A stretch of DNA of 64,000 nt from Octopus sinensis. Taxonomy: Eukaryota. The translations under genes and the position numbers were made by a program. The notes beneath the pieces were generated by a model that had not been told where the DNA came from, searched no databases, and saw nothing but the letters and a program-made list of their open reading frames with translations. This document shows, in pieces, positions 1-64,000 of the stretch; the stretch's first letter is position 1; the number at the start of each line of letters is the position of its first letter. Where the stretch lies: positions 40,176,001-40,240,000 of the forward strand of contig NC_043007.1 in NCBI RefSeq assembly GCF_006345805.1. Reading direction: 5' to 3'.

Positions 1-345
1 TCACTATCGACATTTTTCAGCCATCTTGGAAACGTCTGAACAACTCGTACACTTGTGTGCAGCTCATACACTCCTCTCCATACACTTTCTGCAACTTTGC
101 GTAGGCCTCTGAGCAGGTATTGCGATGAAAACTTTCCCTGTTATAGTTAATGCGACGATCACATGCAACACACGTTCCACCCAAGCACTGCTGTAAACAG
201 CGGAAGTGAGCTAGAACGTTAAAGCTTAGTGTGCATGCCAAGCAGAGTCTAAGGTCAATCTGTGCCAAGCGGCTTTATTCTGCGTGCATAGCTTCGTTAT
301 TATGGCAACAGTCCGGATACTTATTGATCAGACCTCGTATATGTA
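1..345 (-). mobile_element. mariner transposon 5' fragment (TIR + degenerate transposase N-terminus)
   Basis: Terminal TACGAGGTCTGATCAATAAGTATCCGGAC at about 311-339. ORF 17-268 ends with an HTH-like YAKLQKVYGEECMSCTQVYELFRRFQDG. Confidence 0.8.
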
Positions 346-382
346 CACACACACACATAATTACTATGAAGTATTGTGTAGA

Positions 383-625
383 ATATATAGAATAAAGGAT
401 CGTGGATAAGGGCAGAATAATGCGAAGCAAATGCAAGGCAAATCACAAGGTTTAATGTAGACTTATCTTACATTCAATATTTCGGGGTTATGACCCCATT
501 TTCAAGAAATTAACGACTACATGCAAGTTAAGTCTACAGTAATTCATATATTTGTTTTCTTGAGATTTGCATTGCATTTACTTCGCATTGTTCTGGCCTT
601 ACCCACGATCCTTTATACAATATAT
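383..625. repeat. fold-back element with about 60-bp inverted arms
   Basis: ATAAAGGATCGTGGATAAGGGCAGAATAATGCGAAGCAAATGCAAGGCAAATCACAAG is mirrored at about 559-615. Inner IR TGTAGACTTA/TAAGTCTACA. Confidence 0.8.
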
Positions 626-626
626 A

Positions 627-1140
627 TAGCGTAATTCCTCGAGTATAATCCGAATTTCCCCCCAAATTTAAAGGTCAAAATCCCTAGTGCGTGTTATACA
701 CGAGGTTAAAAATGAAAATTATTTTCTAAGCAGTGTTCAATTCTCTATTTGCTGGCCGGCAATGTTTATTCAGACGCAGTTTGAGATGTCGGGCGCGAAA
801 ATACCTTAAGCTAAGCCTGAAAGCAATGAAGTCATAAAAGAATCATCCATAACTTGCAGTAAGCAACATTTATTAAACGTTATTACTGTTATTTCTTTAT
901 TTTCTGCAAACAAATTGCACAAAAATGCTACACATTTGCATTATGTTATATATATAATAATAATAAAGGACGTTACCGTATACATTTTTACAAACCAAGG
1001 ACGTTATACAGACCTCCTTGACTCAAGTTAGAGAAGGGGTGCGTATTATACACAAGGTTTAGGTTTTTCAGAGGTACAGCCCCCTAAAAATCCTCTGCGT
1101 ATTATACTCAAGGGCGGACTATACTCGAGGATTTACGGTA
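627..1140. mobile_element. Tc1/mariner-superfamily (pogo/Tigger-like) MITE
   Basis: About 21-bp TIRs TAGCGTAATTCCTCGAGTATA / TATACTCGAGGATTTACGGTA in a TA context. Confidence 0.75.
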
Positions 1141-1353
1141 TATCAATGTGATATGCAATAACCACTCCAAATAACTGTATTTATTTGCATATTATGAACA
1201 GTTAAGAAATCTGCGTCTTTCAGTACACATTTAAATATCTGAAAATGTTTCCAGGGTTTTGCTTTGGAATATCTGTCACTCGAACGGTAAATCATGTTGA
1301 AATAAGCGTTTTTGATTCATTTAAATTATATATCAGTCTTAAAAGTACATATA

Positions 1354-1720
1354 GGCGCAGGAGTGGCTATATAGGCGCAGGAGTGGCTGTGTGGTAAGTA
1401 GCTTGCTAACCAACCACATGGTTCCGGGTTCAGTCCCACTGCGTGGCACCTTGGACAAGTGTCTCCTACTATAGCTTCGGGCCGAACAATGCCTTGTGAG
1501 TGGATTTGGTAGACGGAAACTGAAAGAAGCCTGTCGTATATATGTATATGTGTGTGTATGTGTTTGTCCCCCTGGTGTGTTTACGTCCCCGTCACTTAGC
1601 GGTTCGGCAAAAGAGACCGATAGAATAAGTACTGGGCTTACAAAGAATAAGTCCCGGGTTCGATTTGCTCGACTAAAAGGCTAAATGACTGAAACAAGTA
1701 AAAGAGAGAAAAAAAGAGAG
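1354..1720 (+). mobile_element. tRNA-derived SINE family A (head GGCGCAGGAGTGGCTGTGTGGT, internal microsatellite, AAAAGAGT tail)
   Basis: A-box/B-box-like head (TGGCTGTGTGGT...GGTTCAGTCCC). More than ten near-identical copies in the window. Confidence 0.85.
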
Positions 1721-2066
1721 AAAGACATCAAATATCAATTGAGTGTCCCTAAACAGAGAGACTGGCCGCGTTACAGGGGAACGAATCTCCCAGGGTACTC
1801 AGCTCCAGTTCTTACATTTATAAATATCAGTTATGAAGTCAGAGGAGTGTTTCAAGTTTGAGAATGTCAAATTGTGGTATTTTGTTGAATTCTCATCAGA
1901 GTTTTTTCTATTTCATTGTGCCAAATATATATATAAATATATATGTGTTTGTGTGCGTGCGTGCGTGTGTGTGTGTGTACATGTGTGTGCGTGCATGAGT
2001 GTACGTGTTTGTGTGTGTATACCAATATATGTATATGTATATGTTTCATACACAGACACATGTACG

Positions 2067-2472
2067 GATGTGTGGTAAGTAGCTTGCTTACCAACCACAT
2101 TATTCCGGGTTCATTCCCACTGCATGGCACTTTGGGTTAGTGTCATCTACTATAGCCTCGGGCCGACCAAAGCCTTGTGAGTGGATTTAGTAGACGGAAA
2201 CTGAAAGAAGCCCGTCGTATATATGTATATATATATTTGTATGTATGTGTGTGTATATCTTTGTGTGTCTGTGTTTGTCCCCCCCTCAACATCGCTTGAC
2301 ACCCGATCCTGGTGTGTTTACGTCCCCGTCACTTAGCGATTCGGCAAAGGAGACCTATAGAATAAGTACTAGGTTTCCAAAGAATAAGTCCTGGGGTCGA
2401 TTTCCTCGACTAAAGGCGGTGCTCCAGCATGGTCACAGTCAAATAACTGAAGCAAGTAAAAGAGTAAAAGAA
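2067..2472 (+). mobile_element. SINE family A copy (head truncated)
   Basis: Colinear with the other copies. Confidence 0.85.
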
Positions 2473-2639
2473 TATATAGGTGTATACGTTTATGTATGTA
2501 TACATTCATACGTATACACATTTATCAATCTATCTGTCTATTTGTCTGAATGTTCGTCTGTCTATCTGTCTATCTAACTAGGGTGCTATATGCGCGCGCA
2601 CGCGTCTGTATGTACGTTACAAGATTCATTCCAGAAGTC

Positions 2640-2985
2640 TTGAGACTTTTGCAGGAAACATTCATATCAAAAAAGAACAAAACTCTGATCTCCTTCAAAG
2701 TAAGATCCTCTCACTGCAGCACTTGTAGTGTTCCAGCCACTTCATTAAGACACCATCGAAGTCTTCCAAACTTGAAGGTCACCAGGGCCCTCGTCACAGT
2801 CTCTTTCGTCTCCTTTAGCTTGGAGAGCAATTAAAAGTCACCGGAAGCAGGGCGTGGACTGTAGGGAAAGAGAAGGACAGTTTCGAGACCCATTTCTGTG
2901 AAGATGGTGTTGTGGACTAGTGCATTGTCCCGACGCAGGGGCTCTGGCTTTTTGCGATGAAACCACTTTCAAAATTTCCACAAAG
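2640..2985 (-). mobile_element. mariner transposase C-terminal remnant
   Basis: The minus strand reads, with frameshifts, DNA..H...FPYSP...DF.LLSKLKE...KWLEHY.KC...GSYFEGD, the mariner catalytic and C-terminal motifs. Confidence 0.75.
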
Positions 2986-2987
2986 TA

Positions 2988-3170
2988 GGCGTAGGAGTGG
3001 CTGTGTGGTAAGTAGCTTGCTAACCAACCACATGGTTCCGGGTTCAGTCCCATTGCGTGGCACCTTGGGCAAGTGTCTTCTACTATAGCCTCGGGCCGAC
3101 CAAAGCCTTGTGAGTGGATTTGGTAGACGGAAACTGAAAGAAGACCGTCGTATATACGTATATATATATG

Positions 3171-3207
<37 letters not shown>

Positions 3208-3440
3208 GCATGTGTGTGTGTGTGTTTGTATATGCTTCGGTGTCTGTGTTTGTCCCGCCAACATCGCTTGACAACTGATGCTGGTGTGTTTGCGTCCCCG
3301 TAACTTAGCGGTTCGGCAACAGAGACCGATAGAATAAGTACTAGGCTTACAAAGAATAAGTCCTGGGGTCGATTTGCTCGACTAAAGGCGGTGCTCCAGC
3401 ATGGCCACAGTCAAATGACTGAATCAAGTAAAAAAAAAAC
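2988..3440 (+). mobile_element. SINE family A copy
   Basis: Full head-to-tail match. Confidence 0.85.
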
Positions 3441-4201
3441 GTATTCTTTGTTGGACGCCTGGCTACAGGAAACCCAGTGGATGTACATGAAGTACTTGCT
3501 GTCAAAACATGGTACTCATTTTGAGTTTCCTGGTGGACTTGCCTTTCCTGGTTTCTTATACCAGCGAAAACCAGACGATCAGCTCATACAAATAAATCCA
3601 TAAGCTGTTTGGAGTATTTCCTGAGTTTCTGTAGCGTTTTCCCCCAGTTTAGCGCAAAGTTTTATTCCGTAGCTGGCTTCCAAATTGTCTTCAAGTCCGG
3701 ACTGTATTCTGAAAACTAGTCAGCTGTGACAAGTAGTGCTTAGTAGGGTGTATTCAGAAGACTGACCTATGATCAAAAACTTTTCTGCTTTCACCAAATG
3801 TGCACCCATCTTTCAAGAGAGAAAGGTATAATTACGGAGAACGTGGATGCTATTTCTAGTTGGCGAAGCGACAATGTTGAAGCTCATTCTGTTCACTCGG
3901 AAAATACTCTGCAGTATTTAGCAGTATCGCTTCAGGTTCTGAGTTCACATCCAAGGGGGATGGAAGGCAAAGTTGCACCAAAAGCAATATTGTCTTACGT
4001 CTTGCCGGAGTTAATCTAATGTGATCTTCCCTTTATTATTATTGAAGTTACTTTGCCTTTCATCCTTTCGGGATCGATAGAATAAGTGCTAGTTGAACAC
4101 TGGGGTCGATAAAATCGGCTCATCCGCTCCCTCCAAATTACTGCCCTTGTGGAAAAATCTGAAACCATTATTATTATTATTATTATTATTATTATGTTAT
4201 T

Positions 4202-4243
<42 letters not shown>

Positions 4244-4428
4244 ATCATCACCATTGAGTGAGAGAACAGTGCAAGCCATCAACGTAACACTGGTAGTAAA
4301 ATATACGAAGCCCAGAATACCCATCATGACTATCTATCTGATAAGTTACGGGGACCGTAAACACACCACCATCGGTTATCAAGCGATGTTGGAGGGACAA
4401 GCACAGACACACAAACATGTACACACAT

Positions 4429-4472
<44 letters not shown>

Positions 4473-5461
4473 TATATGCATGTGTGTGTGTGTGTTTGTA
4501 TATGCTTCGGTGTCTGTGTTTGTCCCGCCAACATCGCTTGACAACTGATGCTGGTGTGTTTGCGTCCCCGTAACTTAGCGGTTCGGCAACAGAGACCGAT
4601 AGAATAAGTACTAGGCTTACAAAGAATAAGTCCTGGGGTCGATTTGCTCGACTAAAGGCGGTGCTCCAGCATGGCCACAGTCAAATGACTGAATCAAGTA
4701 AAAAAAAAACGTATTCTTTGTTGGACGCCTGGCTACAGGAAACCCAGTGGATGTACATGAAGTACTTGCTGTCAAAACATGGTACTCATTTTGAGTTTCC
4801 TGGTGGACTTGCCTTTCCTGGTTTCTTATACCAGCGAAAACCAGACGATCAGCTCATACAAATAAATCCATAAGCTGTTTGGAGTATTTCCTGAGTTTCT
4901 GTAGCGTTTTCCCCCAGTTTAGCGCAAAGTTTTATTCCGTAGCTGGCTTCCAAATTGTCTTCAAGTCCGGACTGTATTCTGAAAACTAGTCAGCTGTGAC
5001 AAGTAGTGCTTAGTAGGGTGTATTCAGAAGACTGACCTATGATCAAAAACTTTTCTGCTTTCACCAAATGTGCACCCATCTTTCAAGAGAGAAAGGTATA
5101 ATTACGGAGAACGTGGATGCTATTTCTAGTTGGCGAAGCGACAATGTTGAAGCTCATTCTGTTCACTCGGAAAATACTCTGCAGTATTTAGCAGTATCGC
5201 TTCAGGTTCTGAGTTCACATCCAAGGGGGATGGAAGGCAAAGTTGCACCAAAAGCAATATTGTCTTACGTCTTGCCGGAGTTAATCTAATGTGATCTTCC
5301 CTTTATTATTATTGAAGTTAACTTTGCCTTTCATCCTTTCGGGATCGATAGAATAAGTGCTAGTTGAACACTGGGGTCGATAAAATCGGCTCATCCGCTC
5401 CCTCCAAATTACTGCCCTTGTGGAAAAATCTGAAACCATTATTATTATTATTATTATTATT

Positions 5462-5514
<53 letters not shown>

Positions 5515-5715
5515 CATCACCATTGAGTGAGAGAACAGTGCAAGCCATCAACGTAACACTGGTAGTAAAATATACGAAGCCCAGAATACCCATCATGACT
5601 ATCTATCTGATAAGTTACGGGACCGTAAACACACCACCATCGGTTATCAAGCGATGTTGGAGGGACAAGCACAGACACACAAACATGTACACACATATAC
5701 ATACATATATATATA

Positions 5716-5735
<20 letters not shown>
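3196..5735. repeat. tandem duplication, two copies of about 1270 bp
   Basis: Identical ORF translations at offset 1270 (3391/4661, 3798/5068). The unit contains a SINE tail, a mariner N-terminal remnant, a Meta-type SINE piece and (AAT)(GTT) repeats. Confidence 0.92.
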
Positions 5736-5756
<21 letters not shown>

Positions 5757-5820
5757 ACAGGCTTCTTTCAGTTTCTGGTAGTTATTTTATATTTTGGATA
5801 GCGTATATTATATTTTGGAT

Positions 5821-6213
5821 AGGCGCAGGAGTGGCTGTATGGTAAGTAGCTTGCTAACCAACCACATGGTTCCGGGTTCAGTCCCACTGCGTGGCATCTT
5901 GGGCAAGTGTCTTCTGTTATAGCCCCGGGCCGACCAATGCCTTGTGAGTGGATTTGGTAGACGGAAACTGAAAGAAGCCTGTCGTATATATGTATGTGTG
6001 TGTTTGTGTGTCTGTGTTTGTCCCCCTAGCATTGCTGGACAACCGATGCTGGTGTGTTTACGTCCCCGTAACTTAGCGGTTCGGCAAAAGAGACCGATAG
6101 AATAAGTACTGGGCTTACAAATAATAAGTCCCAGGGTCGAGTTGCTCGATTAAAGGCGGCGCTCCAGCATGGCCGCAGTCAAATGACTGAAACAAGTAAA
6201 AGAGTAAAAGAGT
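5821..6213 (+). mobile_element. SINE family A copy
   Basis: Full head-to-tail match. Confidence 0.88.
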
Positions 6214-6297
6214 ATAGTGTTGAGACTCAAATATATGCAGCTTCTACGTTTTTGTTCAAATGTTTTTTGTTTCTTTATCATACCCAATACTCGTCAG

Positions 6298-6426
6298 GTG
6301 ACCTTAGCGAAAGAGGTTGTGTGGTGGACCAGGTTGAAATGGCTGGAGACAGACACTTTCTTCTTTGATCAAACCCTCATCAATTTTTTCAAGCTCGACT
6401 TTAAAAAAGAAAGTGAGGATAGAAAG
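6298..6426 (+). CDS. candidate internal exon of an unidentified plus-strand gene (VTLAKEVVWWTRLKWLETDTFFFDQTLINFFKLDFKKESEDRK)
   Basis: T-rich tract + CAG acceptor, AAG/GTAAGT donor, 129 bp open in phase 0-0. No homolog recognised and no partner exons found. Confidence 0.4.
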
Positions 6427-6782
6427 GTAAGTGTTGCCTCCCAGCAATTTTGTCAAAAGGTGGGTGAATATAGCGTGAATGGCTCGAGTGAACGGGTCTA
6501 CTCTAAGCATGCAGAGAGGAGACAGCACCTGCTGTCTCCTGGAGGTCATGGTGATCGTGATTTCGTGGGGTTTCCATGAGGAGCCCTTGGCAGTCTCCTT
6601 TTTTGGGGGATTCTACTTGTTATAACTTTTATCGTTTATCCTTTTTACACGTTCCAATTCCACCCGCTTTCTATTGTGCTGTATCATTTAAATGAACCCT
6701 CAGTGATTAATAAAGAAAATATTCTTCTTCTTCTTCTTCTTCTTCTTATTATTATTATTATTATTATCTATTATTATTATTA

Positions 6783-6837
<55 letters not shown>

Positions 6838-6839
6838 TT

Positions 6840-7215
6840 ATGTTTGACTCTTGCCTTTCATTTGTACAAGTTGGCTCCAACAGTCACCCAGAGACCCCAA
6901 GAGAAGTTCATCTTGGTGTTATGCCTAGGGTGCCATATATTTGCTTTTGTACAGAGTGTTGTTCTAGAGAATGTTTAAGAAACCATAAGAAAATTATGTG
7001 TTTATTTTAAAACTTGAGATTACATAGAAAGTATTTTGCGTAGGATATGGGCAGTTCCCATGAGCACTATTTTTTTAATTTCCAGCCATTTTGGGGTTTC
7101 CTGGTATCTGAGTTAGGTAGCAATCAACCCTTTTGTTATCATTCCCAGGGCACCTATGACAACAGGTATTGTTTTAGTCTTCAGGTTCCACATTTTGCTC
7201 ATTTCTATTTCAAGA
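6840..7215 (-). mobile_element. R4/Dong-like LINE 3' fragment
   Basis: The minus strand encodes LMGTAHILRKILSM*, the typical C-terminal motif of this clade, and runs into an (AAT)n tail. Confidence 0.65.
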
Positions 7216-8119
7216 TCTTTATATTTGCTCATTAAAATATACGAAGCCCAGTATACCCATCATGACTACCTGTCTGATAAGGGTACACCGGGTACATGCA
7301 TCACAACCATATGTACGCGACATGGTGATCTCATATCAAGATAAACAGCGCATGACCTTGCAGGTGGGGTCCAGTTAAAATTTTCTTCTGGTCGAGTAAC
7401 CCATCCCGCTCAAAAGGTCCCTGAATAAGGGTTGTTTAACGATGTTGAACGAAACACCCATGTTTCCAGAGGTGAATTATTAAAACCCACAAAGAATCCC
7501 TTTCAACACATGGCTATGATGCTCCCCCAACTACTTCTGCTCGTGATCAGAGATGCACATATCGTCAACCACTAAGGGACATGCTCAACTGGTTAAGGTC
7601 AAACAACTGACAAGCAAAACTGTGGTATTGAGCAGAATATTTGCTGTAGCTCATCTTTTATACCAAGACAAAACAATGTACATAACATTTCCAATCAGTT
7701 AAGATGAGAAGCCATGAGAGCCACAGCCTATTATTATTATCATTATCATTATTATTATTATTATCATTTTGTAAGACCGTAGGGTGTGATTTGAGTGAAA
7801 TAAGGCTACTGTTTCTTACTTGACGGCTGCAGCAACGTTCCGGCATAGGCTTCACGTTGTGTTGTCATTGTTGTTGTTGTTGTTGTTGTTTTCTTTCTTG
7901 CAATAAGAAAGGGGGAGGCATCGTGGCAACAAAGTAAGTCAATGACACAGTTTGACCAAACATCGATCGATGAACTAGGCATATCGATTAAGTGATTGCT
8001 TTAGATCACGGACACCTTTTTTCCTATTATATTCGTGTGGTGTTGGTGGGAGACGATGCAGTGATGGGAGAGGGTTAACAATATACGGGACGATTAAAGA
8101 AAGGGAAAGAATAGGTGTG

Positions 8120-8150
<31 letters not shown>

Positions 8151-8340
8151 TGTGTGTGTGTGTGTGTGTGTTGTATGTGTGTGTGTGTGTCTCGCTGAAA
8201 GGTGGGGGAAGATTGGAATATTTGAACAATATGTTGTTAATAACTTATACAGACCCATACATAATCACTTCTCTCCTCCTCCTCCTCCTCCTCCTCTCTC
8301 TCTCTCACAAATTCATATATGCATGCGTTTCTATGTATAA

Positions 8341-8378
<38 letters not shown>

Positions 8379-8961
8379 AAGCAGACATTGTTTTATGCTA
8401 TTTTTCCGTTTTTTTTGTTTTTGCTACTTTACATTATGTGTGTGTGTGAGAGAGAGAAGGGAGAGAGAGAGAGTATGTGTGTGTACATATGTGTGTGTGT
8501 GTGCGTGTGTGTGCGCGCGCGCGTCTCTGTGTGTGTGTACGTATGTGTGCGTCTGTGTGTGTGTGTGTGTGTGCACGCGTGCGCACTGACGCAGGAATGA
8601 TAATATTCTTAATTAACTGAGCCTGGAAAAAGAAAAGAGCAAGAACAAGTGGAAGCTTAGAAATAAATATTGCAGCTAAAGTTAGAAGTTGACTTTGAAT
8701 AATGCAGCGCTTGGGTGAGTTCAAACGAGGGAAAAAAAAAACTCGAAAAGTAGGGAAATGATTAACGGGAATAGGAGAGTGCCTTTGGACAGCATGTTGG
8801 CAATGTCGTTAAATCTGATGCCCTATTTTCCTTTCTTCAAAGCACTCTTTTATGTGCATCTCTAATTGAGATCACACTCAATGGTTTACGCTGAGTCTGA
8901 AGAAGATAATTAAATTTTGTGCACTTTGGAGAAGGGATGTCTCTTGGTTACGCTATATATA

Positions 8962-9186
8962 TTTCTTTACTACCCACAAGGGACTAAACACAGAGGGGAT
9001 AAACAAGGACAGACAAACGGATTAAGTCGATTACATCGACCCCAGTGCGTAACTGATACTTAATTTATCGACCCCGAAAGGATGAGAGGCAAAGTCGACC
9101 TCGGCGGAATTTGAACTCAGAACGTAACGGCAGACGAAACACGGCTACGCATTTCGCCCGGCGTGCTAACGTTTCTGCCAGCTCAT
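8962..9186 (-). mobile_element. tRNA-derived SINE family B with Meta/MESC-type central domain
   Basis: GAGGTCGACTTTGCCTCTCATCCTTTCGGGGTCGATAAATTAAGTA domain. A second full copy lies at 31290-31527 and many degenerate copies at 9.5, 20.9, 30.2, 30.7, 36.3, 39.0, 39.4 and 40.5-40.9 kb. Confidence 0.8.
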
Positions 9187-9759
9187 GCTGGTGGTGGGAG
9201 ATCTTGGTAGATGAAGTCAAAGGACCAAATGTGTTGGATTTCCAGAACTTCGTGAATATATGTTTTGAACCCTTTGTCTATAGTAGAGATAAATTTTCAT
9301 TTTATGGTAAGAAAAGGTAGACCCTAAACCCCTAAAATCTCCACACAAGTTTCTCTCTCTCTTTATTTATGAACTGATTAAGGTGGTGAGCTGGCAGAAT
9401 CGTTAGCACAAATGTGTTGAGTTATTCCATATTGCCCTCTTTATCTCGATAGCTGGGGGTATGGAATAGGAGGAGCTGAGGAACAAGCAAAACACATACA
9501 TTGATTGTGTGCGATCGATGATTTTAAATTTCGGCACAAAGCCAGTCACTTCGGGGGAGATGGTAAATCGATTATATTGACCCCAGTGTTCAACTGGTAC
9601 TTATTTTATGGAAACCGAAAGAATGAAAGCTAAGTCTGAATTTGAACCCACAACGTGAAGACGGACGAAATGCCGCTAAGCATTTTGTCCGGCGTGTTAA
9701 CTTTTCTGCCAGATCGCCGCCCTATGTGCAGTCAATAATGTATACATAATATATTCTTT

Positions 9760-9954
9760 TGTTCTTTCGCTTGTTTCAGTCATTTGACTGCGGCCAAATC
9801 GATCCCGGGACTTATTCTTTGTAAGTCTAGTACTTATTCTATTAGTATCTATTGCCGAACCGCTAAGTTACGGGGACGTAAACACACCAACACCAATTGC
9901 CAAGTGATGGTGGGGGGATAAACAGACACAAATACAAACATACATACATACATA

Positions 9955-9987
<33 letters not shown>

Positions 9988-10147
9988 CACGATGGGTTTC
10001 TTTCAATTTCCGTCTAACAAATTCATTTACATGGCTTTGGTCGGCCCAAGGCTATAGTAGAAGACACCTACCAAGGTCCCACGCAGTGGGACTGAACCCA
10101 GAACCATGTCATTGGGTAGCTACTTACCACACAGCCACTCCTGCACC
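9760..10147 (-). mobile_element. SINE family A copy
   Basis: Reverse-complement match. Confidence 0.8.
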
Positions 10148-10644
10148 TATATATATATAGTAAAGAAACAATATATATATATTTATATATATATATATAT
10201 ACGAGCAAAACGCCCTCGTCCAATGGACGGTGCTGAGTTGTCAAACATTTAAACCAAATTTTCTCAAAACAACTTGCCCGACCGTCCCATAAACCTCTCC
10301 TTTGAGAAACACTGATTTAACCTAAATTTGAGACACCAGCAAAAAAAGAAATAAAGATAGACTATTTTTCTATTCCAAAGAAAAACGATTTCCCACGGCT
10401 TTATTGATCGCATTCTCACCTGGAATCAATTTTTGTAATTTTTTCAAGACTTATACACGCCCTGATATGGTCGGTATCTACATATCAAATTTGAGCGCAA
10501 TCGGATGGAGGATGCCCGAGATCGTAGAAGCCACACACACACACACACACACACAGACAGAATGGATTTTATATAAGATATACATATATACATACATACA
10601 TATAATATATATTACATGCATACATACATATATATATACATATA

Positions 10645-10806
10645 TCATCATCATCATCATCATCATCGTTTAACGTCCGTTCTCCATGCTAGCATGGGTT
10701 GGACGGTTCGACCGGGGATCTGGAAAGCCAGTAGGCTGCACCAGGCTCCAGTCTTATCTGGCAGTGTTTCTACAGCTGGATGCCCTTCCTAACGCCAACC
10801 ACTCCG
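10645..10806 (-). mobile_element. RTE-associated short retroposon with (GAT)n tail; further copies at about 13985-14120, 14515-14870 and 28942-29110
   Basis: Repeated unit (CAT)n-CGTTTAACGTCCG...GGATGCCCTTCCTAACGCCAACCAC. Confidence 0.7.
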
Positions 10807-10823
10807 TATATATATATATATAC

Positions 10824-10854
<31 letters not shown>

Positions 10855-11015
10855 ATATATATATATACATATATATAATATATACATAATATATATATAT
10901 ACATATATATATATATACATATATATATAATATATATATATAATACATATATATATACATATATATACATATATATATACTATATACATATACATATATA
11001 TATATATACATATAC

Positions 11016-11097
<82 letters not shown>
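10807..11097. repeat. compound (TA)n/(TACA)n microsatellite
   Basis: Direct reading. It is the source of the YI-repeat ORFs. Confidence 0.95.
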
Positions 11098-11098
<1 letters not shown>

Positions 11099-11453
11099 TG
11101 GTAAAGAAACAAAGAATGAAGATGATGCTATTGTGTTTTATACTCAGTGACGGTCGTTTCAAACTATGTAAATCCATACGAAGATAAATAAAAGTTCCAC
11201 TAACCATTTCTTCTGAGTAATTTACGGAAAATAATACTGAACTAGATGCTGGTTTTCTGAACAGAAATTATTCGAATATAATTAGGAATGAAGGATAAAG
11301 AAAATAAAGCAACAGGTCGTTACGTGAACAGAAATTCACTCACATAAGGAGACTATAGAGACAGACTGTGTCATTAGTTCTCCAATGTTAAATTTGTAAC
11401 AAACAGATAAGTCTACAAGGACTGACCAGGAACAAAGAAATTTATTGTATATA

Positions 11454-11740
11454 TCTAGTATATATAAAAGTAAGGTTGTGTGTCTGTCTCCTACGATTCA
11501 GATTCCTAACTACTCCCACATTTTGCGGTGCAGTTTAACCAAAACCGGGTATCTTATAGTCGTGATTCATATCGAGCTCTTCTGGGTATTAGCGCGCGTC
11601 TACGATGAGTCTACGATTTAAAAAAAATTTACCATCATTTTTTTTCCATTTTTAATGCATTTTTTTGGCTATAACTCTCTAAAAATGCTTATATAGTTAT
11701 TTCCCTTACAAATCCGAGCAACGCCGGGCGATACTGCTAG
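11454..11740 (+). mobile_element. non-autonomous Helitron
   Basis: A|TC 5' end, subterminal hairpin CCGAGCAACGCCGGG, 3' CTAG|T. A second Helitron-like 5' end starts directly at 11741. Confidence 0.75.
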
Positions 11741-12437
11741 TCTAGTATATATAAATTACACTATGTGTGTATATTGACTAACGCATACATTTTCACAATT
11801 CTCAACTGATTTTCACCAAACTTTACACACACAAATTATTTATATCTCAAGGATGGTCATGCACTATAACATTTTGCTCAGAGCTCCCGCATAAATGGAC
11901 AAACCAGGAAAAACGGTAATTACCGGTTTTTCTCCAATTCGTTGCATATACATAGTTTTTGATCTATATTGGCATTAGAGAATTTTTTTTAGCGGTTTTC
12001 ACATTTTTTTGATTTATTATTTATTTATATGTTGTAATTATATATTATTACTTTCTGTATTTTTTATGTGTATTAGTGTGTGTTTTACTTATAGGATATT
12101 ATAAAAGTGAAAGGATTTTGTCTATTTATTTATTTCGACTGTTTCCCATACTTTTTAAATCTATATGGTCCTACATTTGCTTTACAGAATATTTTTTAGT
12201 CGTTTTCACATTTAAAAAAAATTATTAATTGCCTGCCTTACAACGCGACATCGTTTCACTGCGAACTGCTAAAGATTCAAAGCAGTATTCGTGAAATTGA
12301 GTCAAAACTTTTCATGTCTTCATTTTTCGTTACTTGAGGTCAATTTCAGAGTGGTCGTACACTGTAAGCACGTAGCAAATACATTCCTTTAACTCTACTT
12401 TTTCAAGTAGGTATTATATTGCCATTTTTGAACATAT

Positions 12438-12818
12438 AGGCGCAGGAGTGGCTATGTGGTAAGTAGCTTGTTTACCAACCACATGATTCCGGGTTCAATC
12501 CCACTGCGTGGCACCTTGGGCAAGTGTCTTCCACTATAGCCTCGGGCCAACCAAAGCCTTGTGAGTAGATTTGGTAGACGGAAAATGAAAGAAGCCCGTC
12601 GTATATATGTGTGCGTGTATGTTTGTGTTTGTCCCCCTAGCATTGCTTGACAACTGATGCTGGTGTGTTTATGTCCCCATCACTTAGCGGTTCGGCAAAA
12701 GAGACCGATAGAATAAGTACTGGGCTTACAAAGAATAAGTCCCGGGGTCGAGTTGCTCGATTAAAGGCGGTGCTCCAGCATGGCCGCAGTCAAATGACTG
12801 AAACAAGTAAAAGAGAGA
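12438..12818 (+). mobile_element. SINE family A copy
   Basis: Full match. Confidence 0.88.
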
Positions 12819-13167
12819 GATACCAGTCATACTTATCTCTGAAAAAATAGCTCCTTTTGCAGTTGAATAACAAACTCGCAGAGGAAAAGTTGCCTTCAAT
12901 TTCCTTACACCATTAATGTGACTGTTTCTGACAAGAAATTTTGCTTTCATGTAAAATGATTATAGTTTTGTAGTCGTTATTCGTAATCTACTCCAAAAAC
13001 ACTTCAGTAGCTCTATTTTGCATCGCTTGCAAGCCTATATGTTTTATGATCATTAGTGCAACGGCCTCCCCCAAATAACCAGCCTCCAATTTGGTTTTCC
13101 GTTCCTAGGCTAATCAGAAACATAGATTGCCGTGCAACTCATAAACCTTCTCGGTAGTTCAATTATT

Positions 13168-13523
13168 TTACTCTTTTACTTGTTTCAGTCATTTGACTGC
13201 GGCCATGCTGGAGCAGCGCCTTTTAGTCGAGCAAATCGACCCCAGGACTTATTCTTTGTAAGCCTAGTACTTATTCTATCGGTCTCTTTTGCCGAACCGC
13301 TAAGTTACGGGGACGCAAACACACCAGCATCGGTTGTCAAGCGACTTTGGGGGGACAAACACAGACACACAAACACACATATATACGACGGGCTTCTTTT
13401 TAGATTCCGTCTACCAAATCCACTCACAAGGCTTTGGTCGGCCCGAAGCTATAGTAGAAGACACTTGCCCAAGGTGCCACGCAGTGGGACTGAACCCGGA
13501 ACAATGTGGTTGGTAAGCAAGCT
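13168..13523 (-). mobile_element. SINE family A copy (head truncated)
   Basis: Reverse-complement match. Confidence 0.88.
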
Positions 13524-13632
13524 GTGAAAAAATACCGCCAAGGCAACTTAAACCGTTAACAGAACGAGAGCAGTGAAAGGCGTTCAGGCGAGTATACTGG
13601 CATTGATGTGGCAACATTTGAAATATTGTCTA

Positions 13633-13713
13633 GGTAAATGCAGCTGATGAAGACTTATCAAATTTACGTTGTCAAACGTATTTGAAGAGTCAGAAACCGG
13701 TCCTGCATTATCC
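13633..13713 (+). ncRNA. type I hammerhead-ribozyme-like motif (Penelope-like minimal form)
   Basis: AATGCAG-CTGATGA-[stem II]-GAAAC-CG-GTC-CTGCATT. Stem I is 7 bp, both core boxes are present and stem III is palindromic (ACCGGT). An extra A flanks stem II on each side. Confidence 0.6.
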
Positions 13714-14144
13714 GATTCTAGGTTGTCCATTTATCGAATGTTCTTCCGAGAGGTAAGACTAATTTTTTCCTGTTTGTTGCACACACACGTCTTTGCAAGT
13801 AAACATGCAGTAAAGCTATACAATAGCGTCGTATTTGTATCGATTGCTATTTTCCAGTAAATATTGGTGCCTTGTTGTACCACTTATCTAATTTTATATG
13901 TATAATTCTACCCTTATGGGGCTTTATTTTACTGGAAAGTAATACATTTGTATTGCAATATTATTTTTCATATACATATATATATCATCATCGTTTAACG
14001 TCCGCTTTCCATGCTAGCATGGGTTGGACGGTTCAACCGGGGTCTGGGAAGCCAGAAGGCTGCACAAGGCCCAGTCTGATCTGGCAGTGTTTCTACAGCT
14101 GGATGTCCTTCCTAACGCCTATATATAATGAGGTACAGCCATGA

Positions 14145-14358
14145 TACGAGTGGGGGGACGCTGACAAGTCCCTTGCTTTAATGGTCTCATGAAAGGCCTG
14201 GCTGGAGGCTCAACCTTCCAAATTCTTTTACAGGGACTGCTGCAATAAATGTGTGAATCTGAGAGGGGAATATGTTAAATAAAATCATAATTAACTGATC
14301 CTCCTGTATTTTCTTTTACCCTAAGCCCTAAACTTTTCAGCATGCCCGCTTGTACACA
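14145..14358 (+). mobile_element. internally deleted mariner element
   Basis: Degenerate TIRs (TACGAG...GCTGACAAGT / ACTTTTCAGCATGCCCGCTTGTA) and a remnant KCVNLRGEYV C-terminus. Confidence 0.55.
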
Positions 14359-16038
14359 AACACAGATACACATTATATATATGCGTGTGTGTGTGTGTGT
14401 GAGAGAGAAGAATCATGCCAGAACAGATAATGGAGTTTGGTGTGGCCCCTGGCCTTACCAGCTCTGATAAAACTGCCCAACCCATGCCAGTGTGGAAAAC
14501 AGACGTTAAATGGTCATGATGATGATGATGAGTTTAGCGTCCACTTTCCATGCTAGCATGGGTTGGACGGTTCAACTGGGGTCTGGGAAGCCAGAAGGCT
14601 GCACCAGGCCCAGCCTGATCTAGCAATGTTTCTACGGCAGGATGCCCTTCCTAACGCCAACCACTCCGTGAGTGTAGTGGGTGCTTCTTACGTGCCACCA
14701 ACACAGGTGCCAGACGAGGCTGGAAAACGGCCATGATCGGATGGTGCTTTTTACGTGCCACCGGCACAGAGGCCAGTCAGGGCGGCGCTGGCAACGACCA
14801 CATTCGGATGGTTCTCTTACGTGCCCCCAGCACTGGTATCACAGCTACAATTTCCATTGATGTTGATCGATTTCGATTTTGATTCTGATTCTCATGATAA
14901 TATATATATATATTCTCATGATAATATATATATATATATATTACACACACATACACACACACAATATAACAATATACATATACATATATACACAGGTACA
15001 GGCAATTTACAAATAATACATACATTAGAAAAGAATTTAATAAAGATAAATATAAAATTAAGAAAAAAGGCAAAACCAGAGTGCAATCATGAATTTAATA
15101 ATGTCTCAGATAGGCACAAGGGTACAAAGTTATTGGAAAGGAAGTGAACAGTCGACTGTATCACCCCACAGGGGCTTTGTAAAAAGTTTGTCCAAAAAAA
15201 AAACAAGAAAGATTTTATTGACTCTGGATGGACAAAAGGCAAAAATTGTTGACCCCATCGCAGCAAGATTTAAAATTCAGAACATAAAGGGACGTAACTA
15301 GATACCACAAGGCATTTTAAACCTTGGTTATACCATTTCTGCCACTCCACTACCAGCAAGAACATAACAAACAACATTAGTAATAATAATAATTATAATC
15401 ATAGTAATAAAAATATAAAACAACTACAGCAATGACCATTTACTACTTTGTAGTCATGGAAACCTAGATTCGACTGATTGTATACTGGTTGATAGATTTT
15501 ATATATATATATACCAGCTTTCTTCAGAACTATATACATACCTTACTTTTGCACATACACACAAACACACATATATAATTATATATACGTAAATTCATAT
15601 ATAATTATATCTACATACATGATATATTTGTCCATAATTTACATAACTGTATGCATATTACATATATATATATATATATATACACACACACGGTCACATG
15701 CTTATATAATTATATATACATACATGGTACATAATTATATATATGTATATATATACACACATACACACATATAGAACAACCAGTACCACTACAGGCGAAA
15801 CTTATGTGGTCCTCGTACTCAGATGTAGTTGTAGTAGTATTAGTAGTAATAGGCAGTAGTAGTAGTGGTAGTAGTATCAGTGCTGGTAGTGGTAGTTGCA
15901 GCAGTAGTAGTAATAGTAGTTGTATGAACAGCCCCCAGCAACAGCAGGAAAGAAGGGTTCGTGTGGAGTGTTTTCAGAGGTCATGGTGAGAGTGCATATC
16001 TGTATGCATGTGAAAGTGCACGTGTATGTATATGTGTG

Positions 16039-16071
<33 letters not shown>

Positions 16072-16086
16072 ATATGTGTGTAAAAG

Positions 16087-16127
<41 letters not shown>

Positions 16128-16582
16128 GGAATAGGTGGCAGTAACAAAACCCAAAACCTCCACCGAAAACCACAACCAACAAAACCCCTATTCTATCTCT
16201 TCAATACCTCACCAGGTACTAAATATAATTGATCCCACTGTTGTGCACAAGTTTATGTCAGTGTGCATGCATGAATGAGTATGTGCATGTGTGTGTTTAT
16301 GTGTGTATGTGTTTGTAGGTTTGTGTGTGTCTGTTTGTGATGTGTTTAAATAAGTGCTGTACATTTCTTTTCTGTCTGACCTAGAAACCTCCATCTGTCC
16401 TTCCATCTACCCATCTATCCACCCATCTGTCTGTCTGTCTGACTGTCTGAACCCATGTCCATCTACCCAACTGTTCTGCCACTTGGCCAAACTAGTTGAC
16501 CACTGACTGCTAACCAAACAACCAAATGGTTGGTTGCTCAAGCTTGGAGAGAGAGAGAAAGAGAGAGGGGGGGAGTTGTTCG

Positions 16583-16933
16583 TCATGATTTCTGGGTGAG
16601 CACATCATTGAGGATGGTGGAAGACGACATTAAGCCAACCTGCGGCGGGTTTGTTTGAGAGCCGGAGGAAAGTGGCGAGAGGACGGGGAAATTTGGCGCC
16701 ATGGGGGCCATCAGCAAGTGCTGTCCCTGCGTTGACAGGTGGTCGTTGATCGGGATTGGCATTGCCACATGCCGTGGTGCCGTGAACGGGTTGAAGTTAC
16801 GCTCATGCGACTCCTTTTTCACCTTGCCCTTGCTGCGCACCTCTTTCTCAAGTGTCTCGGTTTTCATTCGGAGAGCTGGAGGAGGCGGTGAGGATTCTTT
16901 TTCCAGAAAGTTCACAAACAATTCTGAGAAACT
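16583..16933 (-). CDS. TRIP11: TRIP11/GMAP-210 terminal coding exon (SFSELFVNFLEKES...NDVLTQKS*)
   Basis: Polypyrimidine tract + TTTCAG acceptor, phase 0, 117 codons to TGA. The motifs SFSELFVNFLEKES, NPFTAPR, HLLM and ILNDVL match the vertebrate TRIP11 C-terminus as recalled (SFSELFVKFLETES, NPFLAPR, HLLL, VLKDLL). Confidence 0.93.
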   Translation of the reverse strand, partial: SFSELFVNFLEKESSPPPPALRMKTETLEKEVRSKGKVKKESHERNFNPFTAPRHVAMPIPINDHLSTQGQHLLMAPMAPNFPVLSPLSSGSQTNPPQVGLMSSSTILNDVLTQKS

Positions 16934-18329
16934 CTGAAAGATAGAAAAGAAAAAAAAGAATCCAATAATATAAATAAACAAATAAATTTATAAATATATT
17001 TTAAAACAAATAAAAAAATATCAAAACAAATTATACATATATGTGTGTGTGTGTTAGTAGATGTGACTGTGTGGTAAGAAGCTTATGGTTCCTGGCTCAG
17101 TCCCATTACATGGCACCTTGGGCAAGTGTCTACTATAGTCTCAGGCTGACCAAAGCCTTGTGAGTGGATTTGGTAGATGGAAACTGAAAGAAGCCAGTTG
17201 TATATATGTGTGTGTGCATATATATATATATACACACACATATACACAGACATATACTAGCTTAAAAGCTGCCCTTCATCAGGTATCTTGGGGAAATTTT
17301 TCAAACATGGGTTCTCATTCCTAAGGTATTTTTCAATGTTGTTGTTGTTGTTGTTGTTATTATTATTATTATTCAGGAATCGAACTCGGAATCTTGGGGT
17401 TAGTAGCCTCCGCTCTTAATAATAATAATAATAATAATAATAACTACAACATCAAAAAGTATCTTAGGAACGAGAACCCAGGTTTGAAAAATTTCCCCAA
17501 GACAAATAGCCATCAAATGTAAATAATGTAACTATATATATATATATATATCTTAATATCATTATTAATACTTTATCTCTAAATTATATATATATATATA
17601 TACACACACACACATCTGGGTATAGTTGTAGATACTAGTGATGTTGCATCTCATTTCTACAGATGAGTGAACCAGAGCAACATGAAATAAAGTCTTGCTC
17701 AAGAACACAACACACTGATGGTCTGGGAATCGAACTCACAATCCCACAATTGTAAGCCCAATGCTCTAACTACTGAGTCATGAACATATGAGCACACACA
17801 CACATATACCTGTATGTGTGTGTGTGTGTGTAGTGTATACACTATATTACATCCACAATTTAAATCTAATGTATATTGCAGGATTTGAAGAAGAGAATGT
17901 AAGGAGCAGCAAGAAATACCACAAGGTAGTTTGATCATTGCTTTGACAATTCTGCCATTCCACAACCCTTAATGATAATATCATCTGCCTCCCCCTCCTC
18001 CACATCATCCTCTTCTGTTTCCATAAGAGATAGTGTTGGCTCAATACTTCAATACTGGCCAATCCACTTTCACTATTAATTCTACTCTGTAAGAAAGTCA
18101 GCTGTTTAACTAAATCCAATATTACATCCACCCAGATCTTTATTAACTTCTGAAAACTCCTTTAATGCAATAAACCTCTGTAGTCTAATTTTAATAATAT
18201 AAATCTGAGATCAATGACAATTCTAGACTTCTCAAGGCATGTCTCATCATATTGATGAGACATGCCTCTTTTGTAACATGATATGGTACCAACTGTTAAA
18301 GTCTACACTCATTTAATTAGGGGTAGGTT

Positions 18330-18830
18330 ACATATTTAGGATGAAAGAGTAGTGGGTGGATAAAATAGCAGTGACCAGATGAAGGAGCAGTACCCAAATG
18401 AAAGAGTAAGGGTTAGATGTAAAGGCAGTGGCTGGATGAAGGAGTAAAGATTAGATGTAGGAGCAGAGACAGGATGGAAAGTAGGGGATGAATGAAGGAG
18501 TAAGGGTTAGATGTAAAGGCAGTGACTGGATGAGTAAGGCTCAGATGTTGGTGTAGTGACGAGACGAATGAGTAGTGGGAGATTGAAGGAGCAGTAACTG
18601 AATGAAAGAGGAGATGAATGAAGGAATCTGGTAGTTGGACAGATGAAGGATCAGTGATCAAAGAAGCAGGGATCAGACAAAAGAGTATTGTCTGGATGAA
18701 GAATCACTGATCAGATGAAGGAGCAGTATCTGAATGATAAAGCAGTGGTCAGATAAAGAAGTGCCTGGTTAACTGAGCAGTGGGTGAATAAAGAAGCAAC
18801 GATCAGATGAAGGCACAGTGTCCATGACCT
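18330..18830. repeat. degenerate purine-rich minisatellite (GATGAAGGAGCAGT-like units)
   Basis: Recurring GATGAAGGAG / GGTTAGATGTAAAGGCAGTG words. Confidence 0.6.
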
Positions 18831-19099
18831 TCAAATATCTCCACCAAGAATGGTCAAACTTCTAAGGTTGATGGTTAGTAGAACATTTCTACATCGATGA
18901 CTGTTGTATGATGGGGTGGAGAAAGTTCTTGGCCTTGGGTAAAACAACAAAATACAGGAGGATTATTTATGATTTTATTCAAAATATTTCCCTCTCAGAT
19001 TCACACACTTATTAAGTTTTTTTTTAGCCATGCAAAAGAAGTTGAAAGATTGGGCTTCCAACCATACCTTTCACAGGAACTTCTCAGTACCCCGTCATA

Positions 19100-19270
19100 A
19101 AGAACTCCTGGAAGTAGTATGTGTGTTTCCATGCATCTAGCTCATTTTGGCAGTTCAGGCTTAGTATTTTTCTCCTAATGAAGAGTGCTTCTGTAATTTT
19201 GAGACTGATGGCATCCATACCCCTTGCTAGTATCTGGGTGGGAAAATCTCTTTTATAGTATTGGCAGTGT
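19100..19270 (-). mobile_element. Penelope-like GIY-YIG endonuclease C-terminal remnant
   Basis: QILARGMDAISLKITEALFIRRKILSLNCQNE resembles the ILAR...KESLFI...PSLN motif. Confidence 0.5.
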
Positions 19271-20011
19271 TGAAATACCTTCTTGTGCTTTACTACCTTG
19301 TATTTTCTTTTTATATTCTTCAATTATCTTTCCTAACCGCTTCCACTGATGACATTATCCTGCTATCTTGCTATACTCCAACCATGTTGCCTGAGATACA
19401 GCAACACAGTAACTGGTATTTTACCAAACACAGAAAGATGAAAGGCAATCCTGACCCCACCAGATGCTAATGATGAAATCATTCAACTTAGCCTTTTCAC
19501 TCTCTACTACAGTTGGCAATGTGTGTGGTGTGTGTGTGTGTGCATGTGTGTGCGCATGCGCGTGTGTGTGTGTGTGTGTGTGTACTGTTGCTATAAACCA
19601 ATACATTAGAATTATTCAAATTAATGTATTGTTATCATTGGCCAAAAGTCACACCCCGCCTCCCAGTTGAAGGCTCATGCACTGTTGTATAATTAAATTT
19701 TTTTCCTTTGTTTTCTGTGCTGTTATATTCATTTTTATATTCCCTCTCTTCCCCACTCCCAACCCCAGATGAGAATCTTTATATTAGCAAAATAAAATAT
19801 ATAATAAAATATAAACAAAATAAAATAACATTAAAAAAAAAAATCTTCTTTATGTTTCCTCAGTATGGGAAAATGTTCAGAACGTTCCAAAAGGATTCAG
19901 AGGAAAAAAATATTATTCAAGAAAGAAATGCTTTTTATCATCATCTGAGTTTGGTAAAAAAAAATTTGAAATTCAATGGAGCAAGCAAAAGCATGTTCCA
20001 AATGGATGAAA

Positions 20012-20012
<1 letters not shown>

Positions 20013-20048
<36 letters not shown>

Positions 20049-20080
20049 TGATAATAATAATAATAATAATAATGATGATA

Positions 20081-20142
<62 letters not shown>

Positions 20143-20287
20143 TAATAATAATGATAATAATAATAATAATAATAATAATGAATAATAATAATAATAATAA
20201 ATAATAATAATATAATAATGATAATAATAATAATATAATAATAATAATAATAATAATATAAAATAATAATAATAATAATAATATATG

Positions 20288-20319
<32 letters not shown>

Positions 20320-20345
20320 GATAATATAATAATAATAATAATATT
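20013..20345. repeat. about 330-bp impure (AAT)n microsatellite
   Basis: Direct reading. Confidence 0.95.
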
Positions 20346-20497
20346 AATATTTATGATGATGGTAAAATTTCTTTAACAATGTGCTTATTGCACAATGAAC
20401 AAGGGATCCAGCATTCATAGTACATCCGATTTCAATCATAATCCCATTGGAGTTTCTGAACGCTTTACCCCTAATAATAACAGTAATAATTACAAGA

Positions 20498-20856
20498 GCA
20501 CTCAGAGAGCGCAAACCTCTGCCAAGGCAACACCAACGTCCTCTCAATGATTACCCAGAGATGATGTTTTAAAATGAGAATATCTGAAATAAACTCAGCT
20601 GCTCTCACAAACAAGAATACTAAAAATGAACCCGACCGCTCTGAAATATTAAGTAAAAAATGTGGAAAAATAATCCAGAATCTTTGTCTGGTACCGGATC
20701 GATCGCAAAATCTAATCAGTTTGTGCCAGTCATGAGACCAAACATCCCTGAAAGTTTCATCTAAATCCATCCAGTGGTTCTTGAGATATCTTGTCCTTGG
20801 ACAAGCTAACAAACAAATATGACTGAAAACAACACCTCCACCTTGGTGGAGGTAAT
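20498..20856 (+). mobile_element. Helentron/DINE-like non-autonomous element
   Basis: Ends in the hairpin ACCTCCACCTTGGTGGAGGT followed by (AAT)n. The classification is inference. Confidence 0.45.
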
Positions 20857-21084
20857 AATAATAATAATAGTTTCAAGTTTTGGCACATAACCAGCAATTT
20901 GGGGGGAGGGGTGAGTCAATAAGATCGAACCAAGGATTCAACTGGTACTTATTTCATCGACTCCGAAAGGATGAAAGGCAAGGTCAACTTTGATGGCATC
21001 TGAATCCAGAACATAAAGATGGACAGAATGCTGCTAAGCATTTTGCCTGGCATGGTAGCGATTCTGCCAGCCTACCACCTTAAT

Positions 21085-21161
<77 letters not shown>

Positions 21162-21163
21162 TG

Positions 21164-21219
<56 letters not shown>

Positions 21220-21494
21220 CCTTTTTATTATAAGCACAAGGCTTGAAATTTGGTGGGAGGGGACTAGTAGATTACAGTGACCCCCAGTGATCAACTGGTA
21301 CTTAATTCATGTAATCCCCTCCCCAAGCTTTCAGTCAAACTGTAACATCTCTTATTCTTCACTCACCCCAAGATGCTAGGTGTGTCCCAGCAAGTGATTT
21401 TAACAAACATGCAGATTAAAAGTAAAATAGTAATGATAGTGATAATAATAATAATAATAATAATATAATAATAATAATAATAATAATAGATTAC

Positions 21495-21596
21495 CTTGTT
21501 GAATTTTGAAGGGCTGGGTTTGGGTGATACAGATGGAGGAATGGAACTTGTCTGGAAAAAGCCCAATACCCAGCTTTTCCTAAATGAACCCTCTGC
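21495..21596 (-). CDS. TRIP11: TRIP11 internal exon (AEGSFRKSWVLGFFQTSSIPPSVSPKPSPSKFNK)
   Basis: TTGCAG acceptor, AAG/GTAATC donor, 102 bp, phase 0-0. Joins the flanking exons in frame and has the W/G plus Ser/Pro linker seen after the GRAB domain. Confidence 0.85.
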
Positions 21597-22673
21597 CTGC
21601 AAGACACAAACAAAAGTACAAACAGATTATATAACCATAGGAACAATACATCTCATTGCACGAGTCACACACATATAGAAGAAAGAAATTGTTGTTTGAT
21701 GTGTGAGAAATAGCAGTTAAATCCTTTCATATCACACTCTACTGTCTTGGGGGAGAAAAAAAAAAAAAAAAAACAAAACAATGTAGTCATAGATATATAA
21801 AAACTTGGAAGGGTCATGGTTGGAAAAGCTTTGATCAGAAACCTGTTTAGTCTGGATCTGGTGCTACACCCCAATTACTCACCCACAAAAGCTACAGTAT
21901 TGTCATTATTAGTAAAAGTAAACTCCCTTCCTGAGTCATATAGACTCAAAATCTAGTTTGCCAGTTTCCACGGCATATATATTACCCGTCTGGGCAAGAT
22001 GCTGGTCCGTTGCATGATTGCTCCTCTTTGCCAGCTGAGTGGACTGGAGCAACATGAAATGAAGTATTTCACTCAAGAGCATAATGGGTCATCTGGTCCA
22101 GGAATCGAAACCACAATCTTACAACCAAGAGTCTAATATCCTAACCACTTAGCCATGTGCCACCACAGAATCTTCTCTATCTTCATTGATATACAGTAGC
22201 ATGGCTTGAACTATCAGAGACCAGACTGTGAAAACACAACAAAGATTTGAATACATAGTAATGTATCCAACAGATATTCTGTTGCTGGTTTCATTTGTTG
22301 GACTGCAGCCATGCTGGAGCACCAACTTCATGATCTTTAGTCAATTATATTGACCATAGCGTTTTTGGTATTTATTTCATTAATTGCGATTTATGAAATG
22401 GCTATGTTCATATACTTATTTACATCCTTTTAGGCAAGCCATACCGATTTACAAGTACACTTGTATACACCACACAGTAAACAAACATATGCAAGGGTAT
22501 GAATGTTTGTGCATATGTTTGTGTGCATACTGCCATAAATCACACCCTCAATACCAGCTATTTTACAACAATCCATCACTCACTCTCCTCTATACCTCCT
22601 TCCAGTACTGTCACATTAAACCAACTAATATTGCCTCTTCCATTTCACTTTCAAACACCGGAGTACAATTAGC

Positions 22674-22716
<43 letters not shown>

Positions 22717-25074
22717 TATTATTATTATAAATATAAGAGAAAAATAACAAAGGAACATGAACTACAGCTTGCGGCTGTTTCCATTAAAAGAGTAAGCAAC
22801 ATTATGTAAAGAGTGCTGCATTATACTCTCTCAGTTTCATCAGAACTAACTGAATTCCTTTATTTGGGAAAGATCTTATTTATTTATACCCATGATGCAG
22901 GTCAGCTCATACTTCATCACACTTGAACAGTTTTTAGGTCCTATATGTGTGTGTGAGGCATGGCTTAGGGATTAGGGTGTTGTACTCACAATCACAAGAT
23001 TATTAGCAGTCTGTTGTGTTCTTGAGCAAAACACTTCAAAGAACTAGCATTCTGTTGAGAGGGGAATGTTGGCATACCTGCCTAGTTAGTGGGGCAGCAT
23101 CATTCAAAAGCTATAACAATGCAAGAATGCAAGGAAGTGCACTGTGATCAGCAGTATATAACCATAATAATGTTCAAAATTATCTGAAATCAGGCACAAT
23201 CTCAGGGAGCATTTTATGTGCAGACTCAAATATGCATCACCATATTCTGGAATCATCTGCGATTATTTCTCATTGCATTATATCATTGCATACACATTCT
23301 CATAATATATTATCCATCTTCTTTTCAATTTCATTAGTTTCACATTTTTTTCAACATTTGCTGTCACATTTTGTGCATGCTTTTTAAGCGCTCATTGTTT
23401 AAGCTCAGGTATAAGAACTTAGCACTACTAATGTTTTTGTCATTCACTGTAAAAACCGTACCTAAGCAAGCATGTTATATAAGAAAAAAAAAAGTCACTC
23501 ATATAAAGAAATATTTCTTTCCATTTCACTTTGAAAATTTACAATAAGAAAGGTACAACAAGAAAAAATAAAAGCTTACTTTCCCAGTAGGCACTAAATC
23601 TCTTCATTTACTATTCAGCTTATATATCTAAGACGACATTAATTCATGACTCTCTTTAATGTGACAGTGTCATTTGGCTGCTTTTTCTAGCAGTGCAGCA
23701 GCCATGTAGAGAAACTCAAAAGTTCCAGTCAGTAATTTCTGATAAAGTTTCCACTCAATTAGTTTTTTTTTTTTTTTTTAAAGTAAAACAATAATCGATT
23801 CTTTTTCTTTGAATTTACATTTTCTTTTTTCTCTTGGAAATTAATGCTTAAAGGATATACAACCACAACTGTTTCTTTGCTCATATACATATTTCAGTGC
23901 CTGAAATGTATATATATTTTACAGTCATTGTTTCACTTTCTGAAATTTAAAACATTCACTTTCAATTTCTTATTGCTATATGAGAGGAAAACATACATGC
24001 ATAGATACATTGGCTGCTAAAACAACCAAACAACACCTCAGGAGTCACAGATAAATGTTATCCTACAGATACCTGAAGACACATTTCGTTGTCAGCCAAA
24101 ATGTATATACGTTACATTTATTTATGAAATTTCGAAAATGCAATTCTTTCAGTTTACATTTCTTAATGCAAAATATAAGTGGAAAAAGAAATTTTTATAA
24201 ACTTGAAATAAACAGAAAAATGTATTTCAGTTGAACAAGTACCTGACTAAAATATTTCTTTAAAATTAACACCCCCACCCCCCAAAAAAAACTCAACAGA
24301 GAGAAAACATGCAGTTAAAATCTTAAGTACAGAATTCTGAAGATCAGAATAAACAAATACAGTTTAACAAGTTTATACACCATGTGAAAAATGGGTCTGT
24401 AGTAGAAGTAAATAGTGAAATTCTTACTCGTAAGGGATGTAACATTGCTCATGATTTCAAAGACCTCACTGGTTTCATTTTTAATTGAAATGTCATAGAG
24501 AAATGCACGATGAAACCGGAAAATTTTCCAAAAATTGTTGTTTTCACACTAAAAGGTGTTGATGTCATAAATGAGGAAATATCAAAAGTATTTGCAAGAG
24601 ATGTAAAAGTTCTGTTTAGTCATGATCAGTGTTCAAGACAACCCTTCAGAATTCACCACACAGCACTTGAATGCATTTACTATTTCATGTTTGCCATCAT
24701 ACATATTAAAATTAAAAACTCCTATGTGCAATTCACCAAGCTAATAATAGCATGTGTAATGGTACACATCTAGTTGCCATTACCATGATTCAAACAAGAA
24801 TCATTAAGGCGAAACTTATAACTGCAGGCCCACATCATAGAAAAAAAACTATTTATTCCAAGAGTCACACTTTCTTCAGTTGATGAAGAGTTATCATTTT
24901 CATTAATTAAGCAACAATTTTCAATAAAATTAGCTCTATGGCAACAACAGTTAATAAATCACAAGGCTAAATGTTTGAGGAGATTGCATTGTATTCGCCA
25001 AAACCAGTATTTATACATGGGCAACTACACTTTGCATTATCCAGAGGGTTTCTAGGGTTGAATATACATATATC

Positions 25075-25410
25075 TGAGACCCCCTTCGGTCATGACTGAC
25101 CATGGGATTGCACCTAGAAAGTTACCCTTCCAGGCACAAGTCCGGGTAAGGTAGTTTATGGAAAACCAGCAGTCGCCCATGCATATCAATCTCCCCTCTC
25201 CACGCCACCAGTGTTATCCAAGGGAAAGGCAAAGGCCGATACACCCTGGCACCTGTGATGTCACAACTCATTTCTACAGCTGAGTGAACTGGAGCAACGT
25301 GAAATAAAGTGTATTGCTCAAGAACGCAACACGCAGCTCGGTCCAGAACTCGAACTCACAACCTCATGATCGTAAGCTCGACGCTCTTACCACTGAGCCA
25401 TGCAACTTCA
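25075..25410 (-). mobile_element. tRNA-derived SINE family C; other copies at 25881-26128(-), 32570-32815(-), 50440-50775(+), 63147-63380(+) and 63398-63690(+)
   Basis: Shared head ...CTCAGTGGTTAGAG...GTTCGA and body GTTCTTGAGCAA...CACGTTGCTCCAGT(T/C)CACTCAGCTG, with two alternative 3' bodies. Confidence 0.75.
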
Positions 25411-26959
25411 CATATACACATATATTAACAACAAACACACCACAAAAATATTGTTTACAAAGAAATTCATATTTAGAAATACTTCTGACAATGGCATATT
25501 GCAGCCATACATAACAGCAAACACCATATATTTACACAGCATCAAACTTGCCATCATATACACATAAACTTACAAAATATGAAAAATTTCATTTCTTACT
25601 CATTCATTCCCACTGTTCTATTCCCACTCAATTTGCTTACATTCAGTACTTCAATTCCATTTGGTTTTACCAAAGATTAACATAAAATAACAACTTCTTA
25701 AAACAGCACAGAGTATCAAATAATGTACCATTGAAAACATAGGACCCATTTCAAGAAACTGTTTCATTCAGTTCAATATACTATATTTCATTCATTCACT
25801 TACTTTTCAATTTCTAAAATCATGTTAAGATTCATGAAAAATTACATATTACATAATAGCAACAAAATAAAAATAAATAAATGCGCCCTTTTAAAGCCAA
25901 GCCAGGCTCATGGGCCCGGTTTCCCAGTTTCTATGGCGTATGTGTTCCCCAGCTGGACGGGACGCCAGTCCATCGCAGCGTTACTCATTTTTGCCAGCTG
26001 AGTGGACTGGAGCAACGTGAAATGAAGTGTTTTGCTCAAGAACACAATGCGTCGCCCGGTCCAGGAACCAAAACCACAATCTTACGATCACGATGCTGAT
26101 ACCCTAAACACTAAGCCATGCGCCTCCAAAAATACCCGAAACATTTGTACCATCTGAAAACAACAACTGCAACTGGAAAGATAACAACATCAATCACACA
26201 CATTTCATCATTCCTTACTACTTAATTTTCTTTTTTTATTGCCCTTCAACCAATTTAAAGATTATTCTACATCCTATATATATCCTTTCACATGACAACA
26301 TTATTTCAATACACATCATCAGGGACAGTCCTGGGGACAGAATTGGAACTGCCACCATACAATAAATATACTTCATTTTTTTGTCAGTCAGTTTCACAAT
26401 TCTGTTTCAAAAATTACTTTGTATTTCTTTAGAGTTCTACAAAAATTAACCATTAGCAACATAAGAATCAGAATTCAAGCTATGAGGCATGTTATTCATC
26501 AACAGCTTATAAAAACCAGAAAAGATTACAGCATCAAATTTCATATGGCTAGACTGTCTCTAATCAAAGTCATTCCAGCCTTGACCACCCAGTCTTTTTA
26601 GGTTATATCTGGGATTACATTATTCCAGGACTCCTTAGAACAATAGGTGTGATTTGGCTGCTATTTCTAACATGTTCACAAACCATGCAGAGGCACCAGT
26701 TGTCAAAAAATATCAAAAATTAATGGGAAATACATAACATATAAGAAGCTCACTGATTGGTTTCTTGAACATTAATTTATTGTGATTAATGATTTAGCTT
26801 ATTTATTAAGAGTTAAGATGTTACTTCAAATACAAATAAAATAACAAACAAAAATGTACTGCAACGTAATTTACCTTAACCATAATCAGTTTTTTACTAA
26901 AAAAATATGCACTCTAGGAATATATAATACAAGGAGATTGACACAAGACACTATCTTAA

Positions 26960-27187
26960 CCCTTCCGTTACTGTATTTATGTATTTATTTTGAAATGCTC
27001 TGTGTTTCTTTCAATTACTTTAAATATTACAAAGAATTTAGTAAAATAACTTGGTTATCATTAAACTAGTGTTAGGAACATAAATTGTGACTAAGGTTTG
27101 GTGGAAGATTTTAATTCAAAACTTATAGAAACAAGACATTTGTATTGAGAGCCAGGGCTGGTTTCAGCCAGGTTGGTAATGAAAGGG
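26960..27187. mobile_element. piggyBac-type MITE
   Basis: TTAA|CCCTTCCGTTAC ... GTAATGAAAGGG|TTAA. Confidence 0.75.
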
Positions 27188-28054
27188 TTAAAGATAGTGT
27201 ATTCCTATTAGTATTATGTGCGTTTATGTATGTGTAGATATATGCTTGTATGTATATTAGTTCAATAAGATCCTGTAGATTGTGGTCAAAAGATTGTTAG
27301 CATCTAACATAAGTATATAGGTATGGCTTGTATAGAACTCTTGAAAGAAAAAGAAAATAATTGATCAACAGAATTTATTAATCAATATATCAAATACTCT
27401 TCATCTCATATTAGAATTAATGAACTAATTTTGATTAGATGACAAATGCTACACAGCTCCAGATACAACAGCATCTTATGGTGCAAAGTATGCAGTAAAT
27501 AAACAAATGAAGTAAAAAAATGGATAAGTGCAGTTCAGTTAAGTACAAGCCATATTTCTGAGACAGAAAAAAGCCACATCATGAGTATTATGAATGTAAT
27601 TACTTTATAATCCATGATGTAATCTACTTTGGCATCAAGTACAAACCACTAGGCAAAACAAATTTACATTTGCAACCAGATGGTTCTTGATTTGATACCT
27701 CTTAGCTGCTCTTGAGTAAGTATCTTCTAACATAGCCTCAGGATGACCTGTTTTTGTTGTGAGTAGTAGTTAGAAACTGTGTGGCAACAAGGTGGATGTA
27801 TGCATGTGTGTGCATGCTAGTATCAGAGTGTGTGTGTGGTGGTGGTGGGGGGGGGGTAACAAAAATTGCCTTGGGATATTTAGCTCTGTGTGACTTATAC
27901 CCCTTTATGCCAAGGATGGCTTTCTTTCATTATGCGATTTTTTTAAAAAATTTTACAAATTGACTAAAATCTCTTGAAGGAGGTGCCCCAGCATGGCCAC
28001 GGCTGAACAACTGACGTCATTGGAAGAGTGGAAAGAAAAATAATAGATAAATAC

Positions 28055-28169
28055 CTTTGAGAAATCTTCAGGAGAAAATTCTAGAATGCCACCAATAAGC
28101 CTTAAGACATCACCCTTCTTTGTTTGTGATGTGCTCAGGTAATTAATGATAAGGTTTTTCATTACAAGT
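28055..28169 (-). CDS. TRIP11: TRIP11 GRAB-domain exon (LVMKNLIINYLSTSQTKKGDVLRLIGGILEFSPEDFSK)
   Basis: TTCCAG acceptor, AAG/GTATTT donor, 115 bp, phase 2-0. Matches the GRAB motif (VLMRNL...EVLRLMGSILG). Confidence 0.92.
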
Positions 28170-28602
28170 CTGGAAGAGAAAGAGAGAGCGTAAAGATAAA
28201 AAATGGAATTCGAAAAAAATCATCAGAGACACTTCAGAATAGAATATTGAACAAGACACAATATAAATTTGTAATAGCATTGTTTTAATATTTGATCATT
28301 GATGTAAAGTCATTGTATTTAAGATAATGTAGATGTAAAATGCAGTGTTTATGGTATACTCTGGTCTATACTCAAGGTATTGGTTATGAAACAGGTGTAG
28401 AAATACTTTTGTAACAAAAAAAAAAAAAGGAGCTCTTCGCATGATGTACACCATTACTGAGATAATCAGAAGCAAGAGAATGAAATGGTTCAACAGTGTC
28501 ATAGGAACTCTACGTAACACTGGAGCTCTGTCAAGACCTCCCAAAGCCTCAGACTACACTGGATACATGTGAATCTATAACTCCCATGTGTGTATGTATG
28601 TA

Positions 28603-28633
<31 letters not shown>

Positions 28634-29155
28634 GCATATACATACACACACATACACATATATATGGAAACATTATCAACCACATATACTTAATATGTAT
28701 GTTTCGTGTATTTGCCAGCATGCAGCTATTGGCATAGTGGCAAATACTCTCTCAAAGCACCTTAGTCATGGATAACTCACCCTCAATCCCATCTAAGAGT
28801 GATGGACACTGATGTTTCACCATTCTTGTGGCTTATCAACATCGCGTACCCAGCAGAATCAGAGATGAACTACCTCACATGTCCACAACTTACATGCTCA
28901 TGGTATGCAAACCATATGCAGGTATGTCCAGACAATGCGTATCATCATCATCATCATCGTTTAATGTCCGTTCTCCATGCTAGCATGGGTTGGATGGTTC
29001 GACCGGGGATCTGGGAAGCCAGAAGGCTGCACCAGGCTCCAGTCTTATCTGGCAATGTTTCTACAGCTGGATGCCCTTCCTAACGCCAACCACTCCGTGA
29101 GTGTAGTGGGTATGTAAGAGTAAGTTCAAATATGAAGTAGGAGCAACACTAGTGT

Positions 29156-29476
29156 TGTTGTTTTCCAATATTTTAAATTCGGGTTTGTCTCCGTTAACAG
29201 GGGTGGCCGGATCTACCTGTCTTACAGCAACCGCTTTTACACCGTCTCATCTGGCTTTGGGTATCCTCCCTCCTCAAGCCGATCCTCCAATCTCCTCCAC
29301 ATTTTCTTTGACCTCGCTTTCGAGCTTCATTCACTTTAAACTCAAGCACTCTCCTCAGAACATGATCCTCATCCTGCCTCAACATGTCCATACCACCACA
29401 TTCCATTCGCTCTTCCACCAATTCTTCCAATCCAAGCATCTCCATCAAGTCCTCAGCCCACCTTTTATGCAATAGC
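29156..29476 (-). mobile_element. 5'-truncated RTE LINE insertion with a 17-bp target-site duplication
   Basis: AGGAGCAACACTAGTGT at 29139-29155 and 29477-29493. Degenerate RTE C-terminus LRQDEDHVLRRVLEFKV...IGLRRED. Confidence 0.85.
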
Positions 29477-29588
29477 AGGAGCAACACTAGTGTAATAAAC
29501 ATTATCAACCACATATAACAGGATTGATTTCTTCTTGGGATTTACTGCATGGAAGATTGAATGAACTATGGTAGCTGTTAATACTTAC

Positions 29589-29670
29589 TTATCGACAAAT
29601 GCTTCAGAATCAAATTTCAGCCGATGGATCTCTTGATCAGCCTCTTTCAGAAGTTTTTCTTTCTCCTCAA
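29589..29670 (-). CDS. TRIP11: TRIP11 coiled-coil exon (EEKEKLLKEADQEIHRLKFDSEAFVDK)
   Basis: TTACAG acceptor, AA/GTAAGT donor, 82 bp, phase 1-2. Splicing to the next exon gives VDK-LVMKNL, equivalent to the VDK-VLMRNL of TRIP11. Confidence 0.9.
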
Positions 29671-31289
29671 CTGTAAAATAGTAAAGAAACACAGAGATAG
29701 ACAGAGAGAGAGAGAGGGAGAGAGAAAGAGAGATAGTGAGAGAGCCACACACAGATAGATTGCTCAGAAAATATTTTTAGATAAGGTTCATCTAAAGAGA
29801 TTAGGAAAGGAAAGAGGGAAGAGAGAGAAACAAAACAGGATTAAAAAAATGTGAGAAAAATATAAAGCAACTTTTAATGGGTTAAATTTGTCCGAACCAT
29901 GACTGAGTTTACAAAGCCTCAATCCCACCTGTTAAAAGAACTCGATGTCACAGATTTCTGAAGAGAAAACACTTTTTGTCACTTTTTCCATGCTGTGTGT
30001 AAATCAGTGGTTGATAAGAGCTCAATGTTCAGCCTGTATTGTGGTGGTCTACTACAAGTACAAGAACTAATGAGGTCTCTATTAAAATCAATGCTAGCCA
30101 TGGAGGATACAGAATAGTTAGCTTGAGCACTATTATGTCGGAAGAGGTGACAAGCTGAGAGAATTGTCAGCATGCTGAACAAAATGCTCAGTGCCATTTC
30201 ATCTATCTTTATGTTCTGAGCTCAGAGTCCACCGAGGTTGACGTTGCCTGGCATCTTTTTGAGATTGATGGAGTAAGTACTAGTAAATTATTGGCGACCT
30301 CCTGCCTACAAAATTTCAGGCCTTGTTCCTATAGTAGAAAGGATTATTATGATTACTAGCTGGCCCTGTGCCATCAAAAATGACAGTTAATTATAGTATT
30401 TTATATATAAATATGGATGGAAAATCAAATTAATACACTTGTCAATGTTCACATACATTCACATACTTCCCTTGTACACACATACACACGGACACGGAGT
30501 TGAAACGCTGTTTGATTTTTCTTTTCAGCATTGAATGTTCACCATCCCACCACCCCTTCCTTCCTTATTTATTTATCACCCCTTCCTAACACATTCATAT
30601 GTTGTGACGGAGAAAAAACACAAGAGTATTATTATAGTAGATTATTAAGGCAGTGGGCTAGCAAAGCTGTTGGCATGTAGGACAAAATGCTTGGCAGCAT
30701 TTCTCCTGGCTTTATTTTCTGAATTCATACACCACCAAGGTTGAGTTTGTTGTTCATCCTTTTTGGGTCAATAAAATAAATACCAGTCAAGTACAGGGGC
30801 CAATGTAATTGACTTCCCCTTCCTTCAAAAACTACTGGCCCTGTACCAAAATTTGAAACCACTATTAGGTACGGCGGGCCCTGCTGCTGTAAGGACAGCA
30901 ACCATACCAACTTTTATTAAGTATGGTCTCACATCTATTAAGTCAGTGAATTGGCAGAATTGTTAGTGTCGGATTGAATACCTTGTGGTATTTGTTCTGA
31001 CTGTTTTCTGTGTTCAAATTCCATTGAGGTCAATTCTAACTTTCATCCTTTTCAGTAGAGATGAGATTAATAAAAACAATTTCAATCCAGAAGGATGAAT
31101 TAGCAGAAATGGTAGAGGGTAGAGCAGTATTTGATTCAGTATTTTATGTTCTAATAGTAATGCCTGCAACAACATACAATTATATCAGCCCAAGGCAGCA
31201 GCCTTTCTTTCGGACAGAGATCATTGGTATGGAGCAACTGTTTGCATTCCTCAAAGAAATCTTGTTCTGGCTGCCGTATAGATGCACAG

Positions 31290-31527
31290 AAAAATGGCGG
31301 CAAGCTGGTGGAAACGTTAGCACGCCGAGCGAAGAGCTTAGCGGTATTTCGCCTGCTGTTATGTTCAGAGTTCAAATTCCGCTGAGGTTGACTTTGCCCT
31401 TCATCCTTTCGGGGTCGATAAATTAAGTACCAGTTACGCACTGGAGTCGATGTAATCGACTTAATCCCTTTGTCTGTCCTTGTTTGTCCCCTCTATGTTT
31501 ATCCCCTTGTGGGTAATAAAGAAATAA
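31290..31527 (+). mobile_element. SINE family B (Meta-type) full copy
   Basis: Reverse complement of 8962-9186. Confidence 0.82.
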
Positions 31528-33154
31528 GAAAAATGGCCAAGATTGACCAATGAAGACCCTACAATATATATCTATAGAGGTTGCAACCATGGCTAGTGTT
31601 AGGGCAATAACTTGAAACAAAGGCAGAACAGTTATAATCAAGGTATTTTATTACATTAGTAATCATGGTTTATCTCAGAATGGTAAAAGTTGTTGAGATG
31701 ACGGCTGTTTTTGTTTTGTTGTAATAGCACCCTCTTACTTAGACACAACACCTCAAATTTAGGAGGAAGCGGAATACAGATGGCTATATCAACCCCTAAT
31801 ACTTTGTTTCAGCTTCTCTGGAAGGATGGAAAGCAAAACTGACCTTGGGGAAATTTTGAACACAAAATAAAAGGAGTTGAAGCTAAATACTGTAGGATAT
31901 TAAATTTATCCCATCACTTCTGTATTCCCACTGGTTTAATATTTGATCGAATGAAGTAAGATGAAAGATAAGCAGGATTTGAACTCAGAACTGTAGCTAA
32001 AATACCATAGGGATTTTACCTATGCTCAAATGCCTGCTACCACTACCACCACCAGTCTATATTATGATGGTAGTAACAATCACTTTCTGTTATGCTAGTA
32101 ACTAAAGTGTCTGTTTAAAACCAGTAAACTGTTGAGATGGTAACTTGCTTCCATATTGCAATGGTAGTAACCCATGTTAGCCCTGATCAAAGCAGATCCA
32201 TAATCAAAGGCATTCTAACCATGATCAACTCATGTTTTTTTGCTTCAGATACAGTATATCTAAGCCCACATTATCCCTTGTGTCATTCCCTTTTTAACAT
32301 AGTAACGTGCGAAATGAAGGAGATTGGCTACTATTTCTAGCAAGTTGTGTGGCAATGTAGGAGTTTCCTTGCCAAGGTAGCAACTATCTTCTTGTTTATC
32401 TCAGGATGATAAAATCTACCATGATGAAAAGCCTTGATCTGTATTATAATATTCACATAAATGTATATTATGATTGTAGCAACCATTATATTTTTGTTGG
32501 TGCAGTAACCAGTGGACCCCCTTTGGTCATGAATAACCATGGAATTGCACCTACAAGGTACAAGTACCTTCCGAGGTACAAGTCTGGGCAAGGTTGTTTT
32601 TATGGAAGACCAGCTGTCACTCATGGATACCAGCCTCCTCTCTCCATACCAGTGATGTTATCCAAGGGGAAGGCAAAGGCTGATATAGCTTGGCACTAGT
32701 GACATCGCAACTCATTTCTACAGCTGAGTGAACTGGAGTAACGTGAAAGATAAAGTGTCTTGCTCAAGAACACAACATGGAGCCTGGTCTAGGAATCAAA
32801 CCCATTACCTCATGTGCAGTAACTAGTCTAGCAAAATTCAGTAAAACAGTAAAAGCTGTCCAAATGTTACCTTCAATCTATTTTAGAATGGTAACATGAT
32901 TTATTTTGTCATGCAATAAATTAACCATTACTTCTTATTAGGATGGTAATCAATCTCTACTGGAATGTCAAACTGATGGTGATAAATATGATTCAAAATC
33001 AGCAGTAACCACCAATCTACATTAATTAAGACACTGACATCAATAAATTAATAAGGTTATTTATTCCCTAATGAGTCCCCAAACAGAAATGAAACTAATC
33101 AGGAAATCCCAAAATTTTTCTATCTACAGTGAGAGATAATAAAAAGCATTTATT

Positions 33155-33548
33155 TTTTTTACTTGTTTCAGCCATTTGACTGCGGCCAAGCTGGAGCACT
33201 GCCTTTAGTCAAATAAATTGACCCCAGGACTTATCCTTTGTAAGCCTACTACTTATTCTATCAGTCTCTTTTGCCAAACTGCTAAGTTATGGGGACGTAG
33301 ACACACCAGCATTGGTTGTCAAGTCTTGTTGAGTGACAAACATATACACACACATACATATGTACATACGTATGTATACATACATACAATGGGTTTCTTT
33401 CAGTTTCTGTCTACCAAATCCACTCACAAGGCTTTGGTTGGCCTGAGGCTGTAGAAGACACTCACCCAAGGTGCCACACAGTGGGACTGAACCTGGAACC
33501 ATGTGGTTGGTAAGCAAGCTACTTACCACACAGCCACTCCTGTGCCTA
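33155..33548 (-). mobile_element. SINE family A copy
   Basis: Reverse-complement match, diverged. Confidence 0.8.
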
Positions 33549-34234
33549 TTTGTTTGCATTTAAAATTTCACTGACATCAGTGTCTATTAAAATGTTATCA
33601 ATTAAAAGTGGTTAAATTAAAAGGCTGGAGTGATTGGAATGAGCTGGGTGTATGTCCCATTACCCAAGACGGTTCCCTTCCTCTCATCAACCCTACTGTG
33701 ACTACTCTTGTTAAAAATTCTACTCTTCCAGCACAGAAGCTTTCTAGAATCAGTTTATACCAACTAGAAAGCCTAAACATAGCCATTTGATATGCTAAAA
33801 CAACAGTCAACTCTTCCTCAAATTATACCCAACTTAAAATAAGAACACATTGAATAGTGTTGTCCATATTACACTATGCCTGATCAACAACAATGGGTGG
33901 ATATGGCCAGAATACCTTTGATCTGCTGTTTCAGGGACTGATTCAGTAGCTCAATAACATTTTGGAATCCCTCACTGATCATGTTATTTTTTTTTTTTGA
34001 GGATGTTGATCTTACTATAGTCAAACAGAACACTGACTTACATCAACTTCACCAATCTTAGAAAACCTACAAAGATCATGGTTTGCACAAACCTATGTCT
34101 GATAATCTAATTAAACAAACATCTCAAATTCAAATTCTAACAGGCTCAATTTTATTTTTTATACACCTGGGTTCACCTCAACACACTAGACTTGTTACCC
34201 CTAAAATTGTGTACCTTATATATATATATATCTT

Positions 34235-34597
34235 TTATACTTGTTTCAGTCATTCAACTGTGGCCATGCTGGAGCACCGCCTTTAGTCGAGCAAATCGAC
34301 TCCAGGACTTATTCTATAGGTCTCTTTTGCCAAACTGCTAAGCTACGGGGATGTAAACACACCACCATTGCTTGTCAAGCGATGTTAGGGAGACAAACAC
34401 AGACGCAAACGTACATATATATATATATATATACAACAAGCTTCTTTCAGTTTCTGTCTACCAAATCCACTCACAAGGCTTTGGTCGGCCCTAGGCTATA
34501 GTAGAAGATACTTGCCCAAGGTGCCACGCAGTGGGACTGAACCCGGAACCATGTGGTTGGTAAGCAAGCTACTTACCACACACCCACTCCTGCGCCT
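34235..34597 (-). mobile_element. SINE family A copy
   Basis: Reverse-complement match. Confidence 0.82.
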
Positions 34598-35719
34598 TTT
34601 CTTGAGGCTTAGGCTTCATAAGGCCAATTAGCTGATTAGCTGGCTTACATGGTGTACAAGTGACTGAGATCACAACATGGACCCAAAATGGAAAGCTAGT
34701 CCAATGCAGGATTCAATAGCATAAATTTTTGAGGAGAGAGGACAAACTGATTACATCAACCTCAGTGGTTGCCAGGTACAGCTAAATTAAAATGACCTAA
34801 GGAGAAACTGCACCAACTGCAGCAGCATCAATGTTTCTTTAACTGACACTCTGTCAGTCACAACAAAGTATCTTCCAATTGATCCAATCAACAGAACAGT
34901 CTGCTTGTGAAGTTAACATGCAAGTGGCTGAGTACTCCACAGACATGCATACACTTAATGTAATTCTCAGAGAGATTCAGTGTGACAGAGAATGTGACAA
35001 GGCTGGACCTTTGAATTACAGGTACAATTCATTTTTGCCAGGTGAGCGAACTGGAGCAATGTGAAATAAAGTGTTTTTCACAAGGACAAAAAGCGTCACA
35101 GGGAATCAAACTCAAAACTTTGCAATCGTAAACTGAATACTCTAACCATTAAGCTATGCACCTTCACAACAATGTTTCTAATTTGCCAATAAATGAAACT
35201 GTTATAAACTTGAATTTTAACCACCGCATGATGGATAATTTTGGAAATATATTTTTGCAAATGCAATAACTAATATTACAGGGACACAGTAATTTTACTT
35301 CATTCAAATTTCAAGGTGGTTATACAAAATAATAAAATGAAAACTAATATCTAACAAAAATATTTATTCAATTTTAAATTAAAAAAAAATTTTTATTTGT
35401 AATAAATATGTTATCAATAGCAAAAATACTGTTTAGCTATCAATGAATTACATACATAAGATTACTCAATATTACCAAAGTCGCAAAAGTATATTTCTGT
35501 CATTAGTAAATAAGTAACCAAGGGAGATAAATCTAATACAATCAGAGTTATCCCTCTTGGAAGGGACAGACAAACAGAGAGATGTAGATACATACAATAG
35601 GTAGGTTTCAATAAGACACTGCAAGAGTTGAATTAGAGGGAGAAATAAGCACCCAACTGACTAAAAGCTAGAATCCAGATTCAACTCCAGCCTGTAGCTA
35701 TTTCATGTATACCATTAAT

Positions 35720-35820
35720 GACCAAAAACCTACTGTTTCTCCAGTCCCTGAGACCAAAAACCTCCTGTTTCTCCATTCCCTGAGACCAAAAAAACCTACT
35801 GTTTCTCTATTCCCTGAGAC
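35720..35820. repeat. 32-34-bp tandem repeat, 3 copies
   Basis: GACCAAAAACCT(A/C)CTGTTTCTC(C/T)A(G/T)TCCCTGA x3. Confidence 0.85.
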
Positions 35821-38800
35821 TAGATCAAGCATTCATAGATCTATCCAATTACAAAAGAGCATATTAAACTGCACATGATGTATTACAATATAATCTATAA
35901 CAGCAAGGCTGTAGACAAAAATGCCTTGCCATATATACTAATGACCTACCACATTCTGATTACAAATTCCACCAAATCAATTTTACTTTACTAACTCAGG
36001 TGGAGGGCATGGTATGAAAAGCAAAGTACTAGTCAAGCATCAGGGTCAATTTGGCTAACCACTGCTCCCTTTTTCTGGCATTATATCTATTTAAAAAATT
36101 AATATTATTGAAGACATTGTGTGTGTTGAAGATTTGTGCTGTCTATCAAGTCACAACAAGGAACCTCTGACAGACAGCACTTTATGCAGTATGCATGCAG
36201 TTCCAAGTAAAACCGATTTTTGCGATACACCTGTCATTAAGGCAGTAAACTGGCAGAATCATTAGTATATCAAACAAAATACTTTGCAGTATTTTTCCCA
36301 CTTTTTTACATTCTAAGGTTCAAATCCTGCCATGGTTAACTTTACCTTTCATCCTTTCAGGGGTTGATAAAATAAAGTACCAGTCAAGTACTGAACTGAC
36401 ACACAGGCTGTAGTCTGAGTGTAAGGCTGAACATTACAACATTGGTCTGGTACCTCTGACAGCTGGGTAAAATGTTCTGCCTGCAGACACTACGATCTGT
36501 AATGCATTTGAATAAAAGAGGTACAAAGAAGCAGTTCTATAAGTTATCCACTCAGCTAACCTCCTTCTACCTACAGCTGTTGCTCTTTAAACACCATATC
36601 TATATCGAATCGATCATTGAGTGTAGCTAGGACAATATCTTCCAGCAGCTTATGTTCTTAACTAAAACAAACCTAAGACTTTGTTATCCTTTGTAAATTT
36701 GATGAGTAACTTGAAGGAAAGTTGGTTGTTGCCTCTTGCAGGCCAAGCATGTACAGGTTCCCTCATTGGTTTGAATGAACCATATGGTAACTTTGTTTTG
36801 TATTAAGTCAATAACCACACTCTATACTAGGTTAGAAATGCTGTCCACAGAGAATGGATAATCTTAATTATAGGCTATGCGCTCCCCCAGATCACTGACA
36901 GAGTTTGAGATTTCCAATCAATCTAAGTTCATGACTCACCCAGATTGCTCTGAGAAATTTAAAAGGCAAACTTCATTTTGAAGAAGTCCCAAGTGCTACT
37001 ACATATCTTAACATTAAACACCACAGAGGAGGCAATTCCAAGCAACTCCCATCCTGCTCTTGAAAATGGTCTATCGTAAATAACATTTTCAGGAGATTCA
37101 GTACCTATTCTTGTCTGACAACTTAGTGAAGGAGAATAAAGAATAAACATTCAAACACATACAAATGCACAATGAAACATTAGCAGTGAAGGTCTTTGAG
37201 ATAGAAGTGAGTGATAATACAACACCCTACACATTAAAGTCATCAAGGATCTGTGCTTCACTTGTTATTTACCCATACAATCAGAGACAAATATTTAAGT
37301 TAGATTTTCAACTATCATGTGATCTTGTGATACCAGAAATTCTCATATCCTTGGTATTTATTTATTTCTTATTCTTATCTAAATATCTTTAGAGGAATTG
37401 GTTGGTTAAATAAAAAAAAATATTTGCTTAAATTGATGGTTCTAGACTTATATTTATATGTCTCTTCTTAAAAGCCAAAACTTTGTCAACTGAAAAGGAA
37501 AAGTGTAACAATTTTTCATGGATCCATCCATAAACACCCATTAATATCCATTACTTCATGTTTCTATACATGTGTCATTGTAACAGCTTATCCTACATGT
37601 TAGTCACCATTATATTTCTATATGTGGATCAACAGTGGCAGCTATCCTACATGCTTACTTCATTCATGTTTTTAGGTAACTGTTTGCCCTACATGTTCCC
37701 CTTGCAACCAGACAGTGTTTCCACAGTTTCTCTTACATGTTCCTTCTAACATGTCTGTTCACAGATCTTCTAACATGTCTGTTCACAACATCTTTCCAGT
37801 TCTATGTTAACAATGCTTAACTCCATATTATATCTACCATGCTTCATGAAGCATTGTATCTAAACTACACTTGTCCTTTTACAATACTTTAGCCTTCAAC
37901 ACCTCTCATAAAACCATCACTCCCACCCTCAAATACACTCCTAATCAGATGTGAGAGCTTTTTCCAGTTACTTTTGTTTTTACTTGGCAATCTCACTATT
38001 GGCAGTGGCATGAAAAAGCACCTAGTACACACTGTAAAGTGGTTGGTGTTAGGAAGGGTTCCAGCCATAGAAACCCTGCCAAAGCTAACACTGGGGACTT
38101 ACGCAGCCCTGTAGCTGTTGAACTGTCCATTTCATGCCAGTATGGAAAACAGGCATGAGATGATGATGATGATAGTTTCTTGCTAACAAACCTGGTTCAA
38201 CAGCAACAGCTCTTTCTACATCTTTGTTACAGACAACAGCCAACTCTATATATTTATGCACGAAATAATCATGTTACCAGGCGTATGTTAGCAATAGCTA
38301 GTCCTTCCTGTTTGTCCAGTGCCCTTCATGTTTCTAGATACACATAAACAACAACTGCTTTCAATCACATGTTTGCCCCCCTAAGCTATTTGCCTCGTCA
38401 ATAGTTATGCCTACATGTTCTACAACTCTTCATGCTTTTAGACAAGGGTCAATAACAGCTCCCTGAACATTTTAAAAAATTTTCTTAAGTTAGCCAACAG
38501 AAAGGGGGCACTTCCCACAATCTAGACAGGCCCTCAAAGGCTGCTGAAATTTAATCAGCTGACATTCAGCAGAAAAAAAAAAATCCTTAAACTGAGGTCT
38601 ATAAGGAAAACATTGGTAAGAGAGGAAAGGAAATTTCAAAATCTGAAGATCCTAAGAAGAAAGAACTGAGGTGGTGGAAGAAGAGAGGCACGTGTGTCAA
38701 GTGAGCTTGGGTGGAGGTGGTATGTAATTTGTATCTTAGTGATTCAAATATATGTAATACACGTTTATTATTAGAGTTTGGCACCCAATCAGACCTCCCA

Positions 38801-39225
38801 ATCCAGCAAACCCATGATCAGAAGGGTTCAAGCCATAATGTTCCCATCTTTCCTCTACATGCACATTAACAAGCATGTTGCCTTTTTTTTAAGATGGTGT
38901 GATTTGAGTGGTGGTGAATTTCACTGCAGTTTCTAGCAGGTTGAATGGAGTCTACTTAAAAATTATTTTGTGGAGCTCTCTCAGAAACATCAGCTCACTC
39001 CAGATGTATAATATCAATAACCCTTTCTACTATAGGCACAAAGCCAGAAATTTGCGGGAGGGTGGACTAGTCGATTTCATTGACTCCAGTGTTTCACTGG
39101 TACTTAATTTACAGACCCTGAAAGGCAAAGTTGACCTCGTCAGAATTTGAACTTAGAATGTAAAGACAGACGGAATGCCACTAAGCATTTTGCCTGGCAT
39201 GCAACAATTCTGCCAGGTCATCACC

Positions 39226-39275
<50 letters not shown>

Positions 39276-39279
39276 TATG

Positions 39280-39323
<44 letters not shown>

Positions 39324-39336
39324 TATGATGATGATG

Positions 39337-39380
<44 letters not shown>

Positions 39381-40944
39381 TCTTTCAAATTTAGGGAAAA
39401 GGCCACTAAACTGAGAGGGAAAGGTAAGTCAACTACATCAAGACCATTACTCACCTGGCACTTATTTTATCGACCCCAAAAAGATGAAAGGCAAAGGCAA
39501 CCTCAGTGGTACGTGAACTCAGAATGTAAAGAACCAGATAAGATCCTAGTGAACATTTTCTCCAAGCATTAATAGTTCTGCCAACTTACAGCCTAAATAA
39601 TATTAATATTTCTAACATAGACACAAGGCTAGCAATTGTGAGAAAAGGGGGCTAGTTGGTGACATTAATACCAGTATTTATTTGACGGGTACTCAATCTC
39701 ATTCAGAGATTTAATATAGCTTATTTCTACTTTATTTTTATTACGTCATGTACATATGTGTCTATATGTATATATGAGAGTGTGGATGAATGTTTATTTC
39801 AGTGGTTTAATACTGACGCCATGTGGGTGGTAATGATAGTGTTTACATGCTAGGTAAACAATACAGCCACTAGGCTTCCACACAGTTTCCATCTACCAAG
39901 TTCCCTCACAAGGCATTGGTCAGCCAGGAGATATAGTAGAAGGCACTTGCCCAAGGTGTCACACAGTGGGACTGAACTATACAGTGGGACTAAACATGGA
40001 ACTGTGAAGTTGCAAAGCAAGCATCATAACCACAATCATGGCTGGGCCTAGACAAAAAGAATATGGAATGCTTCACAAATTAGCATGTCATCATTCTGCA
40101 GGGGCCAAACCTTCCCTGTATTGTTCCAGTTTTAATATATGCACAGCTGAAGCAATATGTTCAAGATAAAAAAAGAACAAAACATAAAACAAACATAAAA
40201 TATTGACAAAAAATAAAAAGAAGCATATGGGTTAGAAAAAGCAAAGAAAAACAGAAGACGTGGATTGCAAGTTATATTTAATTTTTAGCTGAAAGGAAAG
40301 CATGCATGGGTTAAAAATGCTCTTCTCTCTCAACCTCTTTCTCTCTCTCTCTCTCCATTTGCAGTTCTGGAATCTTATTCCAGACAGCTGGGCGAGTTAG
40401 TGGAAGAGGGCAAAGACATTATCGAGTTTAACAATTAATAATTAAGCAGTCAGCTTTGAACCTGATAACAAGACAAAATTTAAAACAATATCAATAATAA
40501 TTAATTTCAAATTTTGGCACAAAGCCAGCAATTTCAGGGGAGGGGTAAGTTGATTACATCAACTCCAGTGCTTGATTAGTACTTATTTTAGTCTGTTTTA
40601 GACCCTGAAAGGATGAAAGGCAAAGTCAACTTGGCGGAATCTGAACTCAGAATAAAAAGATGGACAAAATACCGCTAAGCATTAAGTGAATTTGAGGGGA
40701 GGGATAGTTGTTCATATCAAGTCCTATACTTGACAGAAACTTTATCCCTCCAGTGGGATGAAAGGCAAAGTTCACCTTGGCACAATTTGAACTCAAAACT
40801 TAAAAAGCAGGAACAAATACCGCAAAGCATTTTTTATTGCTACTCTAGAGATTCTGCCACCTCATCACTCTAATAATAATAATAATAATAATGATAGGTA
40901 TAATAAAAAAGGGATGTCAGAAACATCAAGATAACATTCTAGAA

Positions 40945-41565
40945 CAGTGATTCCCAAGGTGGGGCGTACGCCCCACTGGTGGGGCCTGAGAAAATTCAGG
41001 TGGGGCGCGGGGCATAGACGTGGGCTGTGAAAATATTTGTACATGACAAGCGGTCATCGCGGGCACAACCTTAGATTCCGTCTTATTTGGTCGAATGTAG
41101 TTTTAGTGCAGTTGATAATTTGCTCGAAGCCAAGAGAAACTGGCTTGAGATTACAAAACGTGGCGATTTACGACTGAAATTAACAAAGTTGTCTCCTCAA
41201 ATTAAAAACTTGTGCTGTATACATCAGGCACAGGGTTCTCACTAAATTAGTCGAGCTGACCGTCAAATAATTGAACTGAAAAAACGTGTTTCTTTATTCT
41301 TTATAAATTGACATTTTTTAAAAACATGAGAAATCGTAATAATTTTATCGATTTATTGGGTGTTATGCACTTTCAGTGCCTGTTGTTTCAATTCTCAAAC
41401 TATTTTTTTGTATTTTGAATACAATTTTTTAATTTTTGATTTTTTTTCAATTGTAAGTAGGCCCACATGTACTTGTAAATGTGAGTGGACATGGGAAAAG
41501 GTGGGGGCGTAAAAACTTTTGCTATGAAAAAGTGGGGTGCCGGGAAAAAAGGTTGGGAAACACTG
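40945..41565 (+). mobile_element. non-autonomous hAT (Charlie-like) element, 621 bp
   Basis: TIRs CAGTGATTCCCAA / TTGGGAAACACTG and a perfect 8-bp TSD TTCTAGAA. Internal transposase tail DLRLKLTKLSPQIKNLCCIHQAQGSH*. Confidence 0.92.
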
Positions 41566-43182
41566 TTCTAGAAGAACCATGTCCCAGAGAAATCCAAAAG
41601 ATTGTGCTGACAAGTACTGCTCACATACTTAGAAAAGCTCTATCAATTTAAATGTCTGTGTTGTATTACATGAAGATATTTTGCTACTACCCCTAGTTCA
41701 CTGGGTGTGTCTCGGCAAGTGATTGAAACAAACATACAGATTAAAGGTTAATAATAATAATTAGTTGGATCTGTGAAAAATTCACGGAAAAAATAAAAAA
41801 TGTAAGCAACTGTAAACATAATATAATAATAATAATAATAATTCTGAAGCAGAATCTGCATGACACAGTATGACAAAACTGGGCCTTTGAATGAGAAACA
41901 CAAACAATCAATCCATATGATAAGCTTCAGTACAGTTTCCATCAAACCAGTTTTACACTAAAGGCTCAGGTGAACCCAAGATTATAGCAAAAGACAGTTG
42001 CCCCAAATGCTATACAGCAGGATTGAACACGGACCTTGTAATAGTGAAGCATGCTTCTTAAACATTTGGCCAAGCTGCATCTAAACATACTACTGAATAT
42101 ATGCATGAATATGTGCATACAAATGTATAATTTAAAGTGAAACGTAGGCTGTAGCTTTTAATAATGTGATGCTATTTTAGCTCCCAGTGAAATGTAAACC
42201 ATGTTTCTTTTTCCTTTTATGTGGGCAGAAAAACTGACTAATTAATGTTTGCATGCATGTATGTATATTCATGTGTGTAAATATCAGTGTAAATATAGCT
42301 GTGTGTGTGTGTGTGTGTATTTGTGGGCATATATATGTTTATTTATTAAGTCATTAATTTTCAGGTTCATAAATCTGGTTCAATCATTTTGATCTTGTCT
42401 GTAAGTGGGTTTAAAAAGAAAAAAAAAACAAAAAAAAACAGTTTAATAATGAAAGAAGGAAGAAAATGAGCCGGGGACAATGTGGGGGCGTAAGATTAAC
42501 AAGATCACAGGAGCAGTGCTAAACTTAGCTGCAGGAGAGTGACTTAATTTAAAATTGACTTGGAAGCAAACTATAGAAATAAAAATATCACACAAAAAAA
42601 GAAAAATAATAAATAAAAGAAAAATGAATAAATAAATAAATAAATAAAGAATTTGAAAATTTGAACAGAATACTGTAAAATGATCAAAGAAGCAAAATGT
42701 AATCTAAAATCTATTAAAGACTGAAGAGAAAAAAATTAGCAGTTAGGGACTTATATAGTAAGTGTGAGAATTATATTAAAACAAAGAAGTTATTTTTAAA
42801 TTCCTGTTTGAGTCGAGAGAGGAACTATGAAGATTTCGTGTTTCAAGGTAAGAAGAGAAAAAAAGCATTAAATAAGAGACAAGAAACAAAATAATTATCT
42901 GAAGAACCAAGTAAGATAATCTGAGGAGATAATAAGTATCAAATACAGAGAACTTGGGCATAACCTGTACTGGAAGAACTAAGATGTGACTGGCAGAGCT
43001 ATTTTGGCAGCACTGATTTGATGCTGACTTATTTGACAGTTAATTCAATGTTTCACTCACTCACTCATACACACACATGCACGTATACACTCTCCCCCTA
43101 TTCTTCTCTCTTTCTGTATGAGAGCATATTTTTTTTCATGTGTATGAGGAGATGGAAAGTGTTTATGTCAAGCATGTTTACA

Positions 43183-43573
43183 CTTTTACTCTTTTACTTG
43201 TTTCAGTCATTTGACTGCGGCCATGCTGGAGCACCGCCTTTAGTCGAGCAAATCGACCCCGGGACTTATTCTTTGTAAGCCCAGTACTTATTCTATCGGT
43301 CTCTTTTGCCGAACCGCTATGTGACGGGGATGTAAACACACCAGCATCGGTTGTCAAGCAATGCTAGGGGGACAAACACACACACACAAACACACATACA
43401 TATATATGTATACATATGTACAACAGGCTTCTTTTAGTTTCTGTCTACCAAATCCACTCACAAGGCTTTGGTCGGCCCGGGGCTATAGCAGAAGACACTT
43501 GCCCAAGATGCCACGCAGTGGGACTGTACCCGGAACCATGTGGTTGGTTAGCAAGCTACTTACCACACAGCCA
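43183..43573 (-). mobile_element. SINE family A copy
   Basis: Reverse-complement match. Confidence 0.85.
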
Positions 43574-44099
43574 CACCGATGAATAATTTTTAGTGTCGCT
43601 CTCTCTCTTTCACACTCTCTGTATGAGTTAGTGTGTGCGCTTGCCTCCAGTGCTAAGAAATACTGATACCAAAACAGGTGTGATATCCAGTGAGCTATGC
43701 CAAACAGCTGTGCCCAATTGTCACATTTCACAGGAAGCATAGATGATGTTGTGAAGGGAGATAAATCACAACAGACTTCCGAAACAAAAATATTTAAGTG
43801 AAAGACATTAATGTAAGGGATCCATACATAAAAACAAGACTAAGCAGCTCTATATATATCAAAGCAAGTTAAGATATATCGACATGCAGATCTGAGCAGA
43901 TCTATCTATCTATAGAAGCAGGAAGATAAGCAAAGAAATCAAAGCAGGCAAACTTAAGCAAGTAAATGCATACAAATATATGCTAGCAAAGCAAATCCAA
44001 AAATATACACACACATATATGCATAACCAATACAGCTCTGGTAATACAAACAGTGTAAATAGAACTCAAGAAACAAGTATATATATTTTTTTCATTTTT

Positions 44100-44186
44100 A
44101 ATTGGCAGAAATTACAAAGTGACACAAAGGCTGAGTTTTGAGCACAAAACTCTCAGACCTGAAGTCATTTTGTAACTTTGCTGATT
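44100..44186 (-). ncRNA. unassigned miRNA-like hairpin (candidate)
   Basis: Stem of about 35 bp with small bulges (TTACAAAATGAC/GTCACTTTGTAA, AGG-CTGAG/CTCAG-CCT, TTTTG/CAAAA) and an apical TGTG. No family recognised. Confidence 0.45.
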
Positions 44187-44189
44187 AAA

Positions 44190-44190
44190 T

Positions 44191-44228
<38 letters not shown>

Positions 44229-44573
44229 GTATACACCCACACCCACACACACACACACATATATATATATACATAATATATATGTGTGTACATGTATGTG
44301 TGTATATGTGTGTGTGTGTACATGTATGTATATATATACATATATATATATACATATATGCATATATATACATATATATATGTATATATACATATATATA
44401 TACATATATGCATATATATACATATATATATATGCATATATACATATATATATACATATACATATATGCATATACATACATATATATATATACATATATA
44501 TATGCATATATACATATATATATGCATATATACATATATATATATATACATATACAAATATGCATATATATAC

Positions 44574-44626
<53 letters not shown>

Positions 44627-44680
44627 TATATATAAATGCATATATATATATATATATATATAATGCATATATATATATGA
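44190..44680. repeat. about 490-bp compound (TA)/(TACA)/(TGCA) microsatellite
   Basis: Direct reading. Confidence 0.95.
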
Positions 44681-47017
44681 TGTCAGCTAACAAATACTTC
44701 CCCTAAGTTTGGTTAGCAATTGCAACTGCGTTGCATGACTATCCTGTCAAAGAGACATCGAGGCAACCTCATATTTGTTTATTAGACAACTGCTTAAGAC
44801 TCTGAAATTTTTGACCAATGCCAGTATAATAGTATAATACAGAATGCTGTATGTGACTTTTACCTGAGAATGTACCTTAAGAATATAAAAATATAAAACA
44901 AAGCTATGTAGGCCTATAGGCCAACTCACAACCAATCAGTCAGAACCAATTGTAGTCATAAGTTGACAAAGACCAGTATATACGTATATAGGCATTATAT
45001 ATGAAGGTCTACATAGACTCACTTTCAAATGAACAGGTGTTTACTATAAGCCCATTATTATTACACACAAGCACATAGATACACAGTTAGACACTTTGCT
45101 TCCAGGTCAACCTTAGACTATATGTCTTTGTAGAAACATCATTCAGTATAGTCGTGGTGGAAAGCTGGCATCAACAACATTGCCAGGAGTTCACAATCCT
45201 CTATCACTGGATGATGAAGTACAGAAGAACAAGACCTCAGGATACTGAGCCTTTTAGGTGAGATGACAAAGGACCAAGATACCTGGTGCCTAGATGTACT
45301 CAAGAAGACCCGCACCCTGCAGCAGAAGAGTTAAGGCTGATCCTTCTGAAGGTGTAATACATTCATGGTGATGCCATTTAAAAGTGCACATGTAGTGCCG
45401 CATAAAAGTGCCCATGCAGAAACACATAAAAGCACTTGTGCTGAATCACATAAAAGCATCTGTGTGGGGCCATGTAAAAGCACCCATACCACATGAAAGT
45501 ACTCGTGTAGTACCATGTAAAAGTGCTCATATGGTGCCACGTAAAAGCACCCAGAACACCCTGTAAAGTGGTTGGCATTAGAAAGGGTATCCAGCTGTAG
45601 AAACCATGCTAAATCAAACTGGAGTGTGGTGCAGCTCCCCTAGCATGCCAGCTCTGGTTACTCCATCCAAGGAAAACCTTCAGAAATTTCTGGCTCAGTA
45701 GTGCTATCAGAGAAGGAAGAAGAGAACTCATTGCTGGTTTGTGATAAGTTTTATGCACACAGCAGTGCTAATAGCCAAGTGTCTACAATATCACACAGAG
45801 CAACGAAACCATTCTTGATGTGCTCACACTGAGCATTGCTGACTTGTAAAGTTAGAGCAACGTCAAATGGCTGCTGTCACATGTAGTATGCTAACAAATA
45901 TATGCTGAATTTATTGTCAGGATAGCTCCACTGCCTTTGTTTGGTGAAGGGCCAGTAGTTCTGTGTCATCTTGTGGCCACAATAAAAGAGATTGTATGGT
46001 GAGCAATATTAAAAGGACTGAAAATAAACACTTTTCTGTTAGGTCAAGGGCTTCATCCACATTTTCAAATTTCACTCAGAAAGGAGTGCAAGGGTAAAAA
46101 GGGAGGCGTTACTCTCCAGTAAATTTCCTAGGAAGTGTCCAACCCATGCCAACATGGAACATAGATGATAATGACGATGATGATGATGATGATGATGAGA
46201 TGATGCTGATGATGTTGATGATGATGTAAGGGAGAATGGCAAAAATAGACTGTGTGAAAGGGCCAACTCTCAGCAATCAATTGAAGGCCAGAGAATACAG
46301 CTGGCTGCAGCTACCCTTCTTTCTGGGCTTTCTATCATACAGTGAATATCATCACTTCTCTTTCTTTATCCACTCAGTATCTGTGTACCTCTGCTCAACT
46401 TTTTATAATCTGTCAATGTAACTGCCCTCATCCCATCACCCTTTTGGGCAGTAAAAAAAATAATAATTATCCTCATCATTCATAATAAATTTCTTCTTTC
46501 ATTTTGTTTACTTCTTCTTTCTTTGATGTGAAATATGTTAGTCACATTGTCAGAACTAAGGAATACCAAGTCACAAAAACCATTTGATAGGGCAGTGTAA
46601 CAGTGATGTGATGTCACCACAAAGCCACAGTTAGGTCATAAACAGACCAAAAGCAGGTGTGTGTTGTTTGGGTCTAAGCAGGCCCTGATTTACAACGGGT
46701 TGATAATGACATGGCAAATCAAGAAAAAAACCCTGCTTACTGACACTGCCATAAAACTTCATTAAAAAATCAGGTGGAAGGAGAAAGGGGCAAAGCCCTC
46801 TCTTTTCTGTTTTGCTTTTTTAGAGGGTCTGCTTGAAAGAAAGAAAGAAAGAAGGAAGGAAGGAAGGAAAGAAAGAATGAAAGAGAGATAAAGGGTTATG
46901 AATGTGAGTGCAATTTCCTTTTAAACATTTATATTTTTTGGTAGAGGGATGATCACGGTACTTTCCAAAACTGTTACCAATACTTCTAATGTTGCAGTCT
47001 GATATGCCGATACACAC

Positions 47018-47076
47018 TGCAAGCATTACAAAATGTACTAAACCAACAAAAGAATCAGTACCTGATGTAATACTCA
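47018..47076 (-). ncRNA. mir-12: pre-miR-12; mature 5p TGAGTATTACATCAGGTACTGA at 47055-47076
   Basis: The 22-mer matches protostome miR-12 as recalled. It pairs with the 3p arm TAGTACATTTTGTAATGCTTGCA across a 14-nt loop, and the basal helix TGCCGAT/ATCGGCA is present. Confidence 0.93.
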
Positions 47077-48128
47077 GAGCTTGTAGATCGGCAAAAAAAA
47101 ATATCAACGTCAAACCAAGTTGGAGTGGTCAGGGTGGGTGGGTCAGTGGGACCGAGGGAAGAGGAGGAAGAACGGGCAGAGCAAATCATATCAAACATTG
47201 AAATATCTTCCACAGGTGTTCTTGTTCTTTTGGTGGTGCTTGTTGTAATCATCATATTGTTGTTTAGCATCAGTTCAACCTTCATCAAAGATATTTTGGC
47301 CATGACCATCCCATCTTTCGAAATAGCTTACTTCTAAATTAATCTAATGTCCCTCTTCTTTTCTTTTTATCATTTTTAATTATCACAAAGAGTCTGGTAC
47401 ACAAACCTTTTGATTCCAACCCACCCACTCTAAAACATTCAAATTTCTATTAAAATCTCCAGTTTTAATCTCAAAATCCAAACATTGGCTTAATAGAAAA
47501 TTTAATTATTTTACTAAATTCCTCCAAATTCTTAGATTATTTTCAAAAATAGCAGAAACATATAAGCTTTATGTTTCTTAAAAAATATGCCAACCACAAT
47601 TTGGCTGCTATTTCTAACAAATTGAGTGACCATGTAGAAGTAGCCTCATTATCTCATTATGTCACTCATTACCTTATTATGGCACACTTCTCTGTAGGAT
47701 GGTTTAGAGGTTAAAGTTGTTACACAATTAGTCTTTTTTTAATTAATTATGTCTCTCCATTCAAATTAACAAATTAAATAGAATAAGAAACGAATATGAT
47801 CTTGTACCTTGTCAAAAAGTATAAATATATATAAAATAAAATCAGTTTAAAAAATGCCTGGAACAAAATTGGTAGAAAACAGTACAAAAATTATCCTTAG
47901 ACTAATTTACATCCACTTAAATGTTCTGAGTTCAAATCCTATTGATGTTGACACTGTCTTTCATCAACCCAGGGGCAGTGATGAAATAAGAACTGGTGAT
48001 ACATACACACACATATGTATATATGTATGTATGTGCTAACAATTATTTTTATGTTCAGTTATAATAAATACAATTTTACATTACTTTAAGGGGTTACTCT
48101 ATACTTTTGTAGAGTATACATTATACTC

Positions 48129-48246
48129 AAACAAGAATGTTGTTGATAGTGACTTCGAAGTTTTGGGTAGTTAAGCCATCGTTGGCAGTCTGACAATGGC
48201 TTAATTGGCTGAAAGTTCAAAGTCACTTTCAACAACAGTCTTGTTT
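48129..48246. repeat. 118-bp near-perfect palindrome
   Basis: Arms AACAAGA-TGTTGTTGA-AGTGACTT-GAA...AGTTAAGCCAT mirrored across a short loop. Confidence 0.88.
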
Positions 48247-48247
48247 A

Positions 48248-48279
<32 letters not shown>

Positions 48280-48369
48280 CTGTATGTATATTAACCAAAG
48301 AATACAGTGTTGTATATCTGTTGCAGCCAGTCTTACCAAATCAGTTTCGCATACAAATATTGGAGAACT

Positions 48370-48560
48370 GAAAGGTTATCTAATACCATGTGCTTTTCAG
48401 AGATGGCAGGTATGGAAAAACTATGGCCATATTACCCACCCAGGAAGAGGAGAAAAAATTCCAGTCAAATACCGCATAAATTTTTTCTTAAAAAAACTTG
48501 GCTTGTGAGTGAAGTGTGAGAGAGAAGCTATGAGAAAGCCAACAAAAGGGAACCATCATG
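48370..48560 (+). mobile_element. possible Tc1 transposase remnant
   Basis: WKNYGHITHPGRG resembles the Tc1 WKKYG..NLPGRG motif. Short and degraded. Confidence 0.3.
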
Positions 48561-51500
48561 TTCCTGGGCAGGAGAGTTAATTTGTCACAATGGAGAGGAA
48601 GAAGTTAGGAGGCAGAAAGGAAGAGAGAGAGAGAGAGAGCACATGGGAGGAGGAGGAAAGATGGAGAAAAAGAGAGAAATGAGGCAGTAGAGGGTGGGTG
48701 GGAGATGAGTAAGATAGAGGGAAGAAGGAGGATGAGGATGATGAGGAGAAGAAGAAGAAGAAGAAGAAGAAGAAGAAGAAGAAATAGTAATAGCTACTGT
48801 CACCAGACTAGATAGGGCAGTCAGTGTGCGTGTGGAGAATACAGGCCCAACCAGCCACACTACACCCCATACAACTACCCCTACAATTAGGAATATGACA
48901 TGTGGTTTCCAGGCCCGCAGAATCATAGGTCTATGTGCAGAGTCATAGGTATATGGACTACCCCTAGCCCTTTGACCAACTAACACACCTGACCCGGCAG
49001 GTACACTACAACAAAGACAATAGAAACAATAACCAAGTATCCCACACTCCAACACGCACATACATGCACACACACACTCCACCCAAGAAGCTACTGCTAC
49101 AGCAGATAAATCAAATTAAATCTACCCTGAATCAATGTTTGTCTCACACAATATTTCGAATGTTGTACATTGAGTAGGAGGTGATGGTTATACAAAGACA
49201 TATTCTCATATGTTGTAGAATAGCTATTTCACACCATTGGATTTTGCAGGTACCCTCTGGGAAAAGCATAAACATCACAACCCTTCCATTACCCTATTCT
49301 TCCTTGTTAAGTTGGGTTTTAGGATCAGGGTGTTTGTCACTAGCTCTAAGAACAATCACAATCTGCTCAATTTGCTCATCACCATCATCATCTTATTGTC
49401 CATTTTGCCGTGCTTGCATGTATCAGGTGGAATGCCCTCTCTGTTGCCAACTTTCAGCTGTTTCTGAGCGGGTAACATTTCCCCATGGCTAGACGTCTTT
49501 ACAAAGAAGACTTGAAACAAATGATACTGTTGTATGATGGTGAAGCTTACTTATAACCATCAAATGATGTCAAGACAAGGAGACCCCCCCCACACACAAT
49601 GACAGGCTTCTTTCAGTTTCTATTTATCCAAGTCACTCACAAGGATTTGGATGGCTAGAGGCCATAGTAGAAGATACTTGTCCAAGGTCCACTTAGTGGA
49701 ACTGAACCTGAAAGCATGTGGTTGGGAAGCAATCTATTAACCATACAGCCACACTTTAGACTACTCTATTATTTTACTATTTTGATAATCTAGATCAGAG
49801 ATTTCCAAACTCTGTCGTGTCACTTGAGTCACTTGAGTCTGTCATAGATAATCTTTAGCTGTGTCACTGATAATCTCTAAGTATGTTGCTGATAATCTCA
49901 AGTTGTGTTGTATAATCAAGTCAGACCTAATCAATTTTCAAGAATATTTAACTGTGAGGAGCTGACAACTTTGCATGCAATTAAACATGTGACTGGTGAC
50001 ATCATCATCACTATTTATTGTCTGTTTTCCATGCTGTCATGGGTTGGAAGATTTAAGTTCACAGGAATGTAACCAAACCAACACTGTCATAGATAATCAG
50101 AGTTATAATTTTCTGGCAGAGTCTCATCTCTGAGCGAGATGAGGTCTCCTATCATTTAGGATGAGAGTAACTCCAATTAGGTTTAACTCAAATCCTGCTG
50201 ACCTGTTAAACCTGTGCCAGTATGGGAAATGAATTTACAGTGATGCTCTAAATCCCAAGCACACCCTCACCAGTTACCCATCTTCTCTTCTTGTCAAAAG
50301 CATTAACTTCAGTAAAGGATGACAAAACATGTTCAGATAAATTCTCATGCAAAACAAACTTCATGCAGAAATAAATACATATACATGCAATGCAATGCAA
50401 TGGTGTCTGTCTACAAAATGTTATGTTCGTGTTACTGTGAAGGTGTATGGCTCAGTGGTTAGAGCATCGAGTTTATGATTGGGAGGTTATGAGATCCAAT
50501 CCGGGACCGGGGCGGCATATTGTGTTCTTGAGCAAGACACTTTATTTCACGTTGATCCAGTTCACTCAGCTGTAGAAATGAGTTGCAACATCACAGGTGC
50601 CAAGCTGTATCGGCCTTTGCCTTTCCCTTGGATAACACTGGTGGTGTGGAGAGGGGAGGCCGGTATGCATGGGCGACTGCTGGTCTTCCATAAACAACCT
50701 TGCCTGGACTTGTGCCTGCGAGGGTAACTTTCTCGGTGCAATCCCATAGTCAGTCACGACCGAAGGGGGTCTCAACTGGTGAAGAATTATTCAAAACAAT
50801 GGGCTAAAGAAAATAACCATCCCATCAGAACACAAGCGAGTCAAATTTCTTATACATTCTAAATCTATTTGTATATGCTACTCCACTGGTTACTATGGAG
50901 AATATGAATACATTCCTGCTACATGAGGGTCTATATCTCTAAAAATAGCCCCCGACTCTCCTTGAGATCACAACTTGCAATCTTAAAAAAAAGAAAAGAG
51001 AAAGAAAAATAGAAAAAAGATGTGATGGGTACAGATGTAACAGTTTTGATCTAAGGCTACATTACTGTTATTTTGTTCTTTATAAGATGAATAAGACTCT
51101 ACATCCAATAAACCATGAAGACAACCCTGTGCTTATGTAGTGCAACTCAACACTGGCTTCTTTGGGCTTGCGGCAATCACAATACCAGTGAGGAAGAGGT
51201 AGTATGGTTAATAAATTTATTAATATCTTGGAACATAGTAATAATTTACTGTTGTTTATTTAACTGACCCCAGAGAAGATAAAAAAAAAAATAAATGTCA
51301 ACACCAGTGGTAATTGAACTCAGAATATAGGAAGGAGAAATGAAATGCTAGGAGGTGTAAAAATTAAAATTCTTACACTGAAACCCTTTCATTTCTGCCA
51401 ACTGCTTATCTTGGCTATACACACACACATACATTTTATACATACATAAAAATAGTTTGGCCACAATACTCATTGTTTTATATAATGTTTTATATTATAT

Positions 51501-54320
51501 TATAAAACATTAGTGAACATGTTTGTCTTTGTGGATGAAACAAAAAACAAAAGTAACAAGAAAAACCAAAACAAAATTAATTAATAAATAAAAGGAAATA
51601 ACATAACATAAACAAATTCAATTCAAAAGCAAACAAAAGAAAAATAAACAAATCAAACAATGTTTAAAGTTGAAAACAAAAAATAACCACTGTAATACAT
51701 CATGCATTGGATCATATAATGCTGTGCATAAAAATGAAGCTGCTACTGTAGACACTGAGGGACCAGGGGAGAAAAGAAACGGGTGCCCCACTCTGCAAAA
51801 GGGGCTAAGCCCTGATAGGTAAGGCAAATTGAATGAAGGGATGAAGAGATAATGTTTCATCTGGTATAGACTGCTTGTTACCTTCAGATGACATTCTCAG
51901 ATGTTTAGGTGTAGGTTACCCTCTTGTATTACTTGTAAAAGCAAAGCGAATCGAGGGACATGTAAAAATTATGTGTACTGCTCCACAACTGAATTTGAAC
52001 CAGGTGTCTCTCAGCTGGTATCAGTCTTGTACTCTGTTTGTTTCTCTGTTTTTTTTTTTGCCTCCAGTTTTGAGTGATCAGACAAATAAGTAAACTGAGG
52101 ATATGCAAGTACAAAGGATCGTTATCATCGTCACCATCGTCAAAAAGGTTTTATCATTTCTATTGCTCTTCCTGTTTAACCTCAAGCCAGCTCTGATCAA
52201 GCAAACACATGATCAATGGCATTCTTAACCATGACCAGCCCATCTTTTGTTTAGGGTGGTGGTGGTGCCACGTTGACAGCAGTGGTGGTGAAGGTATAAG
52301 CTGTTAGCTAAGACATTAATGTGAAGGAAATTTGACAGGGAGATTTTCAATCATTATTTCCAGCAGGTCAAGCACTGACTTAGAGCTTTGTATGCCAGTT
52401 GTCTTATACTACCATGTAGCTATGGGTTGGGTAGGATTACCAAACTGCAGACAGACTCTTCCCAGCCTTTCATTACATGCCATTGTCCTGAGACCAGGAC
52501 TCACCACCTTTCCATATCCATCTCAATGCAATAATTATTTTCAATGGTCTTATCTATATGTTATAGCATATGTTGTTGATGATGATGATGTTTAGCCCCA
52601 GGTCAACCCTAATCAAGTTGATGTACATTCAAATATAGTCCAACCATAACCGTCTCACCTCTTTTTCCCAGATGCAATGTATCTGTCTTAGTCACTATTG
52701 ATGTTCTTGTTTAGCCTCCAAGATCAATCAATATAGAAGTGTGAGCATGCAGGAAACGAGGGTCGTACAGAATTACACAGTGAACAATTTGGTGATTGGA
52801 TGAGGCAAAAATATGGTGAAGATACATTATATTTAATCCTTTGGCATTTCAACTAGTTATATCCAGCTCAGATATTTTATTTGTTTTGCTTTTAAATTGG
52901 CCAGATTCAACCTCTCACAGCTACCCTACAATGTCATTCTAAAAATAACCAATCACATCATCAAGAGCTCAGAGCTATGAGATAACAAATGGTTAATTCA
53001 AAACAACATGAGTAAATAAGCATTACATATGACAGAATGATTTGAATGCTAAATGGTTAGGGAAAGAGACAGCCAATTTGACTATGGAACAGGCTAGCCA
53101 AAACCCATGCAGTGCTCTAAACAAGCAAACCTAAGGAGAATGGCATTCCAACCATGACCATCCCAACTTTTCAGATGCAATACGCCTAGCAGTTCATTAT
53201 CCATTATGAAGGATGTAATTTGTCTGTTTACTAAAGTAAGTTAACTAATCACACAAGAAAATTGGCGTTAAATTCTGACCAAGTAGACTAATGATCAAAA
53301 GTAAAAGACCATCACCTGACCTTTTATTCTGGCATGGTGTAGCTTGAACTACACTATCCAGTGTATCCCTCCATTTGAAAGAAGAGTGTGATTTGAGGAA
53401 GATTTAACCACTATTTCTGCTGATCAAGCTGTCCTTACCCCTTATTGGCAAAGTTACCCTGACATTAGGGTAGTAAAGTTGGGTATCGAAACTGACCATT
53501 GCAACAAACAAAATGGTAACACAAGTGTTGGTGGTGATGGTTACTCCCATGTCAGCTCCTGAGAAGAACTTCAATAGAATGCATTCCATATGTGACCATC
53601 CAGTCTCTTTTTGTACATCTAAGATTACACTATCCAGGGTATCCTATCCTTTGCTAAGACAGCAGTGTACTAGTGCAGGGAATTTGGTTGCTGTTTCTAG
53701 CAGCTCAAGCGACTACATAAAATTTCTCTTATCAGCTCAAGAGGTGATGGAGGAGGTTATGAATGGAGAAGATCACAGAGATTTGAAACTAAGCTAAGTA
53801 TGATGGTTGTAATAATGGTGTCTAGTAGTAGTAGTGATAGTGCTGGCAGTAGTTGTGGTGGTGAGGGTGGTGCTGAAGTTGGTGAACTCATGTAGTGTGG
53901 TGTGTTTCATGTCTTTTAGTGAAGCATTCTTGTCATCTTGGTTAATATCTTGTAGTAGTAGTAGTAACAGTGGTGGTAGTAGTAGTAGCAGCAGCAGTAT
54001 AGGTCCATATTATTTATTGAGGCATTCATGAAACCTGGTCTAACATCTTTGGGCAGTAGTAGTAATAGTAGTAGTAGTAGTAATCAAGATGGTGGGGAAG
54101 CAGTTACAGGTTCTCACCAATTATTTTTAGGGGGTGGAGCAAAGCATTTACGTAATTACAAAAGTAGTAGTAGTGGTGGTAGTGTCAGCAGTAGCAGCAG
54201 CAGTAGCAAATATTGTGGTGGTAGTGGTGGTGGTGTGGTGGTGGTAGTGGTGGTGGTGGTGGTGGTGGTGGTGGTGGTGGTAGTGGTGGTGTGGATTCAT
54301 GCTGTTAGCTGAGACATTCA

Positions 54321-54380
54321 TGTAATCTCGGCTAGTAACTTGAGGCTATCTTATCCACTCGGAATTACTAACTGAGATTA
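54321..54380 (-). ncRNA. mir-216: second pre-miR-216 family hairpin; 5p TAATCTCAGTTAGTAATTCCGA at 54359-54380
   Basis: Same seed AATCTCA. Near-perfect pairing with 3p TCAAGTTACTAGCCGAGATTACA, GTG at the start of the loop and CNNC (CAGC) about 17 nt downstream. Confidence 0.85.
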
Positions 54381-56073
54381 CACAAAGATCAAAAAAAGGA
54401 TTATAAACACACACACGCACATTAAAAAAAAAAAAAAGACCAATACATAAACATACATGTTATTATTTACATTATATATAGACATAAATATATATGCACA
54501 CACAAGCTCGGATTAACCAATAAGTAAAATAAGCACATGCTTTATGCAACAACGGGAGGGAGCACCACAGAAGTTTTTCCAGTGCCGGGCGTACCATAGT
54601 GAAAAATGAGATGGCTGAAATGGGGTCTTGTGGAATGTGTTGAAAAATTTGCATTTTTTTTTTTGTTTTTTTTTTAACTGTAGCCATAGCTACAAAGTAA
54701 AATAATTAACTTATGATGATTGTTGATGATTTTGGTGAAATGAGCAAAACTGAAAAAAAAAAAAAACAGTGAGTGTGTGTGTGTGTACGGGGGTGATGTG
54801 AGATGATGAATTGGAGGAATGGGTGGAGACAAAACTGAAATTTTGATATCTATTATTTTACATAGAATAATTAATGTATGTTAATTACCAGCCAATTAGA
54901 CAATGGAAGTGTTCAAGAGAAGTAATTGTGCTATGATTAGAACAAAAGACAGCTTTAATCTGGCCAACCTCCTGCACCCCTCCATGTATGTGTGTGTGAG
55001 TGTATATATATATGTATATATATACATACATATATATGTGCATACATATATATATACACACACACACACACATACATCGTCATCATCATCGTCATGAATT
55101 AATGTTCACTTTTCCATGCCAACATGAATGAGACAGAATTTGTTAAGGCAGATTATTTTCTACAGCTGGATGCCCTTCTTGTCACCAACCTTCATTAGAT
55201 TTCTCCATGACAAGACAATTTTCATAGAAGATTGGAAATAAACACCCCTTGTATGATGGTGATGCTTATTTACAACTATCACATAATGTCAAGGGTATAT
55301 ATACACACACACACACACGGTGGGATTCTTTCAATTTCCATTTACAAATCCACTGAAAATGGCTTTGGTGAGCCTATGGTTAAAGCAAAGGCACTTGTGT
55401 AAGGTGGTGTGGAATGGAACCATATGGGCAGGGAAGCAAGCTTTTTAACCACATAGCCATATATAATCATCATCATCATCATCATCATCATTTAATGTCC
55501 ACCTTCCATGCTGGCATGTATACACACACACATATACATACAGGTAAACACACACATATATATATATATATATATACATACATACATACACATACACACA
55601 AACATATAGTGTGTGCACAGGTACAAGCAGTTAGAGAAAAGGTAGCCATAGTGAATGTTGTCAGTTAACTGTTTCTACAGTGATATCAGCAACAACAACA
55701 TCAGCAGCAGATGGCAACTGTAATGTGCAGTATAATGCAGAACGACACACGTTTGGTATTTTGGGTTGCATTGCTAAGAAACAGTCACTGCTGACTGTTC
55801 TGAGTTGGTGCAGTAACAGTGCATGTTGCTGAAGCATTTTGGGTGCCAGCGATATCTGAGGTGAACAAAACTTGTAAATGTTTTGTTTGTACGCAAATGA
55901 TTGTTAATGTTGCGAAAGACTGCAAGAGGTGAAGACTTTGATCAATGCTTATCCTTCGTTACAGTTAGCAATGACAGTAAAACCGTAAAGTAATCAGTAT
56001 TAAAGAGGAATGCCATTGGAATGTGAGTGCCATTCAAGACAAGAAATGAATGATTGTGGCTAAAAGTCAATAA

Positions 56074-56465
56074 TCTCTCTCTATATAAAGCTGAAGTTGT
56101 CTGTGTGTGGTAGGTTTGGTAGCTTTCAACTAACACTACCTCCTCCGAGACCCTGCGGCGCAAGTTGACCAGAATTGAGAGTATGATAGAAGAAGGCTTG
56201 GTCTTCCTTCCGTAGAAGAAAAAATTCAAATCGGACCATGTTAACACCAAAAATTATTTACATCAAAAAGGTGCTTTTTTTCTATGAAAATCCCTATTTT
56301 TTACGATATTTTGACTGCTGTGTCGCCATTTTTCGGTGTATTTCAACCAGAAAAATGTTCACTTAAAGAGAATAACAAGCTACATAATGCAAAATTTTTA
56401 CTTTTCAAAAATTCCAATTCTAAAGGGTTGAAACAAACCCGAGCAACGCCGGGTGAAACTGCTAA
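56074..56465 (+). mobile_element. non-autonomous Helitron, family 2
   Basis: TC start, CCCGAGCAACGCCGGG hairpin, CTAA end. Closely similar to 61832-62223. Confidence 0.78.
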
Positions 56466-56782
56466 TAAACAATAAATTTAAAAAGAAAAAAGAAAAACAC
56501 AAGAAATGACTACGATGAACATGACATAATCCATTGTGGGATACCCTTAACATAAATAGTGAAACTTTTTTTTTGGTGGAAGGGTGGAAGTTAAATCAAA
56601 CCAGGTAAATAATATTAGGATATTAGGAATTATATGCACTGCTTTGAGCCAGTGAAGAACAGCAGTGCTTCTATATGAGGTGCAAACTGTAATTATTGTT
56701 TACCAGGTAAGATTTCATATGTATATCATTCTACTTAAGTACCTAGTTGTTAAGTGCCTTCTTTTGTGGCGCTCCCTTCATT

Positions 56783-56995
56783 ACTCTTTACTCTTTTTAC
56801 TCTTTTATTTGTTTCAGTCATTTGACTGTGGCCATGCTGGAGCACCGCCTTTAGTCGAGCAACTCGACCCCGGGACTTATTCTTTGTAAGCCTAGTACTT
56901 ATTCTATTGGTCTCTTTTGCCGAACCGCTAAGTGGTGGGGACATAAACACACCAGCATCGGTTGTCAAGCAATGCTAGGGGGTCAAACACACACG

Positions 56996-57047
<52 letters not shown>

Positions 57048-57220
57048 CCTATATACGACAGGTTTCTTTCAATTTACGTCTACCAAATCCACTCACAAGG
57101 CTTTGGTCGGCCTGAGGCTATAGTAGAAGACACTTGCCCAAGGTGCCACGCAGTGGGACTGAACCCGGAACCATGTGGTTGGTTAGCAAGCTACTTACCA
57201 CACAGCCACTCCTGCGCCTA
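56783..57220 (-). mobile_element. SINE family A copy
   Basis: Full reverse-complement match. Confidence 0.88.
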
Positions 57221-58802
57221 TATTGCAAGCATTTAGACTGTATCTCTGGTTCCCCTTTCATCCAAAATCATCCAACAGATCTGACAAGCTTAGGACACTA
57301 CTCGAGGTCATTAACCCTGTTCTTTCTCCATTGACTGATATTCATAAAATCTTACCCAAGCACACTGTTCCACATCATTCAGGATGGGTATCAATTACAT
57401 TCAACCTCATCAAGATCAACTTTGTCTTTCTCTTTTCCACTGGTCACACCATTTACCACATTTCTCCTCAATACACAATTGAACCAATTCTACCCAATAG
57501 CTCTGTCCATCCCTCACTCTCCAACCATATGCATCTTTAAACCACCCTTTCTCTAATTCTAGTTTCCACATTCTCTTCAATTCATCTTCTTGGACAAGTT
57601 CTCCTTCAGAGTACATTCCAGCACTTTGTCACCACTATATTAACCTTTCTTTCAGGCACAACTCCAACCATATAAAATCTAAGGTAGCCATGACTATCAC
57701 CCACAAAAATAAACCAGTTCTTCCTCCTCCCATCATACTCCAGCTTCTTAATACCTTGATTAAATCAAGCACTCTGTTTCCCATACAACCCTACAGTCTT
57801 CGGGGTTCTTTGACTTGCAGATTACAAAGCAACCTTACTAGGGGTTGTGCCATGTGAAAAAAACAAAAACAAAGAAAAACACACTCGGTACACTATGTAA
57901 AGTAGTTAGCATCAGGAAGGGCGTTTAGATATAGAAATCATGCCAAAACTGAAACAGTGGAGCAGAACGTGGTCATCTGACCTGGTGGATCCTGTCAAAA
58001 TGTTCATCCCATACCTGCCTGAGCTGGTACCACGTGAAAAGCACTCAGTTCATTCTGCTGGGTGGTTGGTGTAAGGAACGGCATCCAGCTATAAAAAACC
58101 GTGCCAAAACAGAAACAGAAATCTGGTGCAGTCTTCTGCTTGGCCAGCTCTTGTCAAACAGTCTAAACCATGCCAGCACAGAAGGTCGACATTAAACAAT
58201 GATGATGATGATGCCCACACGGAAAAAAAAGATGGACTTTAAAATGATGATGATGATGAAGATGCTGTGTTTATATACATACATACATATATATGTATGT
58301 ATATATTTATGGTAGGATATCTGTCATGTTTATGGATGTGGGTTTACAGATGTGTCCCATAAGCAGCCATTTACATTTCCCATCCAATATATTAAATGCT
58401 ATTATTTATAGTTTTATCTGTTTTGAGTTTCACTATTCCAAAAACCAATTTTTGTTTCCCATTCTCTGAAAATTTCTAAATTCTCTACATATCAACGATA
58501 CACACACACACACACATACACACACATGCATATGTGAGCATATGCATATGTATGAATGTGTGGCTCACTTATGTAAACACCCAGAAACTGAACACAAAAG
58601 TAAAAAAAAAATTATAAAAAAAAAACAAAAATGCAAACATAAATGAAAATAACCAAGTAAAAGAACAAAATAAAAATTAAGACAATGAAAAAAAAAACAA
58701 TGTAATAAAAGAACATGCAACAAAGAAAACTGAAAAAAAAACAAACAAAATCTGTGATTTGAGGATATTGATGAGCGTTGAGATGTTTTGGCAAGGTGAT
58801 AG

Positions 58803-58862
58803 TTCAACCACAGCAAGTAACGGTGAGAGATTGAACCACTCATATATTACCAGCTGAGATTA
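58803..58862 (-). ncRNA. mir-216: pre-miR-216 family (216a/miR-304-type seed); 5p TAATCTCAGCTGGTAATATATG at 58841-58862
   Basis: The first 17 nt match the miR-216a consensus TAATCTCAGCTGGTAAT. It pairs with 3p TCACCGTTACTTGCTGTGGTTGA, has a basal AGGTG/CACCT helix and a CNNC motif (CATC) about 18 nt downstream. Confidence 0.88.
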
Positions 58863-59002
58863 CACAAGCACCTGTCAATCAAAGAGTGGTTTGGTCACCA
58901 CATCTAGTTATTAAATCAGGTAAATACCAATGTACACACACAACCATGTATAAGTATAAAGTATATATAATAATTATGTGTGTGTATGTAAGAATGTATA
59001 TA

Positions 59003-59056
<54 letters not shown>

Positions 59057-59273
59057 TATGTAAAAATAGATACAGTGGGAGATAAGTAGTCAGATATGAA
59101 TAGATAGGTGAACTGAAAGAGAGAGAGAGACAGACAGACATTGATAGAGTGATAGATAGATTAGATAAACAAATAGACAGACAGACAGCTACTAAGATAC
59201 AAAGACAGAAAGACAAATAGTCAGACAGACGAACACCCAACTTTTCACCGCATGTATTGATATGAAGTTTTAA

Positions 59274-59720
59274 CCCTTTAGCATGTCAAATGTAGTGCTT
59301 ATTTATTCATGTTATTTGGAATTAATTATGCGTTATCTCATACCTTTGAGATTCCAGTGATATGGTAGTTCAATTTTAGAATGACATTGTAGGGAAGGTG
59401 TGAGAGGCCAAATATGGCTGTTTGAATATAAAACAGGCACAATGTTTGGGCTGGATATGACTGCTTTAAATGCCAAAGAGTTAAGAGATACTGTTAACCC
59501 TCTAGCATTCAGATGACACTGTCAAATGTAATGCTTGTTTAATCACATTCTTTTGAATTAATCACGCATTATCTTGTGGCATCGAGATTTCAATGATATG
59601 TGATCATTTTAAATTTTAGAATGACATTGTAGGGTAGGTGTAAGATGCTGGATCTGGCCTCTTTGAACATAAAACAGGTAGAATGTTTGGGTCTGATATG
59701 ACCAGTGTAAGTGTAAAAGG
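59274..59720. mobile_element. two adjacent piggyBac-type MITE copies (about 59274-59480 and 59498-59720)
   Basis: Each starts TTAA|CCCT(T/C)TAGCAT and shares the body TGTCAAATGTA(G/A)TGCTT...TTTTAGAATGACATTGTAGGG. The first ends GCCAAAGAG|TTAA. Confidence 0.7.
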
Positions 59721-60611
59721 TTTAGAGGGAGTGCGTGTGTATATACACACATAAAAAACACACACACAAACACACACATGCAGGCACAAAATATGCATAC
59801 TAATTATGATAATTAGAATGTGTCTAAAAATGCACACACATAGACAATATACCACGATCTAGAGCCTTTTTATACAAAGTGGTGGTAGGGTGTATATATG
59901 CGTATGTAACACTGAATAAATTTATGTATATGCATGCAAGTTATATAATATTAATGGGATTTTCTTTGATAATTTTCTTGGTGTCCATGCCAATTCTATG
60001 CATACATCTAGAACAATCTGAATTTAGCTCCAGTAGAGATAGTGATGAAACTAGAGGTGACTGAGAGGCTGCTGTTGTATTCCCACCTCCCAAAATAAAG
60101 AACACACACACACACACATATCCATATATCCCCATCCTGACTACATTTCAATGGCAAGACACAAGTAAATATACATGTCTGTATATATATGTATATGTAT
60201 GTATGCATGTGAATGAATACACACACTTATATGTATATATTCACACATCTGAAAACAAATATTAGGAAGTGCTTTGGTGGTCCCCATGCCTAAGCCATCA
60301 TACACACAGTTTGCCTCCACAAAAAAATAAATACATAGAATATTAATTTAGCTGATAAAAATGGATAGAAATGATGATGATGAGGTTGGTGATAGTAACG
60401 ATAATGAAAATCATCATTGTCATCAACATGACGATGATGATGATGATGATGACGATTGGTGATAATGATGACGTTGATGTATATTTTTTGCGAAAGATTT
60501 GCTTTTTCTTCCTTTAAAACGATCTGAAATGAAGATAATCAATATCAATTATGATTTAGAAATAGCTGATAATTAACGTGTGTGCATGTGTGTGTATGGT
60601 TTATATATATA

Positions 60612-60656
<45 letters not shown>

Positions 60657-60819
60657 AGACACACACACACATTAATTGTTTGTGTGTATACATATAGCAG
60701 TATATATAGATGCGTGTATGCACTCATGCATAATGCATAAATGCACATGCACACAAACAGATATACACATTCTCAAATAATAAACTTACGCATGCAATAT
60801 GTGCATGTAAATTCATTAT

Positions 60820-60875
60820 ACATGTGTACACACACATATACACACACAGACATATATATATATATACACATATAT

Positions 60876-60910
<35 letters not shown>

Positions 60911-60959
60911 GCTTTATATATATATATATACATCTATATATACATATATATATATATAT

Positions 60960-61008
<49 letters not shown>

Positions 61009-61320
61009 CATCTATATATACATATATATATATTATACATACATATATAAATACATATATATAAATAGATATATATATATTTATATATACATACATATAT
61101 ATATATATAGATATATATATATTTATATATACATACATATATACATATACATATATATTATACATACATATATATATACATACATATATACATATACATA
61201 TATATATTATATACATACATACATACATATATGTACATAAATATATATATACATACACACAAATATACATATATATATATATAACAAAAAATATATATAT
61301 ATCTATATATATAATGATAT
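60820..61320. repeat. about 500-bp compound (TA)n/(TACA)n microsatellite
   Basis: Direct reading. Confidence 0.95.
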
Positions 61321-61831
61321 GGAAAAAAACAATGCTCCCATCGTTCTATTTCTAATTAGCAACCAATATTAATTGGTGCCATGTAATCAACTCACATTGT
61401 ATTCAGAATAACTCATTACTACTATCAGTGAAACTGTTAGTGTGACGTACATGCTGTAACCAAGTAAAACCTCATCAATAAGAAGTAAATGGGTAAATAG
61501 ATAAATAAACATAACGAACGCAAGTTGGACGCAAATTAATGTTAGCTATTAGGCAAGACCGAGCCACTTTAAGACACTGAAGCATTCAGCAAGTAGTTTA
61601 AACCATGCGCATGATGCATTCTAAAGTATTCTGGTAAAGTGTTGAAAATTAATTTAAATAGAAAACTATAATGAAGGAATAAATTGGCAGATAGACAAAT
61701 AATTTAATATATTGTAAGAAGAAAAACAGTGTAAATTGATTTTTTAAAAATTATAATTGCTTTTGTCTTTGTGCATATATATATATGAATGTGTGTGTGT
61801 ATGCATGCATACATAAATATATGCATATAAA

Positions 61832-62223
61832 TCTTTATATATATAAAGCTGAAGTTGTCTGTGTATGGCAGGTTTGGTAGCCTTCAACTAACACTATCTC
61901 CTCCGAGACCCTGCGGCGCAAGTAAACCAAAATTGAGAGTATGATAGACGAAAGCTTGCTCTTCCTTCCGTAGAAGAAAAAATTCAAATTGGACCATGTT
62001 AACACCAAAAATTATTTACATCAAAAAGGTGCTTTTTTGCTATGAAAATCCCTATTTTTTATGATTTTTTTACTGCTGTGTCGCCATTTTTCGATGTATT
62101 TCAACCAGAAAAATGTTCACTTAAAGAGAATAACAAGCTACATAATGCAAAATTTTTACTTTTCAAAAATTCCAATTCTAAAGGGTCAAAACAAACCTGA
62201 GCAATACCGGGCGATACTGCTAG
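61832..62223 (+). mobile_element. non-autonomous Helitron, family 2
   Basis: A|TC start, subterminal hairpin, CTAG|T end. Confidence 0.8.
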
Positions 62224-63709
62224 TACATTATAGAGCTGCTTCAATTGTTTAACCTGAATTTATTCTAGTTAAGCAGCACCATAGCAAATAATATATGCAC
62301 TATTTCTATATACTTAAGACTAGAGACTTTGATTTCGTTTTGGAAGCGAGTTGAGGGCATGGTTTTGATAAGTTGCAAGTACAGGGATATACAGCATCTG
62401 AAACTTTCAATCACCCTCAATTTGATTTTGTTCTACCCAACTCAGAAGCACATTGTGTTTTTTTTAACACGTCTTTAAAGGGATATTTCCCAGACGAAAA
62501 ACACTGTAACTTCTGGTGTCATGTTAAGTATGTGGTATTGGTTATGTTTACACTATAGAGCTGCTACAATTCCATAATCTAAAGATATATATTCTTTTAC
62601 TCTTTTACTTGTTTCAGACATTTGACTGTGGTCATGCTGGAGCACTGCCTTGAGCTGAAGCACACACACACACAATATCAATATATGTGTGTGTGTGTGG
62701 ATATATAATTACCATAACTAGTTATATATGGATATTAATATTGTATGGTATATTTGAAATTGCTCAATTCCTCTTCCACTTTTCACTTAGACATTGCTGT
62801 AACTCAGAGAATATTAACAATACAAAGGTGAGGACATTGGGGATAGCTACTGAAACATTGAGAATGTCCAGTAAAATAGGGCATAGCTGCAAAATCAATA
62901 ATCATGCAGTTAAGGAAGGGGTCATCCCTAAGAACTAGCACAGCAGTACCATCATTACCTGCAACAAGGGTAAAAGAGATGTGCTAGAGAGAGAGAGAGA
63001 GAGAGAGAGAGACAAAGAGGCAACTACAAAAGCATCAAATTGACGGACCAAGTTATAGTAGGGACAAAGAGAGATAAAACAGAGCTAATTAGGAAAAGAA
63101 TTAGCTTAGATGAGATGCATTTCAGGTTGGTACAACTACAGAAGGTGGAGGCGTGCGTCTTAGTGGTTAGGGTATTGAACTCATGATCATAAGGTTGTGG
63201 TTTCGATTCCTGGACCGGGCGATGCGCTGTGTTCTTGAGCAAAACACTACATTTCACGCTGCTCCAGTCCACTCAGCTGATGAAAATGAGTAATCCTGCG
63301 ACGGACCGGCGTCCCGTCCAGGTGGGGAATTTCTATGCCACTGAAACCTGGAAACCGGCCCTTATGAGTCTGGCATGGCTCGAGAAGGAACATTTGTGGA
63401 GGTGCAATGGCCCAGTGGTTAGGGCAGCGGACTCGTGGTTGGAGGATAGCGGTTTCGATTCCGAGACCGGGCATTGTGTGTGTTTATTGAGCGAAAACAC
63501 CTAAAAGCTCCACAAGGCTCCAGCAGGGGGTGGTGGCAACCCCTGTTGTACTCTTTCACCACAACTTTCTCTAACTCTCTCTTCCTATTTCTTGAGTAAC
63601 GTTGCAATGGACTGGCGTCCCGTCCAGCTGGGGGAATACATACACCACAGAAACTGGGAAACCAGGCCCATGAGTCTGGATAGGCTTGAAAAGGACTACA
63701 AAGAAACAA

Positions 63710-64000
63710 AGAACTACAGAAGAGGTTTTTGGCAAAGCAAAAACAAGCCACTACGTCTATCACTCACTGGCCTGGGGAAAGCTTTAGACAGAGTCCCGTG
63801 TTCTGTACTCTGCTGGTCAGTAAACAAACTAGGTGAAGGCAAAAGGCTAGTGAGAGCCAAGCAATCCATGTACAAAGATAGTATTAGCAATATGAGAGTT
63901 AGTAAATTGTTTAGTGAGGAATTTAGTGTGTATGTAGTTAACCATCAAGGTTTCATTCTAGACCCCAGTCTTCTGTTTATTATATCGTCCAGGTCAAAAC
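63710..64000 (+). mobile_element. RTE-clade LINE reverse-transcriptase remnant
   Basis: Degenerate LGKALDRVP...LVRAKQSMYKDSISNMRV...SEEF...HQG.IL motif series. Confidence 0.75.

What the first reader, a model, noticed from the sequence alone, without database searches (positions are those of the whole stretch)
47018..58862. miR-216/miR-216/miR-12 cluster on the TRIP11 (GMAP-210) strand, apparently inside a giant intron
Seen: three family-assignable pre-miRNA hairpins, all on the minus strand, in 5'->3' order miR-216 (58.8 kb), miR-216 (54.3 kb), miR-12 (47.0 kb), upstream of the TRIP11 exon at 29589-29670 and spread over about 12 kb. Known: the Drosophila miR-283/miR-304/miR-12 cluster (283 and 304 are miR-216 family) lies in an intron of Gmap, the TRIP11 ortholog. 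Inference: the host gene-cluster linkage predates the ecdysozoan/lophotrochozoan split and here has been stretched by repeats.
Basis: partly seen in the sequence, partly recalled or inferred. Interest (0 to 1): 0.75.

Follow-up and report, generated by a model that had tools for sequence, protein, structure and literature searches.

The report
Conserved miR-216/miR-12 cluster in TRIP11 intron
Three real, deeply conserved microRNA hairpins (two miR-216, one miR-12) sit on the coding strand of the Golgi gene TRIP11/GMAP-210, upstream of its last exons, but this ancient microRNA-in-host-gene arrangement was already published in 2025, so this is an ordinary, unusually stretched copy.

Summary
Observation confirmed. 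Three canonical pre-miRNA hairpins lie on the minus strand: mir-216 at 58790-58872, mir-216 at 54308-54390 and mir-12 at 47007-47088. All miss Rfam's gathering scores. Covariance models I built only from unrelated metagenome hairpins score them at 46.7-58.9 bits (E about 1e-9 to 1e-12), far better than on the plus strand. No third mir-216 copy is in the window.

The minus-strand exons at 29589-29670, 28055-28169 (GRAB domain) and 16583-16933 are the C-terminal exons of a GMAP-210/TRIP11-type gene. Exon A is internal: it has an acceptor site, starts in phase 1 and has no ATG. The conserved exon expected upstream of it is not in the window. The hosting intron is therefore longer than 34 kb, and its 5' end is unseen.

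In 50 comparison contigs from other animals, the order is always coiled-coil exon, mir-216 copies, mir-12, then GRAB exon, on one strand and usually within 1-5 kb. The cluster therefore occupies the same intron across protostomes.

Liu et al. 2025 (PMC11848845, Table 2) list 216~trip11 at Bilateria and 12~trip11 at Protostomia. Low interest.

The parts
58790..58872 (-). pre-mir-216 copy 1 (5'-most). Predicted 5p UAAUCUCAGCUGGUAAUAUAUG at 58862->58841. Predicted 3p ACCGUUACUUGCUGUGGUUGAA at 58824->58803.
   Evidence: Rfam mir-216 35.9 bits. Own model R1 46.7 bits, E about 3e-9, against 24.5 bits on the plus strand. Fold z = -2.94. Duplex geometry.
54308..54390 (-). pre-mir-216 copy 2. Predicted 5p UAAUCUCAGUUAGUAAUUCCGA at 54380->54359. 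Predicted 3p CAAGUUACUAGCCGAGAUUACA at 54342->54321. The seed AAUCUCA is intact on the minus strand only.
   Evidence: Rfam mir-216 31.2 bits and mir-304 26.6 bits. R1 58.9 bits, E about 2e-12, against 32.9 bits on the plus strand. Fold z = -4.72. Geometry.
47007..47088 (-). pre-mir-12. Predicted 5p UGAGUAUUACAUCAGGUACUGA at 47076->47055. Predicted 3p AGUACAUUUUGUAAUGCUUGCA at 47039->47018.
   Evidence: Exact 21-mer match. Rfam mir-12 34.3 bits. Own model R2 53.7 bits, E about 9e-12. Fold z = -5.55. A consensus fold of 18 orthologues shows compensatory changes in the basal stem.
29671..64000 (-). Visible part of the TRIP11 intron that holds the cluster. It is longer than 34.3 kb, and its 5' end and upstream exon lie beyond the window.
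   Evidence: No match to the conserved upstream exon by tblastn or by an HMM of 8 orthologous exon peptides (best 5.8 bits). No other coding gene is evident. Intra-window repeats cover 25%.
29589..29670 (-). TRIP11 exon A, 82 nt, encoding (V)EEKEKLLKEADQEIHRLKFDSEAFVD. The first exon downstream of the cluster. Phase-1 start.
   Evidence: Splice sites read directly. 68% identity to P0001 residues 81-111.
28055..28169 (-). TRIP11 exon B, 115 nt, the GRAB domain: KLVMKNLIINYLSTSQTKKGDVLRLIGGILEFSPEDFSK.
   Evidence: Sequence. Pfam GRAB 24.8 bits, E = 1.9e-5. tblastn to P0001, E = 4e-12.
16583..16933 (-). TRIP11 last coding exon, SFSELFVNFLEKESSPPPP...ILNDVLTQKS, with the stop codon at 16583-16585.
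   Evidence: Sequence. Homologues P0001-P0005, best E = 4e-60. tblastn.

Best explanation
This is the orthologue, in a repeat-rich protostome genome, of the ancient sense-intronic MIR-216 / MIR-12 microRNA cluster of TRIP11 (GMAP-210; Gmap in Drosophila).

The three hairpins lie in the intron that precedes the last coiled-coil exon and the GRAB-domain exon.

The likely mechanism is inferred, not shown:
1. RNA polymerase II transcribes the long TRIP11 pre-mRNA.
2. Microprocessor (Drosha/Pasha) crops the three hairpins from the intron, leaving 2-nt overhangs.
3. Dicer removes the loops.
4. The 5p arms are loaded into Argonaute. Their seeds are AAUCUCA (twice) and GAGUAUU.

Compared with other animals, the only change is scale. 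Spacings of 0.2-3 kb elsewhere have grown here to 4.4 kb, 7.2 kb and 17.3 kb, through insertion of SINE/LINE-like repeats and microsatellites.
For: Hairpins:
- Families, strand and canonical geometry are established.
- Models trained without the window score them at E about 1e-9 to 1e-12, and only on the minus strand.

Host exons:
- Exon A, the GRAB exon and the last exon are on the same strand with consistent phases.

Comparative evidence:
- A scan of metagenome contigs with the miR-12 21-mer gave 49 loci with 37 distinct hairpins.
- 17 loci carry mir-216-family hairpins, always upstream of miR-12 and on the same strand.
- 12 loci carry a GRAB exon downstream (L001, among them). 7 carry the conserved coiled-coil exon upstream. 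4 carry both: L024, L025, L030 and L049.
- L001, an ENA contig found through the last exon alone, has miR-12 1.9 kb upstream of its exon A homologue.
- Insect-like loci L016 and L014 show a 283-type and a 304-type hairpin, then miR-12, behind the same exon.

Literature:
- PMC11848845 Table 2 lists 216~trip11 (Bilateria), 12~trip11 (Protostomia) and 217~trip11 (Chordata) as sense-intronic origins.
- PMC12714197 states that Drosophila miR-283 is nested in Gmap.
Against: - The upstream TRIP11 exon is not in the window, so enclosure by the intron rests on homology, not on sight.
- All three hairpins are below Rfam's gathering scores.
- GRAB is 1.2 bits below Pfam's cut-off.
- There are no expression data, so co-transcription with the host, arm choice and cleavage sites are all inferred.
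- Copy 1 is the weakest hairpin: z = -2.94, with several G:U pairs and mismatches in the duplex.
- No hairpin with the AAUAUCA seed (283/216b type) is present, although every comparison locus with mir-216 copies has one.
Confidence: 0.85

Rival explanations
1. The cluster lies in the intron but is its own transcription unit, driven by an internal promoter. Host and microRNA expression would then be uncoupled.
For: - The intron is longer than 34 kb, and the first hairpin is at least 5 kb from any exon.
- PMC11848845 argues that old intragenic microRNAs tend to gain independence from their hosts.
- PMC12714197 reports that somatic Gmap depletion did not reproduce the effects seen in the miR-283 knockout.
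Against: - Same-strand, same-intron placement was retained in every comparison locus that could be judged. This is what dependence on host transcription predicts.
- No promoter evidence can be obtained with these tools.
Confidence: 0.2
2. The cluster is intergenic. TRIP11 would start between 29.7 and 47 kb, or the upstream part of the gene would be missing or rearranged in this genome or assembly.
For: No TRIP11 exon is detectable anywhere in 29.7-64 kb.
Against: - Exon A has a strong acceptor site, starts in phase 1, has no ATG, and corresponds to a position about 180 codons from the stop.
- In seven other loci, the preceding exon lies upstream of the microRNAs.
Confidence: 0.04
3. One or more hairpins, most plausibly copy 1 at 58.8 kb, is a decaying, no longer processed paralogue.
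For: - Copy 1 has the weakest fold: z = -2.94, with 17 of 22 nucleotides paired and several wobble pairs.
- It has the lowest model score, 46.7 bits.
Against: - Its seed and first 16 nt are identical to the family consensus.
- Its strand asymmetry is strong (46.7 against 24.5 bits).
- It has an 11-bp basal stem.
Confidence: 0.08

Closest known systems
Drosophila melanogaster mir-283 / mir-304 / mir-12 cluster in Gmap
   Same: - Two MIR-216-family hairpins are followed by mir-12, on the sense strand of the GMAP-210 orthologue (PMC12714197 for miR-283 nested in Gmap).
- The first 21 nt of miR-12 appear identical. This is inferred from PMC12553114, which gives the Heliconius sequence as one nucleotide different from the fly's.
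- Insect-like contigs L016 and L014 show the same exon, then a 283-type hairpin, a 304-type hairpin and miR-12.
   Different: - Both copies here carry the AAUCUCA seed. No copy has the AAUAUCA seed of miR-283.
- The cluster spans 11.9 kb instead of roughly 1 kb (the fly figure is from memory).
- The intron here is longer than 34 kb.
MIR-216~trip11 and MIR-12~trip11 sense-intronic linkages of Liu et al. 2025 (Mol Biol Evol, PMC11848845, Table 2). Their 34 species include Crassostrea gigas and Lottia gigantea.
   Same: Same microRNA families, same host gene family, same strand. This is the same system.
   Different: - The paper treats the linkage at gene level.
- The present data add that the intron and its phase are the same across loci: between the ...L(K/R)xE exon and the exon(s) encoding the GRAB domain.
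- This copy is greatly expanded.
Vertebrate mir-216a / mir-216b / mir-217 cluster
   Same: MIR-216 paralogues are clustered with a third microRNA downstream. According to PMC11848845, lamprey retains the Mir-216/217 cluster inside trip11.
   Different: - Jawed vertebrates lost the trip11 host copy (PMC11848845).
- In them the cluster sits in a non-coding host (from memory).
- The third member is MIR-217, not MIR-12.

Membership tests
MIR-12 (Rfam RF00751) | Mature 5p sequence and seed GAGUAUU | tested here: met
   - UGAGUAUUACAUCAGGUACUG matches exactly at 47056-47076(-).
- The same 21-mer occurs in 49 metagenome loci.
- PMC12553114 gives the Heliconius sequence as one nucleotide different from Drosophila miR-12.
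MIR-12 (Rfam RF00751) | Rfam gathering score (55 bits) | tested here: not met
   34.3 bits, E = 6e-4 on 15 kb. My recollection is that the Rfam seed is mostly insect sequences. An own model built from 17 diverse hairpins gives 53.7 bits, E about 9e-12.
MIR-12 (Rfam RF00751) | Canonical hairpin: at least 16 paired nt in the duplex, 2-nt offsets and a basal stem | tested here: met
   - 18 of 22 nt paired, a 12-bp basal stem and a 22-nt 3p arm.
- z = -5.55.
- Compensatory pairs in the alignment.
MIR-216 (Rfam RF00654; includes miR-283 and miR-304) | 5p seed AAUCUCA (or AAUAUCA) followed by GCUGGUAA | tested here: met
   - Copy 1 is UAAUCUCAGCUGGUAAU, identical to the consensus of 20 hairpins.
- Copy 2 is UAAUCUCAGUUAGUAAU, with two transitions after the seed.
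MIR-216 (Rfam RF00654; includes miR-283 and miR-304) | Rfam gathering score (53.5 bits) | tested here: not met
   35.9 and 31.2 bits. Own model R1 gives 46.7 and 58.9 bits.
MIR-216 (Rfam RF00654; includes miR-283 and miR-304) | Lies upstream of mir-12 (or mir-217) on the same strand | tested here: met
   The window order is 216, 216, 12 on the minus strand. The same order holds in 17 of 17 loci that have mir-216 hits.
Any microRNA (MirGeneDB criteria) | Reads from both arms with 2-nt offsets and a homogeneous 5' end | not testable with these tools
   No small-RNA data are available here.
GMAP-210 / TRIP11 / Gmap | C-terminal GRAB (GRIP-related Arf-binding) domain | tested here: inconclusive
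   - Window exon B: 24.8 bits, E = 1.9e-5, against a cut-off of 26.
- Orthologous exons downstream of miR-12 in other loci: 8 of 9 hit GRAB, and 4 are above the cut-off, up to 33.4 bits.
GMAP-210 / TRIP11 / Gmap | Long coiled coil and N-terminal ALPS motif | not testable with these tools
   These parts of the gene lie outside the window. No full-length relative could be retrieved.
Sense-intronic microRNA cluster of trip11 (PMC11848845) | Hairpins between two coding exons of the host, on its strand | tested here: inconclusive
   - The downstream exons and the strand are shown.
- The upstream exon is not in the window.
- It lies upstream of the microRNAs in 7 comparison loci.
Sense-intronic microRNA cluster of trip11 (PMC11848845) | Co-transcription with the host | not testable with these tools
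   No RNA-seq data are available.

The most novel reading that the evidence does not exclude
Two readings remain open.

1. The cluster has stayed in exactly the same phase-1 intron in all comparable protostome loci. That intron lies between the last long coiled-coil exon and the exon(s) encoding the GRAB domain. This may reflect a functional coupling between microRNA cropping and production of the TRIP11 3' end or GRAB domain, rather than mere inertia.

2. This lineage may have lost or converted the AAUAUCA-seed paralogue (miR-283 / 216b type), leaving two AAUCUCA copies. That would change the cluster's target range.
Probability: 0.15. Interest if true: 0.4.

Novelty: already known. Interest (0 to 1): 0.2.

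Why it matters
The locus is a clean example of a host-gene/microRNA linkage that has lasted since the bilaterian (MIR-216) and protostome (MIR-12) ancestors. It survived here despite a more than ten-fold expansion of the intron.

The principle and this particular linkage are already published (PMC11848845), so the window adds another instance and no new biology.

Two small increments come from this work:
- The cluster occupies the same intron, with the same phase, in many unrelated animal contigs.
- This genome shows no copy with the 283-type seed within 5 kb upstream of the first hairpin.

Tried and rejected
- **Rfam at gathering thresholds on the whole window:** it found only a U6-like sequence. 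The microRNA hits appear only in E-value mode, among many microsatellite artefacts such as mir-297 and mir-466, which I discarded.
- **Upstream TRIP11 exon:** I searched by tblastn with P0001 and with an HMM of eight orthologous exon peptides against the six-frame translation. Nothing matched.
- **Extra small exon between the GRAB exon and the last exon:** it is present in P0001, L001 and L002, but tblastn and a motif scan did not find it here.
- **Third mir-216 copy or an AAUAUCA-seed copy:** none found.
- **Plus-strand reading of the nearly palindromic mir-216 hairpins:** rejected. The seed is broken there (AAUCUCG), the fold is weaker and the model scores are lower.
- **Full-length TRIP11 relative:** the protein search returned only C-terminal fragments without names.
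- **Supplementary tables of PMC11848845:** not held.
- **A further literature search for trip11 plus mir-217:** it gave nothing relevant.
- **Source organism:** it could not be identified with these tools. A cephalopod-like mollusc is a guess, based only on the repeat-rich, AT-rich, long-intron architecture.
Full report
**1. The hairpins**

A whole-window Rfam scan at gathering thresholds finds no microRNA, only a U6-like sequence. In E-value mode over 45.5-60.5 kb, three relevant minus-strand hits emerge among many microsatellite artefacts:
- mir-216 at 58797-58870, 35.9 bits.
- mir-216 at 54315-54388, 31.2 bits (also mir-304 at 26.6 bits).
- mir-12 at 47014-47082, 34.3 bits.

All three are below the gathering scores of 53.5 and 55 bits.

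The 21-mer TGAGTATTACATCAGGTACTG occurs exactly once, at 47056-47076(-). The three regions fold as single hairpins at -34.9, -30.0 and -28.7 kcal/mol, with z-scores of -5.55, -4.72 and -2.94. Each folds better on the minus strand than on the plus strand.

Predicted duplexes are canonical:
- 17-19 of 22 5p nucleotides are paired.
- The 3p arms are 22 nt with 2-nt overhangs.
- The basal stems are 9-12 bp.

**2. An independent test of family membership**

I scanned public metagenome contigs for the miR-12 21-mer and obtained 49 loci, L006-L054. Together with L001, which was found through the host gene, and the window itself, they give 37 distinct pre-miR-12 sequences. These show the usual microRNA pattern of an invariant 5p arm, a partly conserved 3p arm and free loops. 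A consensus fold shows compensatory changes in the basal stem.

From these loci I collected 20 distinct mir-216-family hairpins. I then built two covariance models that contain no window sequence, R1 and R2.
- R1 scores the window at 58.9 bits (54308-54390, minus strand, E about 2e-12) and 46.7 bits (58790-58872, minus strand, E about 3e-9).
- The plus strand of the same sites scores 32.9 and 24.5 bits. Nothing else in the window exceeds 17.6 bits.
- R2 scores 53.7 bits at 47007-47088 on the minus strand (E about 9e-12), against 17.4 on the plus strand.

The window holds exactly two mir-216 copies and one mir-12.

**3. The host gene**

The exon at 29589-29670(-) has a polypyrimidine tract with AG before it and GTAAGT after it. 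It joins in frame to an exon at 28055-28169 that encodes KLVMKNLIINYLSTSQTKKGDVLRLIGGILEFSPEDFSK. A terminal exon follows at 16583-16933, ending ...ILNDVLTQKS and a stop codon.

The joined peptide finds five unnamed C-terminal fragments in the protein collection. The best is P0001, with E = 4e-60 and 54% identity.

Pfam gives GRAB at 24.8 bits, E = 1.9e-5, just under the cut-off of 26. GRAB is the Arf-binding domain of GMAP-210 and Rud3.

These are therefore the last exons of a GMAP-210/TRIP11-type gene. Exon A starts in phase 1, has no ATG, and lies about 180 codons from the stop. It cannot be a first exon.

**4. Is the cluster inside an intron?**

The 80 residues of P0001 that precede exon A find nothing in the window. 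An HMM of eight orthologous exon peptides against the six-frame translation gives a best score of only 5.8 bits. No other convincing coding exon is present between 29.7 and 64 kb on either strand.

The upstream exon therefore lies beyond 64 kb. The intron is longer than 34.3 kb, and the cluster (47.0-58.9 kb) is inside its visible part. The enclosure is inferred and was not seen.

**5. Comparative evidence for the inference**

L001 is an ENA contig found only through its TRIP11 last exon. It carries a miR-12 hairpin 1.9 kb upstream of its exon A homologue, on the same strand.

Counts among the comparison loci:
- 17 have mir-216-family hairpins, always upstream of miR-12 and on its strand.
- 12 have a GRAB-type exon downstream, L001 among them. 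8 of 9 such exon translations hit Pfam GRAB, and 4 are above the cut-off.
- 7 have, upstream of the microRNAs, a conserved coiled-coil exon ending ...AA.RL.EQLD.K....L(K/R).E followed by one base and GT, so a phase-1 intron.
- 4 loci show both flanks: L024, L025, L030 and L049. In L024 the whole intron is about 1.2 kb.

Two loci, L016 and L014, have AAAUAUCAGCUGGUAAUUCUGGG and UAAUCUCAUGUGGUAACUGUGAG hairpins. From memory, these match the insect miR-283 and miR-304 types. They lie behind the same exon.

The cluster therefore occupies the same intron across very different protostomes. The window fits that layout, with spacings enlarged to 4.4, 7.2 and 17.3 kb.

**6. Repeats**

Sequences that recur within the window cover 25% of 29671-64000 and 20% of the cluster span. 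The hairpins and exons are unique. Microsatellites are abundant.

This is a lower bound on repeat content. 'Stretched by repeats' is plausible but only partly shown.

**7. What is already known**

Liu et al. 2025 (Mol Biol Evol, PMC11848845) analysed 34 metazoans, including Drosophila, Crassostrea gigas and Lottia gigantea. [quoted passage not shown]
- 216~trip11 at Bilateria.
- 12~trip11 at Protostomia.
- 217~trip11 at Chordata.

They also note that the Mir-216/217 cluster is retained in trip11 in cyclostomes. PMC12714197 states that Drosophila miR-283 is nested in Gmap. PMC12553114 describes mir-12 as broadly conserved across Protostomia, with a typical hairpin in spiralians.

**8. Mechanism**

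Shown: three family-assignable hairpins with canonical geometry lie on the host's strand, in the conserved intron position.

Inferred: Microprocessor crops them from the TRIP11 pre-mRNA, Dicer processes them, and the 5p arms are loaded into Argonaute.

An internal promoter cannot be excluded. The two modes are not mutually exclusive.

**9. Loose ends**

- Neither copy has the AAUAUCA seed that is present in every comparison locus with mir-216 copies. That paralogue may lie further upstream in the intron, or it may have been lost or converted. I could not assign the two copies to paralogue groups with confidence.
- The 3p arm of copy 2 (CUCAAGUUACUAGCCGAGAU) resembles that of the miR-12-proximal AAUCUCA copy of L019 and L033.
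- The source organism could not be determined.

**10. Verdict**

The feature is an orthologue of a published system, so it is ordinary apart from its size.

Noticed in passing
window 40057-40162 (-): A U6 snRNA-like sequence (66 bits, above Rfam gathering) lies inside the same intron, on the same strand. Its ACAGAGA box reads ACAGGGA. Four bases of the conserved UUAGCAUGG stretch, including the AGC triad, are missing. It is probably a U6 pseudogene or retrocopy.
   Followed up: partly
window ~3300-5300: A tandem duplication of about 1.27 kb. Identical ORF translations appear at 3304-3600 and 4574-4870, and at 3747-4016 and 5017-5286. Intra-window repeat coverage of 4-6 kb is 98%.
   Followed up: no
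window, many sites on both strands (e.g. 1342-1680, 2841-3410, 12455-12789, 33290-33559, 43181-43579, 56753-57233): A SINE-like element recurs more than ten times. It is recognisable by the same reading-frame ghosts, such as LKAVLQHGHSQMTETSKR and RSGTEPGTMWLVSKLLTTQP, and is usually next to a (TA/TG)n microsatellite.
   Followed up: no
window 63505-63999 (+), 29197-29541 (-), 20-274 (-): Open frames that look by eye like transposon remnants: a reverse-transcriptase-like frame at the window end, a LINE-tail-like frame between TRIP11 exons A and B, and a mariner HTH-like frame at the start. They were not checked against Pfam.
   Followed up: no
window 47-64 kb; loci L006-L049: The window has no mir-216 paralogue with the AAUAUCA seed (283/216b type), although all comparison loci with mir-216 copies have one. 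Some loci (L030, L049) carry three copies, in the order a, b, a2, before miR-12.
   Followed up: partly
L011, L006, L010, L017, L029, L033 and window 54313-54395 (+): mir-216 hairpins are nearly palindromic. The antisense strand also scores 30-50 bits with the family model and would present a similar 5p arm. In the window's copy 2 the antisense seed is broken (AAUCUCG).
   Followed up: partly
P0001, L001 7289-7408, L002 7321-7440; window 16.9-28.0 kb: Relatives have a small extra exon (...W..F(F/L)R.G...P.TTP.R) between the GRAB exon and the last exon. It was not found in the window. There the two exons can join directly in frame.
   Followed up: partly
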